Source of the DNA: a virus
Reading direction: 5' to 3' (one strand)
IMG/VR virus record: IMGVR_UViG_3300012065_000001
Location: 1 to 55,160 of that record
DNA: 55,160 nt
Translations under genes and position numbers: made by a program
Notes under the pieces: model-generated
Databases searched by the model: none
Told to the model about the DNA's origin: nothing
Seen by the model: only the letters and a program-made list of their open reading frames with translations
Shown: positions 1 to 55,160 of the stretch, in pieces
Layout: every line of letters starts with the position of its first letter
How positions within the stretch are numbered: the stretch's first letter is position 1

Positions 1-120
1 ACCTCACCAGGTGACTCTACAGACACCTCACCAGGTGACTCTACAGACACCTCACCAGGTGACTCTACAGACACCTCACCAGGTGACTCTACAGACACCT
101 CACCAGGTGACTCTACAGAC
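1..120. repeat. 5 perfect tandem copies of the 24-bp unit ACCTCACCAGGTGACTCTACAGAC (iteron-like array, continuation of the array at the window end)
   Basis: Units start at 1, 25, 49, 73 and 97. They are in frame with the surrounding ORF, each encoding TSPGDSTD. Confidence 0.95.
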
Positions 121-603
121 ACCCAAGATAAACAAAATATAAAACAAAACTTAAAACAAAAAAGATATTTATTGTCCGAACCACCTTCGGCGGTTCCGGA
201 CGATAAAAAAAGTTTGGGTAAAAAGACGCGCAAAAAACCTATCTACAAACACGATGACCCCTACTACATAGCAGCTGCTTGGTTGGCGGGTAAAATCGAA
301 TCTCGTATACCGGGATATAAAAAACACTCAGAATCGGATTTACAAAATTGGGCCGATTCTGCCCGGCTGATGTTTGAGCGCGACAAGAGAGACAAGGATT
401 TGGCAAATAAGCTCTTGCGATTTTCACAAGAAGATGAATTTTGGGGCCGCAATATTTTATCCATGCCGAGATTTCGAAAACAATTTGACACCCTCCTGGC
501 TCAGTATAGGAAAGCGCCACAAAAAAACAGCCAAAGTAAGGCGTCACCCTTGAATACCGGATATAGGAACCTGGCCGATTTAGTGGAGGAGGGGCAGGCA
601 TGA
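1..603 (+). CDS. Replication initiator / replisome organizer, C-terminal part (5' partial; same gene as 54705..55160 on the circle)
   Basis: Frame 1 is open from nt 1 to the TGA at 601-603; track ORF 172..603 is only the part after an internal TTG. A repeat-encoded linker is followed by a DnaD/O-C-terminal-like segment (EDEFWGRNILSMPRFRKQFDTL). The stop overlaps the helicase start. Confidence 0.75.
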   Translation, partial: TSPGDSTDTSPGDSTDTSPGDSTDTSPGDSTDTSPGDSTDTQDKQNIKQNLKQKRYLLSEPPSAVPDDKKSLGKKTRKKPIYKHDDPYYIAAAWLAGKIESRIPGYKKHSESDLQNWADSARLMFERDKRDKDLANKLLRFSQEDEFWGRNILSMPRFRKQFDTLLAQYRKAPQKNSQSKASPLNTGYRNLADLVEEGQA

Positions 604-1919
604 ACGCAACAAAAGTCCCTCCTCATAGCATTGAGGCCGAACAATCTGTTTTAGCGTCTGTATTGCTAGATAATAAATGCCTCCCTTTGGTCACTAGTAT
701 ATTGAGCGCTAAAGACTTCTATAGCCCTGGGCATATCGAAATTTACGACGCTATGGCAGAACTCCAAAACAACAACATTCCGGTCGACATAGTGATGCTC
801 CGAGAAGAGTTGGTCAGGAAAGGTATGTTTGATCAGATTGGCGGGATGGAATATTTAGCTGTGCTTGCTGCCAGCAATTATACTTCTGCGCATGTAAAGT
901 ATCACGCGCAAGAAGTTAAGAGGCATTCGGAATCTAGGCAGATGATCAAGTCTGTTTTGGACCTGCTTCAAAAACCGGAAGGATTTACAACTGACGATCT
1001 TAAAAAATCCGCACAGGAGGCCGAAAACAACCAATACATAAAATCTTATGCAGAGAAATCAATGCAGAGCCTTGATGATTTTAAGCTTAACCTCCGAAAC
1101 AAAAAGCAGCGAATCTTAACCGGGTTTAAAACATTTGACAGTATTACTGGTGGCTTACGAGTGCCAAGTGTGGCAATGATTGGAGCGTATCCGAGCGTTG
1201 GGAAGACAGCATTTTCACTGAATGTCGCAGCGAATCAAAATGAGCCGGTAGTATTTTTTAGCCTTGAAATGTCAACCGAAATGATTTACGAGCGTTTGGC
1301 CTCTGCAATGCTGAAAATAGACTACAACCTGTTTACAACGCAACAGTTAACAGATAGCCAATATGGAAGCATTGAGGCATTTACAGGCACCCTTAAGCAG
1401 AAACCATTCCATGTGTACGACGATGAATACTATATTGAGCAGCAAGCCGCAATTATAGCGAATCTAAAACCCTGTTTAGCAGTCGTGGATTACATCCAGA
1501 AGGTCAAGACGCATCAGAGGACAGATGCTCGCCGTCATGAGATTGATTATATATCAGGCATGTACAAGCAGATCGCCAAGCAAAATAATTGCGTCATCCT
1601 ATTACTGTCCCAGCTATCCAGAGGGATAGGAGGTCCAGCAAAACCAACTATGTCAAATTTAAAGGAGTCTGGAGCGCTGGAAGCTGATGGAGATTATGTT
1701 GGGATACTACATAGGCCGTATGTGTTACAAAAAGATAAACTAAGCGAAATACGGCCAGAGGATGGGTATATCCTGATCGACAAGAACAAGTTTGGAAATA
1801 CGGGACAAATAGATCTGTATTTTAGCGGCAAGCATCAACAGTTTTACGAGGTCGAAAAAAGGAGTGTGTTTGCTCGAAGCGTTGAACTGGTCGAAGACAG
1901 TGAGATTCCGTTTAAGTGA
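600..1919 (+). CDS. dnaB: Replicative DNA helicase, DnaB family
   Basis: 439 aa. N-terminal PPHSIEAEQSVLASVLLDN signature, Walker A GAYPSVGKT, Walker B-like AVVDYIQ. Confidence 0.95.
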   Translation: MNATKVPPHSIEAEQSVLASVLLDNKCLPLVTSILSAKDFYSPGHIEIYDAMAELQNNNIPVDIVMLREELVRKGMFDQIGGMEYLAVLAASNYTSAHVKYHAQEVKRHSESRQMIKSVLDLLQKPEGFTTDDLKKSAQEAENNQYIKSYAEKSMQSLDDFKLNLRNKKQRILTGFKTFDSITGGLRVPSVAMIGAYPSVGKTAFSLNVAANQNEPVVFFSLEMSTEMIYERLASAMLKIDYNLFTTQQLTDSQYGSIEAFTGTLKQKPFHVYDDEYYIEQQAAIIANLKPCLAVVDYIQKVKTHQRTDARRHEIDYISGMYKQIAKQNNCVILLLSQLSRGIGGPAKPTMSNLKESGALEADGDYVGILHRPYVLQKDKLSEIRPEDGYILIDKNKFGNTGQIDLYFSGKHQQFYEVEKRSVFARSVELVEDSEIPFK

Positions 1920-1928
1920 GGTGATGAC

Positions 1929-2153
1929 ATGGCCGGCAAATACACCACCATCCACGATGACATACTAGCCTTTCACCGAAAACACGCCAAAGCCCAGGAC
2001 GACGCTGCCTGTCTGGCTTGCATCATGGATATGCGGGGAATACTGGCGAGGTATGACGGGTCGGAATTCGTGGCGGTTTTGTTGGCGGCGACGGTGGAGG
2101 AGATCGAACGAGTTAATATCAAGGGAGGTCAATATGTCAAAAATAACATTTGA
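1929..2153 (+). CDS. Hypothetical protein (74 aa)
   Basis: ATG preceded by GAGGTGA; co-oriented in a tight gene array. Confidence 0.6.
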   Translation: MAGKYTTIHDDILAFHRKHAKAQDDAACLACIMDMRGILARYDGSEFVAVLLAATVEEIERVNIKGGQYVKNNI

Positions 2154-2511
2154 GGGTACCAAAGAAGAACTGAATGCATACATGAATGCAATGGACAGGT
2201 CCGGTGTTTGCCCTTTTGGCAGCGAGTATTATTGTTGCGGATATCCGCCTGGTAGTACTTGCGTCGGGTGCATGAAAGACCATATCGTATTCATCCCGGC
2301 GCCACGGTGGAGGGCAGGAAAGGGTGGCGCATATTATTGCGTAACAGGCATAGGAGCCATAGCTTGTACTGCCGATATAAGGTGTGAGACCGATGATATG
2401 CGATATGAGGCTGGCAATTACTACGAAACATACGAGCAGGCCGAAGCCGCTGCCGAGCGGGTGAAAGCAGCTTACGCGGGAGAAAAGGGAGGATGTAATT
2501 GTCAGGAGTAA
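2134..2511 (+). CDS. Hypothetical Cys-rich protein
   Basis: Start moved to ATG 2134 (SD AAGGGAGG). The C-terminal box RWRAGKGGAYY..GNYYETYEQAEAA is shared with 50447..50824. Confidence 0.6.
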   Translation: MSKITFEGTKEELNAYMNAMDRSGVCPFGSEYYCCGYPPGSTCVGCMKDHIVFIPAPRWRAGKGGAYYCVTGIGAIACTADIRCETDDMRYEAGNYYETYEQAEAAAERVKAAYAGEKGGCNCQE

Positions 2512-2513
2512 GG

Positions 2514-3143
2514 ATGTTATACGAGAAAGGATACAAATTTCCGGGTTCGAGATTGACTGTAATTGAGAATATGCCGGTAGACGTTAATGGGAATAGTAAA
2601 GTCCGCTGTTTGTGCGATTGCGGTAACGAATGGATAGGACCGGTTAAGCGGCTTAAAAACGGCGGAACAAGATCTTGCGGGTGCCTGCAACGCGAAGCGG
2701 TGACTTCGCACGGTCAAAGATACACGCCTTTATATAATATTTATACAAAGATGATTGACCGATGCATCAACCCAAAAAATACGAATTATAAATATTACGG
2801 AGAACGCGGGATAAAGGTCTGCGATAGATGGAATCACAATTTCAAAAATTTCTACGAGGATATGCACGAGGGATACCTACCAGGATTGCAGATAGACAGA
2901 ATTGATAATAACAAAGGCTATGAACCGAGCAATTGCCGGTGGGCCACACAAAAAGAAAATGCTCGAAACAAACGAAACAATAATCTTATAGTTATAAACT
3001 GCGAAGTGAAAACATTGCCGGAATGGGCCGAAATAGTTGGCTTGCCATGTAGTACTATCCGCTCCAGGCTTAAGCGTGGTTGGCAGGGCGAGGATTTATT
3101 ATTACCACCAAAAACTACAAACTTATGCCAAGCTAGTTATTAA
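2514..3143 (+). CDS. HNH_3 / homing-endonuclease-like DNA-binding protein
   Basis: Motif IDRIDNNKGYEPSNCRWATQKENARNK, an N-terminal Cys cluster (CLCDCG..CGC), and a C-terminal HTH-like LPEWAEIVGLPCSTIRSRLKRGW. Start at ATG 2514 after AGGAG. Confidence 0.55.
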   Translation: MLYEKGYKFPGSRLTVIENMPVDVNGNSKVRCLCDCGNEWIGPVKRLKNGGTRSCGCLQREAVTSHGQRYTPLYNIYTKMIDRCINPKNTNYKYYGERGIKVCDRWNHNFKNFYEDMHEGYLPGLQIDRIDNNKGYEPSNCRWATQKENARNKRNNNLIVINCEVKTLPEWAEIVGLPCSTIRSRLKRGWQGEDLLLPPKTTNLCQASY

Positions 3144-3251
3144 TAATAGCCTACACCGAACAGGATTAACTAACACCCGGCGGCCTAGCTAACCGCCGGT
3201 AAGTAAGGAATGCGCATTCCTCCGAAAAAAATAATCAAGAGGATGGTTTAG

Positions 3252-3533
3252 ATGAAAGGCTTAGACCTATATGAATTCATCAAGGAACACACCGACGAGG
3301 TACGAAAAATCGATGGTGCGGCTCATACATGGATTCCGGTTTTATGGATACAGGAATTTCTTGAATGTGTTATCAGGGTTGTGGGCTATGGGTACTTTGA
3401 CGATGGCGGCGTTGATATCAACTGGCAAGGCGATGTGATCTGTGTCAATATCGATGATATTTTTGGATACTTCCTGCCCTATGAGACAGCAAACGGATAC
3501 ATCGAGAAACTTTTAACGGAGGCAGATTTATGA
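3252..3533 (+). CDS. Hypothetical protein (93 aa)
   Basis: ORF with SD AAGAGGATGG upstream. Confidence 0.6.
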   Translation: MKGLDLYEFIKEHTDEVRKIDGAAHTWIPVLWIQEFLECVIRVVGYGYFDDGGVDINWQGDVICVNIDDIFGYFLPYETANGYIEKLLTEADL

Positions 3534-3880
3534 ACCGTCTAACCATAAAAACCTCCACCGGCTACGATTGGTCAGATTTCGCCAGAGAGATAGCCGCCAA
3601 AGACCCGGATGTGGTCGGGAGGAAGGTTAGGGAGTATGTGGGGGCTTGCGAGGATGCCGGGGTTACGCCGGTGGAAATATCCGCTTTGAAGGCCAAAAGC
3701 GAAAAACTGCTTGACCTACTGAATCGCTTTTATCAGGCGGCAAGTAAAATTGATTTGGCGTACTGTATGTTAGCAGCCGGCGATCATAGTAGCTTATCAG
3801 GTGAGGAATACGAGAGATTGATGGATGTTTTTGTTGAGGTCGAAGAGGTTATACAGGTGAATTATGAAAAGGTGGTCTGA
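3530..3880 (+). CDS. Hypothetical protein (116 aa)
   Basis: ATGA start/stop overlap with the upstream ORF; contains an AGVTPVEI box also seen as TGLTPEQI in the next ORF. Confidence 0.6.
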   Translation: MNRLTIKTSTGYDWSDFAREIAAKDPDVVGRKVREYVGACEDAGVTPVEISALKAKSEKLLDLLNRFYQAASKIDLAYCMLAAGDHSSLSGEEYERLMDVFVEVEEVIQVNYEKVV

Positions 3881-4449
3881 TGGAACAATTAAGTAAAATC
3901 GGTTTTCATGCAGCGCATAGAAAATATAAAGATATTGAAATGTATCACGAGCTTTGCGCTTATCAAGACACCGGCTTAACCCCGGAGCAAATAACCGTTC
4001 TGCAAGCTGAAAATGAACAGTTGGAAGGCGCGGATTTAGCATTGGAATCACTGGTGGTCGAGTATGAACGGCTGAAAGCCCGCCATGAGCGTCTGAGAGC
4101 CCATGCAGAAAAGGCAAAGGCTGAACGAGACGCGGCAGAAAAAGCCTTTCAAGGAGAGATGGGGAGACATCAAGTGGCTGTGGCCAAACTGGATGCGGCG
4201 ATGAAATTCATTGACGAACTACACAGTTTTCTTAAAAACAATCATCCATTCGCTGACACAAATTTGCATACAAGTACCGTGTATCAGATGGTTCTTGATT
4301 GGCTTTGTACTGGCAATGGACATTCCGACGACTACAACCGCATCAAAGCCAAGGCCGAAACCTGGCCGGACTGGAAAAAGGAAACGTATAACGTCAATTT
4401 TGCAACGTCGAAACACGCTAAAAAATTGGAACCGAGGGATAACCAATGA
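3880..4449 (+). CDS. Hypothetical coiled-coil protein (189 aa)
   Basis: TGATG overlap with the upstream ORF; long heptad-like E/K/A/R-rich centre. Confidence 0.6.
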   Translation: MEQLSKIGFHAAHRKYKDIEMYHELCAYQDTGLTPEQITVLQAENEQLEGADLALESLVVEYERLKARHERLRAHAEKAKAERDAAEKAFQGEMGRHQVAVAKLDAAMKFIDELHSFLKNNHPFADTNLHTSTVYQMVLDWLCTGNGHSDDYNRIKAKAETWPDWKKETYNVNFATSKHAKKLEPRDNQ

Positions 4450-4808
4450 GACGCAAACTAACCAAATCCGAACGCCACAATATCCACCAAAAAACAGCCG
4501 GCCACTGCGCATATTGCGGATGCGAGATAACGCTCCAATCAATGCAGGTTGACCATATCATCGCTCTTGACCGAGGCGGCCGTGACGAGATTGAGAATAT
4601 GATGCCAGCCTGCCGGTCGTGTAATCATTACAAACACACTCTGACATTGGAGGACTTTCGGGCGGCGATCAAGCGCTTCCCGGCGGTGCTGGCTAGGGAT
4701 AGCGTGACATATCGAAATGCGGTTAGGTTTGGGGTGGTGGTGCCGGAACCGCATAGGGTTGCGTTTTATTTTGAGCGGATGGGTGAGAAGGAGGAAAATC
4801 ATGATTAG
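4446..4808 (+). CDS. HNH endonuclease
   Basis: CAYCG..(17)..VDHIIALDRGGRDEIENMMPACRSCNHYKH, a classical HNH zinc-finger nuclease motif. Confidence 0.9.
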   Translation: MRRKLTKSERHNIHQKTAGHCAYCGCEITLQSMQVDHIIALDRGGRDEIENMMPACRSCNHYKHTLTLEDFRAAIKRFPAVLARDSVTYRNAVRFGVVVPEPHRVAFYFERMGEKEENHD

Positions 4809-5172
4809 AACAATATGGGATGCAATTAGGGCAACTGAGGTTGCCATAAAGCAGTTGCCCAATAAAGAATCAAGCAAATATCCCGGGAATTATGAGCACG
4901 ATTTAAGCTATCTTAATGTGGTGCTTTCTGCCCTCCAAGCCCAACTTGACCGGGAGAAGGAACTGGACGGGTGGATAAGCGTGGGGGATAGGTTGCCACC
5001 GCGTTACATTGGCATAATTGCTTGCGTTAGTAATGACACAATGAATGGTATTGATTTTGGCTGTTTAAACTCATCAAATCAATGGGATTTAAAATCTGGA
5101 TTTTATGATTTTGAAAGAGTTACCCACTGGATGCCGGGGCCGAAACCGCCGAAGGAGGAAAATCATGAGTAA
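4801..5172 (+). CDS. DUF551-like phage protein
   Basis: Start at ATG 4801 after AAGGAGGAAAATC; DGWISVGDRLPP ... THWMPGPKPP pattern typical of DUF551. Confidence 0.65.
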   Translation: MIRTIWDAIRATEVAIKQLPNKESSKYPGNYEHDLSYLNVVLSALQAQLDREKELDGWISVGDRLPPRYIGIIACVSNDTMNGIDFGCLNSSNQWDLKSGFYDFERVTHWMPGPKPPKEENHE

Positions 5173-5761
5173 AAACTTAAAGTCTTGTCCGTTTTGCGGC
5201 GGGGAAGCAGAGATAGTCGGAGGTCCAGAAAACTGGACGCCAACATTTTATGACCCTGATTCTGGAGGCGATTCAATTCAAATCAATTGCAAGGAATGCG
5301 GCTGTATATTGGGGTATTTCGATGACTATGATGACGCTTTTACTGTTTGGAATCGCCGATACAGCGAACCCCTCACCCAGCCAGAGCCTTGCGAAGACAA
5401 TTACCCCGGCCTAAAAGTCAAATACCGAGTCTACAAAGCCCTGAATAACGAGCCAGTGGAAAACTGTTTCGTGTTGCGCCCAGACAAGGACAATGCGGCA
5501 AGACCTGCACTGGAAATGTATGCCGAGTGCTGCGATAACGAGATACTAAGGCGCGATATACGATTATGGTTGATGGACTTAATGACCCGGCAACCATCAA
5601 GCCAACCCGCCAAAACAGCCCGAATCATCGACGATACGCCGCACCCTTTCAGTGCGGGGTCAGAAAGGTATGTTTGTTCGGCGTGCGGGGTCCGGGTGAA
5701 GCGCGGGGATGGGAAATGCTCTGGATGCGGGGCTGTGTTTGAGGAGGATAACGATGATTGA
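5165..5761 (+). CDS. Lar-family (restriction alleviation) zinc-ribbon protein with C-terminal extension
   Basis: Start at ATG 5165 after the same AAGGAGGAAAATC; N-terminal CPFCGGEAEI..CKECGC..AFTVWNRR matches the Lar pattern; a second CSACG..CSGCG ribbon at the C-terminus. Confidence 0.55.
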   Translation: MSKNLKSCPFCGGEAEIVGGPENWTPTFYDPDSGGDSIQINCKECGCILGYFDDYDDAFTVWNRRYSEPLTQPEPCEDNYPGLKVKYRVYKALNNEPVENCFVLRPDKDNAARPALEMYAECCDNEILRRDIRLWLMDLMTRQPSSQPAKTARIIDDTPHPFSAGSERYVCSACGVRVKRGDGKCSGCGAVFEEDNDD

Positions 5762-6227
5762 ACCGATGAAAGCCATTACAATATATCAACCATGGGCCTC
5801 CCTACTGGCCTGCGGGGCAAAGAAATACGAAACGCGGTCATGGGCAACGAATTACCGGGGGCCGATTGCGATACATGCGGCGCAGAAGTCGTATAATCTT
5901 GGCGATATAGATTTTGGATTAGTCCGTGGATTTATGTCTGCAGCAGAAAACGCGCTTGGAATATATGAGGCAAACAATGCGCCGCTTGGTGTTGTTGTCG
6001 CAACGGCGGAGCTTGTGGGGTGTTGGAGGATAACGGCAAGCGATGGAAAACGGGCTTGTATGTTGCATTTACCGAATGGCAATCCTTGTGTATCCGGTAA
6101 TGAACTCCTTTTCGGCGACTGGACACCTGGCCGTTACGCCTGGGAATTCGCCAACATGACAATGCTTCCAGAGCCAATACCGGCGCGGGGTCGGCAAAGA
6201 TTATGGAATTGGGAGGGTATTGCATGA
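5754..6227 (+). CDS. ASCH domain protein
   Basis: KAITIYQPWASLLACGAKKYETRSWATNYRGPIAIHAA, a typical ASCH N-terminus; SD GAGGAGG. Confidence 0.7.
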   Translation: MIEPMKAITIYQPWASLLACGAKKYETRSWATNYRGPIAIHAAQKSYNLGDIDFGLVRGFMSAAENALGIYEANNAPLGVVVATAELVGCWRITASDGKRACMLHLPNGNPCVSGNELLFGDWTPGRYAWEFANMTMLPEPIPARGRQRLWNWEGIA

Positions 6228-6532
6228 ATCTATTAGTCTACCGTGACAAAGAGACGCAGGAGATTGTACGCATTCATCAAGCATCTGATGACTTGATGAA
6301 CGAAGGAACAATAGGAACCAGAATCCATGAATACAACAATTCCGGCCATAAGGACACTGTGTACCTGCATGTGGCCGATGACGATAGTTTGGAAGCATTC
6401 TTGTTTAAGCATCGAGACGCCAATATTCGGAACTTTCGCGAGCAATTGGATGATATTAGCTCCAGCATAGACAGTCTATCAAGCGATTTGAGATGGTTGG
6501 ATAAATTGTGTGAGGAGGCCAAAAGTGAATAG
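6224..6532 (+). CDS. Hypothetical protein
   Basis: Start at ATG 6224 after GGGAGGG. Confidence 0.55.
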   Translation: MNLLVYRDKETQEIVRIHQASDDLMNEGTIGTRIHEYNNSGHKDTVYLHVADDDSLEAFLFKHRDANIRNFREQLDDISSSIDSLSSDLRWLDKLCEEAKSE

Positions 6533-7058
6533 AATCAATGAAATCGAAGCCCGGTTACAAGCAGCCACACCCGGACCGTGGGAAAAATCAATGAATAAGT
6601 ATAGCGTATGGTCTAACGGTATAAATGATTTGGTTTGTTCGCAAGTATCCATCCGAGACGCTAATTTCATCGCCCACGCTCCGGATGATTTACGGTGGGC
6701 GTTGGATGAGATTAAAGTCAAGGATGCGGAAATTAAAGAGTTAGAATTGCAGCTTAAAACTTCAAGATATCACGGACTGAAGATATTTGATGAGGGAATG
6801 AGTTTGATTGATGAAGTCGAAGCCAAGGATGCGGAGATCGCAGCCTACGAAGCCATCGGCAAGCCCGGCGAGGTTGTAAATCCGGTACGATGCGAGGATT
6901 GTCTCCACGGCAAACCACACAAGATGGTTGGCAGCGGCGTCAGAGAACTAACGGGGATACAATGTACACTGCTTGATTTATTTCCGATGTGGGAAGGTGA
7001 TTATTGCTCTTATGGGGTGCGAAGGGAAAGCGAGAAAGGGGGCCAGATAAATTGTTAA
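6525..7058 (+). CDS. Ead/Ea22-like hypothetical protein
   Basis: GTG 6525 lies 6 nt after GAGGAGG; N-terminal RLQAATPGPWE box typical of Ea22-like proteins. Confidence 0.5.
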   Translation: MNRINEIEARLQAATPGPWEKSMNKYSVWSNGINDLVCSQVSIRDANFIAHAPDDLRWALDEIKVKDAEIKELELQLKTSRYHGLKIFDEGMSLIDEVEAKDAEIAAYEAIGKPGEVVNPVRCEDCLHGKPHKMVGSGVRELTGIQCTLLDLFPMWEGDYCSYGVRRESEKGGQINC

Positions 7059-7561
7059 ACAAGAAAGCTTTGCAGGAAGAAAATGAAGTATTGAAACTGG
7101 AAATTGAACAATATGAAAAAGCAATCCAGGAATTTCGGGAGGCCGAGATATTCATAAAGGAGCAACGAGATGAAGCTCGTAAAGCTCTAGCCGAGGAAGG
7201 GATAAAATGCAGAGCGCATATATCCGACGTATCACAGGCTAAGCAAGAAATAAGGGAACTCAAAAGAGAACTTGGTGCTCTAACCGATGTCAAGACTATT
7301 ATGGCTGAACTAAAAAAATGCATCTCTGCGCCGAACAAATCCATAGAAGATAAAAATAATTCACTCATCGCCGAAAATGATTGTTTGAAATGCGACCTTC
7401 AGGATTTGCAAGCGGAAAACAACAGATTGACGCAAGAATTTCAACGTTTAGGATATCTGGAAGGCAAGATAGAAGCCTATGAACGGATGTTGTCGCTGAG
7501 TCAATCGAGATGTCCAGAGGTGGAAAATGCCAAATCGGAAAGCGAGGCATCAGATGACTGA
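7052..7561 (+). CDS. Hypothetical coiled-coil protein
   Basis: Track ORF 7004..7561; TTG 7052 after GAAAGGGGG chosen as start (uncertain). E/K/L/Q-rich heptads. Confidence 0.45.
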   Translation: MLNKKALQEENEVLKLEIEQYEKAIQEFREAEIFIKEQRDEARKALAEEGIKCRAHISDVSQAKQEIRELKRELGALTDVKTIMAELKKCISAPNKSIEDKNNSLIAENDCLKCDLQDLQAENNRLTQEFQRLGYLEGKIEAYERMLSLSQSRCPEVENAKSESEASDD

Positions 7562-7718
7562 CATATCACTAAAAAAAAGAACCCAAGTATCCCCCATAAC
7601 CGACCGCGAAAGATGGGACCTGTGGAACCGGATTTTGAATGGTGTCAGGCAGGCTTATGATATGCCGGTGCGACCGGCGGGGGAGAATCCGTATGGAGGG
7701 GGAATAGACCATGCTTAA
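7527..7718 (+). CDS. Hypothetical protein (start 7527 or 7554)
   Basis: Short ORF bridging two genes; start ambiguous. Confidence 0.4.
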   Translation: MPNRKARHQMTDISLKKRTQVSPITDRERWDLWNRILNGVRQAYDMPVRPAGENPYGGGIDHA

Positions 7719-7953
7719 AATCCTACAGTTCACGGCTTCATGGTGCCCGACGTGCCCACAGATGGATATAGTGTTGGCTGGGCTGCAGGGGCTCGAAAAG
7801 ATAGAGCTAGGGACGCCGATCGGTGACAGGCTGGCCAATGAGCATCGGATTGGTAGCTTGCCGACGGTGATAGTTATGCGGGACGGGGAGCCGGTTTGGA
7901 GGAAATCAGGGTTGTTTCCGAGAGGCGAGATTGACGAGATGTTGGAGGGGTAA
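7711..7953 (+). CDS. Thioredoxin-fold protein (80 aa)
   Basis: FTASWCPTCPQM CxxC active-site box; GSLPTVIV cis-Pro loop. Confidence 0.75.
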   Translation: MLKILQFTASWCPTCPQMDIVLAGLQGLEKIELGTPIGDRLANEHRIGSLPTVIVMRDGEPVWRKSGLFPRGEIDEMLEG

Positions 7954-7965
7954 GGAGGTGGGGAA

Positions 7966-8355
7966 TTGCCAAATAAACGAGATTTAAAACTTGACAAATA
8001 CGGAATAAGCAAACACAGATACAGAGAGCTATATAATTTTTGTTTGCAATATAAAGAGTTTATCAGAGAAAAAAATAGTTGTTATAGCCTTGACAGTAAG
8101 AATCTTGACGGGATGCCAAGAGGCGGTGGCGTATCGGATACAACGGCCAATAAGGCAGAACGGGCATATAAATTAAGCAAAAACATTGAATTAATAGAAC
8201 AGACGGCTATTGAGTCTAGCGGGGACTTGTATCAATGGATGTTGAAAGCTGTATCAGAAGATTTAACTTGGTACGATCTACAACCGCCATGTGGGCGAAA
8301 TGAATTTAACCTAACCAGGAGGAAGTTCTTCTTTTTGCTGAGTTTAAAAAAATAG
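7966..8355 (+). CDS. Putative ArpU/RinA-like late-gene transcriptional regulator
   Basis: TTG after AAGGAGGTG; located immediately upstream of the packaging module; DGMPRGGGVSDTT..IELIEQTA pattern resembles ArpU-family proteins. Assignment from memory only. Confidence 0.4.
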   Translation: MPNKRDLKLDKYGISKHRYRELYNFCLQYKEFIREKNSCYSLDSKNLDGMPRGGGVSDTTANKAERAYKLSKNIELIEQTAIESSGDLYQWMLKAVSEDLTWYDLQPPCGRNEFNLTRRKFFFLLSLKK

Positions 8356-8805
8356 GTGCTATATAGGACGTCGTTTTAGTTTATTATGTTACTATGGGTG
8401 AAACCCAAGGAGCCAACCTCCCGGCTCCAACATAGTGGGCTATAGGCCCGAAGACAATGAGGTTTGAGCCTCGTATACCAGCCCGAGGTGAACGCGGATG
8501 TGGAGGGAGCGCCATAATGTGCGCTGTGTAGGGCTGGGTTAATATCGACCTCCTTCTAACAGCCCCGGTATATAGGTGATCAGCATGAAAGAGCCCTAGA
8601 ATGTCTAGGGGATGTCTTTCATGATCGCTTGCCGGGGCGTAAAAAATGATATCCTGAGCAGTAAGCGCCTCACGATTCGAGGGTGGGCTGAGGCTTGGGG
8701 TTAAGATATATTGTTCCCGATAGGTCCGCGATGACGGCGGCCAAAAACCGTATGTGCGCACGTACAATGCTTTTTGGTAAGGGTTTGAGGGAGTATAATT
8801 TTAGG

Positions 8806-8879
8806 TATGGGAGCGTTAGCCAAACGGCAAGGCAAAAGCGACGGCTTAGATTATTGGTTCGAATCCGATACATTCCATG
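8806..8879 (+). ncRNA. tRNA-like four-way module with canonical T-arm but no anticodon loop
   Basis: 74 nt. Closing stem 8806-8812/8873-8879; hairpin GCC-AAAC-GGC (8819-8828); hairpin AAGC-GACG-GCTT (8836-8847); T-arm ATTGG-TTCGAAT-CCGAT (8853-8869). Confidence 0.45.
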
Positions 8880-8965
8880 TGGCCGGGTCATTCCCGGATG
8901 AACTGAGCGTTGCGCGCGACACCTCAGAGAGATTGATAAAAATTAAGCGCATAGAAATTAATTTA

Positions 8966-8994
8966 AGGCGATTGCTGAGGCGGTCGCTTTTTTG
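8966..8994 (+). terminator. Intrinsic terminator ending the structured region
   Basis: AGGCGAT/GTCGCTT stem (2 G-U pairs) followed by TTTTTT. Confidence 0.6.
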
Positions 8995-9014
8995 ATGGGA
9001 AAAACAGAGCTCTG

Positions 9015-9686
9015 GTGGTGAGTCCCTTGAAACCATATAAAAATCAAGAAATCATCTTTTCTGCAAACGGAATTCAAAAGCCTGAAAAGCCGGAAAAAGA
9101 GGAAAGACAAAAAATACGATCACGGGGAATAAAAACCAGGGAAACTCAATTCTTCCGACGCTTCAAAAGCGAAACTGAGCTTGAAAATATTATAGATTGG
9201 GATATTGAGCTGGGCTGCGCATATCATGTTATTTCCGGTGGTGACATTGACAGCCTGTCTTTCCTGAAATTCATCCTCCGGCAGCAGCCATTGAAATATT
9301 GCATCTTGTCTACTTGGTGTATGGCGTTGCAGGATATTGAGGAATTAGAACGATATTTAAGCCTTGGACGCATCCAGAAGTTGGATTGCTATGTAGACGA
9401 AATTTTCAAAGGCTCTTATAAAAACGAATGGATTCGATTATGTGAAGTCATGCAGAAATACAATGGCAGAGCAGCGATATTCCGGAATCATTCAAAGATA
9501 TTCGTGGGATTTGGCGATAAATTTGACTTTGCGATTGAAAGCTCTGCCAATATTAATACTAATCCGCGAACGGAAAACACGACAATTACAGCCAATTCTG
9601 AGTTGGCTTATTTTTATAAAGAATTTTTTGACGGGATAGTTAGTTTTGAGAGAAATTTTGATGGATGGAAGCCGATTAAAGTGTAG
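9015..9686 (+). CDS. Hypothetical protein with a single PLD/HKD-like nuclease motif
   Basis: HSKIFVGFGDKFDFAIESSANINT resembles the HxK..(G/E)SxN box of NgoFVII/BfiI-type PLD nucleases. The GTG start is poorly supported. Confidence 0.45.
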   Translation: MVSPLKPYKNQEIIFSANGIQKPEKPEKEERQKIRSRGIKTRETQFFRRFKSETELENIIDWDIELGCAYHVISGGDIDSLSFLKFILRQQPLKYCILSTWCMALQDIEELERYLSLGRIQKLDCYVDEIFKGSYKNEWIRLCEVMQKYNGRAAIFRNHSKIFVGFGDKFDFAIESSANINTNPRTENTTITANSELAYFYKEFFDGIVSFERNFDGWKPIKV

Positions 9687-9694
9687 GTGATGAA

Positions 9695-10300
9695 ATGGCA
9701 AGGTTAACAGATAGACAGGAAAAATTTGTACAGGAGCTTGTCAAATACAAAAGTCAAAGAGAGGCGTATAGAATCGCTTACCCAAAGTGTAAATCATCCG
9801 ACAAAACGGTTGATGAAATGGCAAGCAGATTGTTTAACAGTGCCAAGGTATACGCAAGGTATAATGAGCTTCACGACCGGTTGATAAAAGAAACCGAAGA
9901 TGAATGCATCATGACGGCAAAAGAAGTTTTAAAAGAGCTTGAATATATGGCTAAGGATGATGTTAAAAATTATCTTTCCTTCCGTACTGAAAAGACAGTT
10001 GTTGGCAATGACGGCGATGGTAACCCAATCGCGGCCTATGATACTATCGTTGATCTGAAAAACAGTGATGAAATAGACACCCGGAATATATCCGAAATAT
10101 CGAAAGGCCGGGACGGGCAGTTTAAATTTAAGCTATACGGAAAAGATAAGGCGCTTGAGTTGTTGGGCAAGCATCACGGAATCTTTATCGAAAAGGTTGA
10201 AATCTCCAAGGCGACCAATGAAACCATAGAGGAAATAGAAAAGTATGTGATGGCTAATGACAACGGAACAGAAAAAATACATAGACCTTCTCCTGAATGA
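9695..10300 (+). CDS. terS: Terminase small subunit (Terminase_2 / P27 type)
   Basis: N-terminal LTDRQEKFVQELVKYKSQREAYRIAYPK HTH pattern; immediately upstream of and overlapping TerL. Confidence 0.85.
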   Translation: MARLTDRQEKFVQELVKYKSQREAYRIAYPKCKSSDKTVDEMASRLFNSAKVYARYNELHDRLIKETEDECIMTAKEVLKELEYMAKDDVKNYLSFRTEKTVVGNDGDGNPIAAYDTIVDLKNSDEIDTRNISEISKGRDGQFKFKLYGKDKALELLGKHHGIFIEKVEISKATNETIEEIEKYVMANDNGTEKIHRPSPE

Positions 10301-11516
10301 ACCGGCAAAAATCGGTCATTGGCTGGGATTTACGAAACTTAATGATCTAAATAACGAATGGATAGTATCGTTTCTGAGGGCCAAAGAAGACCAGACCTTG
10401 CAAGCCCACCGAGGCAGCTATAAAACGACCTGCTTGTCAATCGGAATCAGCGAACACATGGTTTTATTCCCAAACAAAAACATCATCTTCCTACGCAAAA
10501 CCGATGATGACGTGACCGAAATCATTAACCAAGTTCAAAAGATACTCGCCGGTGAAGTCTTTGCTTTCCTGACCGAAAAAATATATGGCCGGCCAATCAA
10601 GCTGGCAAGATCTAATTCAAGCGAAATCACAACCAATCTTGTTTCATCTGCCCGCGGCTCAGTCCAGCTTTTAGGACTTGGGACCAAGGGAAGCTTGACC
10701 GGCAAGCATGGCGATCTGATTATAACTGACGATATTGTCAATTTGCGTGATAGGATAAGCCGAGCCGAACGAGACTATACCAAGCAAGTATACCAGGAGT
10801 TGCAAAACATAAAAAATCGCGGCGGCAGGATGATTAACACCGGCACGCCATGGCACCGCGATGACGCATTCTCTTTGATGCCGAATATTAAGCAATATGA
10901 TTGCTATTCTACCGGCCTCATGACGCGGGAGGAAATCGAAGCGCAGCGGGAAGTATTGACACCCTCCTTATTTGCTGCCAACTATGAGTTGAAGCATATT
11001 GCCAGTGAGAACGCGCTGTTTGCCACAAGCCCGAAATTCACAACCGGCGACGAATTGCTATATAACGGCATAGCCCATATTGACGCTGCATATGGCGGCG
11101 AGGACGGCAGCGCCCTCACGTTGCTTAAAAAGACGGATGCAGGCATATATGTACTGGGAAAACTGAGAAAGAATCATATTGATAACTGCCTTGACGAATA
11201 CCTACTTATCAAGAAACGGTATCGCTGCGGCGTGATTGAGGTGGAAAGCAATGCTGACAAGGGCTATCTGAAAAAAGAAATTATTCGCCGCGGTGACATA
11301 GCCCGCGAATACCACGAGAGCATGAACAAGTACATCAAAATTTCAACATATCTCAAGAAATACTGGAAGCAGCTTATTTTTCTTGAAGACACCGATCCGG
11401 AATACATTAACGAGATTATGGACTATACGGAGGACGCGGAACATGACGATTGCCCGGATAGCTTGGCGTCACTGCTTCGAAAAATAGATGGTGGCCCGAT
11501 GATTCGGGGCGCGTAG
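10257..11516 (+). CDS. terL: Terminase large subunit
   Basis: 419 aa. Walker-A-like AHRGSYKTT, Walker B DLIITDDI, nuclease-domain NTGTPWHRDD; positioned between TerS and portal. Confidence 0.85.
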   Translation: MTTEQKKYIDLLLNEPAKIGHWLGFTKLNDLNNEWIVSFLRAKEDQTLQAHRGSYKTTCLSIGISEHMVLFPNKNIIFLRKTDDDVTEIINQVQKILAGEVFAFLTEKIYGRPIKLARSNSSEITTNLVSSARGSVQLLGLGTKGSLTGKHGDLIITDDIVNLRDRISRAERDYTKQVYQELQNIKNRGGRMINTGTPWHRDDAFSLMPNIKQYDCYSTGLMTREEIEAQREVLTPSLFAANYELKHIASENALFATSPKFTTGDELLYNGIAHIDAAYGGEDGSALTLLKKTDAGIYVLGKLRKNHIDNCLDEYLLIKKRYRCGVIEVESNADKGYLKKEIIRRGDIAREYHESMNKYIKISTYLKKYWKQLIFLEDTDPEYINEIMDYTEDAEHDDCPDSLASLLRKIDGGPMIRGA

Positions 11517-11532
11517 TCAGAGGTGATATAAT

Positions 11533-13083
11533 TTGCAAGTATCGGAAATGGACGTTATAAATGCCAAAATCGAATTCATGGGACGCGGACGGTCTATCGT
11601 AGAAATACTCAAGACGATATTGGACGAATGGCGTAATCGCGAAAAAAAACAAATCATTATAGATATGCATGACGCCGACGAATATTATATGTGTCGCAAT
11701 GTCACCGTGTCCCAGAAGCGGCGAGATTTATCTGGGCATGGCGAAAATAATACGCTTTCGAATGTAAAAATTAAGTCTGGTCATGTACGAACAAATGTCG
11801 TGCAAAAGAGTGACTATGCACTTGGTAAGCCGTTCATTGTCAGCGTGGAAAGCCCGATACCAAAGACGGTTGACGAACAGGGTAATCCAATAGAAGACCC
11901 GCAGGCCGCAATTTATTTAGATGAGTGGTCGAAATATCTTTCCCCAGCCCGCAGGAAAACGATCAAGCGCATCGGCAAACATGGTGCAATTAATAAAGGC
12001 ATCGGCTGGGCTTATGTCACCATAGACCAAACTGAAGACCTTTTGTTACAGTATGTGGATTCTAAAGAACTATATCCTGCATGGGCCGATATAGAACATA
12101 CTATGCTTGATGCAATTGTCCGGGATTACAAGGTCATTCAGTATATTAATAATAACCGCGAGGAAATCAACAAAGTTGAGTTTTGGGACAAAGAACTCGT
12201 AGCGCGATTTGAGGATAAGGGCCATGCGGCATTAACTCCCGACCCTGATTACCCTCAGTCCATGGCTCATATGGATCAATCCGGCAAAGGTATCGCGTGG
12301 GGTCGAGTGCCGTTTATCGCCTTCAAAGGCAACGAAGACGAGCTGCCGATACTAAATATTATACGCTCACAGATTGATAGCTATGATAAATTGCAAAGCA
12401 AGTCCACTGATGCACTACTAGACGATATTGACCCAGTATTAGTGCTTGAGGGTTTTTCTCCTGAGTTGGGCGATTTGATTGAACAGCGCCAAATTATGCA
12501 AAATTCACGCATTGTAGCTATTGAGCGGGATGGCAAAGCATATTACGTGCAAGTCAGCCCTGACGTTACGGCAGTGCAGGCAAAGCTTGAAAGTTTAAAA
12601 AAAGATATCAGAGAATTCGGCATGATGGTCATGTCGCAGGACGATGACATGACGAGCAACCCATCGGGTGTGGCGCTCAAATTTCGATATCAAGACCTAG
12701 ACACCTACACAAACGGCCTTGAAACTGAGTTTGAAGTGTTTATGCAGCAACTCAAATACTTCTTCGATATCTGGTTGGAGTTTCGCAAAATAGGAACAGC
12801 CGAACAATGGGCACAGTATAAATTGATTGTCACGCTGGACCGCGATATGATGATTAATGTGTCGGCCGATATCGAAGATACGGTTAAACTTGGGTCCACT
12901 GGCGTATCTCAAGAGACTCTCGACAACTGGAATCCTGCCGTCGAATCGCATGAGGTGGAGCAAGCCCGCCGCGAGAAAGAGCAACAATCAGCCCTATCCG
13001 ACATGAACACAGAGCGCGAACTTGCAAGGCTGAGAGAAGAAAACGAGCGGTTGGCGCGGGAGCGGGAGGGCGAACAAAGTTAA
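11533..13083 (+). CDS. Portal protein (SPP1 gp6-like)
   Basis: 516 aa; follows TerL; N-terminal ..DADEYYMCRNVTVSQKRR.. pattern of SPP1-type portals; acidic/coiled C-terminus. Confidence 0.9.
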   Translation: MQVSEMDVINAKIEFMGRGRSIVEILKTILDEWRNREKKQIIIDMHDADEYYMCRNVTVSQKRRDLSGHGENNTLSNVKIKSGHVRTNVVQKSDYALGKPFIVSVESPIPKTVDEQGNPIEDPQAAIYLDEWSKYLSPARRKTIKRIGKHGAINKGIGWAYVTIDQTEDLLLQYVDSKELYPAWADIEHTMLDAIVRDYKVIQYINNNREEINKVEFWDKELVARFEDKGHAALTPDPDYPQSMAHMDQSGKGIAWGRVPFIAFKGNEDELPILNIIRSQIDSYDKLQSKSTDALLDDIDPVLVLEGFSPELGDLIEQRQIMQNSRIVAIERDGKAYYVQVSPDVTAVQAKLESLKKDIREFGMMVMSQDDDMTSNPSGVALKFRYQDLDTYTNGLETEFEVFMQQLKYFFDIWLEFRKIGTAEQWAQYKLIVTLDRDMMINVSADIEDTVKLGSTGVSQETLDNWNPAVESHEVEQARREKEQQSALSDMNTERELARLREENERLAREREGEQS

Positions 13084-13107
13084 GGCTATACGAAAGGCGG
13101 TCTTGAT

Positions 13108-13350
13108 ATGGCAAAGTATGTATTGCGTGGAACCCTATATAACACTCGAAAAATGAAACGTCTATGCAGTGATATTACCTTTAATTTATATATCGCAAAT
13201 GATGGAACGTTTATAGAAGAAGCAACATTTTGGGGTATTTCTTTGGGCAATGCAAGAATTGTAAACGAATCATATGCTAAATTTCAAACTGGAACATATG
13301 GGAAATGGAGTATTTATCAAAAAATATGGGGATATGTTCCGGAAGATTAA
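13108..13350 (+). CDS. Hypothetical protein (80 aa), inserted between portal and gp7-like gene
   Basis: ORF with SD AAAGGCGG; no recognisable motif. Confidence 0.5.
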   Translation: MAKYVLRGTLYNTRKMKRLCSDITFNLYIANDGTFIEEATFWGISLGNARIVNESYAKFQTGTYGKWSIYQKIWGYVPED

Positions 13351-13431
13351 ATCATATTTTCTTGATGGCTGCACTTATCTTTATCACTCGTCCTCCGGCG
13401 GGATTATGCTTGAAAGGGTGGGGAGAAATGC

Positions 13432-13460
13432 TTGCATATGAGTTTCTCCGATGATATAAT
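13432..13460 (+). promoter_or_regulatory. Sigma-70-type promoter of a moron cassette
   Basis: TTGCAT - 17 nt - TATAAT. Confidence 0.6.
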
Positions 13461-13485
13461 TGGTAAATGAAAGGCGGTATTGATT

Positions 13486-13716
13486 ATGTTTGAAGAAGCA
13501 AGGGCAAAGCTTAAGATAATACTGAATGATGAACCTGAATATGACAGATTAACAAATCTATTCGATTCGGTTCAGAATATTTATGGCAGACAAGCCGAAG
13601 CGGAATATTTAGATACGGTTTCCTCTATAGCACTGACGGGATTTGATACGCGCCAAATAAAAAGCATTGAATCTTTAAGAGGAATTTATTGGGCAGTATG
13701 CAAAATTAAAGCATAA
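13486..13716 (+). CDS. Hypothetical protein (moron ORF)
   Basis: ATG 13486 after GAAAGGCGG (track starts at TTG 13480); flanked by its own promoter and terminator. Confidence 0.55.
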   Translation: MFEEARAKLKIILNDEPEYDRLTNLFDSVQNIYGRQAEAEYLDTVSSIALTGFDTRQIKSIESLRGIYWAVCKIKA

Positions 13717-13740
13717 AAATTATACTAAACTGCTAATCAG

Positions 13741-13767
13741 GCGTTCATCAAAAGATGGGCGCTTTTT
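13741..13767 (+). terminator. Intrinsic terminator
   Basis: GCGTTCATC-AAAA-GATGGGCGC stem-loop plus TTTTT. Confidence 0.8.
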
Positions 13768-13889
13768 AATACCCTGAAAGGTGGTGACGCTCCATTTCAA
13801 TACTTAAAAAATCGAAAGAATCCCAAGAGCGTTACTGGTCGGAGCGTGCCGAGCGTGTCATCCTCGCCGCCGAAAAGACCAGCGAAGAA

Positions 13890-14876
13890 ATGACCGCCAA
13901 CCTCGCAAAAACATATAGGGAAACCCAAAAGGCCATACAGAAAGAAATCGAAAGTTTTTACGGGAAATACGCCCGTGATGTCGGCGTATCCCTCGAAGAT
14001 GCCCGGAGGGCGCTTAACAAAACAGAATTAAAGGCATATTTAGAGCAAACAAAAGAATACTATGCCGCTATTGAGGCCACAAATTATGCCTTCGACCCCG
14101 CCTACCGCCAAAAGCTACACCGGCAGCTATCCCTCAAATCAGCCGTGAGCCGGTTGGAAGCATTGCAAGCGGATGTGCAGTGGAACGTGGAGAAATTGTA
14201 TGCCCAGGAGCAGGATGCGTTTAGGGAGGGCTTGAGCGGTACATATGAGGACGCTTATTACCGGACGGTTTTCAATATCCAACAGGGAGTAGGATTCGGC
14301 TCACCGTTTTCAACGCTGAATGTAGAAGCCATAGAAAAAGCCGTATCACAGAAATGGCTTGGCGCGAATTATTCCGACCGCATTTGGACGGATAAAGACC
14401 GGCTGACTATCGCTATGGGGCAGATTATTCCGCGAGGGATTGCATTAGGGCAGAATCCGCGCATTATCGGCAAAGACATATCCGATCAGTTAGGTGTCCG
14501 GCGGTCTTATGGGGAGCGGTTGGCAAGAACGGAGTTTTCGCAAATAGCAAACGAAGCGTCATTTGATGCCTACAAAGAAGTGGGAATAGAATCATACCAA
14601 TATCTTGCAACCTTAGATCATAGAACTTCTGAAATATGCCAAGACCTTGACAATAAGGTGTTTGCGCTGTCTGAAAAGATGGTGGGGGTCAACTTCCCTC
14701 CGGCGCACCCGAACTGCCGGAGTACGACAATCCCGTTCTTTCCAGAGGATGAAATTGATAGAATGTTTGCAAAATCAGAACGCATAGCCCGCGACCCCAA
14801 AACAGGGAAATCATATCTCGTATCGGCAAGTATGACTTATCGGGAATGGGCGAAAGAAAGAGGGATAAAACCTTGA
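13890..14876 (+). CDS. Head morphogenesis protein (SPP1 gp7 / Mu F family); real N-terminus probably at ATT 13794
   Basis: ..ESFYGKYA.., C-terminal PPAHPNCRSTTIP box. The frame is open back to 13788, and the extension (ESQERYWSERAE) looks like a genuine gp7 N-terminus. Confidence 0.9.
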   Translation: MTANLAKTYRETQKAIQKEIESFYGKYARDVGVSLEDARRALNKTELKAYLEQTKEYYAAIEATNYAFDPAYRQKLHRQLSLKSAVSRLEALQADVQWNVEKLYAQEQDAFREGLSGTYEDAYYRTVFNIQQGVGFGSPFSTLNVEAIEKAVSQKWLGANYSDRIWTDKDRLTIAMGQIIPRGIALGQNPRIIGKDISDQLGVRRSYGERLARTEFSQIANEASFDAYKEVGIESYQYLATLDHRTSEICQDLDNKVFALSEKMVGVNFPPAHPNCRSTTIPFFPEDEIDRMFAKSERIARDPKTGKSYLVSASMTYREWAKERGIKP

Positions 14877-14902
14877 TTTAATGCAAGTATTTATGATATA
14901 GT
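14873..14902 (+). promoter_or_regulatory. Possible promoter with extended -10
   Basis: TTGATT - 18 nt - TGaTATAGT. Confidence 0.4.
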
Positions 14903-14938
14903 TTTAGACAATGAATGCATTGAATAGGAGAGACTTTT

Positions 14939-15064
14939 ATGCTTGATATAAAAATAATCGAAAATACAATAATGGCTCAAGAACAGTATGGGCTTGCTTG
15001 CGGATGGGATACTGTTGTTTTAACAGAGGAACACATAAAAGCGCTATATGAAGGAAGCAGTTAG
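14939..15064 (+). CDS. Small ORF (41 aa), possibly frameshifted (-1 frame continues to 15117)
   Basis: ATG after AGGAGAG. After GAAGGAAG the -1 frame reads KQLAFNDGEYSTFLTMSEPK up to TAA 15115-15117. Confidence 0.4.
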   Translation: MLDIKIIENTIMAQEQYGLACGWDTVVLTEEHIKALYEGSS

Positions 15065-15137
15065 CCTTTAACGATGGGGAATATTCCACATTCCTTACAA
15101 TGTCCGAGCCAAAATAATATTCAAACCAAATAATCAA

Positions 15138-15166
15138 GCGTCTATCTATGGATGGGCGCTTTTCTT
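15138..15166 (+). terminator. Intrinsic terminator (homologous to the one at 13741)
   Basis: GCGTCTATC-TATG-GATGGGCGC plus TTTTCTT; shares its 3' arm GATGGGCGCTTTT with 13754-13766. Confidence 0.8.
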
Positions 15167-15188
15167 ATGCTCTAAAAGGAGTATTGCC

Positions 15189-15584
15189 ATGAGCCGAGAA
15201 GCCGATTTTAGCCAACTGGAAAGGTTCTTTCAGGACTTCAATGACGCTTACAAGGACTTTGACGAATTTCTAAAAAAGTTTCTGCTTGAACAAGCCTTAC
15301 GTGTTCTCGCTAAGACAAAACCGAGAACCCCAGTAGACACCGGCGCATTGCGTGCATCATGGCAAGTTGGAGAGGTCCGTGTCGTTGGGAATGATCTTGA
15401 AGTTGAAATTATAAATTCACAAGAGTATGCCAGTTTCAACGAATATGGCGCTCGTAATGTTGATGGCTCATGGCGCGATGGACGGTTCATGCTTACTATA
15501 TCGATGGATGAGGTAAGAGCCGCGATGCCTGCAAGGTTTAATCAGGCATTCACGCAGTATCTCAGGAGTAAGGGCGTGATCTAA
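15189..15584 (+). CDS. HK97 gp10-family protein (tail-completion/neck type), displaced upstream of scaffold
   Basis: AKTKPRTPVDTGALRASWQV...EYASFNEYG pattern of the HK97 gp10 family. Confidence 0.7.
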   Translation: MSREADFSQLERFFQDFNDAYKDFDEFLKKFLLEQALRVLAKTKPRTPVDTGALRASWQVGEVRVVGNDLEVEIINSQEYASFNEYGARNVDGSWRDGRFMLTISMDEVRAAMPARFNQAFTQYLRSKGVI

Positions 15585-15625
15585 TCTCGCCGCGCGGCGA
15601 TATATATAATTTGTGGGAGGTAATT

Positions 15626-15856
15626 ATGAGAACAGGAGATATTATTTTTTATCGTGATGAAAGGTTTGGATGTCATCGTTTTTGGGAAGTGCTATCAATT
15701 TGTTTGGGCGGGACAGGACAAGAAGGATTGATTGAATTACAGTGCCTAAACTATGAACCTGGTGAGGACACAGACGGCAAAAAACATAACACCACATGGG
15801 TTCCCGAACCACTACTTAGAAATGCATCAGTTTATAGGAAAAATATCATCACCTAA
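15626..15856 (+). CDS. Hypothetical protein (76 aa)
   Basis: ATG 15626 after GGGAGG; followed by a terminator. Confidence 0.55.
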   Translation: MRTGDIIFYRDERFGCHRFWEVLSICLGGTGQEGLIELQCLNYEPGEDTDGKKHNTTWVPEPLLRNASVYRKNIIT

Positions 15857-15869
15857 TTATTTAACCCCG

Positions 15870-15891
15870 CGCCCATCCGGGCGTTTTATTT
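15870..15891 (+). terminator. Intrinsic terminator
   Basis: CGCCC-ATCC-GGGCG plus TTTTATTTT. Confidence 0.7.
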
Positions 15892-15977
15892 TGCCTTTTG
15901 TCGGTAGGCGTAAAAGAACAGACCAAAAGCGGATGCAACCCGCGTAATTAAAGCGTATTTGATTGGAGGATTTATAT

Positions 15978-16580
15978 ATGAAAAGATCATTTTTAACCGG
16001 CCTCGGCCTTGATGACGATATTATCAGCAAAATCATGGACGAGAATGGACGCGACATTGAGCGAGAGAAAGCCGTTGCAAAATCGCTGAAAGAAGACCAC
16101 GACAATCTAAAACTGAAAATGTCGGACATGGAAACAGAACTGAAAACCGCGCTCAATGCGGAATCTTCCGATATCGGCAGTCTGAAAAAATCTGTTGATG
16201 ATTGGAAGGCAAAAGCAGAAGCAGCGCAGGCAGAGATTGAAAAGGCCAAGACGGAAGCGGACGCAAAGATATCCGGCTGGGAGTTTGACAGGGATTTGGA
16301 CACTGCATTGAAAGCCGCAAAAGTCAAAGACCCGAAGATTGTCTTGCCGCTTCTCAACCGTGAAGGGCTAAAGCGCACAGATAAGGGCATTGAGGGCTTG
16401 GACGAACAGTTGAAGCCGTTCACTGAATCACACGGTTATCTGTTTGATATCGAGCAGGTCGCACAGGAAACCGCCGCGCAGCAGCTTCCCGTAGGAGTGT
16501 CAATCTTTCAGCCGGACGGGAGCAAGGGCGCAGGCAGCAAAGAAACAGACCCGTTTTTGGCGGGATTCAACGAAACATAA
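15978..16580 (+). CDS. Scaffolding protein (GP20-like)
   Basis: MKRSFLTGLGLDDDIISKIMDENGRDIEREK N-terminus typical of GP20 scaffolds; highly charged coiled coil; directly precedes the capsid gene. Confidence 0.8.
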   Translation: MKRSFLTGLGLDDDIISKIMDENGRDIEREKAVAKSLKEDHDNLKLKMSDMETELKTALNAESSDIGSLKKSVDDWKAKAEAAQAEIEKAKTEADAKISGWEFDRDLDTALKAAKVKDPKIVLPLLNREGLKRTDKGIEGLDEQLKPFTESHGYLFDIEQVAQETAAQQLPVGVSIFQPDGSKGAGSKETDPFLAGFNET

Positions 16581-16600
16581 TAAAAAAGGAGAAATGATTT

Positions 16601-17422
16601 ATGGCAATTAACTTTGCAGAAAAATACAGTGATCAAGTAGATGAGCGCTTTACAAAAGCCTCCGTTACGCAGAGTGCATTTAATCAGGATTTGGATTTCA
16701 CCGGCGTGAATACCGTAAATGTTTACAGCATTCCCACTGCGCCCATGAATGATTATACTATGGCGGGAGATAACCGTTATGGTACACCTGATGAACTTGG
16801 TGACACAGTACAGACCTTTCCACTGACGCAGGATAGAAGTTTTACATTCACGATTGATCGCCGGAACTACCTTGATACCATGATGGTGAAGGAATCTGGC
16901 CGTGCCCTACGTCGGCAGCTTGACGAGGTTGTGATTCCTGAGGTCGATAAGTACAGGATTTCCATTCTTGCGGCTAATGCGGGGAACACCTCAACCCCGG
17001 CCCCGATTACCGGAGGGAATGCCTATGAAAGCTTTTTGAAGGGCGTGGAAACCCTGCTTGACAACAAGGCTCCCACCGCCGGAACCTTCGGATTTATCTC
17101 CACCGGATTTTATCGCTACATCCGTTTGGACACAGCGTTTATCCAGGCGTCCGACATGGCGCAGGAAATGCTAGTTACCGGACAGGTCGGCATGATCGAG
17201 AATATCCCGATCATTTTCATTCCCCGAAGCTATATGCCCGCCAGTGTTGAGTTTATGCTTACAAACCGTATTGCGGCATGGGCGGCACAGAAAATCGCTG
17301 ATTACAAAATCCATGATAACCCTCCCGGCATTAACGGCTGGCTAATTGAGGGCAGAATCTATCATGACTGCGGAGTGTTCCAGAATAAAGCGCCTGCTAT
17401 ATATGTTCACAAATCCGCGTAG
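16601..17422 (+). CDS. Major capsid protein
   Basis: 273 aa; strong SD AAAGGAGA; N-terminal NFAEKYSDQVDERFTKAS pattern; positioned after the scaffold. Confidence 0.8.
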   Translation: MAINFAEKYSDQVDERFTKASVTQSAFNQDLDFTGVNTVNVYSIPTAPMNDYTMAGDNRYGTPDELGDTVQTFPLTQDRSFTFTIDRRNYLDTMMVKESGRALRRQLDEVVIPEVDKYRISILAANAGNTSTPAPITGGNAYESFLKGVETLLDNKAPTAGTFGFISTGFYRYIRLDTAFIQASDMAQEMLVTGQVGMIENIPIIFIPRSYMPASVEFMLTNRIAAWAAQKIADYKIHDNPPGINGWLIEGRIYHDCGVFQNKAPAIYVHKSA

Positions 17423-17433
17423 GAGGTGAGCGT

Positions 17434-17697
17434 GTGAAACTCACAAAAAATGGAGTAACCTATGATGTGATGGACGAAATCCAGATCAGCGCATTCCGAA
17501 AAAGCGGATACAGGCCTGTGAGCGAGACAGAACCGGAGCAGGGGGAAACCCTTGCTCCTGCTGTTTCGGAAGAATCCACGGATTACAACGACATGCCCGA
17601 TGAGCAACTTGCCGCCCTTGCCGCCGAAAGGCAAGTTGATGTTGATGGAAAGACGCGGCGGCAGGTTATTAATGCGCTTAAGAAAGCCGAGGTGTAG
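17434..17697 (+). CDS. Hypothetical protein with Rho-N/SAP-like C-terminal helix pair
   Basis: MPDEQLAALAAERQVDVDGKTRRQVINALKK. Confidence 0.55.
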   Translation: MKLTKNGVTYDVMDEIQISAFRKSGYRPVSETEPEQGETLAPAVSEESTDYNDMPDEQLAALAAERQVDVDGKTRRQVINALKKAEV

Positions 17698-17700
17698 ATT

Positions 17701-17865
17701 ATGGCCTTATCTGAGCTTTCAAAGTTACAGGTTATTCAGAAACGTCAAGAACAGACGGCAAAGAAGCTAAATCCTGAGCCCGAAAATGTACCTATAAAAA
17801 AGAAAAAATCAATTTTTGCGCCGGACGATGCGGAGGCGGTGACGGATGAAAAATATATTCCATAA
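17701..17865 (+). CDS. Small hypothetical protein (54 aa; below track cutoff)
   Basis: ATG 17701 directly after the upstream stop; open to TAA 17863-17865. Confidence 0.4.
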   Translation: MALSELSKLQVIQKRQEQTAKKLNPEPENVPIKKKKSIFAPDDAEAVTDEKYIP

Positions 17866-18151
17866 GCATAAAACCAAAGCCGAGTTAAAGCAAAAAATCT
17901 CACGGCTCGAAAATGAAAATGGCCGCCTAAAGCAAGAAATTGGAGTGTTAAATAAAAAACTGGACGGCGAAATAATCATGACCCATAGATGCGCCACTTG
18001 CGAAAATTGTGTTATACATCAGTGGCCTGGATGGAATTATGATGGCAGCATAACGCTAAATAGCCATACCAGTTGCAAACTTATTAATAAAAACGCTTGC
18101 AAGGATTATGTTTATAATTCAAGTCTCGACAAGGCGGGTGATTCAGGATGA
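17846..18151 (+). CDS. Hypothetical protein, coiled coil plus Cys-rich C-terminal half
   Basis: LENENGRLKQEIGVLNKKL followed by CATCENC..C..C. Confidence 0.5.
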   Translation: MKNIFHKHKTKAELKQKISRLENENGRLKQEIGVLNKKLDGEIIMTHRCATCENCVIHQWPGWNYDGSITLNSHTSCKLINKNACKDYVYNSSLDKAGDSG

Positions 18152-18495
18152 ACCTACTTGATACCGTCAAAACCCTGCTTGGCATTACGGACGATTTAAA
18201 GGATGCTATCTTGACATTATATATCGATATGACGGTGCAGCAAATCCTAAACTATACCAACCGCGCGGAATTACCCGATGGATTGATTTATGTCGCCGCG
18301 CAGACGGTAGTTGACATTTACGGCGAGGCCACAAACACAACCGGCACAACCGGCAAGGCTACAAGCATTTCCGAAGCAGGCCGGTCAGTATCGTTCGACA
18401 CGTCGCTGGCACAAAAGGCGGCAGAAAATAAGCTTGAAGAACGCAAAACTCAACTGAACAGTTTTCGATTGCCGTTCAGACTGACGGGAAGGTGA
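18148..18495 (+). CDS. Head-tail connector (gp6-like, Phage_connect_1)
   Basis: LLDTVKTLLGITDDLKDAILTLYIDMTVQQILNYTNR pattern. Confidence 0.8.
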   Translation: MNLLDTVKTLLGITDDLKDAILTLYIDMTVQQILNYTNRAELPDGLIYVAAQTVVDIYGEATNTTGTTGKATSISEAGRSVSFDTSLAQKAAENKLEERKTQLNSFRLPFRLTGR

Positions 18496-18499
18496 TTAT

Positions 18500-18895
18500 A
18501 TGGCAGGGTTCGATTTCGGGCAGATTGGTAGTATTATAGGGAATTACATGGATACTGATGAGATTGATATAGGCCGCAGCACGCTTATCACGCTTCCTGA
18601 TGGCAGCCCAACCGTTACCGACCCCAAAATTCCAATCTACACAAATGTAAAGTGCCACTTGTCTTTCAATTCGACCGATAACCCCGATCCGGTAAGCGTA
18701 GGCAGTGTCCCCATAATCATGAGCATCACAATTAACTGCCCGATTGGTGTGGATTTGCAGAATGCGGATTATATCATGGCGCGTAAACTTGCAGCAGATG
18801 GAACGGTGCTGGAAGAATATCAAGGTACGATAGGAGCACCCGCAACCAGTCAGAGTAGGCAATCGGCGGTGATGGAAATGCGACAGGCGGTGTGA
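18500..18895 (+). CDS. Putative head-closure / head-tail adaptor protein
   Basis: Position after the gp6-like connector; size 131 aa. Weak pattern only. Confidence 0.4.
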   Translation: MAGFDFGQIGSIIGNYMDTDEIDIGRSTLITLPDGSPTVTDPKIPIYTNVKCHLSFNSTDNPDPVSVGSVPIIMSITINCPIGVDLQNADYIMARKLAADGTVLEEYQGTIGAPATSQSRQSAVMEMRQAV

Positions 18896-18896
18896 T

Positions 18897-19871
18897 ATGC
18901 AAATAACACTATCAATCACAAATGATATGCAAATGAGTGTATTCAGACGGCAGGCAGGACATGACGGCGATCATAATTTCGTTCGCTTCAATGTTCAGAG
19001 GCCATCAATACTCAATGGCTATGTTTGCAGAGCAGAATTTTCGGCCGGCGCAACCAATGGGCATGAGTTGGTTGACAACGACACGTTTTTACTGCATTCC
19101 AGTTTCACAAAAGCGGGGGCCCTGCATATCCAGCTTGTCTATACGGATGCCAGCAAAGAAATAATAGCCAAAACAAACACCCTGCGCCTGACCATAGGTG
19201 GCAGCATAAACGCCGTTAACGAAGTTGACCCTGAATTTAAGGATAGCATATCCCAGCTTGCAGCCGACAGTGTTTCTTCCGGCTCCTATGAAAATAACAC
19301 TCTTACGCTGTACAACCGTTTAGGCGATACGCGATTTTCGGCTGAAATCGTAGGAGGCGGAGGGACCAGCAATGCTGTTTGGTTGCCTGCTGTTGACACG
19401 GCCGGATATATTTCCTGGGAGCGCAGCGAAACGGCTACTGCACCACAAATACGAAATATTATGGGGCCACTTGGTCTGACTGGTCCGCAGGGAAATAAAG
19501 GCGAAATCGGACCTGTTGGACCGCAAGGCGAAAAAGGGCCTCAAGGTGCTCAGGGCGAACAGGGACCCGTTGGACCTCAGGGTGCTGCCGGTCCGCAGGG
19601 TGAGCAAGGAGTACAGGGCGAACAGGGAGCGCAAGGACCTCAGGGACCTCAAGGACCGCAGGGTGAAAGCTTCGACCCTGCCGACATATTACGGATTGAT
19701 GCCTTAGAAACATCATTAGCCGCCACTCAAGCCGAAGCAACGGCCAAATGGATAATATTAAACGAGGTTGATAATAGGAGCAGAAACAACACAACAGATA
19801 TAACAATGTTGCAAAATACCATCGGTACGCTTAACGATGCATTGGCATCCAGATTGGCGGGTGAATCATAA
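18897..19871 (+). CDS. Collagen-like (GXY repeat) structural protein
   Basis: About 22 uninterrupted G-X-Y triplets (GPLGLTGPQGNKGEIGPVGPQG...GPQGPQGPQGE), flanked by non-repetitive N- and C-terminal domains. Confidence 0.85.
   Translation: MQITLSITNDMQMSVFRRQAGHDGDHNFVRFNVQRPSILNGYVCRAEFSAGATNGHELVDNDTFLLHSSFTKAGALHIQLVYTDASKEIIAKTNTLRLTIGGSINAVNEVDPEFKDSISQLAADSVSSGSYENNTLTLYNRLGDTRFSAEIVGGGGTSNAVWLPAVDTAGYISWERSETATAPQIRNIMGPLGLTGPQGNKGEIGPVGPQGEKGPQGAQGEQGPVGPQGAAGPQGEQGVQGEQGAQGPQGPQGPQGESFDPADILRIDALETSLAATQAEATAKWIILNEVDNRSRNNTTDITMLQNTIGTLNDALASRLAGES
19464..19666 (+). repeat. GXY-coding triplet repeat region
   Basis: GGN-CCN/CAR-GGN periodicity; produces spurious alternative-frame and antisense ORFs (19320..19652, 19459..19806, 19516..19707). 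Confidence 0.9.
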
Positions 19872-21019
19872 TGGACCCATTGTCAGAAAATATCACTCAG
19901 GCTATAGCGGATTTTGACAGCATACAGGATGCAATCATTGAAAAGGGCGTGAGCGTTCCGTACGGTACTCCTACAAGCGAATACGGGGATAAAATTAAAG
20001 CTATTGAAACAGGCGGGCGCGTTTCGCCCAAGGACGTGAATTTTTACGATTATGACGGAATGCTCCTGCATTCATGGTCACTTGCGGAGGCTCGGGCAGC
20101 AACCACGCTCCCTAACGGGTCGGTACATGACAGGCTTGTATTTCAGCAGTGGAATTGGTCGTTATCGGATATCAACGCTTTGATTATGCCAGCAGACGTA
20201 GGCGCAACATACACTACAGCAAGCGGAGCAAGTGAGTTTGATATTACGCTTACTATTGTTACGGGATCAGATGTTGCATTGCGGACGACAAATATCAGTG
20301 GCGCATTGACTGTCGATTGGGGTGACGGTGAGGTTACAACGTCAGATGCGGTTGGGCTTAATTCTTGGGCCCATAGTTACACTGAAACAGGTAACTACAT
20401 CATCAGTGTTGACAGCACGGGAACATATTTTCTATCTGGTACCAGCTCATCGCCATACAATATATTTCAAGTCTCACCGTCTTATATTTGCACAGCAGCG
20501 CGATTGGGCGATAGGTGTACCACTGTTGCGAATTACATGTTTCGTACTTGCCGTGGTTTAAAAACTATTACTGTACCATCTAGCATAACAGACATCGGTT
20601 CCTATCCATTTTATGAATGTTATGGGTTAACGGGCGTTGTTCTGCCATCAAGTTTGAGAAGTCTTCTTAACGTTAACTATCTTTGCTACTCTCTCTATAC
20701 AGCGAAAAAGATTGTCTTGCCAAATACCATAACAAGCATGCCGCTTGCTGCGCTTCGCTATGCATATAACTTAACAAGTATCACTGTGCCTTCCGGTATA
20801 ACTAGCATTGCCACTTATGTATTTGCTGATTGCCATAATGTTGTTGAATATATGTTTCACGGAAGTACACCGCCCACACTTAGTAACATAAATGCGTTTA
20901 GTAATATTAATGCTTTATGCAAAATAAAAGTCCCGCGGGGCTCACTCGAAGCATACCAAGCAGCTACAAACTGGGCGACCTACGCAGATTATATGGTTGA
21001 ATGGGGGTCAGGCACATGA
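19871..21019 (+). CDS. BspA-type leucine-rich-repeat (LRR_5) protein
   Basis: Repeated ..F..C..L..I.(L/V)P.S(I/L)T.I... units (TVANYMFRTCRGLKTITVPSSITDIGSYPFYECYGLTGVVLPSSL...). Confidence 0.75.
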   Translation: MDPLSENITQAIADFDSIQDAIIEKGVSVPYGTPTSEYGDKIKAIETGGRVSPKDVNFYDYDGMLLHSWSLAEARAATTLPNGSVHDRLVFQQWNWSLSDINALIMPADVGATYTTASGASEFDITLTIVTGSDVALRTTNISGALTVDWGDGEVTTSDAVGLNSWAHSYTETGNYIISVDSTGTYFLSGTSSSPYNIFQVSPSYICTAARLGDRCTTVANYMFRTCRGLKTITVPSSITDIGSYPFYECYGLTGVVLPSSLRSLLNVNYLCYSLYTAKKIVLPNTITSMPLAALRYAYNLTSITVPSGITSIATYVFADCHNVVEYMFHGSTPPTLSNINAFSNINALCKIKVPRGSLEAYQAATNWATYADYMVEWGSGT

Positions 21020-21195
21020 TTAAAACAGAAACAATCACTATCAACGGCACCAACTACCAACGCACATATTCAGACGCCAACCTTGTAATTGAGCGAGACG
21101 GTGCGCGATACGAGGAAGCTATCGATCCAATTGGCAGCGGGCGTGAATACACAGAAACGGGAGCGTTAATAGATGCGGAGGGATTAGATGCCTGA
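21016..21195 (+). CDS. Hypothetical protein (59 aa)
   Basis: ATG 21016 overlaps the upstream stop. Confidence 0.45.
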   Translation: MIKTETITINGTNYQRTYSDANLVIERDGARYEEAIDPIGSGREYTETGALIDAEGLDA

Positions 21196-21649
21196 CCCAT
21201 ACGAACTAATTGCTACGTCCGTGACATCGGCCCTCGGCATACGGTTGCGTGAGATATTTCCGGACATTACATGGTATAGGGAGACGATACCGGCACAGTT
21301 TCTTGTATACCCTCATTTTTTTGTAACGCAACTCAGCGTGAATGCTACCTATGAACGCAGGAATTATCGCATAATTGATTATCTTGCCACAATAAGATAC
21401 CGTGAGGTCGCTGACCCATCATCAATAACGGGAAGCCTACAAGAACGACTTGACGATACTGGCATAAAATTATTGTCGGAATTGGAGTCTATAACGTGGG
21501 GAGATATGCCCGTAACTCTAAGAGACCGATACACAGAAAAGGTCGAGGGGGTACTGCATTTTTTTTGTAATGTATCTGTTATGGCCAAAAAACCAATAGA
21601 ACTAGGTCCGCTACAAGAACAACTTTCAACGAGCATCAATCGGAGATAA
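21188..21649 (+). CDS. Putative tail-completion / terminator protein
   Basis: SD GGAGGGA; last structural ORF before the sheath module. Assignment by position only. Confidence 0.4.
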   Translation: MPDPYELIATSVTSALGIRLREIFPDITWYRETIPAQFLVYPHFFVTQLSVNATYERRNYRIIDYLATIRYREVADPSSITGSLQERLDDTGIKLLSELESITWGDMPVTLRDRYTEKVEGVLHFFCNVSVMAKKPIELGPLQEQLSTSINRR

Positions 21650-21652
21650 AGC

Positions 21653-21681
21653 TTGTATCTATGCGGTTTTCATGCTATAAT
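21653..21681 (+). promoter_or_regulatory. Promoter of the HNH-AP2 cassette
   Basis: TTGTAT - 17 nt - (TGc)TATAAT. Confidence 0.6.
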
Positions 21682-21779
21682 ATTTATGTGGGATAGGGTC
21701 GCTCCCGACAAGGCGGTTATCCGTACCGCCTTCCCCTAGATTATAAAAACGGACGAATACTGACGGAGGTATTTTTGTT

Positions 21780-22430
21780 ATGCGTAAAATTGATAGGACA
21801 GGCGAAATCGGGATAATGTTCAACGGATTACGAGCGACTATTATAGAATATCGCCATTGTGATGATATTGATGTACGGTTTGAGAATGGAGAGTACGTTT
21901 CAAACAGGAGATATCAAGAATTTAAGCGCGGCAGCATAAGATGCCCATTGATCGTTAAATCCATTGAAGATTATGCACAAGTGACGAACGTGAATATCAA
22001 TCCTGCGGTTTCATTTTTAATGGATGCCGAAGACTTACCGTTATTGGGAAACAATTATTGGTGCAAGGAAGCTAGCGGATGTATTTCGCATGGGGCTCCA
22101 TGCACAAAGCTGCATCGAATCATAATGCGAGCCAAGCCGGATGAGGTTGTAGATCATATCAATCATGACCCAACGGATAACCGAAAGCAGAATTTACGGT
22201 TATGCAAGCAAGCTAATAATACTTGCAATCAGCAAATACGTAGCGATAATACAAGCGGATATAAAGGAGTTGGTTGGCGTAAAGACATGCAGAAATGGGG
22301 CGCTCATATAGGCTTTGAAAGAAAGCCGATTCACTTAGGTTATTTTGATACACCAGAAGAAGCCGCTATCGCATACAACGCCGCTGCTATGAAGTATCAT
22401 GGCGAATATGCACACTTGAACGAAATCTAA
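21780..22430 (+). CDS. HNH-AP2 homing endonuclease
   Basis: HRIIM...VDHINHDPTDNRKQNLRLC (HNH), then SGYKGVGWRKDMQKWGAHIGFERKPIHLGYFDTPEEAAIAYNAAAMKYHGEYA (AP2 domain). Confidence 0.85.
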   Translation: MRKIDRTGEIGIMFNGLRATIIEYRHCDDIDVRFENGEYVSNRRYQEFKRGSIRCPLIVKSIEDYAQVTNVNINPAVSFLMDAEDLPLLGNNYWCKEASGCISHGAPCTKLHRIIMRAKPDEVVDHINHDPTDNRKQNLRLCKQANNTCNQQIRSDNTSGYKGVGWRKDMQKWGAHIGFERKPIHLGYFDTPEEAAIAYNAAAMKYHGEYAHLNEI

Positions 22431-22448
22431 AACACAATTCAACAGTTA

Positions 22449-22480
22449 AGCATCTGTCGCATTTGACAGGTGCTTTTATT
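22449..22480 (+). terminator. Intrinsic terminator
   Basis: 10-bp stem AGCATCTGTC/GACAGGTGCT plus TTTTATT. Confidence 0.8.
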
Positions 22481-22500
22481 ATGCAGAATCTTAAGGAGGA

Positions 22501-22689
22501 ATGAGTTTGGCGACATTAACAGGGCATGTATCCATTACGGATACAGACTTATTTAGAGACATTATATCCTTGCTTAAGGATTTATCAGAACAAGATGAAA
22601 CAATTTTGCGGCGATTGGACGAAATATTGTCTAAACACGGCAGAACAGATAAGGAGGAAGAATATGGCACAATGGACCAGTCAGAATAA
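22501..22689 (+). CDS. Hypothetical protein (62 aa)
   Basis: ATG directly after AAGGAGGA; acidic. Confidence 0.5.
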   Translation: MSLATLTGHVSITDTDLFRDIISLLKDLSEQDETILRRLDEILSKHGRTDKEEEYGTMDQSE

Positions 22690-23989
22690 AATCCGTCCCG
22701 GCACATATATCAATTTCACCGCTATAGCCCAGCCAGCAATGACCATAGGCGACCGCGGTATATCAACCATGGCCATACCGTTAAATTGGGGGCCTGAGGA
22801 TGAATTGATAGATGTATATAGTACGGATATGACCGGCGGCAGCAGCCTTGCCAAAGTAGGCGTAACGGCAGCTGACGCAGATGCAAAATTGCTTACGCTT
22901 ATGCTATCCGGTTGCTATTTAGCGAAAATTTACAGGTTGAATTCCGGAGGCTCAAAGGCCACGGCAACAAGCGGCGGCTTAACTATAACGGCAAAATACA
23001 CGGGCACGAAAGGCAATTCGATTACCGTTTCTGTCGTGGAAAATAATCTACTATTTACGGTTGACACTTACGTCGATGGGACCAGAAAACACACTCAAAC
23101 AGTTTCGGAAATATCCGAGCTTGAAAGCAACGCTTTTGTTGATTTTAGTGGAAGCGGAAGCTTGATCGCCAACGCTGGAATCACCCTGACCGGCGGCTCA
23201 AACGGCGCGGTTAACTTAGCAACGGCATACCCGGCATACCTAGCATTGGCGCGCAAAGCCCACTGGCAGACAATGGCACTTACCCAGGGCAATGACACCT
23301 TTGCCTCACAATTCGCTCAGTTTGCGGATGAGATGCGAAATAACGAGGGTAGATATGTACAGGTTGCAGTCGCCAATTATGACAGCGCGGACTCAATAAG
23401 CGTAATAAATAGCGATTGCGGTGTTGTATTAGCCGACGGAACCACGGTAACAGCCGAAGAAGCCACTGCATGGGTTGCCGGGATCACGGCGGGAGCGGCG
23501 ATAGCGGAGTCTAACGGCTCAAAAGCATTTCCGAACGCAGTACGAATACTCAGTGAACGCACTCATACGGAGATTGAGGAAGCGCTTACCGCTGGAAAGT
23601 TTATCCTATCAACGAATATGCGCGGAACCATAAAGGTCGAGGACGACATAAACAGCCTGCATACCATCACATCAAACGAGAGCAGGAGCTGGCGACTTAA
23701 TCAGGTTGTTCGCGTCATGGATGAAATCGGAACATCCATAAGAGACACTTGGGAGCAGTCCTATCAGCATAAAGTACAGAATAATTCGCAGGGCCGCTTG
23801 ATGTACAGAGCGGATATTATCAGCTACATGAACAGATTGCAGAACCAAGGAGCAATAGATAACTTTTTAGGCGCGGAGGAAGTCAGCGTTGAAAAAGGCG
23901 AGGAGGCCGACGCTGTTGTCGCTGGTTTGTATGCGCAACCTATAGCCGCAATGAGCAAATTATACATGACTGTCACCGTGACGGCATAA
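22664..23989 (+). CDS. Tail sheath protein (XkdK-like)
   Basis: Start at ATG 22664 after AAGGAGGAAGAAT; MAQWTSQNKIRPGTYINF.. N-terminus typical of sheath proteins; 441 aa; followed by the tube gene. Confidence 0.85.
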   Translation: MAQWTSQNKIRPGTYINFTAIAQPAMTIGDRGISTMAIPLNWGPEDELIDVYSTDMTGGSSLAKVGVTAADADAKLLTLMLSGCYLAKIYRLNSGGSKATATSGGLTITAKYTGTKGNSITVSVVENNLLFTVDTYVDGTRKHTQTVSEISELESNAFVDFSGSGSLIANAGITLTGGSNGAVNLATAYPAYLALARKAHWQTMALTQGNDTFASQFAQFADEMRNNEGRYVQVAVANYDSADSISVINSDCGVVLADGTTVTAEEATAWVAGITAGAAIAESNGSKAFPNAVRILSERTHTEIEEALTAGKFILSTNMRGTIKVEDDINSLHTITSNESRSWRLNQVVRVMDEIGTSIRDTWEQSYQHKVQNNSQGRLMYRADIISYMNRLQNQGAIDNFLGAEEVSVEKGEEADAVVAGLYAQPIAAMSKLYMTVTVTA

Positions 23990-24001
23990 GGAGGGATATA
24001 G

Positions 24002-24460
24002 ATGCCATTACTATATGATCAAGTACCGATTAGCGGACACGAGGGAACGGTCCAATTAAATATCAACGGAAGTGTTAGAGAATGGATTACCTTAAAAAGC
24101 TTTGCTGCCACAATTGACATTATAAATGATGAATACCGCGTTATGGGTGGTAATGGAGCAACAAGATATAAATATACTGGGTGGAGTGGTTCTGGTGAAA
24201 TTACATATCACTACATGGATAGCACTGTTACGAAAATCGTTTTGGGATTCATTAAGAGCGGAAAATACCCAGATATTACAATGGTAGTCACCAATGACGA
24301 CCCCGCAAGCTCAGCCGGGAATCAAAGCATTAGCTTAATGCATGTAATGTTCCCCACGGTTGAAATCGCAAAACTGGACGTGAGCACAAGCATGTTAGAG
24401 GGCTCCACGTCTTTTACATTTAGTGATGTTGAAGATCTGGAACTATTTTCGGATTTATAA
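24002..24460 (+). CDS. Tail tube protein (XkdM-like)
   Basis: 152 aa directly after the sheath gene; SD AAGGAGGGA. Confidence 0.8.
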   Translation: MPLLYDQVPISGHEGTVQLNINGSVREWITLKSFAATIDIINDEYRVMGGNGATRYKYTGWSGSGEITYHYMDSTVTKIVLGFIKSGKYPDITMVVTNDDPASSAGNQSISLMHVMFPTVEIAKLDVSTSMLEGSTSFTFSDVEDLELFSDL

Positions 24461-24476
24461 ATAACAGGAGGTAAGT

Positions 24477-24872
24477 ATGAGCGATTTATTAGATTTTTTG
24501 GCCGAAAGAGATTTCTCCGATTTAACGGAAGAGGTTAGCGTTTCAAGCAAGATACCTTATAAATTTAAGATTAAGGCGCTCACAAAGGCAAAAAGAGCGG
24601 AATTTCAAAATCGTTGCAGGGTAAAGACTAAAAGGGGCGGAACAGATATAAATTATGCGGAATTTCAAACTCTGGTATGTCTTGAATGCTGCGTATATCC
24701 CGATTTTCACGATAAGGAGTTTATTGATAGGCTGGGCGCAAAAACCCCCGCACAGGCTTATAACAAGGTCCTGCTTCCTGGGGAAGACGATGAGCTATAT
24801 TCTCAAATTATCAAATTGAGTGGTTTTGAGGACGAAGACATTAACGCAGACATCGAAGAAGCCCAGGACTGA
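24477..24872 (+). CDS. Tail assembly chaperone (XkdN-like)
   Basis: PYKFKIKALTKAKRAEFQNRC.. pattern; positioned between tube and tape measure. Confidence 0.75.
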   Translation: MSDLLDFLAERDFSDLTEEVSVSSKIPYKFKIKALTKAKRAEFQNRCRVKTKRGGTDINYAEFQTLVCLECCVYPDFHDKEFIDRLGAKTPAQAYNKVLLPGEDDELYSQIIKLSGFEDEDINADIEEAQD

Positions 24873-25069
24873 TAAGCGAAGACGGAGAAGCGGCGGCCTG
24901 TGCTTACGCAGTATTGAACTTGAATTACAGGCCGTCCGAATTCGCTAACCTTCCGCAAAAAGAAAAGGCGTTTGTAATTGCGTGCATCAACAAAAAGATT
25001 GACGCAGAGCAGAAACATAAAAGAGAAATGGAAGTCCGGTCCGCTAAAGCAAAGAGTAGGAGGCGATAA
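24845..25069 (+). CDS. Start-less -1-frame ORF downstream of chaperone (gpGT-type frameshift extension or XkzB-like gene)
   Basis: The -1 frame is open from 24845 to TAA 25067-25069 and overlaps the chaperone stop. It has no ATG/GTG near its 5' end and encodes ..AYAVLNLNYRPSEFANLPQKEKAFVIACINKK.. Confidence 0.5.
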   Translation, partial: RRHRRSPGLISEDGEAAACAYAVLNLNYRPSEFANLPQKEKAFVIACINKKIDAEQKHKREMEVRSAKAKSRRR

Positions 25070-25123
25070 ATCAAGTAATTGGCCTACAGGCTTTTACTGG
25101 CACAAGACGGTGTGTGCAACCAT

Positions 25124-25157
25124 AGAGCGGGCCTTAAACCTTTCCCGCTCTTTTCTT
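25124..25157 (+). terminator. Intrinsic terminator
   Basis: AGAGCGGG/CCCGCTCT 8-bp stem plus TTTTCTT. Confidence 0.65.
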
Positions 25158-25180
25158 ATGCTCAAAAAGGGGTTGATAGT

Positions 25181-26011
25181 ATGTTAAAAGAGGTTGGCGC
25201 TATGGAAGGCAATAATTATAAGGTTTACATGCACACTTCTCCAAGCGGAAAGCGATATGTAGGAATTACGTGTCAGAAAATAAACCAGCGCTGGAGTAAC
25301 GGCGCAGGATATAAGGGTAGCGTCCTCTTTTATAGTGCCATTAAAAAATACGGATGGAACAATATATCGCACGAAATATTGCATGATGGCCTATCTGAGG
25401 ATGAAGCTAAAACAAAAGAAGTTGAGCTTATCGCACTATATCAAAGCAATGATCGCCGATATGGTTATAATTTAACCGCTGGCGGGGATGGAAGCGTCGG
25501 ATGCATTCCGTCAGAAGAAACAAAAAGAAAGATGAGCGTGGCGCATAAGGGAATATTCTCCGGAGAAAAACATCCGTTATTCGGCAAGGCGGGTAAGGAT
25601 AGTACATTTTATGGCAAAAGGCACTCAGCAGAATCCAAACAAAAGATGCGCGAAGCTTCTATAGGCAATAAAAATTGTTTGGGCAGAAAACTCTCAGAAG
25701 AAACTCGCCACAAGATAAGCGAATCTGCAAAGTCGAGAATCGGAGAGAAGAATTCATTTTATGGGAAAACTCATTCGAAAGAAACATGCCATAAACTGAG
25801 TGAATTATCCAAAGTTCAATGCAAGGGGGAGAGCAACCCAAACTCCAAGATGGTTGTTCAATTAGATTTGCAAGGAAACTTCATAAGACAATGGGATTAT
25901 GCGGCAAAGGCACATGAAGAATTAGGGATCAATCGAAGTTGCATTTCAATGTGTTGTACCGGCAAACGAAAAACAGCTGGCGGTTACAAATGGAAGCTTT
26001 CAAGTGCATAG
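25181..26011 (+). CDS. GIY-YIG homing endonuclease with NUMOD3 repeats
   Basis: YKVYMHTSPSGKRYVGIT..(GIY-YIG)..YGYNLTAGG; three to four G(K/R)xHSxE(S/T)KxK(M/I)S NUMOD3-like units. ATG 25181 or 25202. Confidence 0.85.
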   Translation: MLKEVGAMEGNNYKVYMHTSPSGKRYVGITCQKINQRWSNGAGYKGSVLFYSAIKKYGWNNISHEILHDGLSEDEAKTKEVELIALYQSNDRRYGYNLTAGGDGSVGCIPSEETKRKMSVAHKGIFSGEKHPLFGKAGKDSTFYGKRHSAESKQKMREASIGNKNCLGRKLSEETRHKISESAKSRIGEKNSFYGKTHSKETCHKLSELSKVQCKGESNPNSKMVVQLDLQGNFIRQWDYAAKAHEELGINRSCISMCCTGKRKTAGGYKWKLSSA

Positions 26012-26077
26012 ATAGGGGGTGGGCTTACGGCCACGATCAATTCGACGCTTCGTCTAACGGATCAAATTAGTCGTCCG

Positions 26078-28021
26078 ATGCAAGCTATTACCAAGGCTAT
26101 GAGCTCGACACTCACGGCCATGAGAAATATCGAGGGCGTGAATATAGGAAAGGAATTTGCGCGGGCCGCCGCTGACGTAAAATTAGCGCAGAACGCAATC
26201 GACGATCTTAATGATTCGTTGAATCAAGCGGGATCGGCAGCACAAAAATCAGGCGATGGCTTCACGATTATGAAAGGCGTTGCCGTGCATGCACTTACAG
26301 CAATCGGCAGCGCCATCAAAAGCAATATAACCCAAGGCATAGATAAGGCATTTGCTCGAATTGATACCATGGAGCAATTCAACCGAACCATGACGGCGTT
26401 AACAGGATCATCATCATTGGCCGCCGCTTCGCTTGAAAGTGTACGGCAAAGCGTCACCGGCACGGCTTATGGCCTGGATGTGGCTGCAAGTGCCGTTCAG
26501 GGATTCGTTACCAGCGGCATGAGCATCGGTACTGCTACAAATCAAATAAGCGCACTCGCTGACGCTACGTCATTTTACGGCAAAGGCACAAACGCGGCAC
26601 TGGAAAGCGTTTCGGAGGCATGGGCAAAAATAACCACCTCTGGGAAGGTTTCGGCCACGGAAATAAGATCGCTTACTTTGGCGGGCATTCCCGTATATAA
26701 AATTTATGCAGATGCCGTAGGGAGAAGCGTTGGTGATATTCAGGAGGATTTAAGCGCCGGTACCATTAGCGCTGCGGAATTCCAGCGAACGTTAACCGAT
26801 GCATTAATGAGCGGAACAGAGCATTTCGTCAGCATAGAAGGTGCCGCTAAAGAAGCTGGTGCCAGTTGGCAGGGTACGTTCGACAATATGGGCGCTGCCA
26901 TTGCCAGGGGATGGACGAATATTATAACTGAGATTGATGCCTCGCTCTCAGCCGCCGGATTTCCGACCTTGCGTCAAATCATCAAAGAGGTCGGTGTCTC
27001 AATGGAGGGATTCCTCAATATGATTGCGGATAATATAGATGTTATTATGGGATTTGGTGCGGGTATATTATCTGCAGCGGCAGCATGGGGCATCTATACT
27101 GCGGCCACATGGCTATCGGTAGCAGCCAACCAAGCGCTGATTGCGTCTCTATTGGCAAATCCCTTTGTGTGGATCGCCGTTGTTATAGGCATCATTATTT
27201 CGCAAATATACAAATGGGTGCAAGCTGTAGGCGGCATAGAAATCGCAATGGCGATAGCAGGAGACAGAACGCGCACAACCCTCGAAAATATCAGTCTGTG
27301 GTTTAATATCATGGCTACCAACGTTAACAACCAATGGTCTAAATTTACGCTGGGTTTCGAAAGGGCAAGCGTTGCCATACAAAATTATATGGGTGACATG
27401 AAAGTTAAGGTGCTCAATATTTTGCAGGATATGGTCAACGGTGCGATCGACATTATAAATGGCTTCATCGGCACACTGAACAATATACCTGGCGTCAGCC
27501 TTAGCGTGGTGGAGCAGGTTACTTTTGCGGCAACGGCCGCTGCTGAAAACGAGGCCGCAAAACAAACAAGGGCAGCAGGACTGGCAGCAGCCGAGGCAAG
27601 CACATCAGCAGCTATTGCGGCACGAAATGCAGAGCTTGCGACAATGCAATCAGACATTGCGAGATATCAGGCCGCAAGGGAAAGACAGATAACCCGAATG
27701 CAGATGGAAGCCAGAGCGGGCGCCGCTACAGCTGTTGGAGGCGAACTCGATCTTTCTGACTATGCTACTGATACTCCTGAAGGTAAGGCCCTCAAAACAA
27801 AAACCACTGGTAAGGTAGACATCAACACTGAGGATATTCAAATGCTTCTCGATCTGGCTACTCGTGATTTCCAAGTCACATACCAGACCCTAACGCCGCA
27901 AATAGCTCTCAATGTGGATACGATACGCGAGACAGCAGACATAGACCAAATCATAGATACAATAGCAGATTGGACGGCAGAGGCGGCAGAAGCAAGCTTG
28001 TATGTGGGGGTGCCAGCGTGA
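26078..28021 (+). CDS. Tail tape measure protein (N-terminus may extend to 26027)
   Basis: 647 aa; A/G/S/T-rich with a central hydrophobic segment; positioned after the chaperone. The frame is open back to the TAG at 26009. Confidence 0.85.
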   Translation: MQAITKAMSSTLTAMRNIEGVNIGKEFARAAADVKLAQNAIDDLNDSLNQAGSAAQKSGDGFTIMKGVAVHALTAIGSAIKSNITQGIDKAFARIDTMEQFNRTMTALTGSSSLAAASLESVRQSVTGTAYGLDVAASAVQGFVTSGMSIGTATNQISALADATSFYGKGTNAALESVSEAWAKITTSGKVSATEIRSLTLAGIPVYKIYADAVGRSVGDIQEDLSAGTISAAEFQRTLTDALMSGTEHFVSIEGAAKEAGASWQGTFDNMGAAIARGWTNIITEIDASLSAAGFPTLRQIIKEVGVSMEGFLNMIADNIDVIMGFGAGILSAAAAWGIYTAATWLSVAANQALIASLLANPFVWIAVVIGIIISQIYKWVQAVGGIEIAMAIAGDRTRTTLENISLWFNIMATNVNNQWSKFTLGFERASVAIQNYMGDMKVKVLNILQDMVNGAIDIINGFIGTLNNIPGVSLSVVEQVTFAATAAAENEAAKQTRAAGLAAAEASTSAAIAARNAELATMQSDIARYQAARERQITRMQMEARAGAATAVGGELDLSDYATDTPEGKALKTKTTGKVDINTEDIQMLLDLATRDFQVTYQTLTPQIALNVDTIRETADIDQIIDTIADWTAEAAEASLYVGVPA

Positions 28022-28653
28022 TTAGCCTGATTTTCGAGCGAACGGAGGGCTTCATTTCGTTGCCCGTGAGCCCGGAAAGTATAGAAATTAAAATTCCGGG
28101 TACAAACAAAAAAACAGACATAGTAAGCCTTGGCGAAATCGTTGTGTTGCGAGAGCCGGGGCTTGCTTCTTTTAGTGTATCCAGCTTTTTTCCTGCTGCC
28201 GAAAATCCGCAGGCGTATATAAGATTCATAACGAATTGGAGAAAAAGCAAGACCCATGCCCGATTTATCATTGGTAGCTTGAACATAAATATGCTGGTAG
28301 CCATTGAGGATTTCTCTTATGAGCATCGGGCGGGCGAAGAACAAGACATCTATTACACATTATCCTTGACTGAGTACCGGCCTTATGGCGCGGAGATTAT
28401 GAGCATTGATGTAGAGACAAATACAGCAGCGCCGGTTACCGAAACACGAGTTGATAACAGTGGGGCGGTGGAACAGACGTATATGGTTGTCAGTGGCGAT
28501 AATTTGGGCGCTATTGCCCGGCGGCTATCTGGTAGCTGGGATAATTGGCGAGAGCTGTACGAAGCAAATAAGGCCGTAATAGGGGATAATTATAGCTTGA
28601 TATATCCAGGACAGATATTGGTGATTCCGCAAGGATGGGTGACGGCGACATGA
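28018..28653 (+). CDS. LysM-domain tail protein (XkdP-like)
   Basis: GTGA overlap with the tape measure stop; C-terminal YMVVSGDNLGAIARRL...YPGQILVIP LysM motif. Confidence 0.8.
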   Translation: MISLIFERTEGFISLPVSPESIEIKIPGTNKKTDIVSLGEIVVLREPGLASFSVSSFFPAAENPQAYIRFITNWRKSKTHARFIIGSLNINMLVAIEDFSYEHRAGEEQDIYYTLSLTEYRPYGAEIMSIDVETNTAAPVTETRVDNSGAVEQTYMVVSGDNLGAIARRLSGSWDNWRELYEANKAVIGDNYSLIYPGQILVIPQGWVTAT

Positions 28654-29657
28654 CGTACGAACTATATTGCACGAACAGAGAGATAAGCGAAGACATTAGT
28701 ACGACTACAAGGTTTGATGTTACGACCTTGGCTGGTACTATCACGCATCAAACCACCCTTAATGGACAGCCAGGGAAGCTTACGGTAACATTGCAGCGAG
28801 ACCCAAATGAAAAGCTTAGAGTGGCCTGCGGGAATATGCTGGAATTTATCGTTGACGGCGCCGGCATCTTCAAGGGATATGTTTTTACCATGGACGGGGA
28901 GGAAACAGGAACGTATAAAATTCTCGCATATGACCAAATGCGATACTTAAGAAATAAAGAAATCTACATTACCAGTGAAATGACGGCCAGCGAAATATTT
29001 GAGCAAATCTGCGCTGATAATCTGCAAATATCTCAATGGGAGGTCGTGACGCCAACATCACATGTTGCGCCGGCGTATTTTCATGAAAATAAAATGCTGT
29101 ATGAAATCATTAAGTACGGGATTGATCAAGCCATTATTCACGAGAACGATTACTACTTTGTTAAGGACAATTTCGGCACATTGCAATTTACAAGCTTATC
29201 AAAAGAACTGACGAATTTAATGATTGGCGATGGCTCACTATTAACCGGCTACACCTATGAGATAAGCATCGATAAGGACACTTACAATGTTATTAAGGGA
29301 TATGTAGCAGACGAGAAAAAGGGGAGCTTTTCGACATGGATCACAAAACCTGTTGCCAGCCAGGCTCTATGGGGAAAATTGCAGTTGCTTGATAAGGCTC
29401 CAGAAGGACTAAATGAGGCTCAGCTTGCAGATAGGGCCGAACAGCTCCTTAAATTGCATAACAGGGAAACCAAAACGCTAAAATTAAACATTGTAGGGCT
29501 TGCTGGCCGGGTAACTGATATTCCTAAACTGATAGCTGGGAGCGGTTTTAATTTTCAACTTGAAAGATTGGGAATCAATCAAAACATGTGGGTCACTTCG
29601 GCGGTGCACAATTACGAAAAAGACTATCATACTGCGAGCTTGGAGGTGTTCGTTTGA
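28650..29657 (+). CDS. XkdQ-like tail/baseplate hub protein
   Basis: 335 aa; conserved position after the LysM protein. Confidence 0.65.
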   Translation: MTYELYCTNREISEDISTTTRFDVTTLAGTITHQTTLNGQPGKLTVTLQRDPNEKLRVACGNMLEFIVDGAGIFKGYVFTMDGEETGTYKILAYDQMRYLRNKEIYITSEMTASEIFEQICADNLQISQWEVVTPTSHVAPAYFHENKMLYEIIKYGIDQAIIHENDYYFVKDNFGTLQFTSLSKELTNLMIGDGSLLTGYTYEISIDKDTYNVIKGYVADEKKGSFSTWITKPVASQALWGKLQLLDKAPEGLNEAQLADRAEQLLKLHNRETKTLKLNIVGLAGRVTDIPKLIAGSGFNFQLERLGINQNMWVTSAVHNYEKDYHTASLEVFV

Positions 29658-30064
29658 CGAATGGAGTTAATAAGCTGCTTAATACAATGTCGAAAATGGG
29701 AACCGATACAGTGTCAGAATTATCATATGGCACAGTAACAAGCCTCAATCCGCTGGTAATAACACGGGAAACCGGAGAAAGCAGAACGCCTTTGACGGCG
29801 GAATTTTTGGTGTTGTCGAAAATGTGCAAGGAATTCAGGATTGCTTCGGCTAAACATTACCACGTAGTGCCATCCGGTAGCACATCGGTTGCTGAGGGTC
29901 ATCTGCATGGTATACCAACAAGAGATACTGCGAATGCGCTAGAGGACTTGCTGATTTGGCCAGGCCTGCGTGTTGGTGAAAAAGTGATACTTTTGTCATT
30001 TAGCAGCAGTCAGAAATTTTTCGTTGAACGTATGGAAGTATTGGAAAACGAGGTGGGGGCATGA
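29654..30064 (+). CDS. XkdR-like (DUF2577) baseplate protein
   Basis: TTG 29654 after GGAGGTG; YGTVTSLNPLVI..LTAEFLVLS pattern. Confidence 0.6.
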   Translation: MTNGVNKLLNTMSKMGTDTVSELSYGTVTSLNPLVITRETGESRTPLTAEFLVLSKMCKEFRIASAKHYHVVPSGSTSVAEGHLHGIPTRDTANALEDLLIWPGLRVGEKVILLSFSSSQKFFVERMEVLENEVGA

Positions 30065-30462
30065 TACCTCAGATCGGGGCAGAAGCAGACATAACCCAAA
30101 TCAAGATTGTGCCATATCCGACTTTTACCTATCGGCATACTGATAATCAGATTGTGGGTAATACAGACGAATTAGAGGCTATACAGCAGGCGGTGTATCA
30201 TATCTTGTCAACTGAGCGATATGCTTATGCGATCTACGACAATAACAATGGCGTGGAACTGGAAAAATATCGAAAACGTGGCTTCGAGTATTTGGAAGCT
30301 ACGATTCAGAGCACTTTGCAGGACGCGCTCTTTCAGGATGACAGAATAACTGCGGTGACGGTAACGAGTATTGAAAAGACCGGAGCCGATAGCGCTTTGG
30401 TTAAATTTACGGTGGTTTGTAGTAAGGGTACATTCGGATCGGAGGTGGTAGTCAATGCCTAG
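30061..30462 (+). CDS. XkdS-like (DUF2634, gp25/W-like) baseplate protein
   Basis: 133 aa; ATGA overlap; position. Confidence 0.6.
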   Translation: MIPQIGAEADITQIKIVPYPTFTYRHTDNQIVGNTDELEAIQQAVYHILSTERYAYAIYDNNNGVELEKYRKRGFEYLEATIQSTLQDALFQDDRITAVTVTSIEKTGADSALVKFTVVCSKGTFGSEVVVNA

Positions 30463-31552
30463 TTTTCAAGCAATACTAACACGAATGCTGGCGTTGGTTT
30501 CTACCACGCGAGATAAGCGGCAGGGATCAATCATATATGACACGCTTTCTCCTACTGCCATGGAACTGGCTCAAATGAATATCAATATAGAAATATTCAA
30601 GGAGCAGACATACCTCTTGACAGCTACCGGCATAAATCTGGAGAATCGTGCTGCCGACCATGGAATCACCCGAACACAGGCTACTTACGCCGTACGGATC
30701 GCCGAAATGATTGATACAGACGGCAATCCCATTTATTTGCCGACAGGTAGCCGTTTCAGTGCGCCCAATACGATAGGCCTGAATTTTGTGCTTACAGCAA
30801 ATATGAGCACGCCCGGCGAATGTCTTTTGACTTGCGAGACAGCGGGGACGATAGGAAACGCTTATTTAGGTCCGATGTTGCCATTGTTCGTGATAAATAA
30901 TCTGCGGAGCGCCACCATGACCGGCACATATATACCGGCTGAGGACACCGAAACGGATACCAATTTGCGCAAGCGCGTGTTGGAGCGCATCAATAAAAAG
31001 GCTTACGGCGGAAATGTGGCGCAATACAGAGAATGGACGATAGCCATTGAAGGTGTGGGAGAAGTTAAAGTGTTTCCGGTTTGGGACGGCGGCGGAACCG
31101 TGATGCTGTCTATTGTTGACAGTGAATATCTACCGGTTACAACTGACTTTATCAATATCGTGCAGACCGAAATGGACCCTATACCAAATAGCGGCGAGGG
31201 CTTAGGTACGGCCCCAATCGGCCATAGGGTGACAGTTGTAACGCCAACGAAAGTCAGCATATATATCGTGGCGACTGTGGCACTGAGAGCTGGATACACA
31301 ATTGTGCAATTGCAAAATAACATCAATAATGCTATAGAAGCGTATTTGCTTGAGCTGCGGCAGGAATGGGGAGAGGCAGGATCGTTATCAGTTTTCTTGG
31401 CCCGTATAAACGCGGCCATCATAAGCGTAGAAGGCGTCAACAATGTGACAAATACAACGATCAATGGTTCAACTGCGGACCTTAATTTGATTCAGACTTC
31501 GGCAGTGCAGCAAATACCTGTGTTTGGGAGTGTGACGTTGTATGGCGGTTAA
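30455..31552 (+). CDS. Baseplate J-like protein (XkdT-like)
   Basis: 365 aa; position and typical ..RINKKAYGGN..W..A pattern. Confidence 0.7.
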   Translation: MPSFQAILTRMLALVSTTRDKRQGSIIYDTLSPTAMELAQMNINIEIFKEQTYLLTATGINLENRAADHGITRTQATYAVRIAEMIDTDGNPIYLPTGSRFSAPNTIGLNFVLTANMSTPGECLLTCETAGTIGNAYLGPMLPLFVINNLRSATMTGTYIPAEDTETDTNLRKRVLERINKKAYGGNVAQYREWTIAIEGVGEVKVFPVWDGGGTVMLSIVDSEYLPVTTDFINIVQTEMDPIPNSGEGLGTAPIGHRVTVVTPTKVSIYIVATVALRAGYTIVQLQNNINNAIEAYLLELRQEWGEAGSLSVFLARINAAIISVEGVNNVTNTTINGSTADLNLIQTSAVQQIPVFGSVTLYGG

Positions 31553-32177
31553 GGACTTTTTTAACCTCATCTATAAGGGTAACCTGGATACAGACGCAAT
31601 CATAGAAGCTGTTCAGCCGGAACTTGACGCACAATCAAAGGCGATCTTGGATAATTTTTATGACACTTTTCCGATTGTGGCGACGGAAACCGGCCTGTTG
31701 AAGTGGGAAAATATATTAGACATTGTATTCGATACTGCGACGGAATCGCTGGAATTTAGGCGAGGGCGTATCGTTAACAGGCTATCAAGCAATATCCCCT
31801 ACACCGAGCGAACGCTGCGGGTTATCATGGATACCATAATGGGCGAAGGAAACTGGTCGTATGATTTGGACTACCGGAATTATAAGCTGGATATTTTAAG
31901 TCTGAGGCCGGGCAGGGATTGGTTTGCTGAGATGTTCGAAACTCTAAAAAGGATAGTGCCTGCGAATATACTATGGACGCTGTATACATATTACGTAATT
32001 TGGCAGGTGGTATATGAAACTTATGATACGTGGGGAGATGTGGCAGGCGTGGCGACTCAGAGTCACGACGATTTGTCCGTGTACACTCATGCCGAATTAG
32101 CGCAGAAAACGCATGCCGAATTGAGAACCAGCACTATTATCACAAAGACGTGGCAAGAGGTTATGGAGGGGATGTAA
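31542..32177 (+). CDS. XkdU-like (DUF2313) tail protein
   Basis: 211 aa; follows baseplate J. Confidence 0.6.
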   Translation: MAVKDFFNLIYKGNLDTDAIIEAVQPELDAQSKAILDNFYDTFPIVATETGLLKWENILDIVFDTATESLEFRRGRIVNRLSSNIPYTERTLRVIMDTIMGEGNWSYDLDYRNYKLDILSLRPGRDWFAEMFETLKRIVPANILWTLYTYYVIWQVVYETYDTWGDVAGVATQSHDDLSVYTHAELAQKTHAELRTSTIITKTWQEVMEGM

Positions 32178-32178
32178 G

Positions 32179-32853
32179 ATGGCAACTACAACAACTAATT
32201 TGGGGTTAACGAAACCGGATGCGGCTGAGAATTATGATATTGGCGTATTTAATGGCAATGCTGATACCTTGGATGCTGCGCATGTGGAGGTTGGTGTGGC
32301 CCTAGATACTAAGGTGAGACAGACAGAATTTGACGCTAGGGCGGCGGCAGTTGATGCATCTTTGAATTCTATTGCGAATCAATTAGATGGTTCAATATTA
32401 ACAGCAGGAGGATTAAAAAACTGGAACAGCGGAAACTTAATCGTAGAATCTGGTACATGGACACCATATCTGGGAGGCACGGAAGCGAGCAATAGCAATG
32501 TGTACGCACAACAGGTAGGGCGCTATAAGCGTATTGGCGATACAATGCATATATGGGGCAGAGTATCGCTTACATCTTTTGTTGCGTCTTCGATTACTGG
32601 TGGCAATATCTGTATTAAAGGATTACCCGCAACGGTAATTGGAGTAGGTGCTCTCGCTATCCCTGTTGCTATAGGTTTGTGCCGCTATATACAATTCCCC
32701 ACTACTTTTGTAGTATGGTCTAGCTATATAGAGCCAGGAACTGCCACTATCGTTTTGATGGGCACACTAATAAATGCCGATATGATACAGATGCTAAGCT
32801 ATATAACTAATAGCACCACAATTGCCATTTCTGCAACTTATCCAATCGCATAG
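32179..32853 (+). CDS. Tail fibre protein
   Basis: N-terminal TTNLGLTKPDAAENYDIGVFNGNADTLD box common to Firmicute phage fibres. Confidence 0.7.
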   Translation: MATTTTNLGLTKPDAAENYDIGVFNGNADTLDAAHVEVGVALDTKVRQTEFDARAAAVDASLNSIANQLDGSILTAGGLKNWNSGNLIVESGTWTPYLGGTEASNSNVYAQQVGRYKRIGDTMHIWGRVSLTSFVASSITGGNICIKGLPATVIGVGALAIPVAIGLCRYIQFPTTFVVWSSYIEPGTATIVLMGTLINADMIQMLSYITNSTTIAISATYPIA

Positions 32854-32864
32854 GAGGGATTAAA

Positions 32865-33113
32865 ATGGAGACTAAAACAAGAACATCAATTACAGGCATA
32901 AATAGTAATGGCACAATATCAGTACTTACGCAAACATATGCGGAATACAATAGCCAAGAAATCATCCTCGGGAATCATAGGGAAGCTCTTGTTCCGGGTC
33001 AATTTGAGAGAGCGAGAGAAATATTGCCGGACAACCAATACAATGCTGTCGTTGCTCTTTGGACAAGAGAAGTGATTGAGGCATATCGATCATTGATGGC
33101 TGAAAATATCTAA
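32865..33113 (+). CDS. Hypothetical protein (82 aa), fibre-associated
   Basis: SD AGGAGGGA. Confidence 0.5.
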   Translation: METKTRTSITGINSNGTISVLTQTYAEYNSQEIILGNHREALVPGQFERAREILPDNQYNAVVALWTREVIEAYRSLMAENI

Positions 33114-33233
33114 CGCATCTTATTGCCCTATTACGCATTAACCACCGAGCAGTCGCAAAGCTGTTATTTTTATGCAAAACGTACAAAGGGGATGGTGATT
33201 TGAAGCAAAGGCACACAGTCAGGAGGCATGCAA

Positions 33234-33473
33234 ATGGCAAAGTTTAATTTTATTGACATCTCGCTATCCACCAGGGCCGATATTACGGACGTGAGGGATA
33301 ACTTCGATAAGGTCGAAGCCTTGGGACTTACAGAGGCATTATTGACCGAACATATAACCGACGCAATGCCGCATATTGCGACGGATGCAAGCGGTATAAG
33401 ATATAGGTACGGCTTTAAGCCGGTCACAGTCAACGGAAGCCTGACGGTGGCATTTGTTTATGAGGCGGTGTAA
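33234..33473 (+). CDS. Hypothetical protein
   Basis: ATG 33234 lies 8 nt after CAGGAGG. Confidence 0.5.
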   Translation: MAKFNFIDISLSTRADITDVRDNFDKVEALGLTEALLTEHITDAMPHIATDASGIRYRYGFKPVTVNGSLTVAFVYEAV

Positions 33474-33475
33474 TT

Positions 33476-34105
33476 ATGGCAAGTCAGATTAATTTAGCAG
33501 ACAAGGAAACGCTGGATACGGTTAATGCCAATGTATCGACGGTTAAAACTGATGTTGGCACAGTCAATACAAACATCGGAGCAAAAGCGGATACCGCAGC
33601 GACAGCGGTCAATACGACAAATTCTGTATTTGCTAATATAAAGGGTATCTTGACAAAGGCGTTGCTGGTTGGCGCCAATACGGATGCAGCCGGAACCACT
33701 ACAATTTTCGCAAGGTTGAATCAGATATATACTTATTTGGTGAGTACGATCTATGCGTATTTGGCGAATACTCTCTATGCGTACCTGACTGCTAATATGA
33801 GCGCAACAAGGATGGCTAAGATTGATACCATTGCAGCAAGTTCTGTAATTACTAATAGCAGCGTCGTTAAGAGCGTGCAGAGGGGGACATTTAATTTCGG
33901 CGGGGGAAGCAGTGTCGCGATAACTATTAGTTCTGTCACTCCTTCAAAATGCGATATTATGCTGTATGGGTCAGTATTTAGTTCTAGTAACGCCGCTCAT
34001 CAGCTTGCTCCATATGTAAGCGCTTTAAGCAACACAGTATTAACGATAGGCCTCGTAGTCTCTAGCAGCAATATCGCAGGGTATCAAATAGTCGAATACT
34101 ATTAG
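33476..34105 (+). CDS. Putative second tail fibre / receptor-binding protein
   Basis: T/N/V/A-rich N-terminal repeats (VNANVSTVKTDVGTVNTNIGAKADTAATAVNTTN). Confidence 0.45.
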   Translation: MASQINLADKETLDTVNANVSTVKTDVGTVNTNIGAKADTAATAVNTTNSVFANIKGILTKALLVGANTDAAGTTTIFARLNQIYTYLVSTIYAYLANTLYAYLTANMSATRMAKIDTIAASSVITNSSVVKSVQRGTFNFGGGSSVAITISSVTPSKCDIMLYGSVFSSSNAAHQLAPYVSALSNTVLTIGLVVSSSNIAGYQIVEYY

Positions 34106-34118
34106 AGGAGCGTTTCAA

Positions 34119-34298
34119 ATGAATTATTACTACGCACAAATCAATACAGACAACATCTGCTTCGCCGTCTCAGACTTATCCGGCGAGGTAAGAGCCGACA
34201 ATATGATTCGTCTAGAAAACTACGACGCATCATTGTTAGGTAAGCGTTATGTGGACGGTAAATGGCTTGAGGTTGAGCCAAGAGACGAAAGCGCCTAA
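34119..34298 (+). CDS. Small conserved phage protein (59 aa; below track cutoff)
   Basis: ATG 8 nt after AGAGGAG; MNYYYAQINTDNICFAVSDLSGEV.. resembles small ORFs found after Firmicute fibre genes. Confidence 0.55.
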   Translation: MNYYYAQINTDNICFAVSDLSGEVRADNMIRLENYDASLLGKRYVDGKWLEVEPRDESA

Positions 34299-34312
34299 CC
34301 GGCGTTATTTTT
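34290..34312 (+). terminator. Intrinsic terminator
   Basis: AGCGCC/GGCGTT stem plus TTATTTTT. Confidence 0.55.
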
Positions 34313-34331
34313 ATGCGAAGGGAGTGATTTC

Positions 34332-35036
34332 TTGAACATAGCATTTAAACAGTGTAACGCTGCGAATTACACGCCAGGACGTACCAAGGCGATTCAGTAC
34401 CTTGTCATCCATTACACAGCAAATAACGGCGATTCAGCTAACAACAACGCTGTATATTTCGCATATCAAACGCCTGGAGCATCGGCTCATTATTTCGTTG
34501 ATGAAAACGATACGATATGGCAATCTGTTAAGGACACCGACACGGCCTGGCATTGCGGCGCGACGACATACAAGCATGCCTCATGCCGGAACAATAACAG
34601 TATAGGCATTGAGCTATGCAGCAGGCAGGATTCAGCGAAAAATTACTATTTCAAAGCTAATACCGTGACAAATGCCGTGGCTCTGACAAAGGAATTGATG
34701 GCGAAATATGGCATACCGGCTGAAAATGTAATCCGACATTACGATGTTACGGGGAAGAATTGTCCGGCGCCATTTGTTGGTGATTCGGCGCAATGGAGGG
34801 AGTTTAAAGCGAGATTGGAGGCCGAAGAAGTGACTCAGGAACAGTTTGAAAATATGTATGCGACGATGATCGCAAAAGCAAAGGGTGACAAGCCCAGCAG
34901 CTGGGCGAAGGAGATTTGCGAGGCTGCGAAGGAAGCGGGAATATTTAGGGGTGACGGAACTGGTTCGTATAACTGGCAGGACCCAATAACACGAGAGGCG
35001 TTGGCGTCGGTCTTGAAGAATGCAAAACTATTTTAG
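34332..35036 (+). CDS. Endolysin: N-acetylmuramoyl-L-alanine amidase (Amidase_2) with SLH-like C-terminal module
   Basis: YLVIHYTANN..ASAHYFVDE..AWHCGA..NNNSIGIELC; C-terminal WAKEICEAAKEAGIFRGDGTGSYNWQDPITREALA. Confidence 0.9.
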   Translation: MNIAFKQCNAANYTPGRTKAIQYLVIHYTANNGDSANNNAVYFAYQTPGASAHYFVDENDTIWQSVKDTDTAWHCGATTYKHASCRNNNSIGIELCSRQDSAKNYYFKANTVTNAVALTKELMAKYGIPAENVIRHYDVTGKNCPAPFVGDSAQWREFKARLEAEEVTQEQFENMYATMIAKAKGDKPSSWAKEICEAAKEAGIFRGDGTGSYNWQDPITREALASVLKNAKLF

Positions 35037-35087
35037 ATGTTAACGCATAAGCGTAGCATAAATATTATTTTAAAAGGAGAAATGGAA

Positions 35088-35351
35088 ATGTATTACTACC
35101 TCGATCAGTACAAAACACTTCATTGCAGCAAGAATTTAGACACAGCAATTAAGGCTGCAAAATACAACAAAAGAGTCATCGACAAGGATATCCCTGGACA
35201 ACATGGCTGGCCTTATCTTGACGGCATTGAGCTTACTATGGAATCCGCTGACAAAATCTACATTCAGGGAAACAGCAAAGAAGGCAAGGCCGTAGATAGC
35301 GCTCAGTATCCTGCGCTGAAAAGCCTGTATGAGGAATTGCTTAAAGGTTAA
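35088..35351 (+). CDS. Hypothetical protein (87 aa)
   Basis: ATG 35088 lies 7 nt after AAAGGAGA. Confidence 0.5.
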   Translation: MYYYLDQYKTLHCSKNLDTAIKAAKYNKRVIDKDIPGQHGWPYLDGIELTMESADKIYIQGNSKEGKAVDSAQYPALKSLYEELLKG

Positions 35352-35358
35352 TGTCGAA

Positions 35359-35384
35359 GGGCCGGCTTATTCCGGCCCTATTTC
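35359..35384 (+). terminator. Intrinsic terminator-like hairpin
   Basis: GGGCCGG/CCGGCCC 7-bp stem plus TATTT. Confidence 0.55.
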
Positions 35385-35408
35385 CCAAAATTAAAGGAGA
35401 AAAAATAT

Positions 35409-35603
35409 ATGACAAATTTCAAGGAATGGTTCAAGGCAGCTGGCATGAGAGCGGTCAAGACGGTTGCGCAGACAGCGATTGCTACAGTGGGAACATCAAT
35501 GCTCATTGCAGACGTAAATTTGACAATGGTGATATCGGCATCTGTTTTGGCGGGGGCATTGTCTCTCTTGACGTCGATTGCGGGATTGCCAGAGCTGGGA
35601 TAA
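35409..35603 (+). CDS. Holin (LL-H/phi-LC3-like small holin)
   Basis: 64 aa; WFKAAGMRAVKTVAQTAIATVG..TM..LLTSIAGLPE; SD AAAGGAGAAAAA. Confidence 0.75.
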   Translation: MTNFKEWFKAAGMRAVKTVAQTAIATVGTSMLIADVNLTMVISASVLAGALSLLTSIAGLPELG

Positions 35604-35632
35604 GTGAAAATATAATTTGAGTAGGCGATTAA

Positions 35633-35950
35633 ATGACAATCGAATTAGCATTGATTTTTGCCGCTGCATCCTGTATGATTGGCGTGGCGGGATTTATAGG
35701 GGGGAAACAATCAGTTGCCAAAACTGATGGCGTATGGAAAGGGCAGTTAGACACAAACGTAGAACATATCAAGGATGACCTCAAGGAAATCAAGGCAACT
35801 ATGTCGGTAACACAAACCGCCACAGACAACGCAATGGAAAAAATGCGCAAGGATTACAAGGAAAGTGTATCTAATGTGCATGATCGTCTTGATAGCCACT
35901 TACGAGAAGACCATGGCATGGTTGTTCCGCAGCGCCGAAAATTAACATAA
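35633..35950 (+). CDS. Membrane-anchored hypothetical protein
   Basis: N-terminal TM segment (LALIFAAASCMIGVAGFIGG), then a charged helix. Confidence 0.55.
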   Translation: MTIELALIFAAASCMIGVAGFIGGKQSVAKTDGVWKGQLDTNVEHIKDDLKEIKATMSVTQTATDNAMEKMRKDYKESVSNVHDRLDSHLREDHGMVVPQRRKLT

Positions 35951-35960
35951 GGAGGTAAAT

Positions 35961-36209
35961 ATGGAAGATATTACCCATAAAATTGAGGAAGTTGAAAAAG
36001 ACGTTCAATATTTTGACAAATTAATAGATGGAGCAGAAAGGCTGGTTAAACCCTGGAGACTCTCCTTAATTGTCACTAATTTGTTTTGGGCTATCGTTTT
36101 TGCAATTTTTATCGCACTTGCATATTTATCGCCATCCGAAATAGACGTACAACAGAATCAAGGTGCTACAGAACAAAAACAGGAGCAGTCCGTAAAGGGG
36201 GCTAATTGA
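35961..36209 (+). CDS. Membrane hypothetical protein
   Basis: Central TM segment LSLIVTNLFWAIVFAIFIALAYL. Confidence 0.55.
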   Translation: MEDITHKIEEVEKDVQYFDKLIDGAERLVKPWRLSLIVTNLFWAIVFAIFIALAYLSPSEIDVQQNQGATEQKQEQSVKGAN

Positions 36210-36304
36210 TGGCGCAGTCCCAAAGGGTTAGAATAAAAACCGGCGCCAAGACTCCGAAAAAACCTAAGACGCCAAAAGCCTCTAGAAAATCAAAGAAAAA
36301 GTAA
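36209..36304 (+). CDS. Highly basic 31-aa peptide (below track cutoff)
   Basis: TGATG overlap with the upstream ORF; MAQSQRVRIKTGAKTPKKPKTPKASRKSKKK. Confidence 0.35.
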   Translation: MAQSQRVRIKTGAKTPKKPKTPKASRKSKKK

Positions 36305-36317
36305 GGCGGGTGACGCC

Positions 36318-36572
36318 TTGAAGTTGGAGCATCGAATAATTCGTGAAATGATTGGCAAAATGCCAGTTCCGGCGGCGAAGGAAATATTGAGAGCAAATTT
36401 ACCGGAACGAGAATACGAATCAATCTATTTAAGCGATGTAGAACAGTGGGACTTGTTTCAAATAGCAGATAAATTACATTGTACTGATAGTAACGTAAAA
36501 AAGATAAGGCGGTCAGGTTATGAAAAACTGGCCGCTATTTATTTTCCAAAAAAGAATATGTTTATACTTTAA
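36318..36572 (+). CDS. Sigma-70 region-4-like HTH protein (84 aa)
   Basis: LPEREYESIYLSDVEQWDLFQIADKLHCTDSNVKKIRRSGYEKL resembles sigma region 4.2 only. Confidence 0.5.
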   Translation: MKLEHRIIREMIGKMPVPAAKEILRANLPEREYESIYLSDVEQWDLFQIADKLHCTDSNVKKIRRSGYEKLAAIYFPKKNMFIL

Positions 36573-36618
36573 AGGCGCTTTCGCTGGACTTCTTTTGTCC
36601 AACGGGAGCGCCTTTTTT
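36571..36618 (+). terminator. Intrinsic terminator
   Basis: AAAGGCGCT/AGCGCCTTT outer stem with an inner TGGAC/GTCCA hairpin, then TTTTGTTT. Confidence 0.7.
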
Positions 36619-36663
36619 GTTTACAATTATATCAATAAGATACGAACGAACAGGGGGCTGGAT

Positions 36664-36822
36664 ATGCTCGATAAAATGGACAATGCCCTTATGGACTTAA
36701 CAAAAATGGCCATAGAAATGGTGGACGACGCAAAGAAAAAAGGCACGTTTAACAAGGAATTCGTTGAGGCTGTTTGCATTATTTTTTCAATGGCCTACGG
36801 GAGGTTTGAAAATGATAAGTAG
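36664..36822 (+). CDS. Small hypothetical protein (52 aa)
   Basis: ATG 36664 after CAGGGGG. Confidence 0.45.
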   Translation: MLDKMDNALMDLTKMAIEMVDDAKKKGTFNKEFVEAVCIIFSMAYGRFENDK

Positions 36823-37045
36823 CCTGATTGTGCCTCCGAAATCAAAGAGTTCTGAGTCCGTGACCTCAGTACCCTCTACAACTGCCCAGAATTGCGCCAG
36901 GCTGTTTATCGGCAGCATGGGCGATAATCAACGCGAACGGTTCAAAAAGATGCTACAGAGCGGCATACCGTGCGGAGAGAGTGCGGCGAAATCATATGGC
37001 ATACCGCTTAACGAATTTATTGCGGAAGTGAAAAAAATCATATAG
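36812..37045 (+). CDS. Hypothetical protein (77 aa)
   Basis: ATG 36812 after GGGAGG. Confidence 0.45.
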   Translation: MISSLIVPPKSKSSESVTSVPSTTAQNCARLFIGSMGDNQRERFKKMLQSGIPCGESAAKSYGIPLNEFIAEVKKII

Positions 37046-37143
37046 TTTGCTCCCGATTTTGTCGGTTGCGATATAGGGCTATGGGTGTATTGACACACCT
37101 CAGTATGCCTATAGCTCAAATAATTATAAGGGTGTGATTATAA

Positions 37144-37596
37144 ATGGCTGATTATTTTAGTCCGAGCGGTTATCCGTATGGATACCAAAAGCAATACCCC
37201 ACAAGGGTTATTAGCGGGGACCAAATTTTAGAGCTTAACGGAGAGCAGCAGCAGACGCTTATAGGACATACGCTGGCCTATTGCAATGAGCTTGAATCCG
37301 CGCTAAATGAGGCGGTCTCGAAGGCCGAGAAGTTTTATGACCGGCTTGTTGAATTGGGCGACATCGTTCCTCCCAAATCAGCAGAGGAATTGCTTAAAGA
37401 GCAGGCGGCACAACAGCAGGAAATAAACGCAACTCTATTATCAACCATACAAAAATTATCCGACAAAATAGATCGGATGGAAAGGGAGGATAATGATGCC
37501 GGACTTAACACAAGTAGCACTGACAGCGGCAAGAGCATTCAACCCGGAGTTAGCAGACCGGGCCGAAAAGGAGCTAAAGAAATATCCGAAAACTAA
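37144..37596 (+). CDS. Hypothetical protein (150 aa), cargo operon 1
   Basis: Y/P/G-rich N-terminus, coiled-coil centre, low-complexity tail overlapping the next ORF. Confidence 0.55.
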   Translation: MADYFSPSGYPYGYQKQYPTRVISGDQILELNGEQQQTLIGHTLAYCNELESALNEAVSKAEKFYDRLVELGDIVPPKSAEELLKEQAAQQQEINATLLSTIQKLSDKIDRMEREDNDAGLNTSSTDSGKSIQPGVSRPGRKGAKEISEN

Positions 37597-37837
37597 AGAG
37601 GGGCTGCAACAAGTAATTGCCGAATACGGAGGAATGGCATTCGTGGACAGTGCGGTCGATTTTGCTACGAAGGCACCGAAGGTAAAAGCTCTGTTCGATA
37701 AATTCAAGGTAAACCCGAGAACCTTAAAAGATAATGTCATGAAGGAATTACAGACTGGCAATCAGCCAGCCAGCACCAAACAAAAAGGCGAGAATTCCGC
37801 ATTGTCTTCTCTGGAAAGATTGAAAAAACTTAGATAG
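37493..37837 (+). CDS. Hypothetical protein (114 aa), cargo operon 1
   Basis: ATG after AGGGAGG; overlaps the previous ORF by ~100 nt in the +1 frame. Confidence 0.55.
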   Translation: MMPDLTQVALTAARAFNPELADRAEKELKKYPKTKEGLQQVIAEYGGMAFVDSAVDFATKAPKVKALFDKFKVNPRTLKDNVMKELQTGNQPASTKQKGENSALSSLERLKKLR

Positions 37838-37888
37838 AACCGCCATAATGGCGTGACTATATATAATATTTCACGAAAGGAGAAAATT

Positions 37889-38446
37889 ATGGCTTCATAT
37901 GACGTTAATAATGACATCGTAGGTGGCGGCGGTCTTGGCTTTGGCGGCTTTGGCGGCGGTTGTGGACTGCTTGTAGTCCTCTTGATACTGTTCGCAGTAT
38001 TTAGCGGCGGCGGTTTGTTCGGCAGGCATGACGGGCATCATGACGATTGGCACCGTGACTTCTTCGCTGGCAAGTTCCCTTGTTGCGACGGAACCAGCAA
38101 TTGCCAGATCGACAAAGATGTTCTCACTTCCCGCGACGCTGGTATTATCGAGCAAAACAAGCTCTATGAGAAAAATCTGGAACGCAAGATTCTTGAGCGC
38201 GACATGATTATCCAGGAGCAGAAGAACCAGCTGTTTGTCGGTGGCATGTTTGGCAATCTGGAGAAGGAGCTTGCTTGCAAGTTCAATATGATTGAAGCGC
38301 AGCTTGAGCGCAAGCCTAATGTGGTTCCTCATTACGCAAAGACTGTTGACGCTTGCGTGCAACCTCAAATGAACTGTTTCGACAGGTTCCGTGAATTCGG
38401 TGATGGCAGACGTGACCGTGACCGTGACGATTGCTGCTTCTGTTAA
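37889..38446 (+). CDS. Gly-rich/TM, His- and Cys-containing hypothetical protein (185 aa)
   Basis: ATG after GAAAGGAGA; GGGGLGFGGFGGGCGLLVVLLILFAVFSGGGLFG, HDGHHDDWH, PCCDGTSNC, C-terminal DRDRDDCCFC. Confidence 0.6.
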   Translation: MASYDVNNDIVGGGGLGFGGFGGGCGLLVVLLILFAVFSGGGLFGRHDGHHDDWHRDFFAGKFPCCDGTSNCQIDKDVLTSRDAGIIEQNKLYEKNLERKILERDMIIQEQKNQLFVGGMFGNLEKELACKFNMIEAQLERKPNVVPHYAKTVDACVQPQMNCFDRFREFGDGRRDRDRDDCCFC

Positions 38447-38543
38447 TCCCGAAAATCAATAATTAACTCGTTATCGCTTTACGTTAAAGCGTCATTAGGA
38501 GTGACGTAATGACGTTGCTCCTGATTTTTATGAGGTGATATAT

Positions 38544-38738
38544 ATGATACCTATCCAAGCTATCGCGCTTATTTACGCTGGCATGATGATTGAGAGCCCT
38601 GAGAGGCGAAAACAATTTATGGCTTTTATCAATAATTCCGGCGCGAATATCGAAAAAACAATCAATAATCTTACGAGTAAAGGCGGGGTGGCTAATGACG
38701 ACGAAGCCGCCACAGAAGAATCGACTGAGTTTAGATAA
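38544..38738 (+). CDS. Small hypothetical protein, cargo operon 2
   Basis: ATG 38544 after GAGGTGA; hydrophobic N-terminus. Confidence 0.5.
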   Translation: MIPIQAIALIYAGMMIESPERRKQFMAFINNSGANIEKTINNLTSKGGVANDDEAATEESTEFR

Positions 38739-38952
38739 CGAAATTGCTATTCGCAGTTCTATCGGCGCTTGGTGGGGCTCGTGGCTAACTTCTGTTATTT
38801 TGATCGTAGCGGTAAGAAATCTATTTATTAATACGCGGACCCTCACTCTGACCAGCGAGAACCTTGAAAATACCAAACGAAACGCCGAGAATACCACCGA
38901 AATGATTGAACAACTTAAAAAAATAAACTCTCAATTAGAAAGGATGACTTAA
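38695..38952 (+). CDS. Single-TM hypothetical protein (85 aa)
   Basis: TM segment IGAWWGSWLTSVILIVAV, then a coiled coil. Confidence 0.5.
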   Translation: MTTKPPQKNRLSLDNEIAIRSSIGAWWGSWLTSVILIVAVRNLFINTRTLTLTSENLENTKRNAENTTEMIEQLKKINSQLERMT

Positions 38953-39345
38953 ATGTCTATTTGCTGCAATTGTCCCACCAAGATTGTGTCTACTGCTATT
39001 GCGGTAGTTGGCACTAACTTGCAAATTACCATCCCTGCCGACCCGGCGCTTACTCCCAGCACAAAATATTGTCTTGTGTTAGCGCAGCCCATTCCCGACG
39101 CTGGCGAAGCATTACCTGTTACCATATTGCCAACCGGAGGCACCGCTATACCGCTGCTGAAAACTATCTGCTGCATAACCAATAGCCGCGGCGGTTGCGC
39201 ACAATGCACCTTTGGCGATCAGGAATTCGGAATCGATCTTCCCGAGCGTGGCCGCACGCGCATTCCGCTTTACCTCAACAACAATATGAGCGACTTTTTT
39301 GACCTCCGTGGAGTGGAGCATCTTCGGCGTTGTAGGAGGGGTTAA
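38953..39345 (+). CDS. Cys-rich hypothetical protein (130 aa)
   Basis: MSICCNCPTK..KTICCITNSRGGCAQC..; starts immediately after the upstream stop. Confidence 0.6.
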   Translation: MSICCNCPTKIVSTAIAVVGTNLQITIPADPALTPSTKYCLVLAQPIPDAGEALPVTILPTGGTAIPLLKTICCITNSRGGCAQCTFGDQEFGIDLPERGRTRIPLYLNNNMSDFFDLRGVEHLRRCRRG

Positions 39346-39347
39346 TT

Positions 39348-39893
39348 ATGCCTTACGATATGAGGAACCTCGGCAATCCCGGAACTGAGCCTAAAAACAT
39401 GGGCGAACTCCTTGAATGCATTGATGAAATTTTGCTTCATAACCTCATGTTTAATGACAAGGCAATGAAGAATTGTCATGCTATGGGATTCAATGGATAT
39501 AAACGTATGCACAGATGGAATGCAAAGAAATTTTTGTGCTGGCATATCGACCTTGAGAACGAAGCTTATGACAAATACCGCATGACGCTGGAAACCAAGG
39601 CTGCAGATTTTGATTATAACCCTAGCGATCTTATAAGCCATTTGCAGAAATGGGACATGAAACTCGGTGAAGATATAAAGGCGCTCGGACGTTACAATAA
39701 TATGTATCGCGAATGGTCCGGCAAAGATAACTGCGTAATTGACGCTGCCTTAGCTTGTATGGTTAAAAACTATGAAAAAGCTGGGCGCTGGTACAAGCGC
39801 TTTATGGAAACCAAGTCTATGCACGATATGCATGATTTGGACGATACACTTCACGCAAAATACAAGGCCATGGAAGAGGCTGCCGGGCATTGA
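39348..39893 (+). CDS. Helical (ferritin-like?) hypothetical protein (181 aa)
   Basis: Helix-rich; GFNGYKRMHRWNAKKFLCWHIDLENEAYD is vaguely ferritin/Dps-like. Unassigned. Confidence 0.55.
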   Translation: MPYDMRNLGNPGTEPKNMGELLECIDEILLHNLMFNDKAMKNCHAMGFNGYKRMHRWNAKKFLCWHIDLENEAYDKYRMTLETKAADFDYNPSDLISHLQKWDMKLGEDIKALGRYNNMYREWSGKDNCVIDAALACMVKNYEKAGRWYKRFMETKSMHDMHDLDDTLHAKYKAMEEAAGH

Positions 39894-39914
39894 GCTGGAA
39901 AAAATTACTGATAA

Positions 39915-39943
39915 AAAAGACTGGATGTTCAGTCTTTTTTTTG
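39915..39943 (+). terminator. Intrinsic terminator
   Basis: AAAAGACTG/CAGTCTTTT stem plus T-run. Confidence 0.85.
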
Positions 39944-39992
39944 ATTTTTCAGGCAGGGCATGGTAAAATATTGGAAAAAGGGAGGGTGTTTT

Positions 39993-40358
39993 ATGAGTGC
40001 CAAAAATGCAGTAATAGCAGGAGATTATGAGGGCAAAGGCATAATAATATTGCGAGGGTTTCCGGAAAAGGTCGCGATAATATTAAAGGCATTCGGCAAG
40101 GATGGCAAAATAATACTTGATAAGACAGCGATAGAAAATTATGAGGTAGTCACAGAAGAATCAAGTAAAAGTGCGTCAAGCGCTATCGCAAGAGGGGCGA
40201 TGGGCGGTTTTCTTTTGGGCCCAATTGGATTGCTTGCAGGAATTTCTGCGAAAAATAAAAATTCTCATACCGTAGCGATACAATTTAAGGATGGAAAGAA
40301 AAGTCTAATTGAGGTTGATGGCAAAATTTATAAAGCGTTGATAAAGGAGTTATTTTAA
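39993..40358 (+). CDS. Hypothetical membrane-associated protein (121 aa)
   Basis: ATG after GGGAGGG; central GAMGGFLLGPIGLLAGI hydrophobic segment; bounded by terminators on both sides. Confidence 0.55.
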   Translation: MSAKNAVIAGDYEGKGIIILRGFPEKVAIILKAFGKDGKIILDKTAIENYEVVTEESSKSASSAIARGAMGGFLLGPIGLLAGISAKNKNSHTVAIQFKDGKKSLIEVDGKIYKALIKELF

Positions 40359-40371
40359 ACACGGGAATACG

Positions 40372-40397
40372 CCCGCCCTAGTCGGCGGGTTTTTATT
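40372..40397 (+). terminator. Intrinsic terminator
   Basis: CCCGCC/GGCGGG stem plus TTTTTATTT. Confidence 0.8.
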
Positions 40398-40420
40398 TGC
40401 GAAAAATATTGAAAAAAGTA

Positions 40421-40449
40421 TTGACAAGATACACAATGCAACATATAAT
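40421..40449 (+). promoter_or_regulatory. Consensus sigma-70 promoter
   Basis: TTGACA - 17 nt - TATAAT (perfect hexamers). Confidence 0.75.
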
Positions 40450-40470
40450 AATATTAAGATACAAAAGGAG

Positions 40471-40647
40471 GTGAACATCATTGCTGAATGGATAACGGAA
40501 AAAGAATTGTGCGAATGGCTAAAAATCCAACGGGTAACAGCTTATCGTTGGCGAAAAGAAGGAATGCCTTACATTGGGCAACGAAAATCCATTCGTTACA
40601 ACAAGGAAGAAGTTGAAACGTGGTTTAAATCCAGAAACAAAGAATAG
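40471..40647 (+). CDS. Excisionase-family (MerR-like) HTH protein; likely initiates at ATT 40480
   Basis: Below track cutoff. ..WITEKELCEWLKIQRVTAYRWRKEGMPYIGQRKSIRYNKEEVETWF matches the Xis-type HTH. The perfect SD AAAGGAGGTGA (40464-40474) contains the only canonical start (GTG 40471). Confidence 0.7.
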   Translation: MNIIAEWITEKELCEWLKIQRVTAYRWRKEGMPYIGQRKSIRYNKEEVETWFKSRNKE

Positions 40648-40761
40648 CCGTATCCCCGACCAAGAGAACAACGACTATTCCGGCACAAAGGAATCCCTCT
40701 GTAAATCCAATTATACTACAGACGAACTCCTTAATCAAATTATTTTAAGGAGGTTTTTTAT

Positions 40762-41016
40762 TTGAAAATTGATTACGCAAATTACGTTCGGAGTACAAAA
40801 GAAAAGGAAACCGATGAGCTTATAATCCAACAAGCCTGTACCGATATCAAGGCCGCATTAAAAGCGGCTGGTGTACATGGCAAAGTTAACGTCGAATACT
40901 ACAAAGATGCCGCGCTCGTTATGCTGGATGGCAAATATTACAATATGTTTAACTACGAGACAAAAATGTTTTTTAAGGGTTCAGTCGGCGATTACGGGCC
41001 ACTAGAAGAAAGGTAG
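40762..41016 (+). CDS. Hypothetical protein (84 aa)
   Basis: TTG after AAGGAGG. Confidence 0.5.
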   Translation: MKIDYANYVRSTKEKETDELIIQQACTDIKAALKAAGVHGKVNVEYYKDAALVMLDGKYYNMFNYETKMFFKGSVGDYGPLEER

Positions 41017-41049
41017 GGGCGCGTGGATGGTAGTTAAGAACATGGGCTA

Positions 41050-41076
41050 AAACGCACAAGGCCGGCAGATCACCCG
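41050..41076 (+). terminator. Intrinsic terminator (first of a tandem pair)
   Basis: GCCGGC/GCCGGC stem plus TTTTT. Confidence 0.7.
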
Positions 41077-41139
41077 CCGGCTTTTTCCTTATCCCAAAAT
41101 ACGTCTATAGGGATTCCCATGGACCCCCGCCTGACAACG

Positions 41140-41181
41140 CCCGCCGGCAACAGCCCGAAGCTCGTTGCCTGGCGGGTTTTT
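41140..41181 (+). terminator. Intrinsic terminator (second of the tandem pair)
   Basis: 12-bp stem CCCGCCGGCAAC/GTTGCC(T)GGCGGG plus TTTTT. Confidence 0.8.
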
Positions 41182-41294
41182 ACACGTAATGTGCTTGTAA
41201 AAGCATATAATTTCTGCGAATCACACGTCTTGTCTGTTTACATTGGTGTACCAGCATGGTATACTTATATCATAAACAAGGGGAGGTAAACAAG

Positions 41295-41723
41295 ATGACA
41301 ACCAGGCAAAACAAATATTACAAAAAGGGCCAAGAACTGGCCCAACAGTACGAAACAGAATTTGAAGGCTTCCGGGGCCTGGTCCGGAAATTGGTCGAGG
41401 AGAACGAATTCGACCTACTGGATAGTCTAGAAAGCGGTTTCCCGACCAACGACCTCTGGCTGTGGGCAGGATACCGCGGATATGAGCCAGAATATAAAAC
41501 GGCTCAGAGGTTTGGAAGGCTCCCCGAGAACGGAAGAAGCAGAAACCACGCTGATAACACGCTGGAAAATGGCGTATCGGTAATAGGCTTTGGAAGCGAA
41601 TCCAGCTTATACGATGTGATTCTAGGCTGGCAAGGGATTGAAAAAGTAAATGTTTCGGGTTGGTATTTGGGCCAACGCGGATCAGATGGGGAACCATTAC
41701 TGGTTGATTGTAAAGAAGTATAA
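41295..41723 (+). CDS. Hypothetical protein (142 aa)
   Basis: ATG after GGGGAGG; RNHADNTLENGVSVIGF ... GSDGEPLLVD. No family assigned. Confidence 0.6.
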   Translation: MTTRQNKYYKKGQELAQQYETEFEGFRGLVRKLVEENEFDLLDSLESGFPTNDLWLWAGYRGYEPEYKTAQRFGRLPENGRSRNHADNTLENGVSVIGFGSESSLYDVILGWQGIEKVNVSGWYLGQRGSDGEPLLVDCKEV

Positions 41724-41747
41724 ACTATATAATAAGGAGAGAACAAA

Positions 41748-42128
41748 ATGACAGCAACAGAAATTATCCAGACCATAGATAACACAAATTTCCGATTCTA
41801 TGGAATCACTTCAAGGGACGCAAAATATCAGGTTGGCGATGACAACCTTGAACAGTCTTTCTATTGGGTTCCGACAGAAGGAAGAAAAACTGAGGAATAT
41901 ATAGGTGGGGTGTGCGCCACTAGGATAGACACCACATTCTGTGGCTGTTGCGAAGTAGACGAAAGAGCCATCGCGGCTGTGGAAGAAGCTCTCAAAACAA
42001 ACAACAGATACGGATGTGACCATCAATATTTGCTGGGATCGGACTACCTGGTTGATGAAACCGTTGAAGCAGATGACCCCGGCGAAATCATTTTGGACGA
42101 GCCGGTTGTACTTGCAATCATAAAATAA
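41748..42128 (+). CDS. Acidic hypothetical protein (126 aa)
   Basis: SD AAGGAGAG; GGVCATRID ... DDPGEIILDEPVV. Loosely parallels the preceding ORF. Confidence 0.6.
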   Translation: MTATEIIQTIDNTNFRFYGITSRDAKYQVGDDNLEQSFYWVPTEGRKTEEYIGGVCATRIDTTFCGCCEVDERAIAAVEEALKTNNRYGCDHQYLLGSDYLVDETVEADDPGEIILDEPVVLAIIK

Positions 42129-42242
42129 AACAATTTGGTTCCCGGCCAACCAGAAAACCGGGGGAGAGGGAGGAAATCATGAGAATTTTATCAAACATGG
42201 AAGCACGGACTATACCTATGAAATAATAAAGGAGTGGTAAGC

Positions 42243-42440
42243 ATGATAATGAATGAAAGAGATTACACTGATACGGTTAGATTTAAAGAGCAGTGCGAAC
42301 AATTAATGAAAGCAGGCATTTCAGAAAAAGATTTGCTTAGATATAAGGAATTACATAAGCAATTTGATATATGGGGAAACGAAAAAGGCACAGATTATTC
42401 AAAAGCAGTAATTGCTTATGATACATCTAAGCTTGGATAA
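42243..42440 (+). CDS. Hypothetical protein (65 aa)
   Basis: ATG 8 nt after AAAGGAG. Confidence 0.5.
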   Translation: MIMNERDYTDTVRFKEQCEQLMKAGISEKDLLRYKELHKQFDIWGNEKGTDYSKAVIAYDTSKLG

Positions 42441-42492
42441 TAAGATTGGGAACCGACCCCGGCGGCTAATCCGGGTAGAAGGAGGAAATAGT

Positions 42493-42753
42493 ATGAATAT
42501 AAATACAGAAAAATTAAAAATCGGCTTTGAGCCGAAGCGGACAACCGCCTGGGGGCAAGACCTCCCTGAAAATACAGACATAGGGTGGTACACCCTGTCG
42601 GTGTCTGAGGATGGTCAATCCTCGGCTGGCTACTTCGGTGATAGCACTGAGAGGCATTATGCCTTCCGGAGAAGGCTGGTTGATGGGATTTTACAGGAGC
42701 AATCCTATGGCTATGGACAGGGCGACTTTTGGAATGAATGGGGGCCAGTATGA
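42493..42753 (+). CDS. Hypothetical protein (86 aa)
   Basis: ATG after GAAGGAGGA. Confidence 0.55.
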   Translation: MNINTEKLKIGFEPKRTTAWGQDLPENTDIGWYTLSVSEDGQSSAGYFGDSTERHYAFRRRLVDGILQEQSYGYGQGDFWNEWGPV

Positions 42754-43064
42754 AAAATATAAACCTGAGCCTGACCACCTGCCGGCGCATATTCGAAAAA
42801 CATGACCTGGAAATGGCTGAATATATTTCCGGAAAATCGGAAAAGGCATTGAACATGTCGGAAATATCCGACTATGCCCGTGGCCTGAGAGATAAGAGCC
42901 GCAATCAAAGCGCTGAGAGGTCCCACGAAAAAGCCGGTAGGCTTTCGAAATCCTATCGGTTGCCAAAAGAAACTGTTGATAGGTTTGCCGCAGCCTGCCG
43001 GGAGCGCGGAGAAACTCAGTCAGGCGTGCTAACTGAGCTTATGGAGAGATATACAGATGGCTAA
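42750..43064 (+). CDS. Ribbon-helix-helix (CopG-like) protein
   Basis: ATGA overlap; C-terminal KSYRLPKETVDRFAAACRERGETQSGVLTELMERY is RHH-like. Confidence 0.5.
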   Translation: MKNINLSLTTCRRIFEKHDLEMAEYISGKSEKALNMSEISDYARGLRDKSRNQSAERSHEKAGRLSKSYRLPKETVDRFAAACRERGETQSGVLTELMERYTDG

Positions 43065-43731
43065 CGTGGACAATGCCAAAACATGCAAGGCTGAGGGATG
43101 TACAAGGCTAGCTCGCGCTAAAGGATATTGCTATAAACATTATCAACAACTATATCACCATGGTCGTCTGACGCCAGAACGGGAGCAGCAGGAGCCAGGA
43201 CGGATATGCAGGGCGAGTGGATGCGGACGGTTAGCAAGCGGTGCCTTTGGGTACTGTTATGCCCATTATGCACAGATCAGGAATCACGGACGCCTGACAC
43301 CGGAGCTTGAAGTTGCCAAGAAGAAGCCTCAGTTATTACCGTGCAGTGCGGATGGATGCGATAGGCTTGCTGAGGCTGCCGGCTATTGCCGCAAGCATTA
43401 TCAGCAAATCCGTAGATATGGGCGAGTAACGCCTGACCGAGAGCGAGCAAGGAAAAAACCAACAACGCCAAGGGAATCCATGGAAGAGGACAAATACCCG
43501 ATTAAAAAATGTTTATTTTGCGGCAAAACTTTGCCAGTTGAAAAATTTAACAGTAAGCGAATTAATTATTGTGACGCGGTATGCCGATCCAAAAAATATT
43601 ATTACGAAAACCAGAAATCTTTGCTTGAAAAGAAGCGTCGGAAATATAGTGAAAATGACGAATACCGACAAAGATGTTTGCGGTATGAGAGAGAAAAGCA
43701 CAAAGACAAAAACAACGCCCTCCCCGAATAA
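43057..43731 (+). CDS. Zinc-ribbon repeat protein (3 tandem ~44-aa Cys/His units plus a C-terminal CxxC..C..C module)
   Basis: Three units of C-x3-GC-x-RLA-x3-6-GYC-x-(K/A)HY-x-Q-x4-GR(L/V)TP(E/D)xE, then CLFCGK..YCDAVCR. Confidence 0.65.
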   Translation: MANVDNAKTCKAEGCTRLARAKGYCYKHYQQLYHHGRLTPEREQQEPGRICRASGCGRLASGAFGYCYAHYAQIRNHGRLTPELEVAKKKPQLLPCSADGCDRLAEAAGYCRKHYQQIRRYGRVTPDRERARKKPTTPRESMEEDKYPIKKCLFCGKTLPVEKFNSKRINYCDAVCRSKKYYYENQKSLLEKKRRKYSENDEYRQRCLRYEREKHKDKNNALPE

Positions 43732-43748
43732 CCGGGAGGGAATTTTTT
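43718..43748 (+). terminator. Intrinsic terminator
   Basis: CCCTCCC/GGGAGGG stem plus AATTTTTT. Confidence 0.8.
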
Positions 43749-43776
43749 GTCGAAATAAAATTTTCAAAAAAATCTT

Positions 43777-43814
43777 AAAATAACATTGACAATAATCATT
43801 TTCAATGTTATTTT
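43777..43814. promoter_or_regulatory. 13-bp perfect inverted repeat (operator-like) overlapping a TTGACA box
   Basis: AAAATAACATTGA (43777-43789) / TCAATGTTATTTT (43802-43814) separated by 12 nt; TTGACA at 43787-43792. Confidence 0.6.
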
Positions 43815-43827
43815 TTATACATACTAA

Positions 43828-43918
43828 AAGTCAGCAAAGGGCAAACTTACCGAAAGGCAGGGGCGCAAAACTACGGGCCTAAAATCACTATGATCATGGC
43901 AGCCGGTTACCTACTTTA
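43828..43918 (+). promoter_or_regulatory. c-di-GMP-I (GEMM-I) riboswitch aptamer
   Basis: AAGGGCAAAC..CCGAAAGG..GGGGCGCAAAACTACGGGCCTAAA..GGCAGCCGGTTACC closely tracks the GEMM-I consensus / Vc2 aptamer (GGGCAAACC..GAAAG..GGGACGCAAAGCC.CCGGCCTAAA..GGTAGCGGGGTTACC). Confidence 0.8.
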
Positions 43919-43923
43919 TATTT

Positions 43924-43950
43924 AGCTGCTGGCTTCCGGCAGCTTTTTTA
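43924..43950 (+). terminator. Riboswitch expression-platform terminator
   Basis: AGCTGCTGG-CTT-CCGGCAGCT (9 bp, 1 G-U pair) plus TTTTTT. Confidence 0.8.
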
Positions 43951-44034
43951 TTTATAACACGCATTGTGTATTATTGCTAAAATTGCTGTCAATTTTATCA
44001 GAATTTTTCGTAGGGGGTGTGTAGGTGGTTTGTA

Positions 44035-44063
44035 TTGACATACATATGTTCGAGGATTAAAAT
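44035..44063 (+). promoter_or_regulatory. Sigma-70-type promoter
   Basis: TTGACA - 17 nt - TAAAAT. Confidence 0.6.
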
Positions 44064-44126
44064 TATACTAAAGTACCGAACAGATTTTCGAATTACATAC
44101 TAAAGGAGCTCAGGAGGTTGATTTAC

Positions 44127-44405
44127 ATGGAAAATGTTTTAACGTTAGACAGGTTAGAGATAGAGAATAAAAATGAAGAGGATGTAAATAACCTTGCTGT
44201 GGAAATGTTGAGGGAGGTTTGTAAGGGGATGGGGATAAAAGTATTTGAAATCCCAGAGGTAAATAAAACGTCCGTAAAATTTATTAAGCGGGAAAATGCC
44301 ATCGCTATTTATAGCAACGCAACCAGCACACATATAAAGGTTATGTTAGATATCATTTCCCACATTATACCCACAAAAGTTTTAGATGGAATCATTTCGG
44401 CTTAG
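44127..44405 (+). CDS. Hypothetical protein (92 aa), last gene before attP
   Basis: ATG 44127 lies 10 nt after AGGAGG. Confidence 0.55.
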   Translation: MENVLTLDRLEIENKNEEDVNNLAVEMLREVCKGMGIKVFEIPEVNKTSVKFIKRENAIAIYSNATSTHIKVMLDIISHIIPTKVLDGIISA

Positions 44406-44487
44406 TTGCAAAGTGCCTCAAAATGGCGTAAAATGGTGTTTGTTAAACGCAGATGATTTGCAGTAAGCGATATGCCAAGACCCGGAG

Positions 44488-44516
44488 GGTCGTAGGTTCG
44501 AATCCTACTCGGGGAG
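44488..44516 (+). other. tRNA 3' fragment (T-arm plus acceptor 3' strand): probable attP core
   Basis: GGTCGTAGGTTCGAATCCTACTCGGGGAG = T-stem GTAGG / loop TTCGAAT / CCTAC plus a 7-nt acceptor strand. No matching 5' half upstream. Adjacent to the integrase gene. Confidence 0.7.
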
Positions 44517-44551
44517 CTGGAGCCCGCATAAAAAGCGGATCGAAGTGGGAA

Positions 44552-44580
44552 CAAAAAAAGTGGAAAATTTGATTTCCCAC
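44552..44580 (-). terminator. Intrinsic terminator of the integrase transcript
   Basis: On the - strand: GTGGGAAA-TCAAA-TTTTCCAC followed by TTTTTTT. Confidence 0.7.
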
Positions 44581-44596
44581 TTTTTTCCCACTTTAG

Positions 44597-45757
44597 TTAG
44601 TTAAAAAGATAATTTAGCTTATTGACCTCATCGGTTTTTTTCTGGGGCATTAGATGCACATAAATTCTTTCGGTTTCCCGGATGCTCGCGTGTCCGAGGA
44701 GCCCGGAAACAGTTTTTATATCTACACCTGCCTCAAATAGTTTCGTCGCATAAGTATGCCTGAGATTATGCCAGCATCGACATTCCACACCGGCACGCTT
44801 TAAAATGCGTTCCCATGCACGAAGAAAATTTCGAGGTTCGAAATAATTACATCCGCCAGTTGTGAATAATGGACTCTTGATTGTATACCCAAGTCCATTT
44901 TTCAAATATTTTCGCTTTTGTTTCGTGACGTACCGCTGGAACGGTACAATCAAGCTGTCGGGAATTGGAACTTCTCGGCGGCTACTTTTTGTCTTGGGCG
45001 GCCCTATTTTTAATTTATATTCATAGGAGCCGTCTCTTTTTATTATTCGGGATTTTTTTAGAGCTTTTGTGATTTTCACAGCACATTCTTCCAAATCAAT
45101 ATCTTTTTCGGTCAAGGCGAGCTGTTCACCTTCCCGAAGACCGGTTCCTAATGCAAAAAGAAACGCAAACTCCATATCATGACCGCTGATTTCTTTTTTT
45201 ATTTTATCAAGCTCTTCATCCGAAAAGGGATTGATTTCTTCCTCTTCTTCGTCTTCTTCTGTCCATTCTTTTTTATCCTGTGGGAGCTCTATACCCTTGC
45301 AGGGATTAGCCAGTATAATTTTTTGTTCCACGGCATACCCCAGAAACATCTTCAATGTTTTATTTATATCTTTTACGGTATTAGCTGACGTCCCTGAATC
45401 GATTTTTTGATTGTAAAATCGTTGAATGCTCAAGCCTGATAAATCCCTAATACTTATATCGGCAATGTCAGAATCTTTTATATGCACACGATACGCGCTT
45501 TCATATTTGGCCTTTGTGCCATCCGCGCGTAAGGACGGCACAATCACATCGTAAATCCATATCTTCATGAGTTCTTGTAGACTCATTTTTTTATAATCCG
45601 TACGAAGACCAGAAGATAAGTCTGCCTTATATGCCTCGTATTTTGCCTCGGCATCTTTCTTGCAACTTCCCAGGAACTCCTTTCTTTTTCCGCTCACAGT
45701 TCGAACAATGCGGTAATATTCGTATCCATTCTTCCTATAGTTTGTTTTTTTAGACAT
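44597..45757 (-). CDS. int: Tyrosine integrase
   Basis: 386 aa; ..GLREGE..(box I), HNLRHTYATKLFEAGVDIKTVSGLLGHASIRETERIYVH (box II, catalytic Tyr). Confidence 0.95.
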   Translation of the reverse strand: MSKKTNYRKNGYEYYRIVRTVSGKRKEFLGSCKKDAEAKYEAYKADLSSGLRTDYKKMSLQELMKIWIYDVIVPSLRADGTKAKYESAYRVHIKDSDIADISIRDLSGLSIQRFYNQKIDSGTSANTVKDINKTLKMFLGYAVEQKIILANPCKGIELPQDKKEWTEEDEEEEEINPFSDEELDKIKKEISGHDMEFAFLFALGTGLREGEQLALTEKDIDLEECAVKITKALKKSRIIKRDGSYEYKLKIGPPKTKSSRREVPIPDSLIVPFQRYVTKQKRKYLKNGLGYTIKSPLFTTGGCNYFEPRNFLRAWERILKRAGVECRCWHNLRHTYATKLFEAGVDIKTVSGLLGHASIRETERIYVHLMPQKKTDEVNKLNYLFN

Positions 45758-45761
45758 GGCC

Positions 45762-46136
45762 TCAATCCTTTCTATATTTAGTTTTCAAAAGATCAATAAA
45801 ATATTTTAATTCCCCCTGCGCCTCATCCGGTAGTTCGAGAATGTCTTTTATGGTAGATGATATTTCCTCATCGTCCAATTGAGGTATAATATTTCCGGTT
45901 TCCGCATCAATACCAATTGCGATATCTTCTTGCTGTTCTTCCCAGCCCATGAGATAGATAGGGGATACATTCAGAGCGTCGGCAAGAGCATGGATGGTTG
46001 ATCGTTTCAAATTCTTGACTGTGCCTTTTTCATACTTCTGTATCGCAGCCTTTTTGACGCCTATCTTCATGCCTAATTCTTCTTGGGTATAGCCCATTGA
46101 ATTTCTGAGTTCTTTTATCCTATTTCCGATATTCAT
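45762..46136 (-). CDS. CI-like repressor (XRE-family HTH)
   Basis: IKELRNSMGYTQEELGMKIGVKKAAIQKYEKG; divergent from the cro-like gene. Confidence 0.85.
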   Translation of the reverse strand: MNIGNRIKELRNSMGYTQEELGMKIGVKKAAIQKYEKGTVKNLKRSTIHALADALNVSPIYLMGWEEQQEDIAIGIDAETGNIIPQLDDEEISSTIKDILELPDEAQGELKYFIDLLKTKYRKD

Positions 46137-46182
46137 TATTTTCCCTCCTACATTTTTATATTATCCTTTTTTCTGTATCTCA

Positions 46183-46211
46183 ATAGTAGCATTTTTGTTA
46201 ATGCAATGCAA
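46183..46211 (-). promoter_or_regulatory. Candidate repressor promoter
   Basis: On the - strand: TTGCAT - 17 nt - TACTAT. Confidence 0.45.
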
Positions 46212-46225
46212 GTAAAAATTAAAAA

Positions 46226-46242
46226 ATATCTTAAAAAGATTA
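46226..46242. promoter_or_regulatory. Operator-like site O3 (degenerate)
   Basis: ATATCT-TAAAA-AGATTA. Confidence 0.45.
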
Positions 46243-46251
46243 TTCTGACGC

Positions 46252-46280
46252 TTGACAGTTATATTTATACATGATATTAT
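46252..46280 (+). promoter_or_regulatory. Early rightward promoter
   Basis: TTGACA - 17 nt - TATTAT. Confidence 0.7.
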
Positions 46281-46284
46281 TTCA

Positions 46285-46301
46285 GTATCTTAACCAGATA
46301 C
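46285..46301. promoter_or_regulatory. Operator O1
   Basis: GTATCT-TAACC-AGATAC perfect 6-bp arms, 4 nt downstream of the -10. Confidence 0.65.
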
Positions 46302-46342
46302 ACAAGACAGAAACGACGTTTGCCCAGAGGGGTGGTGAGACT

Positions 46343-46561
46343 ATGAACAAGGCAAAATTAAAATCATTGATGGTTTTGCATGGAGATACAAACTTATCGC
46401 TTTCAGCCGAATTAGGCGTGTCAGCACAAAGATTTTCAATGAAAATCAATGAATCACATGGAGCTGAATTTACTCAAAATGAAATATCTATTATCAAGCA
46501 AAAATACAAATTAACAGGAGATGAGCTGGCAGAGATTTTTTTTGACGAAAAAGTATCTTAA
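46343..46561 (+). CDS. Cro-like small HTH regulator
   Basis: ATG 46343 after GGGGTGGTGAG; LSLSAELGVSAQRFSMKIN; first gene of the rightward operon. Confidence 0.65.
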   Translation: MNKAKLKSLMVLHGDTNLSLSAELGVSAQRFSMKINESHGAEFTQNEISIIKQKYKLTGDELAEIFFDEKVS

Positions 46562-46569
46562 ATAGATAC
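46553..46569. promoter_or_regulatory. Operator O2
   Basis: GTATCT-TAAAT-AGATAC, same arms as O1; overlaps the cro-like stop codon. Confidence 0.6.
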
Positions 46570-46589
46570 ATAGCGAAAGGAGGCCCATC

Positions 46590-46853
46590 ATGAAAGACAT
46601 CCCCTACATAGAAATGACGACAACCGAATATGCCAAGGACCAGGGTATTAGTGAGTCAACTGTCCGGCGTCGGTGTGAACAAGGATCGCTCGATGCTTAC
46701 AAGCTTAATGACGATCTGAGTGGCAGCCGCTGGATAATTAAGGTTCAAAAGGGCGACACAGTACCGCGAATGGACTATGAAAAACTGCTGCGTGAGAAGT
46801 ACGAGCTTGAAGCGCTGATATCTACGATGAGGAAGTTGCTGTCAACAGCTTAG
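46590..46853 (+). CDS. HTH DNA-binding protein (excisionase/MerR-like)
   Basis: TTTEYAKDQGISESTVRRRCEQGSLDAYKL...RWII. Confidence 0.6.
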   Translation: MKDIPYIEMTTTEYAKDQGISESTVRRRCEQGSLDAYKLNDDLSGSRWIIKVQKGDTVPRMDYEKLLREKYELEALISTMRKLLSTA

Positions 46854-46865
46854 GAAGGAGGAAAT

Positions 46866-47609
46866 ATGAACGAGTTAATACCGATAACAATCAACGAGAA
46901 TCAGGAGCCTATATGCAGCGGTAGAGATTTGCATAATTTTCTGGAAGTCAAAACGGAATATGCGAAATGGTTCGATCGCATGAAGGAATACGGATTTGCT
47001 GATGAATTAGACTTTTCGTCAATTTTGTCGGAAAGTACCGGTGGCCGACCCAGCACAGACCACGCCATCAAATTAGACATGGCAAAAGAGCTCGCAATGC
47101 TCCAGCGAAACGACAAAGGCAAGCAAGCCCGGCAATACTTCATCCGAATCGAAAAAGATTGGAACAGCCCTGAAAAGATTATGGCAAGGGCGTTGAAGAT
47201 CGCCGAACAGAAATTATCTTTTTTACAAATCGAAGTTGCCCAAAAGAACCAACTAATAGGCGAGCTCAAGCCCAAGGCTGATTACACCGACAAGATACTC
47301 CAAAGCAAAGGCACTGTAACAATCACTGCCATAGCCAAGGATTACGGCATGACAGGGACAGCATTTAACAAGCTGCTGCATGAGCTAAAGGTCCAGTACA
47401 AGCAGGGCGATATATGGCTACTGTATCGGGAGCACCAAGCGAAGGGCTACACGCACAGCAAGACATTTGATTATTTGGACAGCAGGGGTAACCCGCAGAC
47501 GCGGATGCAAACGCAATGGACGCAGAAGGGCAGACTGTTCTTGTATGAACTGTTAAAAAAGAACGGGATATTGCCAATGATTGAACGTAATGAGTTGCTG
47601 GCTATCTAA
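46866..47609 (+). CDS. Antirepressor (AntA-like N-domain plus KilA-C domain)
   Basis: SGRDLHNFLEVKTEYAKWF..., DHAIKLDMAKELAMLQRNDKGKQARQYFI, C-terminal TITAIAKDYGMTGTAFNKLLHELKVQYK. Confidence 0.8.
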   Translation: MNELIPITINENQEPICSGRDLHNFLEVKTEYAKWFDRMKEYGFADELDFSSILSESTGGRPSTDHAIKLDMAKELAMLQRNDKGKQARQYFIRIEKDWNSPEKIMARALKIAEQKLSFLQIEVAQKNQLIGELKPKADYTDKILQSKGTVTITAIAKDYGMTGTAFNKLLHELKVQYKQGDIWLLYREHQAKGYTHSKTFDYLDSRGNPQTRMQTQWTQKGRLFLYELLKKNGILPMIERNELLAI

Positions 47610-47636
47610 CCGGCCACCAAGAAAGGAAGGAAAAAA

Positions 47637-47828
47637 ATGAAGCCCATATCTGAACAGTACCCATTATTAGGACATGATTTTTCAGCGAATGAAAATTTCG
47701 ATGAAATATATGCACTTGCTAAGAAAATCGTTGATATCGTTCTTCTGGAAAAAAGAAGCTATGCCGAAGCGTGCGAGGCTTTCAGCATAGCAAAGAAAGG
47801 ATTAGAAAGTATCCCATATAAAGCTTAG
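47637..47828 (+). CDS. Hypothetical protein (63 aa)
   Basis: SD GAAAGGAAGG. Confidence 0.5.
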   Translation: MKPISEQYPLLGHDFSANENFDEIYALAKKIVDIVLLEKRSYAEACEAFSIAKKGLESIPYKA

Positions 47829-48010
47829 TCGTTTTTATTCTCGCCCGTGTGTCTCAGCATTTCATTCATGATTACCACGTAGGAATCACAATAAACTTGT
47901 GCCATTTTTCGCCAAACAATTTCTTTAGATGGCGCATGAGCAGGTGTATTTTTTGCACAAGCTAAAGCCAATTCATGAGCAGCTCTGTCAAAATCAACCA
48001 TATTCTTCAC
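47825..48010 (-). CDS. Hypothetical protein (61 aa), lone minus-strand gene in the early operon
   Basis: The - strand has GGGAGGTGAAGAAT immediately upstream of the ATG. Confidence 0.55.
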   Translation of the reverse strand: MKNMVDFDRAAHELALACAKNTPAHAPSKEIVWRKMAQVYCDSYVVIMNEMLRHTGENKND

Positions 48011-48072
48011 CTCCCTTCCATCGGGAGATTATACCAAAAAATTACAAATATTGCCACGAAGGGAGGCCCCAC

Positions 48073-48279
48073 ATGCAAGACCTAACCAACCTACCAAAAA
48101 TCGAATTAATAACCCGCCTCGACCGCGTATACGAAGCATTGGAAACCATGATGCCCAACGCCAAGGCAGAGGCCCGGAAAGCATACCCGCATGACTTCGT
48201 ATACCAGCATCACGCTATGGAGGGGACGCTGATATCGGACGTTAAGTGGTTGCGGAAAATTATTGAAGGGGAGGCATAG
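48073..48279 (+). CDS. Hypothetical protein (68 aa)
   Basis: ATG after GAAGGGAGG. Confidence 0.5.
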   Translation: MQDLTNLPKIELITRLDRVYEALETMMPNAKAEARKAYPHDFVYQHHAMEGTLISDVKWLRKIIEGEA

Positions 48280-48282
48280 CTA

Positions 48283-48777
48283 TTGATATGGACAAAATCC
48301 AATCGGGCCGATCCCAGGGCCCGCGTATTGGCAGACAGGCACTATAACCGACAAAAACCGGGAACAAAGCAATTTGTGCCACCCGGAAGATGCTTAGTGC
48401 TATACGCCGAAACAGATAAAGGCAAAGCGTTTTGGGTTACGTCCTGGCCTTATTCCGAATACGTAAAGCACGAATGGGCTGGGGCTTGGATATGTTCAGC
48501 ATTTCGAAATGAGTGCGCTGGTAAGGCATCGGATATGATACGCGAGGCAGTAGCGTTGACTAAATCGCATTTTGGGGAGCCGCCAGAGCTTGGAATGATA
48601 ACTTTTATTGACACCAAAAAGGTACGGCCGACGTACATACACGGATGCCCAACATGGGGACGCAGCTACATTCTTGCTGGATTTAGATATGCAGGACAAA
48701 CAAAGGGTGGTTTGTTGGCATTCCAACTTTTACCGGAAAATATGCCAACAACTGCAATTATAGAAGGGGAGATGTAA
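48283..48777 (+). CDS. Conserved phage protein often found next to methyltransferases (GNAT-fold-like?)
   Basis: RARVLADRHYNRQKPGTKQFVPPG..WICSAFRNE..ITFIDTKKV.. pattern. Family name not verified. Confidence 0.5.
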   Translation: MIWTKSNRADPRARVLADRHYNRQKPGTKQFVPPGRCLVLYAETDKGKAFWVTSWPYSEYVKHEWAGAWICSAFRNECAGKASDMIREAVALTKSHFGEPPELGMITFIDTKKVRPTYIHGCPTWGRSYILAGFRYAGQTKGGLLAFQLLPENMPTTAIIEGEM

Positions 48778-48779
48778 CA

Positions 48780-48917
48780 ATGCGCAAACTACTACGAAAA
48801 ATCGCCCACTACCGGATGCAAAAGGCCGGGCGCGTGAGGGTGAATAAGAAACGCGACGGGGATAGGACCTACATTGATGGGAGCTACTTCTCCCGGAATT
48901 GGAGGGAGTTTTGTTGA
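48780..48917 (+). CDS. Small basic phage protein (45 aa; below track cutoff)
   Basis: [25 protein letters not shown]...[11 protein letters not shown]; ATG 2 nt after the upstream stop. Confidence 0.5.
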
Positions 48918-49981
48918 CGCATTTAAGCCTTTTCAGCGGAATAGGCGGACTTGATTTAGCCGCTGAGTGGGCAGGATTTGAAACCGTCGGGCAGTGCGAA
49001 TTTGCCGATTATCCGACAAAAGTCTTAGAAAAGCATTGGCCTAATGTGCCGAGGTGGAAAGACATACGAACATTGACGGGAGAGAGTTTTTATGAGCGAA
49101 CAAGATTGCACACAGTTGATCTTATCAGCGGAGGATTCCCATGCCAGCCATTTTCCGTGGCTGGAAAGCAAAAAGGTAAAGGGGACGACCGTTACCTCTG
49201 GCCGGAAATGCTCAGAGTTATCAGAGAACTTAAGCCGCGTTGGGTACTTGGTGAGAACGTTCCTGGAATCCTGCGAATTGCCGCGGATGACGTTTGCAAG
49301 GACTTGGAGCGTGAAGGCTACGACATCGGGATTTTTGATTATGAAGCTGCGGCTGTCGGAGCGCCGCACCGGAGGGAAAGAGTGTTCTTTGTGGCCAACT
49401 GCAACGGCACTAGATTATGCAAAAGAGAATATGAAATCGACCCAGCAAAAAGAGAACAACAGGCACAGCCTCGATCTTCCGAGTGCGGTAAAGTTGTGGC
49501 CTACTCCAAAGGCCAGCGACTCAATTATGGGAATGACGGCGAGAACAAGCAACAGGCCGATAGAGAAATCGACTCATCTACAGACGCAAGTACATCTTGC
49601 GGAGCAGAAACTGTGGCCGACACCAAAAGCCAGCGATTGCAAGGGTACGGGACCGGTTGGGAGCAAATCACAAATACACGATTCGATGAAAGGAAACTTG
49701 AAGGGTGTCGTGATGGATGCTACGGGGGGTCAGTTGAATCCGAATTGGGTGGAGGCTTTAATGGGCTTCCCGGTGAATTGGACGAACTTGGAGGCTTGAG
49801 AAATGGGGTATTATGGCCTGCTTTGGCAGGAGAAGAACAATATCATTGGGAGGCTTCGAGAACTGTAAAAGGAATAAAAAACCGTGTGGACCGACTTAAA
49901 TGCTTAGGGAATGCGGTTGTGCCAGCACAGGTCTATCCGATTTTGCGGGCAATCGTAGGGATTGAAAGGAGGTCTATATGA
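48914..49981 (+). CDS. dcm: DNA (cytosine-5) methyltransferase
   Basis: [10 protein letters not shown] (motif I), GGFPCQPFS (IV), LGENVPG (VI), [12 protein letters not shown] (VIII), [11 protein letters not shown] (X). TTG start at 48911/48914 after GGAGGGAG. Confidence 0.85.
49092..49799 (+). other. 235-codon stop-free alternative frame inside the methyltransferase gene carrying WPTP x3 and LMGFP-type boxes
   Basis: The +1 frame reads [53 protein letters not shown]. See findings. Confidence 0.3.
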
Positions 49982-50160
49982 CGTACGTTTTTGACGATTG
50001 GCCCACAGTCATAGCAATAGCCCTAACCCTGGGCTGGCTAACCACAAAAATTAGGAGGCGAATAGTAAATGATATACATAATCGCGCTATTAAGCGCAAG
50101 CTGGATCATATTTTTGACCGTGATGTATGCCAAGATGGCAATCGAGCGCAGGAACGATAA
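49978..50160 (+). CDS. Small membrane protein (60 aa)
   Basis: ATGA overlap; TM segment [16 protein letters not shown]. Confidence 0.5.
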
Positions 50161-50211
50161 AATCTGGCTTCGAATTAGGACCGAAGCAATGAAGCAGTAT
50201 AGGAGGCGGCT

Positions 50212-50421
50212 ATGACCTACCACGAATACACCCCCGGCACCATCAGCATCGGCGACCGCGTCAAAGTCCATACCCATGACGATATCGGCCCAGTGTATGG
50301 CGAGGTCACGGCGATATGTGAGGACCACGCAACGGTACGATGCCCTGAGTATGTTAGCGCAGTTAATTTTAGGGCCGCTAGCGTGCCGGAGTGGTGCCAG
50401 GGCCGGGGCGGGTATAAGTAA
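50212..50421 (+). CDS. Hypothetical protein (69 aa)
   Basis: SD TAGGAGGCGG. Confidence 0.55.
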   Translation: MTYHEYTPGTISIGDRVKVHTHDDIGPVYGEVTAICEDHATVRCPEYVSAVNFRAASVPEWCQGRGGYK

Positions 50422-50446
50422 AAACAAGGAAGGGAGATTGAAGTTA

Positions 50447-50824
50447 ATGGGTGAAAATCTAATACCCAAGTTAGCCGAATGGCTGGGGCTGGTTGATGGG
50501 GATGAATTTGAGATTGAAGGCTCTACTTACAGTCCCTACAAATACATAGACGGCAGATTCGTCGATCGCGAAGGCGACAACGCACTCGTTGGGTGGTTTG
50601 GAAGAATAATAATGGGCGATATTGAGATCAAAAAGCTGCCCTGGAAACCGGAGCGTGGAGATAGATACTACTATGTTGACGAGGACGGCGATGCATGCTT
50701 TGACGGATTTGAGTACGAGGTTGATGTGGCCCGTTACATGATGGGTAATTGCTTCCGAACGCTAGACGAAGCTAAAGCCCATAAACCCGAAATTCTAGCG
50801 AAGATACGGGAGGTCCTGGGGTAA
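50447..50824 (+). CDS. Hypothetical protein with WKPERGDRYYY..GNCFRTLDEA box
   Basis: ATG 50447 after AAGGGAG; box is paralogous to the C-terminus of 2134..2511. Confidence 0.55.
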   Translation: MGENLIPKLAEWLGLVDGDEFEIEGSTYSPYKYIDGRFVDREGDNALVGWFGRIIMGDIEIKKLPWKPERGDRYYYVDEDGDACFDGFEYEVDVARYMMGNCFRTLDEAKAHKPEILAKIREVLG

Positions 50825-50905
50825 AAACAGCCCCTTAAGACGGCGGCAACCGTCGGGGGCATATAAAAACATTGATAGCATTATTGTAAGGCAAAGGAGG
50901 ACGAA

Positions 50906-51073
50906 ATGCAAGAGGGATTAAAAATTAGGACCGTCACGGAGCAGGAATTTACTGTGTCCGGGCCGGTTGAGTATCGGGATGGTGTGTATTATTGTGCCGG
51001 TGCGAGCTGGCCGGAGGAGATCGTGAAAAAAGTATTAGCAACTACCGGGGAGGCGGTGTCGGAAAATGTCTGA
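50906..51073 (+). CDS. Small hypothetical protein (55 aa; below track cutoff)
   Basis: ATG after AAAGGAGGA; the stop overlaps the next start. Confidence 0.5.
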   Translation: MQEGLKIRTVTEQEFTVSGPVEYRDGVYYCAGASWPEEIVKKVLATTGEAVSENV

Positions 51074-51584
51074 GACTCATTGGAAAAAATTATCTGACCC
51101 AAATTATTTGGGCTCATGGGATTTTAGCAAAGGCGAAGAGCGAATTTTGACCATATCGCGAGTTGTGGTAGAGGAAGTCTTTAATCCATCTTCGAGCCAG
51201 AAAGAAATGTGCACAGCTGCGCATTTTAGCGAGAAATCACTGCCTATGATACTGAACAAAACTAATTGCAAAATGATTGCAAAGATATACGGAACACCAT
51301 TTATTGAGAAGTGGACTGGATGTCAAGTGCTTATCGGCGTAGACAAAGTTAAGGCTAAGGGCGAGCTCGTGGAGGCATTGCGCATAAGGGATCAAAAACC
51401 AGCTAAAACCCAAACACCAGTCCCACCTTGCCACGATTGCAACAAAAAAATAGCTGCCATGGATAAATATACGGCAGAACAGATTGTGGCAGTAAATATT
51501 AAGCGTTACGGCGTGCCATTATGCGCCGAATGTAGTAATAAGCGAAAATCTGAGGAGGTAAAAACGGATGCAATTGACGAATGA
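51066..51584 (+). CDS. Hypothetical protein with C-terminal CxxC..CxxC ribbon
   Basis: 172 aa; CHDCNKK...CAECSNK. Confidence 0.55.
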   Translation: MSETHWKKLSDPNYLGSWDFSKGEERILTISRVVVEEVFNPSSSQKEMCTAAHFSEKSLPMILNKTNCKMIAKIYGTPFIEKWTGCQVLIGVDKVKAKGELVEALRIRDQKPAKTQTPVPPCHDCNKKIAAMDKYTAEQIVAVNIKRYGVPLCAECSNKRKSEEVKTDAIDE

Positions 51585-52353
51585 GAATTATTTTTCGCCT
51601 GAAATGATGTTGAAATATATGTCTACAAGCCAATTCAAGAGCTTTGAAAATTGTGAGGCTGCGGCATTGGCAGAGGTCAGGAATGAGTACGCAAAAGATA
51701 GAGCTGTTTACAAAGAAGGTCATTATTTCGAGGCATGCATAACCGGCAATGAGGAACTATTCTTACTCCAAAATCCCGATATGGTTTCCAGCCGAGGGGC
51801 CACCAAGGGCGAATTGAAAAGCAATTTTAAAAAAGTCATCGGGAGCGTGGAAGCCTTTAAGCGGCAGGAAATGCTTATGGATATCGTAAGCCGCTGCGAG
51901 AAACAGGTGATTGTCACCGGCGAAATTGCCGGCGTACCGTTTAAGGGTTGCGTTGACTTCCTGGACCCGGAAATGTTGGAAGGCTTTGATTCCAAATGCG
52001 TAAGAGACTTCAAAAAAGTTTGGAGCGAAACCGATAAGATGAAAATCGGATGGTATTTTGCATACGGATACCATTACCAAGCTGCGATTTATAAGGAACT
52101 CATAAGGCAAACTTATGGCAGAGCAGGCCAACAATACATATTAGCTGTAAGCAAAGAGGAAATACCGGACGTTACCGCGCTCTATTTTTCGGACGAAATT
52201 CTGGACAATGCATTAGAAATAATCAAAGAATACGCCCCCAGATACGCCAAAATCAAAGCGGGATTAATTACACCGGAACCATGCAGTACATGTGATTATT
52301 GTAAGTCTCAAAAGGTTTTGACTGGTTTTGATATGATAATGGAGTTTGAATAG
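51568..52353 (+). CDS. PD-(D/E)XK nuclease (RecB/Cas4-like exonuclease)
   Basis: GCVDFLD..(n)..VRDFKK core; YHYQAAIY; C-terminal CSTCDYC plus N-terminal Cys (Cas4-type cluster). Confidence 0.7.
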   Translation: MQLTNENYFSPEMMLKYMSTSQFKSFENCEAAALAEVRNEYAKDRAVYKEGHYFEACITGNEELFLLQNPDMVSSRGATKGELKSNFKKVIGSVEAFKRQEMLMDIVSRCEKQVIVTGEIAGVPFKGCVDFLDPEMLEGFDSKCVRDFKKVWSETDKMKIGWYFAYGYHYQAAIYKELIRQTYGRAGQQYILAVSKEEIPDVTALYFSDEILDNALEIIKEYAPRYAKIKAGLITPEPCSTCDYCKSQKVLTGFDMIMEFE

Positions 52354-52396
52354 TATTAATAATAATAAATAGTTGATATCAACAAGGAGGTTTTAA

Positions 52397-53827
52397 GTGA
52401 AAACAACAAAATTAAAAATCAAAAATGTACTTGGAATAAAAGAATTAGAGCTTAACGGTGAATCCGTTGAGCTCACCGGAACAAACGGAGCCGGGAAGTC
52501 ATCTGTACTTGACGCAATCAGAAAGGCCCTGACGAACGACTTTCCGCGTGATGTTATTGTCCGGCAGGGCGAAAATGAAAGCGAAATTCTGATTGAAACA
52601 GATTCTGGCCTAAAGGTTGAGCGGAAAATTCGGGCTGATAAAGCCGACTACTTCAAGGTGACAGAAAACGGCAAGCAGATTCCTGGACCACAAACATTTC
52701 TGAATGAAATTTTCACGCCCTTGCAGCTTAACCCTGTCCAATTTACGCAAATGTCGAGGCAGGAAAAGAACCGGATGATATTAGACTTAATCGAATTTGA
52801 CTGGGACTTGAATTGGATTAAGGATCAATTCGGCGAAATCCCAGCCGGCATTGACTACGAACAAAATATCTTACAAGTCTTGAATGATATCCAAGCTGAC
52901 AATGGCGAGTATTACAAGGATCGTCAAGAAATAAATTCGAGAGCCCTGCACCTACGAAAAACCATTGAGGATATAGCCTCTGAGATACCGGCGAATTACC
53001 AGGCTAAAAAATGGGAGGATTACAACCTGGGTGAAAAATACAAAGGGCTCGAAACCATCCGGAAGTCAAACAATGAAATCGAACGAGCAAAAGCTTTTAA
53101 AGACAGCTATGATGGCAAAATTCGAAGTTTGGAGGCCAATAAGCAAATCGCTATAACCGCCGAAGAGAAAGCCATTGCCAACGAAAAACAGGGGTTAGTA
53201 TCCAGTATTGAACGTCTTAAGGCCGAAATCAAGGCAGCGGAAGAAAAGCTGCTCACGCTGGACGATAAGCTAAAGGACAAAATCAAAATAGCAGAATCTG
53301 AGTACCGGGAGCAGGTCGCAAAGCTTGATAAAGACGTACAAATTGCCAACGAATACGCTGGCAAGGATATTGTTGATATATCTGACCTGCAATCCGAAAT
53401 CGAAACCGCCGAAAAGATGAAGCTGCACCTGAACGAGTACCGGCGCTTGATGAAAACAAAAGAAGAATGGAACGATCTGACCGAACAAAGCAAGGAATTG
53501 ACCCGGAAAATTGAGTTAGCGCGGGAGCTGCCTAGTGAGATATTGAGGACGGCCACAATACCAGTTAAGGGACTTACGGTTAAGGATGGCATACCGCTTG
53601 TAAATGGATTACCAGTAAGCAATTTGTCTGAGGGAGAACAATTGCAATTATGCGTTGACGTGGCAATCAGTAAGCCCAGCGGGTTGCAAATCATCCTGAT
53701 TGACGGCACCGAGAATTTGTCAACTGAAAACCGGAAACTGCTTTACCGGAAATGCAAGGAAAAGGGCTTGCAATTCGTTGCGACAAGGGTAACGGATGAC
53801 GACGAACTGATTGTGACGGCACTGTAA
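52397..53827 (+). CDS. SMC/RecF/SbcC-like AAA ATPase
   Basis: GTG after AAGGAGG; Walker A GTNGAGKSS; long coiled coil; LSEGEQLQL signature; Walker B IILIDGTE. Confidence 0.85.
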   Translation: MKTTKLKIKNVLGIKELELNGESVELTGTNGAGKSSVLDAIRKALTNDFPRDVIVRQGENESEILIETDSGLKVERKIRADKADYFKVTENGKQIPGPQTFLNEIFTPLQLNPVQFTQMSRQEKNRMILDLIEFDWDLNWIKDQFGEIPAGIDYEQNILQVLNDIQADNGEYYKDRQEINSRALHLRKTIEDIASEIPANYQAKKWEDYNLGEKYKGLETIRKSNNEIERAKAFKDSYDGKIRSLEANKQIAITAEEKAIANEKQGLVSSIERLKAEIKAAEEKLLTLDDKLKDKIKIAESEYREQVAKLDKDVQIANEYAGKDIVDISDLQSEIETAEKMKLHLNEYRRLMKTKEEWNDLTEQSKELTRKIELARELPSEILRTATIPVKGLTVKDGIPLVNGLPVSNLSEGEQLQLCVDVAISKPSGLQIILIDGTENLSTENRKLLYRKCKEKGLQFVATRVTDDDELIVTAL

Positions 53828-53850
53828 AAAGCAACAAGGGGGATACTTAT

Positions 53851-54228
53851 ATGACATACAGGCTTGTTATTGATGGTAATTTGCCCAACCTAAATGACTA
53901 TATAGAACAGCTCAATATTAACAAATTTCGAGGATCAGAATTTAAAAGGCAATCGAAACGGCTAGTAATAACACACATAAAGCGACAACTTAGGAACGTA
54001 AAAATATCAAAACCGGTACATATTGATTACTTATGGATTGAACCCAATCACAAACGCGATCTTGACAATATATGTTCGTTCGGCATGAAGGTAATCCAGG
54101 ACGCTCTTGTTTCAAGCGGCGTCCTGGAGAACGACGGATGGAAGAATATAGTTGGATTTACTCACCGATTTGCTGTGGATGCGAAGAACCCAAGAATTGA
54201 AATAACGATAAAGGAGCAAGTATCATGA
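53851..54228 (+). CDS. rusA: RusA-family Holliday junction resolvase
   Basis: 125 aa; KRDLDNICSFGMKVIQDALVSSGVLENDGW, a typical RusA Asp cluster. Confidence 0.8.
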   Translation: MTYRLVIDGNLPNLNDYIEQLNINKFRGSEFKRQSKRLVITHIKRQLRNVKISKPVHIDYLWIEPNHKRDLDNICSFGMKVIQDALVSSGVLENDGWKNIVGFTHRFAVDAKNPRIEITIKEQVS

Positions 54229-54632
54229 ACAATGTGATTTTATGCGGCCGGTTTACCCGTGACCATGACCTAAGATATTCCCAGGCCTCCGAGCCCATGG
54301 CAATTTTGTCAAACAGCTTGGCAGTAGGCCGAAAATACAAAAAAGACGAGACAGATTTTATTAACGTCAAAGCGTTCGGGAAAACGGCTGAAAATATTAA
54401 CAAGTTTTTCAGCAAGGGCAGGTTGATCCTTATCCGAGGTCATATCCAGACTGGCAGCTATGAAAATAAGGAGGGCCGGAAGATATATACAACCGATGTT
54501 ATTATTGACGATTTTGAATTTACCGGCGAGAAGAAACAGGAGGAAACAACCGTTAACGAGCAACCGGCCAATTATAGTTCGTACGCAAATTACGTAGAAG
54601 GTATTGAAGACGATGATTCTCTTCCTTTTTGA
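54225..54632 (+). CDS. ssb: Single-stranded DNA-binding protein
   Basis: OB-fold N-terminus MNNVILCGRFTRDHDLRY..; FINVKAFGKTAENI; acidic tail DDDSLPF. Confidence 0.9.
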   Translation: MNNVILCGRFTRDHDLRYSQASEPMAILSNSLAVGRKYKKDETDFINVKAFGKTAENINKFFSKGRLILIRGHIQTGSYENKEGRKIYTTDVIIDDFEFTGEKKQEETTVNEQPANYSSYANYVEGIEDDDSLPF

Positions 54633-54704
54633 AAGGGCGCGCATAATCGATTCAATAGCGAATATGTACAGCGATTTAGGTTAAGTAGCAAAGGGTGTGA
54701 ATAA

Positions 54705-55160
54705 ATGGCCAGCCCGCAAAAAGAAAATGGGTATACACCGATCGCAAACGAATTATTGGAGGCGTTCATAAGGAGCAATTTTAACATAACACAAAATAAA
54801 ATTGTTTTAACTGTTTGCCGATACACTTATGGATTTAGCCGAAAGAGCCATGAATTATCTGTGTCTTTTATAGCGGAGGCCATAAGCTGCAATGTGCGGC
54901 AAGTAAAGAGAGAATTGCACAACTTAATTGACCAGAATGTCATTAATGTTATTCAAGAGGCCTCCTTTAATTCGTCAAGAAAGTTAGCCCTTAACAAAAA
55001 CTATGAATCATGGGCTTGTCACCAGGTGGCGAACCAGTCACCAGGTGACTCTACAGACACCTCACCAGGTGACTCTACAGACACCTCACCAGGTGACTCT
55101 ACAGACACCTCACCAGGTGACTCTACAGACACCTCACCAGGTGACTCTACAGACACCTCA
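54705..55160 (+). CDS. Replication initiator, N-terminal lambda-O-like DNA-binding domain (3' partial; continues at nt 1)
   Basis: Not in the track because the frame has no stop before the window end. ATG 54705; ENGYTPIANELLEAFIRSNFNITQNKIVLTVCRYTYGFSRKSHELS matches the Phage_rep_O N-domain, then runs into the repeat array. Confidence 0.8.
   Translation, partial: MASPQKENGYTPIANELLEAFIRSNFNITQNKIVLTVCRYTYGFSRKSHELSVSFIAEAISCNVRQVKRELHNLIDQNVINVIQEASFNSSRKLALNKNYESWACHQVANQSPGDSTDTSPGDSTDTSPGDSTDTSPGDSTDTSPGDSTDTS
55035..55160. repeat. 24-bp tandem repeat array (1 degenerate copy, 4 perfect copies, plus 6 nt), same unit as nt 1-120
   Basis: Degenerate copy at 55035-55058 (first 3 nt differ); perfect copies at 55059, 55083, 55107 and 55131; a partial relative TCACCAGGTGGCGAAC just upstream. 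Confidence 0.95.

Follow-up and report, generated by a model that had tools for sequence, protein, structure and literature searches.

In lambda, the late control module of Q, PR' and tR' yields the 6S RNA, 194 nt long, as its terminated product, and in Stx phages genes for tRNAs and toxins are located near PR'. Outside this setting, MALAT1/mascRNA provides an example of a tRNA-like 3'-processing handle, and the species 1 and 2 RNAs of T4 are stable RNAs that are co-transcribed with phage tRNA clusters. In Stx phages the PR'-tR' by-product RNA (StxS) is a functional sRNA that is processed to 74 nt (PMC7547250). ROOL and GOLLD are large multi-helix prophage RNAs that are often located beside tRNAs or tRNA islands and whose function is unknown; the ROOL model is about 580 nt long and includes six multistem junctions together with three pseudoknots (PMC12286853, PMC5737381).

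The locus discussed here is the interval 8356-9014 of a phage genome. The window, which is the whole stretch of DNA that was analyzed, is 55,160 nt long. The phage is temperate, as integrase and CI-like repressor genes are present. It is a tailed phage whose SPP1-type portal and Mu-F protein point to headful packaging of the pac type. Its host is probably a Firmicute/Clostridia-type bacterium and not E. coli. Elsewhere the same phage carries a c-di-GMP-I riboswitch (Rfam 15). The interval most likely encodes a roughly 600-nt non-coding RNA between a late promoter and the terminator that precedes the packaging genes. We favor, with a probability of roughly 0.55, a non-coding transcription unit in the late-control region that resembles PR'-tR' and has been enlarged by an RNA cargo cassette.

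Coding potential and the putative late-control region

The initial annotation described the interval as an ORF-free gap with only shadow ORFs, and this was upheld: the interval contains no credible gene, and the ORFs within the gap had no matches in Pfam or PHROG. A 127-aa shadow ORF on the minus strand has no homologue among 5.8 billion proteins and is frameshifted in the L003 variant by a 38-nt indel. A 62-aa ORF on the plus strand, reported by public gene callers, has 4, 7 and 4 substitutions at codon positions 1, 2 and 3, respectively, and on this pattern is not coding. When it was used as a search query only the L003-type variant, which had already been found, and one fragment were recovered. 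The homologues thus do not carry an intact ORF across the interval, since the indels and substitution patterns speak against coding. The GC content is 52% in the interval and about 40% in its flanks. The features that surround the interval are as follows.

7966-8355, plus strand: candidate regulator, 129 aa, all-alpha (phrog_11237; PHROG 1.8e-20, function not annotated)
8354-8387, plus strand: putative late promoter region, with AGGTGCTA at 8354-8361, GGACGT at 8366-8371, a 10-nt spacer and the -10 hexamer TATTAT at 8382-8387
8387-8395, plus strand: second -10-like element TGTTACTAT with the hexamer TACTAT at 8390-8395, as read from the sequence
8968-8993, plus strand: intrinsic terminator, 8-bp stem GCGATTGC/GCGGTCGC, loop TGAG, then T6; dG -11.9
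9015-9686, plus strand: first late gene, phrog_16945 'endonuclease', 223 aa with GTG 9015 as the start codon, 219 aa with TTG 9027
9695-10300, plus strand: TerS, following the first late gene
10257-11516, plus strand: TerL, following TerS

The 129-aa protein encoded directly upstream is proposed to be a late activator or a Q-like antiterminator. It had been called ArpU-like, an assignment that is not supported, as profile searches returned no Pfam, NCBIfam or PDB match and the AF2 model (pLDDT 82.6) had no significant Foldseek match. Nor did these searches detect a resemblance to a Q family (Q-lambda, Q21, Q82) or to any other regulator. Members of the phrog_11237-like family occur in phages of several environments, the human gut among them.

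The motif GGACGT-N10-TANNAT occurs a single time at 0 mismatches in the 55-kb window and once after the regulator gene in L005, L037-L042, L047 and L050-L053. The box is present in every checked relative at 65% identity or above whose contig continues beyond the regulator gene. In the alignment conservation stops immediately after the -10, and the downstream sequence is fully diverged between phages. An extended -10 had been suggested at 8387-8395; a second -10-like hexamer does lie there, but the -10 at 8382-8387 with its conserved upstream box is the better promoter candidate. The second element could serve as a tandem promoter or as a sigma-dependent pause element, and duplicated -10-like hexamers are also found in several relatives. 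Transcription is predicted to start at about 8394 +/- 3. The late promoter has no canonical -35 and could be activator-dependent and not constitutive, in which case the analogy to lambda, where the RNA is made in lysogens, would fail.

The terminator, first placed at 8966-8994, is real by our own scan. It was not listed at 8968-8993 by a consensus terminator scanner; our guess is that an upstream A-tract lets the stem extend into the T-run. The L002 variant keeps the terminator through pair-preserving changes despite other cargo and another downstream gene. The terminator ends 33 nt before TTG 9027, which is the start of the first late gene as called in the ENA/Logan contigs. With a terminator placed after the promoter and ahead of the late genes, transcription would give a discrete untranslated by-product RNA and the late genes would need read-through. 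It is the conserved box, the divergence that follows it and the terminator at this distance from the first late gene that give the interval its PR'-tR'-type appearance.

Folding of the interval and the tRNA-like element

The plus strand had been described as folding locally almost everywhere, and comparison with shuffled sequences bears this out. Across the 659 nt the z-score is -4.4 for the plus strand and -2.6 for the minus strand, and for 8394-8808 the values are -3.3 and -2.0, respectively. Overall, the plus strand gives z-scores from -3.3 to -4.7, and the genome background is -0.5 +/- 1.5. Among 133 genome-wide windows of 415 nt (background mean -0.49, sd 1.46) the region holds ranks 4 and 7. 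The following elements were identified; the small hairpins and helices that are given by their motifs were read directly.

8395-8537, plus strand: 5' domain, hairpins at 8395-8407, 8409-8428, 8436-8450 and 8457-8474 and a composite arm at 8478-8537 (MFE and centroid)
8396-8406, plus strand: GGGT/ACCC hairpin
8409-8428, plus strand: GGAGCC/GGCTCC hairpin
8508-8525, plus strand: AGCGC/GCGCT helix
8562-8638, plus strand: long composite hairpin, base CCCCGGT/GCCGGGG conserved, tip variable
8563-8569/8631-8637, plus strand: CCCCGGT/GCCGGGG arm, enclosing CATGAAAGA/TCTTTCATG and CCCTAGA/TCTAGGG
8651-8701 (enclosing 8664-8689) and 8705-8726, plus strand: central helices (MFE)
8727-8806, plus strand: 3' part of the large domain, poorly constrained, including the palindromic hairpin GTATGTGCGCACGTAC (8746-8761)
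8810-8877, plus strand: tRNA-like element, RF00005 at 39.5 bits (gathering score 29)
8883-8897 and 8903-8927, plus strand: two small hairpins, CCGGG/CCCGG and CTGAG/CTCAG

All helices on the earlier list are present within 1 nt of where they had been placed, and the duplicated box GGTTTGAG at 8461 and 8782 was confirmed. The CCTCG/CGAGG pair is present (8469-8473/8484-8488), but in the MFE fold it is passed over in favor of other partners. The first hairpin of the 5' domain begins 1-2 nt from the predicted 5' end. The variants agree in about 97% of this domain (4 of 148 columns differ), and pairing is kept at both stem substitutions. In L003 the distal 38 nt of the long composite hairpin are deleted or replaced and the base helix is retained, while the minus-strand ORF is broken; replacement of the tip with the base helix kept is typical behavior of an RNA hairpin. 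Pairing is also kept at the L003 stem substitutions 8658/8694 and 8659/8693, and outside the replaced tip this holds for 6 of 6 stem substitutions in 8394-8700. Between 8700 and 8806 most of the L003 and L002 substitutions break MFE pairs. The MFE fold additionally contains an alternative long helix, 8917-8927 with 8975-8987, that competes with the 5' arm of the terminator and is missing in the L002 variant.

A tRNA-shaped module had been noted at 8806-8879, and the Rfam match to RF00005 confirms it; the corresponding element of L003 scores 48.4 bits. The element starts 4 nt 3' of the large domain and has an intact acceptor stem, a D-arm with GG and the T-arm GGTTCGAATCC; no CCA is encoded. 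On reading the sequence, the elbow determinants U8, the D-loop GG and the T-loop TTCGAAT are kept. By inspection the anticodon arm, AAGC-GACG-GCTT, consists of a stem of 4 bp and a loop of 4 nt, and in the Rfam alignment the anticodon region has 9 nt compared with 13 in the model. Since the arm lacks a 5-bp stem and a 7-nt anticodon loop and ARAGORN called no tRNA at 8810-8877, the element is considered tRNA-like and not a tRNA. The window and L003 differ in it by 3 substitutions, all within stems; the window has one acceptor mismatch that L003 lacks. Two variants with differences at other positions have exactly the same truncated anticodon arm. As the tRNA-like element is missing from the L002 variant, it is not essential to the large domain. 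Its position directly 3' of a structured RNA means that RNase P cleavage would set the 3' end of the upstream RNA.

Variants, relatives and the proposed transcription unit

In all of the collections searched the RNA is represented by three variants that are 87-100% identical and that all come from one metagenome sample series. No diverged homologues were found in IMG/VR, JGI metagenomes, Logan/ENA, GTDB genomes, GenBank phages or PLSDB, and BLASTN of the region against GenBank phages and PLSDB plasmids gave no match. At loci anchored on the proteins encoded upstream and downstream (IMG/VR, Logan/ENA/JGI/NCBI and JGI metagenomes), nhmmer returned only the three known variants. The extra matches from exact-pattern scans of IMG/VR and GTDB genomes were chance matches that had no extended similarity, and a covariance model of the 5' domain matched only itself in 372 kb of related loci. 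A large screen for viral csRNAs contains short motifs only, and nothing in it could be tied to the element in the window (PMC10690425). The covariation count for the three variants, at 87-100% identity, is 2 double-sided changes, a value that is reached by 99 of 500 shuffles and is not significant. The coding genes downstream are at least as well conserved as the RNA, so that a special conservation compared with its flanks was rejected, and the comparison does not demonstrate purifying selection on the RNA.

A mosaic boundary is located at about 8365. The L002-type variant diverges from about 8814, and the large domain is common to L002/L031 and to the window and L003; the domain moves as a unit with different 3' partners. 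In L002/L031 the slot holds the same large domain and a 59-aa hydrophobic ORF. In L053/L039/L040 it holds tRNA-Ser(UGA), a tRNA-like element whose CCA is encoded, and no fewer than 5 T-arm hairpins, and in L005/L050 a gene, a 600-nt island and an int-alpA RNA. The island of the relatives had no match among GenBank phages and PLSDB. In at least 12 distinct distant relatives the stop codon of the regulator gene is followed by the box and -10 and then, within 45-150 nt, by a strong terminator. In closer relatives a conserved terminator is located 1.2-1.35 kb past the promoter, and a promoter-proximal terminator was not found in the close relatives L047, L050 and L053. In L007 the regulator homologue is followed by a long gap that is AT-rich, contains small ORFs and is unrelated. 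In relatives that share the promoter this cassette is missing or replaced by other RNA cargo, and relatives with homologous terminase genes lack the interval RNA. The cassette is accessory and not part of the switch.

From these observations we infer the following model. A regulator-dependent late promoter, comprising the AGGTGCTA and GGACGT boxes and TATTAT at 8382-8387, would start an RNA at about 8394 that would run for about 600 nt to the terminator at 8968-8993. The late genes would be expressed only on read-through of the terminator, presumably aided by the 129-aa protein acting in antitermination. The promoter-terminator interval appears to have been enlarged about ten-fold by a cassette consisting of the folded domain at 8395-8806 (about 410 nt) and the tRNA-like element. 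The latter may serve as a handle for processing by RNase P/RNase Z, which would free the folded domain as a separate, stable RNA, and the 5'-terminal hairpin may guard this RNA from 5' exonucleases. The RNA might also act in trans, if it has such a function. It is plausible that the interval RNA is a new large phage RNA.

Competing explanations and comparison with known systems

Three identities had been offered for the interval: ROOL or GOLLD, a new class, or a long antitermination-type late leader. The whole window was scanned with Rfam 15 at gathering scores, and cmscan was run on 8300-9100 with all 4227 families at E<=10 and permissive filters. The latter gave only the tRNA and three chance-level matches, so that neither ROOL (RF03087) nor GOLLD (RF01998), with its conserved 3' region, has a covariance-model match even at E<=10. 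There was likewise no Rfam 15 match for HEARO/omega RNA, raiA, OLE, group I/II introns, RNase P or 6S, none for tmRNA, which ARAGORN did not call either, and none in 8300-9100 for riboswitch, T-box or leader families. The context of ROOL and GOLLD is found here (a temperate phage with an adjoining tRNA-like element), although context alone does not define membership. We give almost no credence to membership in ROOL, GOLLD, HEARO, raiA, tmRNA or the group I/II introns, which only the prophage, the adjoining tRNA-like element and the size of 0.4-0.6 kb would recommend. The late leader is the best fit of the three, as the promoter box, the terminator and the layout in relatives agree with it, but the regulator matched no known Q family; the module may function in a Q-like manner without belonging to this type.

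It is possible, although we hold the idea only tentatively, that this is a stand-alone 'ornate' RNA of a new class, functionally comparable to ROOL and GOLLD, that is simply well placed for expression behind the late promoter. The idea shares ground with the favored reading but places the weight on an autonomous biochemical function, examples being RNA-only assembly and host- or defence-modulating RNA. The length of 0.4-0.6 kb, the multi-helix junctions, the GC content (52% compared with about 40% in the flanks) and the movement of the large domain with different 3' partners are consistent with such an RNA, as is the prophage context with an adjoining tRNA-like element, which is shared with ROOL and GOLLD (PMC12286853, PMC5737381). 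However, there is no Rfam match and no diverged homologue, the 5'-domain model found only itself in the 372 kb, and three variants are not a demonstrable class in which conserved nucleotides or pseudoknots can be defined. Equally tentative is a stronger version in which the about 410-nt domain founds a new class of large phage RNAs, made from a PR'-like promoter (possibly in the lysogen), released by RNase P at a fused tRNA-like handle without an anticodon and acting in trans on the host, and in which the interval is, throughout this phage group, a dedicated launch pad for RNA cargo. The RNA might then act on translation or on tRNA-targeting defence, or as an RNA assembly, and the cargo would comprise large RNAs, T-arm arrays, tRNA-Ser and int-alpA RNA.

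An unlikely explanation is that the interval is evolutionary debris in a recombination-prone slot, i.e. a decayed tRNA gene that has lost its anticodon arm and remnants of inserts that are transcribed as a functionless leader. The slot is hypervariable and mosaic, relatives have a true tRNA-Ser along with several incomplete tRNA-like pieces in it, the acceptor mismatch in the window is missing in L003, 8700-8806 evolves fast and does not preserve its pairs, and the RNA is no more conserved than the neighboring genes. Debris does not account, however, for a fold excess that places the region within the genome's top few percent, for a hairpin whose tip is replaced while its base helix is kept, or for the retained elbow determinants and the truncated arm that is identical in two otherwise differing variants. 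We consider it improbable that a cis-acting leader (an attenuator, a riboswitch-like sensor or a put-like antiterminator RNA) itself governs read-through at 8968-8993. The terminator directly before the late genes, the competing helix 8917-8927/8975-8987 and the c-di-GMP-I riboswitch used elsewhere by the same phage agree with such a leader, but the L002 variant has the terminator and lacks the competing segment, relatives with the same promoter do without this RNA, no riboswitch, T-box or leader family matches, and a dedicated regulator gene lies directly upstream. A DNA-level element, that is, a pac/cos or protein-binding region before the terminase genes in which the hairpins are incidental inverted repeats, is very improbable. 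Such an element would fit the position upstream of the endonuclease-like gene, TerS and TerL and the perfect-type palindrome GTATGTGCGCACGTAC. The folding is strand-asymmetric, however, a tRNA-like element lies inside, a promoter and a terminator bracket the interval, and it is missing in relatives whose terminase genes are homologous. Moreover, in headful packaging, to which the portal of the SPP1 type and the Mu-F protein point, pac is usually located in or near terS.

If the PR'-tR'-like reading is correct, the hitherto uncharacterized phrog_11237-like family would be a marker of a Q-like late switch in phages that are probably of the Firmicute type, and late-gene control would be predictable and testable in many uncultivated phages from the promoter box and a promoter-proximal terminator. 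The promoter-terminator interval would be a slot in which phages park non-coding RNA cargo. StxS is a precedent for by-product transcripts that turn into host-modulating RNAs (PMC7547250), and a folded RNA of 0.4-0.6 kb with a processing handle would be a much larger example. It would also be a candidate for the ROOL/GOLLD-type problem of large RNAs of unknown function. The great rarity of the RNA, with three near-identical copies from one metagenome sample series, limits the value of the locus and puts comparative proof beyond reach for now.

Compared with ROOL and GOLLD, the RNA described here is similar in its size of 0.4-0.6 kb, its many helices and multi-helix junctions, its location in a prophage and the adjoining tRNA-like element. 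It differs in that it is smaller (core about 410 nt), that just three copies, nearly identical, represent it, and that neither oligomerisation nor conserved pseudoknots are demonstrated for it. The int-alpA RNA (RF02996) and the tRNA islands share the slot between late promoter and structural genes, the strand and the non-coding nature, but neither their sequences nor their models resemble the window RNA. MALAT1/mascRNA and the T4 RNAs likewise combine an intact acceptor/T-arm elbow with a defective anticodon arm directly 3' of a structured RNA; unlike the MALAT1/mascRNA type, the putative handle here is missing in L002 and could equally be a decaying tRNA gene. With respect to the Q-PR'-tR' systems of lambda and Stx phages, the regulator has no similarity to known Q families, the host is probably not E. 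coli and antitermination is inferred here; in contrast to lambda 6S and StxS, the RNA would be about 600 nt long, is highly structured and contains a tRNA-like element. What the locus has in common with these systems is the regulator gene directly upstream of a single late promoter with a conserved DNA box, the intrinsic terminator between this promoter and the late genes, and the tolerance of cargo.

The probable promoter-terminator interval

The features that delimit the interval are as follows.

Features around the interval (window coordinates)
7966-8355: 129-aa ORF, the regulator gene, forming the upstream border of the 659-nt gap
8366-8387: conserved box and -10, best read as a late promoter
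8395-8806: large folded domain
8810-8877 (+): tRNA-like element
8968-8993: intrinsic terminator with an 8-bp stem, a UGAG loop and U6 (dG -11.9)
9015-9686: 223-aa ORF, the first late gene (start at TTG 9027 according to public gene callers)

The interval at 8356-9014 is almost certainly non-coding RNA sequence, and no ORF within it is credible. None of the ORFs inside the gap matched Pfam or PHROG. The 127-aa minus-strand ORF has zero relatives among 5.8 billion predicted proteins and is frameshifted by a 38-nt indel in the natural variant L003, a related phage locus. The 62-aa plus-strand ORF called by the ENA/Logan gene callers was judged to lack a coding pattern because its differences from the L003 counterpart at codon positions 1/2/3 number 4/7/4. 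The ORF-free gap of the initial annotation is therefore real. The genome is otherwise tightly packed as described there, but apparent gaps also occur at 13083-13890 and 40358-41221, both with small plus-strand ORFs. Downstream of the 223-aa ORF come TerS (Pfam Terminase_2), TerL and an SPP1-type portal.

The 55-kb window has exactly one copy of the box GGACGT-N10-TA(T/A)(T/A)AT, and each relative of at least 65% identity whose contig reaches past the regulator gene likewise has a single copy in the corresponding position. A second box, (A/G)GGT(G/A)(A/C)(C/T)A, precedes it by 4-5 nt. When the sequences after the regulator gene were aligned (alignment A5), conservation extended through the -10 hexamer and complete divergence followed directly. 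From these patterns the box and -10 are best read as the single late promoter, with a predicted transcription start near 8394. The extended -10 proposed earlier at 8387-8395 does hold a -10-like element, but this is a second, overlapping one.

The terminator, which had been placed at 8966-8994, is 33 nt before the first late gene. Between the two, neither room nor a candidate for another promoter was found, and the late genes would therefore have to be reached by read-through. The 129-aa protein, described as ArpU-like, could not be assigned to ArpU, any Q family or anything else. In at least 12 distinct loci among its distant relatives (35-50% identity), the stop codon is followed by a conserved box, a TATTAT/TATAAT -10 and then a strong intrinsic terminator 45-150 nt past the gene end, which suggests that phrog_11237, a family lacking annotation, is a marker of a Q-like late antitermination switch. 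This layout (0-150 nt past the gene) is seen in loci L008, L009, L011, L060-L063, L068, L070, L076, L085, L086, L090 and L101; many distant relatives come from human-gut assemblies, and a second -10-like hexamer is often present.

In closer relatives a conserved terminator, maintained by compensatory changes, is found 1.2-1.35 kb past the promoter, with an int-alpA RNA next. This RNA (RF02996, 52.6 bits; L005 5001-5070, L050 4501-4570, L049 4988-5057) lies directly past the terminator (ACGCTTTACC-loop-GGTAAGGCGT, then T4) and just ahead of the next late gene, an unexpected site for a motif named after integrase/alpA neighbourhoods.

Cargo between promoter and late genes

The slot between promoter and late genes carries different inserts in different relatives, none of which resembles the window RNA in sequence.

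Slot contents in related phage loci
L005/L050: no insert right after the promoter, the first gene starting ~45 nt past it; endonuclease-like gene, 600-nt ORF-free island and int-alpA RNA
L039/L040/L053: ORF-free island of 1.4-2 kb that combines tRNA-Ser(UGA), a CCA-encoding tRNA-like element and at least 5 T-arm hairpins
L038: 245-nt leader and a Cys-rich small ORF

Several alternative cargoes, most of them non-coding, thus use this slot; the window cassette is one of them and is outside the switch itself. The GC-rich, 1.4-kb island past the late promoter at L053 2570-3980 (same contig as L039; also L040, L041) contains the tRNA-Ser(UGA) at 3682-3765, the tRNA-like element at about 3127-3203 and the further T-arm hairpins, of GGTTCGATTCC type with 30-230 nt spacing; apart from weak tRNA matches, this array matched no Rfam family. 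A nested hairpin, ATGCGGAACAGGGCAG...CTGCCCGGATGGCCGCAT, is conserved once per non-window relative (L047, L050-L055) and absent from the window. It lies directly past the transcription start or past the first late gene (L053 about 1995-2043, L054 about 1720-1770), and its inner loop and stem differ in L054/L055.

Structure and variants of the RNA

Every helix listed in the initial annotation was found within 1 nt, and the dense plus-strand folding it described exceeds that of dinucleotide shuffles, with z = -4.4 for the whole interval (-2.6 on the minus strand) and -3.3 for 8394-8808 (-2.0 on the minus strand). Among 133 segments of 415 nt scanned genome-wide (background mean -0.49, sd 1.46), the two over the region had z of -4.7 and -3.8, ranking 4th and 7th; even better folding was seen in a number of intervals close to the lysogeny module (39.8-44.8 kb). 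Two exposed CCUCC stretches lie at 8547-8559 and 8415-8422; one, GACCUCCUUCUAA, resembles the anti-Shine-Dalgarno sequence at the 3' end of 16S rRNA in Firmicutes. By inspection, the purine-rich GGAGGGAG (8501-8508) and GAGGGAG (8787-8793) could be partners of CCUCC in pseudoknots.

At gathering scores, Rfam 15 gave two matches for the window as a whole: a tRNA at 8810-8877 (39.5 bits) and a c-di-GMP-I riboswitch at 43830-43914. On 8300-9100 at E<=10 nothing further appeared except three chance-level matches, and ARAGORN found neither tRNA nor tmRNA; ROOL, GOLLD, HEARO, raiA, tmRNA and group I/II introns are excluded at the level of these models. The ROOL/GOLLD membership considered initially thus found no match, and membership of these or any other listed family has next to no chance. 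The tRNA-shaped module stands as an Rfam match but is not an ARAGORN tRNA, and its anticodon arm is truncated (AAGC-GACG-GCTT, a 4-bp stem with a 4-nt loop). It is a tRNA-like element in which the acceptor stem, D-arm (with GG) and T-arm (GGTTCGAATCC) are all intact and no CCA is encoded. Its L003 counterpart scores 48.4 bits, with perfectly Watson-Crick acceptor and T stems and an identical truncated anticodon arm.

Loci were retrieved by protein anchoring (IMG/VR, Logan/ENA/JGI/NCBI, JGI metagenomes), exact-pattern scans of IMG/VR and GTDB genomes and spurious-ORF product queries. Only three RNA variants occur across all collections searched: BLASTN against GenBank phages and PLSDB gave no extra variant, additional exact-pattern matches (IMG/VR, GTDB) were all due to chance, and a covariance model of the 5' domain matched nothing in 372 kb of related loci. 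Besides the window type there are the L003 and L002/L031 types. The L003 type is 87% identical to the window over the whole interval; in its long hairpin (8562-8638) the distal 38 nt are deleted or replaced and the base helix is kept. The L002/L031 type is 96% identical up to ~8814, after which ~220 nt with a 59-aa hydrophobic ORF replace the tRNA-like module ahead of the same terminator. This ORF (L002 about 3880-4060, L031 1530-1709; good Shine-Dalgarno GAGGTGA), between the large RNA domain and the terminator, looks like a moron-like small membrane protein within the promoter-terminator interval.

With just three such highly similar sequences covariation is not significant, 99 of 500 shuffles reaching the observed score. 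Within 8394-8700 there are six stem substitutions apart from those in the replaced hairpin tip, and each of them preserves pairing, which is suggestive though a weaker indicator than covariation. Most substitutions in 8700-8806 break predicted pairs, and this part is therefore either mis-folded by the MFE model or unconstrained. The RNA is not more conserved than the downstream coding genes; what is seen is simply a mosaic boundary at ~8365. Its rarity puts comparative proof out of reach at present.

Elsewhere in the genome, the accessory/lysogeny region contains the c-di-GMP-I aptamer (RF01051, + strand; 68.7 bits, E 2e-11). Downstream of the aptamer is a 95-aa ORF (44118-44405) for which Pfam gave no match, and the 415 nt around the aptamer fold with z -5.5. 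The strongest z of the genome, -6.3, belongs to the 415-nt segment starting at 44406. Further 415-nt segments at 1-415, 39841-42745 and 17431-17845 (z -3.6 to -5.2) have no Rfam match at gathering score, and some of them overlap regions in which ORFs are scarce or uniformly short (17422-17846, 40358-41221). A tRNA 3'-half look-alike at 44470-44590 (+), with a long variable arm, the T-arm GTAGG-TTCGAAT-CCTAC at 44492 and an acceptor 3' strand, has a hairpin with T-runs after it and adjoins the integrase (44597-45757, -) and the CI-like repressor (45762-46136, -); it probably serves as the attP core, with a class II tRNA gene as the integration target. At its right end (54089-54541) the window is 97% identical to L025 1-453, where that related contig begins, and this phage is represented by public contigs of 54,974-55,127 nt. 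The window therefore represents, in essence, a complete phage genome in circularly permuted form.

Interpretation and comparison with known systems

We favour, with a probability of about 0.55, an RNA cargo cassette inside a Q-like promoter-terminator interval, which refines the long antitermination-type leader, the best supported of the options raised initially. Transcription from ~8394 would yield an RNA of ~600 nt ending at 8993, stabilised by the 5'-terminal hairpin 8395-8407, unless polymerase becomes resistant to the terminator, presumably through the action of the upstream protein. Cleavage of the tRNA-like element by RNase P and RNase Z may then free the ~415-nt domain as a discrete RNA. 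A specific autonomous function of this RNA is doubtful.

Debris, such as a tRNA gene that decayed at a hot spot of recombination, would account for the mosaicism and the fast-evolving 3' part but fails on the fold excess, the kept hairpin base and the intact tRNA elbow, and is unlikely. It is quite unlikely that the RNA acts in cis, as an attenuator or put-like leader: the helix that competes with the terminator is missing in the L002 variant, and relatives function without the window RNA. A pac/cos or protein-binding DNA element is very improbable: folding is strand-asymmetric, the interval includes the tRNA-like element, and relatives whose terminases are homologous lack the region.

The cargo cassette reading has its closest parallel in lambda Q-PR'-tR', where regulator gene, promoter and terminator likewise precede the late genes, although the 129-aa protein could not be assigned to any Q family; that it works like Q would follow from layout and not from family membership. 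The functional sRNA StxS of Stx phages is a processing product of the terminated PR' transcript (PMC7547250), and ROOL and GOLLD are found in prophages, often next to tRNAs (PMC12286853, PMC5737381). Because of this precedent and this context, a trans-acting accessory role would be the most attractive guess for the window RNA, which like ROOL and GOLLD is adjacent to a tRNA(-like) element in a phage, though it matches neither of their Rfam models.

Follow-up and report, generated by a model that had tools for sequence, protein, structure and literature searches.

A predicted class-I c-di-GMP riboswitch upstream of the attP-proximal gene of a temperate siphovirus-like phage

The window analysed here is a stretch of viral DNA of 55,160 nucleotides (IMG/VR record IMGVR_UViG_3300012065_000001). 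The contig carries genes for a large terminase, an endolysin, an integrase and a cI-like repressor, and has an exact terminal redundancy of 102 nt. It belongs to a temperate, siphovirus-like phage of a Gram-positive host. The riboswitch unit described below lies at a prophage end, where it occupies the final intergenic region ahead of attP and the integrase. The gene of the tyrosine integrase is located at 44597..45757 on the minus strand (Pfam Phage_integrase, 1.4e-20), and that of the cI-like repressor at 45762-46136, also on the minus strand and immediately upstream of the integrase (HTH_3, 1.1e-14). The candidate attP core, at about 44478..44520 on the plus strand, was read from the sequence as the 3' half of a tRNA-like element, consisting of a variable-arm hairpin, a T arm with GGTTCGAATCC and an acceptor strand. 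This fragment is kept in the related locus L001 as far as ...CTCGGGGAG, and ARAGORN reported no complete tRNA at 44478-44520. On the other side of the unit, the intrinsic terminator of the upstream operon (43718..43748, plus strand) overlaps the stop codon of a 224-aa zinc-finger gene. Its hairpin at 43718-43740 (-13.9 kcal/mol) is followed by the U-tract AAUUUUUUG. The preliminary description of this DNA had located the unit between the terminator of the cargo operon and the last gene before attP, and each of these features was found at its place. The neighbouring cargo genes contained no c-di-GMP-related or defence domains, and a permissive Rfam scan of 43650-44650 for further RNA elements gave sub-threshold noise only.

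The c-di-GMP-I (GEMM-I) aptamer is located at 43827..43917 on the plus strand. In the cmscan analysis, RF01051 was matched at 43830-43914 (plus strand) over model positions 1-87 of 87, with a score of 68.7 bits and an E-value of 2e-11, whereas the gathering score of this model is 35 bits. The GEMM-I assignment of the preliminary description, which had named an Rfam search as its check, was borne out by this full-model match. The pairs of aptamer helix P1, the closing helix, were projected at 43827-31/43913-17 plus 43833-34/43910-11. The GAAA-tetraloop hairpin is located at 43846-43861, with the loop at 43852-43855, and the receptor hairpin at 43869-43908, flanked by CCUAAA (43878-83) and CAUGG (43895-99). 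We infer from this arrangement that the tetraloop docks onto the receptor. The alignment with RF01051 shows G, A and C at the candidate ligand-contact positions, with G43840 just before the GC of GGCAAAC, A43867 after CGC, and ACC after GGUU. We take these three positions to be the equivalents of G20, A47 and C92 of Vc2, which contact c-di-GMP in the Vc2 structure. The plain minimum-energy fold did not recover the aptamer (z-score of 0), as is usual for aptamers that are stabilised by tertiary contacts. The element shares with the Vc2/RF01051 family (Sudarsan 2008) the consensus architecture, the GAAA tetraloop with its receptor, and the conserved ligand-contact positions. It differs in that aptamer helix P1 is short and A-U-rich (-0.6 kcal/mol) and that the 5' strand of this helix is also the predicted antiterminator strand, the antiterminator enclosing the whole aptamer. 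Judged by these sequence features, the temperate phage carries a genuine aptamer of class I for c-di-GMP.

Downstream of the aptamer, the riboswitch terminator (43924..43950, plus strand) consists of a stem, 43924-32/43936-44, and a U-tract. The hairpin at 43924-43944, with 9 bp (six of them G-C) around a 3-nt loop, runs into TTTTTTATTTA. It folds at -14.5 kcal/mol, and its sequence is unchanged in all relatives. The terminator scan found this 9-bp terminator with its U-tract exactly where it had been noted before. An alternative pairing is also present. The 5' half of the antiterminator, AAGUCAGCA at 43828..43836 on the plus strand, is the 5' strand of aptamer helix P1, and it pairs over 9 bp with 43927-43935, a segment of the 5' arm of the terminator that doubles as the 3' half of the antiterminator. 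When the nascent RNA was folded up to 43935, the minimum-energy fold was the antiterminator helix, with -10.8 kcal/mol for the antiterminator against -0.6 kcal/mol for aptamer helix P1. In the full-length RNA, on the other hand, the terminator state was preferred (-26.9 vs -22.6 kcal/mol). The fold of the expression platform and the closed aptamer helix P1 have a strand in common and are predicted to be mutually exclusive. Since the 5' strand of aptamer helix P1 pairs with the 5' arm of the terminator, the folding model makes it most likely that c-di-GMP switches the transcription from promoter P1 OFF. In a shuffle test of the 5' flank, equally good pairing was obtained in 43 of 5000 shuffles, and a second segment (~43854) pairs equally well with the terminator arm. 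The preliminary description had given no direction of control; the folding points to OFF.

The unit is preceded and followed by promoter-like sequences, both of which are known here as consensus matches only. Promoter P1 (43786..43814, plus strand) consists of TTGACA, a 17-nt spacer and a TG-extended TATTTT. It matches 10 of the 12 consensus positions in addition to the upstream TG, and its hexamers and the TG are identical in all relatives. Its predicted start is at ~43821. Promoter P2 (44035..44063, plus strand) consists of TTGACA, a 17-nt spacer containing the palindrome ACATATGT, and TAAAAT, with 11 of 12 consensus positions. It had already been recognised as a promoter ahead of the 92-aa reading frame, and is probably the native promoter of that gene. 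The conserved spacer (43951..44034) belongs to a region with 1-2 differences in ~150 nt, as compared with a divergence of ~9% in shared genes. A G-rich element at 44005-44036 is common to riboswitch-less relatives. The preliminary description had proposed that transcription through the reading frame is gated by c-di-GMP and could run out into the flanking host DNA. Since P2 sits between the riboswitch terminator and the reading frame, gating would apply to the P1-derived share of expression only. As to the second part, the terminator scan showed no plus-strand terminator from 44405 to the att core, and it is therefore topologically possible that read-through of the promoter-P1 transcript would reach host DNA.

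The gene presumed to be under the control of the riboswitch, ORF92 (44127..44405, plus strand), is the last gene before attP and encodes a protein of 92 aa that is predicted to be acidic and soluble (pI 5.3). Its ribosome-binding site, AGGAGG at 44112-44117, ends 9 nt ahead of the start codon. All variants have kept the frame open, with a start codon that alternates between ATG and GTG. Between the window and L001, ORF92 shows nine non-synonymous and five synonymous codon changes, which suggests weak constraint. The family comprises fewer than 10 clusters among 1.84 billion representatives. ORF92 had no Pfam match above threshold (one sub-threshold match to DUF2226) and no match in PHROG or PADLOC. 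In the AF2 model (pLDDT 70-72), three strands lie between two helices. Two AF2 models and three Foldseek searches together yielded weak zincin-like matches only, with best E-values of 8e-3 (BFVD) and 0.1 (PDB), all E-values lying between 0.008 and 0.5 and TM-scores between 0.3 and 0.5. The best Foldseek folds were ImmA/IrrE (COG2856), SprT and minigluzincin, which have the helix, three-stranded sheet, helix and conserved His in common with the model. Unlike the zincins, however, ORF92 lacks HExxH and is half the size of those domains; the family alignment contains a single conserved His (H69), with neither a Glu nor another His in register. ImmA adjoins ImmR, and distant members of the ORF92 family similarly adjoin XRE-HTH or RHH genes. 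Masking of the ribosome-binding site was also considered and was rejected, as the accessibility in the promoter-P1 read-through leader and in the P2 leader showed no clear difference.

The aptamer is kept in all 13 related loci, with scores of 65.9-66.9 bits, and is located in these loci ~210 nt upstream of the ORF92 homologue on the same strand. The conservation of the aptamer with the gene extends over three recombinase modules, one with a tyrosine integrase and two with distinct serine recombinases, and over aptamer-bearing relatives in which the identity of the C-terminal half of ORF92 falls to 48-54%. Three viral-contig scans and one metagenome scan yielded just more copies of the same two variants, and the three sequence variants are too alike to reveal covariation in the aptamer or the platform. 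A stringent pattern search of IMG/VR viral contigs gave 62 candidate aptamer stretches, and 13 of the 16 that were tested passed Rfam. The locus itself gave no megablast or blastn match (blastn query 43712-44240) among 50,697 phage records. In a search of 185,579 GTDB species genomes for an integrated copy or the host, neither the 34-nt aptamer pattern nor the tRNA-like att fragment had an exact match. Because none of these genomes matches the aptamer pattern exactly, the host is, on this sequence evidence, not C. difficile.

To our knowledge, studies of c-di-GMP riboswitches carried by phages have until now been limited to C. difficile. Class-I riboswitches occur there in prophages and in phiCD119 (Soutourina 2013, PMC3649979; PMC7699646), and Cdi1_4 and Cdi1_5 of the prophages phiCD630-1 and phiCD630-2 have been characterised experimentally (Peltier 2020, PMC7699646). 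The latter two produce a terminated RNA of ~140 nt, and read-through drops at high c-di-GMP, which corresponds to OFF logic. The equivalent P2 promoter dominates, and the riboswitch targets an antitoxin RNA that runs antisense to the gene of a membrane toxin (PMC7699646). The remark in the preliminary description that the targets in clostridial phages are poorly understood is thus superseded by these experiments. The present unit has in common with Cdi1_4 and Cdi1_5 a class-I aptamer on a temperate phage and the tandem order of promoter P1, aptamer, premature terminator (giving an RNA of ~130-140 nt) and P2. It differs from them in that a same-strand gene for a soluble 92-aa protein beside attP, not an antitoxin RNA, lies downstream. 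In phiCD119, the aptamer of which scores 73.2 bits, the riboswitch lies, as in the window, in the accessory region from the lysis genes to the integrase. No sequence similarity was found between the window and the phiCD119/phiCD630 locus beyond the aptamer core, and the similarity to other viral loci is at the level of the aptamer only. The layout closely parallels the C. difficile prophage case, here in an unrelated phage lineage and with a different kind of target. Another comparison is offered by Cdi1_6 and Cdi1_8-11 of C. difficile, OFF riboswitches for 58-aa membrane-associated proteins that promote sporulation (bioRxiv 10.64898/2026.06.10.731418). As in the window, where the OFF direction is our reading of the fold, a class-I OFF riboswitch precedes a very small, lineage-restricted protein gene. 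Those proteins, however, are hydrophobic, membrane-associated and chromosomal, whereas ORF92 is acidic and phage-borne, has no predicted membrane segment and shows no detectable similarity to them.

We consider it likely that the unit works as a class-I c-di-GMP riboswitch of this temperate siphovirus-like phage and that it is a transcriptional OFF switch. In the proposed mechanism, transcription would start at promoter P1, at ~43821. Bound c-di-GMP would lock the weak aptamer helix P1, the hairpin at 43924-43944 would form, and the polymerase would halt at ~43950, resulting in a transcript of ~130 nt. At low c-di-GMP, the 5' strand of aptamer helix P1 would pair with the 5' arm of the terminator as the antiterminator, and transcription would run ~180 nt more into ORF92. 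The riboswitch would then add a c-di-GMP-repressed component over the P2-driven expression of ORF92, with more ORF92 at low c-di-GMP (motile, planktonic) and less at high c-di-GMP (sessile, biofilm). Since P2 is closer to the consensus than P1 and the equivalent P2 is dominant in C. difficile, the regulatory weight of the riboswitch may, by analogy, be small. Overall, the annotation is solid and the mechanism can be tested, but the result is not a surprising one.

There are other possible interpretations of the unit. Promoter P1, the aptamer and the terminator could constitute a stand-alone small RNA gene, the ~130-nt product of which would serve as a c-di-GMP sponge or a trans-acting RNA, while ORF92 would be expressed essentially from P2 only. 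The thermodynamic preference for the terminator in the full-length RNA agrees with this, as do the position of P2, with its 11 of 12 consensus positions, between the terminator and ORF92, and the occurrence of the ORF92 family also without the riboswitch; moreover, terminated RNA is plentiful in C. difficile, where the transcript linked to the riboswitch can be dispensed with (PMC7699646). A specific 9-bp antiterminator on the strand of aptamer helix P1 is, however, a hallmark of a cis-acting switch, and the cassette lies directly upstream of ORF92 on the same strand in every locus found. Few RNA copies per cell would also make a poor sponge, and we regard a stand-alone small RNA as quite unlikely. 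Control of an antisense or antitoxin RNA of a type I toxin-antitoxin pair, instead of an mRNA, would follow the C. difficile example, since the layout of promoter P1, aptamer, terminator and P2 is identical to that of Cdi1_4/RCd11 (PMC7699646) and the riboswitch of phiCD119 has the same accessory position between the lysis genes and the integrase. The absence of a convergent small hydrophobic ORF with a promoter downstream makes this reading highly improbable. The same is indicated by the strong ribosome-binding site of ORF92, its ATG/GTG switch, its open frame in four divergent versions, its alpha/beta AF2 model (pLDDT 70-72), and the lack of sequence similarity to the phiCD119 region. It would be just as surprising if the aptamer bound another ligand (e.g. 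3',3'-cGAMP, as in GEMM-Ib) or were an inactive relic. A covariance-model score alone does not give specificity, and the sequence variants number only three and are near-identical. The cGAMP-specific GEMM variants carry A at the position equivalent to Vc2 G20, but position 43840 is G, the match to RF01051 reaches twice the gathering threshold, and the riboswitch element is better conserved than the neighbouring genes across mosaic relatives.

The sequence around promoter P1 also allows two readings. The preliminary description had placed the TTGACA box in a 13-bp perfect inverted repeat taken as an operator. The repeat is present and longer than described, extending to a near-perfect palindrome of 38 bp (43777..43814), with 17-nt arms (43777-43793/43798-43814, 94% complementary), a 4-nt centre and promoter P1 inside. 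As an operator, it would place promoter P1 under the control of a DNA-binding protein as well as of c-di-GMP. The centring of this palindrome on the promoter spacer, its sole copy in the window (chance expectation, 0.02 matches) and one symmetric substitution pair in relatives are in line with a repressor site. On the other hand, the palindrome has no second copy and is unlike the putative CI operators (TATCTTAAnnAGATA) of the immunity region. As RNA of the plus strand, it forms a hairpin of -11.6 kcal/mol (z of -5.4), directly followed by six U residues. Both arm substitutions in relatives preserve the plus-strand pairing (A-U to G-C and U-A to U.G), even though the latter is asymmetric in DNA. 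They strengthen the plus-strand hairpin from -11.6 to -13.4 kcal/mol and weaken the minus-strand hairpin, exactly in the loci with a decayed upstream terminator (L005, L009 and L010; -4.8 kcal/mol). Since the substitutions act in this way where the upstream terminator is lost, it is at least as likely that the palindrome is an RNA hairpin with a U-tract, a back-up terminator of the upstream operon. We slightly prefer the terminator and regard the operator as possible but rather unlikely.

As for the role of ORF92, it is conceivable, though doubtful, that the protein is an accessory factor of lysogeny or integration. It might be an ImmA-like protein without catalytic activity that serves as an antirepressor or decoy, or else a recombination directionality factor suited to the adjacent recombinase. 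Repression of ORF92 by c-di-GMP would in that case link prophage induction or excision to whether the host is motile or in a biofilm, the cassette being a portable sensor added to an att-proximal gene. Compatible with this are the constant att-proximal position of ORF92, the co-variation of its C-terminal half with four different recombinase modules, and the weak fold likeness to ImmA/IrrE together with the pairing of distant relatives with XRE-HTH or RHH genes. If ORF92 affects lysogeny, the locus would tie biofilm signalling to prophage behaviour. The recurrence of the tandem-promoter design suggests a general means by which prophages read the second-messenger state of the host.

Some distant relatives of ORF92 are found without the riboswitch. 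In L078-L081, a 32-nt G-rich element is 84-88% identical upstream of P0005, and in L082-L084, the P2 core is ~80% identical upstream of P0007. Since these relatives retain parts of the P2 region, the comparison suggests that a cassette of ~240 nt (promoter P1 with the palindrome, aptamer and terminator; roughly 43760-44000) was inserted upstream of an older P2-gene unit. A split cassette, with the 108-aa upstream ORF as the homologue of the RHH partner in L078, was considered and rejected because the two show no similarity. The riboswitch-less relatives give a fairly clean view of a cassette added upstream of an older promoter-gene unit. An antisense promoter-like site is also present in the conserved spacer, running from 43992 to 43963 on the minus strand.

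The covariance model of the class-I c-di-GMP riboswitch (RF01051, c-di-GMP-I) matched nucleotides 43830-43914 (+) over its entire length, with a score of 68.7 bits (gathering score 35, E 2e-11). This was the single strong regulatory-RNA match of the Rfam models within the window, and it bears out the GEMM-I aptamer proposed in the preliminary description. In the RF01051 alignment, the aptamer showed the GGCAAAC box, the hairpin with the GAAA tetraloop, the GCGCAAAAC junction, and the CCUAAA...CAUGG receptor hairpin with the terminal GGUUACC. G43840, A43867 and the first C of ACC are presumably the equivalents of G20, A47 and C92 of Vc2, a class-I riboswitch of known structure. On this mapping to the Vc2 structure, the residues at the contact positions fit specificity for c-di-GMP, not for cGAMP. 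Elsewhere in the window, the Rfam tRNA model matched 8810-8877 (+) with 39.5 bits (gathering score 29), and ARAGORN found zero tRNA across the window; the matched stretch may represent a phage tRNA of divergent sequence, or an element that only resembles a tRNA.

Scans for promoters, terminators and repeats, together with folding, located all of the flanking elements where they had been described. The upstream terminator, a G+C-rich hairpin (43718-43740, -13.9 kcal/mol), is followed by an inverted repeat, the arms of which extend to 17 nt (43777-43793/43798-43814). Promoter P1 (43786-43814) matches the consensus as TTGACA-17-TATTTT with a TG upstream of the -10 element. The riboswitch terminator (43924-43944) consists of a 9-bp stem and a U-tract, and promoter P2 (44035-44063) matches 11 of 12 consensus positions. 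The spacer of promoter P2 holds a ACATATGT palindrome, and TGTTCG/CGAACA arms lie on either side of its -10 box (44038-44052, 44046-44083). The ATATGTTC motif reappears upstream of distant relatives of the downstream gene (loci L077 and L082), and it may be an operator for some regulator. An antisense promoter-like site (43992-43963, minus strand; TTGACA-18-CACAAT) converges on promoter P1 over the terminator and the aptamer. Such an arrangement could conceivably give rise to an antisense RNA across the riboswitch. Perfect TTGACA boxes occur three times in 255 nt, against about 0.2 expected.

The folding analysis pointed to a direction of switching. The closing helix of the aptamer (helix P1; 43827-31/43913-17 and 43833-34/43910-11) is A-U-rich and contributes only -0.6 kcal/mol. 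Nine base pairs can form between its 5' strand, AAGUCAGCA (43828-43836), and the terminator's 5' arm plus loop, UGCUGGCUU (43927-43935); when the 5' flank was shuffled, only 43 of 5000 sequences paired equally well with the terminator arm. For the nascent RNA ending at 43935, folding gives the antiterminator helix between these two segments (43828-36/43927-35, -10.8 kcal/mol) as the lowest-energy structure, and the terminator (-14.5 kcal/mol) prevails once its 3' arm has been transcribed. This is the arrangement of a classic transcriptional OFF switch, and we infer the direction as follows. Bound c-di-GMP would lock helix P1 and thereby free the terminator arm, and in the absence of the ligand the stronger antiterminator would displace helix P1. 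The OFF direction agrees with reports on class-I switches of C. difficile (PMC7699646). Since promoter P2 lies 3' of the riboswitch terminator, sensitivity to c-di-GMP would be limited to transcripts initiated at promoter P1.

The presumed regulated gene, a 92-aa ORF (44127-44405, +; hereafter ORF92), was represented by no more than four clusters in a set of 5.8 billion proteins. We compared 13 related loci, obtained from protein look-ups (L001-L010), a scan of viral contigs (L011) and a scan of metagenomes (L013-L014); L011 and L013, counted separately here, are apparently one and the same 35,516-bp contig. All 13 carried an RF01051 match (65.9-66.9 bits), situated some 210 nt 5' of the ORF92 homologue. 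The loci have in common a block from about 43709 to about 44235, that is, from a remnant of the upstream terminator through the first 27-36 codons of ORF92, and on both sides of it the sequence is unrelated or strongly diverged. The spacer is under constraint, since 43950-44100 showed 1-2 differences in approximately 150 nt, against about 9% in shared genes elsewhere. The variants are too alike for covariation tests, and the sole helix change among them, C43900U in the group of loci represented by L005, converts a G-C into a G-U pair. The recombinase differs by locus group: the tyrosine integrase of the window, a 518-aa serine recombinase, or a third, serine-recombinase-like gene. The mosaic junction lies inside ORF92 at about codon 27-36 (44127-44235 versus 44236-44405; L001, L005, L009/L010, L076), where one upstream block and N-terminus is joined to four different C-terminal halves. 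Each C-terminal version has its own recombinase beside it, a tyrosine integrase in two cases and a serine recombinase in the other two. The riboswitch block therefore marks one edge of an exchangeable lysogeny module.

Searching 1.84 billion representatives with a profile yielded only four further family members (P0005-P0008), and none of their loci contained a riboswitch. P0005 has a 74-aa RHH-like gene on its 5' side and a tmRNA gene directly next to it; in locus L078 this tmRNA gene is complete (1504-1854, minus strand, 166.8 bits) and ends 60 nt from the P0005 stop codon. The position suggests integration of an element at ssrA, with P0005 as its terminal gene. P0006 shares the N-terminus of ORF92, has a fourth C-terminus and adjoins another tyrosine integrase, P0007 lies 3' of a 74-aa XRE-HTH gene between host genes, and P0008 is on a 1,524-bp contig without informative neighbours. 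The G-rich element TTTTCGTAGGGGGTGTGTAGGTGGTTTGTATT (44005-44036), just upstream of promoter P2, recurs upstream of P0005 with 84-88% identity (L078-L081, E 1e-5 to 1e-4), and the core of promoter P2 is approximately 80% identical upstream of P0007 (E 0.04). A terminator in L078 aligns with 43705-43750 of the window. The simplest reading of these alignments is that promoter P2 and the gene form the older unit, and that a cassette of about 240 nt, comprising promoter P1 with its palindrome, the aptamer and the terminator, was inserted between the upstream terminator and promoter P2.

The palindrome around promoter P1 (43777-43814) had been described as an operator. The palindrome itself is present, and the P1 -35, TG and -10 elements it houses were untouched by every substitution found in relatives. 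It has no second copy within the window, and it does not look like the TATCTTAAnnAGATA motifs that recur in the immunity region. Palindromes of the latter type (46221-46240, 46284-46302, 46552-46570) lie in the cI/cro intergenic region and beyond the cro-like gene, and are likely CI or Cro operators. The arms in the L005 group carry one symmetric A-to-G/T-to-C pair and a second A-to-G change, asymmetric in DNA, that gives a U.G pair in the plus-strand RNA. As a result, the plus-strand hairpin is strengthened from -11.6 to -13.4 kcal/mol and the minus-strand hairpin is weakened from -12.1 to -9.4 kcal/mol. The loci with the stronger plus-strand hairpin are exactly those in which the upstream terminator has decayed (-13.9 to -4.8 kcal/mol), and six U residues follow the hairpin. 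On these grounds, we rank a back-up terminator for the upstream operon, which would also house promoter P1, somewhat above an operator; the substitutions are two in number and the evidence is weak. The two roles are not exclusive.

ORF92 looks like a real gene, since AGGAGG (44112-44117) ends 9 nt 5' of its start codon, the start codon alternates between ATG and GTG among variants, the frame stays open over 69-92 codons in four divergent C-terminal versions, and the AlphaFold model (pLDDT 70-72) shows a domain of a helix, a three-stranded sheet and a helix. The product is acidic (pI 5.3) without a hydrophobic segment, and Pfam, PHROG and PADLOC gave no family assignment. The best Foldseek matches were consistently zincin-like (minigluzincins, IrrE/ImmA, SprT), all of them weak (E 0.008-0.5), and the alignment contained no HExxH motif. 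We consider it quite improbable that ORF92 links c-di-GMP to the control of lysogeny or excision. An HTH_17 (excisionase-family) protein of 58 aa, encoded at 40471-40647 (+) within the accessory region and some 4 kb away from attP, makes a more usual candidate for an excisionase than ORF92.

The contig is a temperate phage genome with 44.7% G+C, a large terminase about 57% identical to Enterococcus and Lactococcus phage counterparts, an endolysin with Amidase_2 and SLH domains (34332-35036), a tyrosine integrase (44597-45757, minus strand) and, adjoining it, a cI-like HTH repressor (45762-46136, minus strand). Its 102-nt exact terminal redundancy fits a circular assembly. Both contig ends (1-120, 55019-55160) hold an array of the 24-nt tandem repeat ACCTCACCAGGTGACTCTACAGAC, inside which the circle closes; on the minus strand, the array reads as VSVESPGE repeats. 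Directly upstream of the riboswitch, a 224-aa protein (43057-43731, +), missing from the serine-recombinase variants, contains three Cys-rich repeats (GYC.KHY...GR.TPE) with matches to Zf_WRKY19 and DUF5763 in Pfam and to 'HNH endonuclease' families in PHROGs.

Placing the unit next to attP was reasonable, because the 3' half of a tRNA-like gene is located between ORF92 and the integrase. It comprises a variable-arm hairpin, a T arm with GGTTCGAATCC and an acceptor strand, and ARAGORN detected no complete tRNA there. Judged from sequence, this half is likely the attP core. The terminator scan found no plus-strand terminator between the ORF92 stop codon and this putative core, so that in a lysogen ORF92 transcripts could run into host DNA beyond attR; a bidirectional hairpin (44554-44586) lies on the integrase side. 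Such read-through would have to pass the duplicated 3' end of the tRNA first, where the host tRNA gene's own terminator would also be expected. Exact-pattern scans of 185,579 species genomes with the aptamer and the tRNA-like att fragment revealed neither an integrated copy nor a host.

Class-I riboswitches Cdi1_4 and Cdi1_5 occur in the C. difficile prophages phiCD630-1 and phiCD630-2 and in phage phiCD119 (PMC3649979). We confirmed the phiCD119 copy (73.2 bits). A P1-like promoter immediately precedes it, and the accessory region in which it is found is flanked by the lysis genes and the integrase. According to Peltier et al., a promoter P1 followed by the riboswitch yields a prematurely ended RNA of about 140 nt, read-through decreases at high c-di-GMP, and a further promoter, P2, which is the stronger one, is situated 3' of the riboswitch; the RNA produced serves as the antitoxin in a type I toxin-antitoxin pair (PMC7699646). 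The regulatory layout of the window is identical in kind. ORF and promoter scans, however, found no convergent hydrophobic toxin gene beside the riboswitch, and blastn of 43712-44240 against 50,697 phage records found no homology to the phiCD119/phiCD630 locus. The unit therefore seems to work like Cdi1_4/Cdi1_5 outside that module. Class-I OFF switches also precede 58-aa sporulation-promoting membrane proteins in C. difficile (bioRxiv 10.64898/2026.06.10.731418), to which ORF92 is unrelated. The preliminary description was thus confirmed in its observation and supported only in part in its interpretation: the unit is a phage-borne class-I c-di-GMP riboswitch with tandem promoters, of a kind already known, and we infer OFF logic. 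It is distinguished by an att-proximal, unannotated small protein as the target, by the evidence for a cassette inserted upstream of an existing promoter-gene unit, and by a shared block that marks a mosaic boundary of the lysogeny module.

Aptamers of the c-di-GMP-I class are not rare on viral contigs. A deliberately narrow pattern retrieved 62 candidate stretches from IMG/VR, and 13 of 16 tested metagenome-derived stretches passed the Rfam threshold, with very diverse downstream genes. None of the IMG/VR aptamer loci compared shared the expression platform or the spacer of the window cassette. Some other IMG/VR loci are unusually arranged. One locus (L016) carries two tandem aptamers (8264-8339 and 8384-8457, minus strand) upstream of surface-protein-like genes. 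In another (L055), the aptamer (573-670) precedes a CRISPR array (812-1103) by about 140 nt, and a third (L029) contains a RAGATH-8 RNA (3599-3874).
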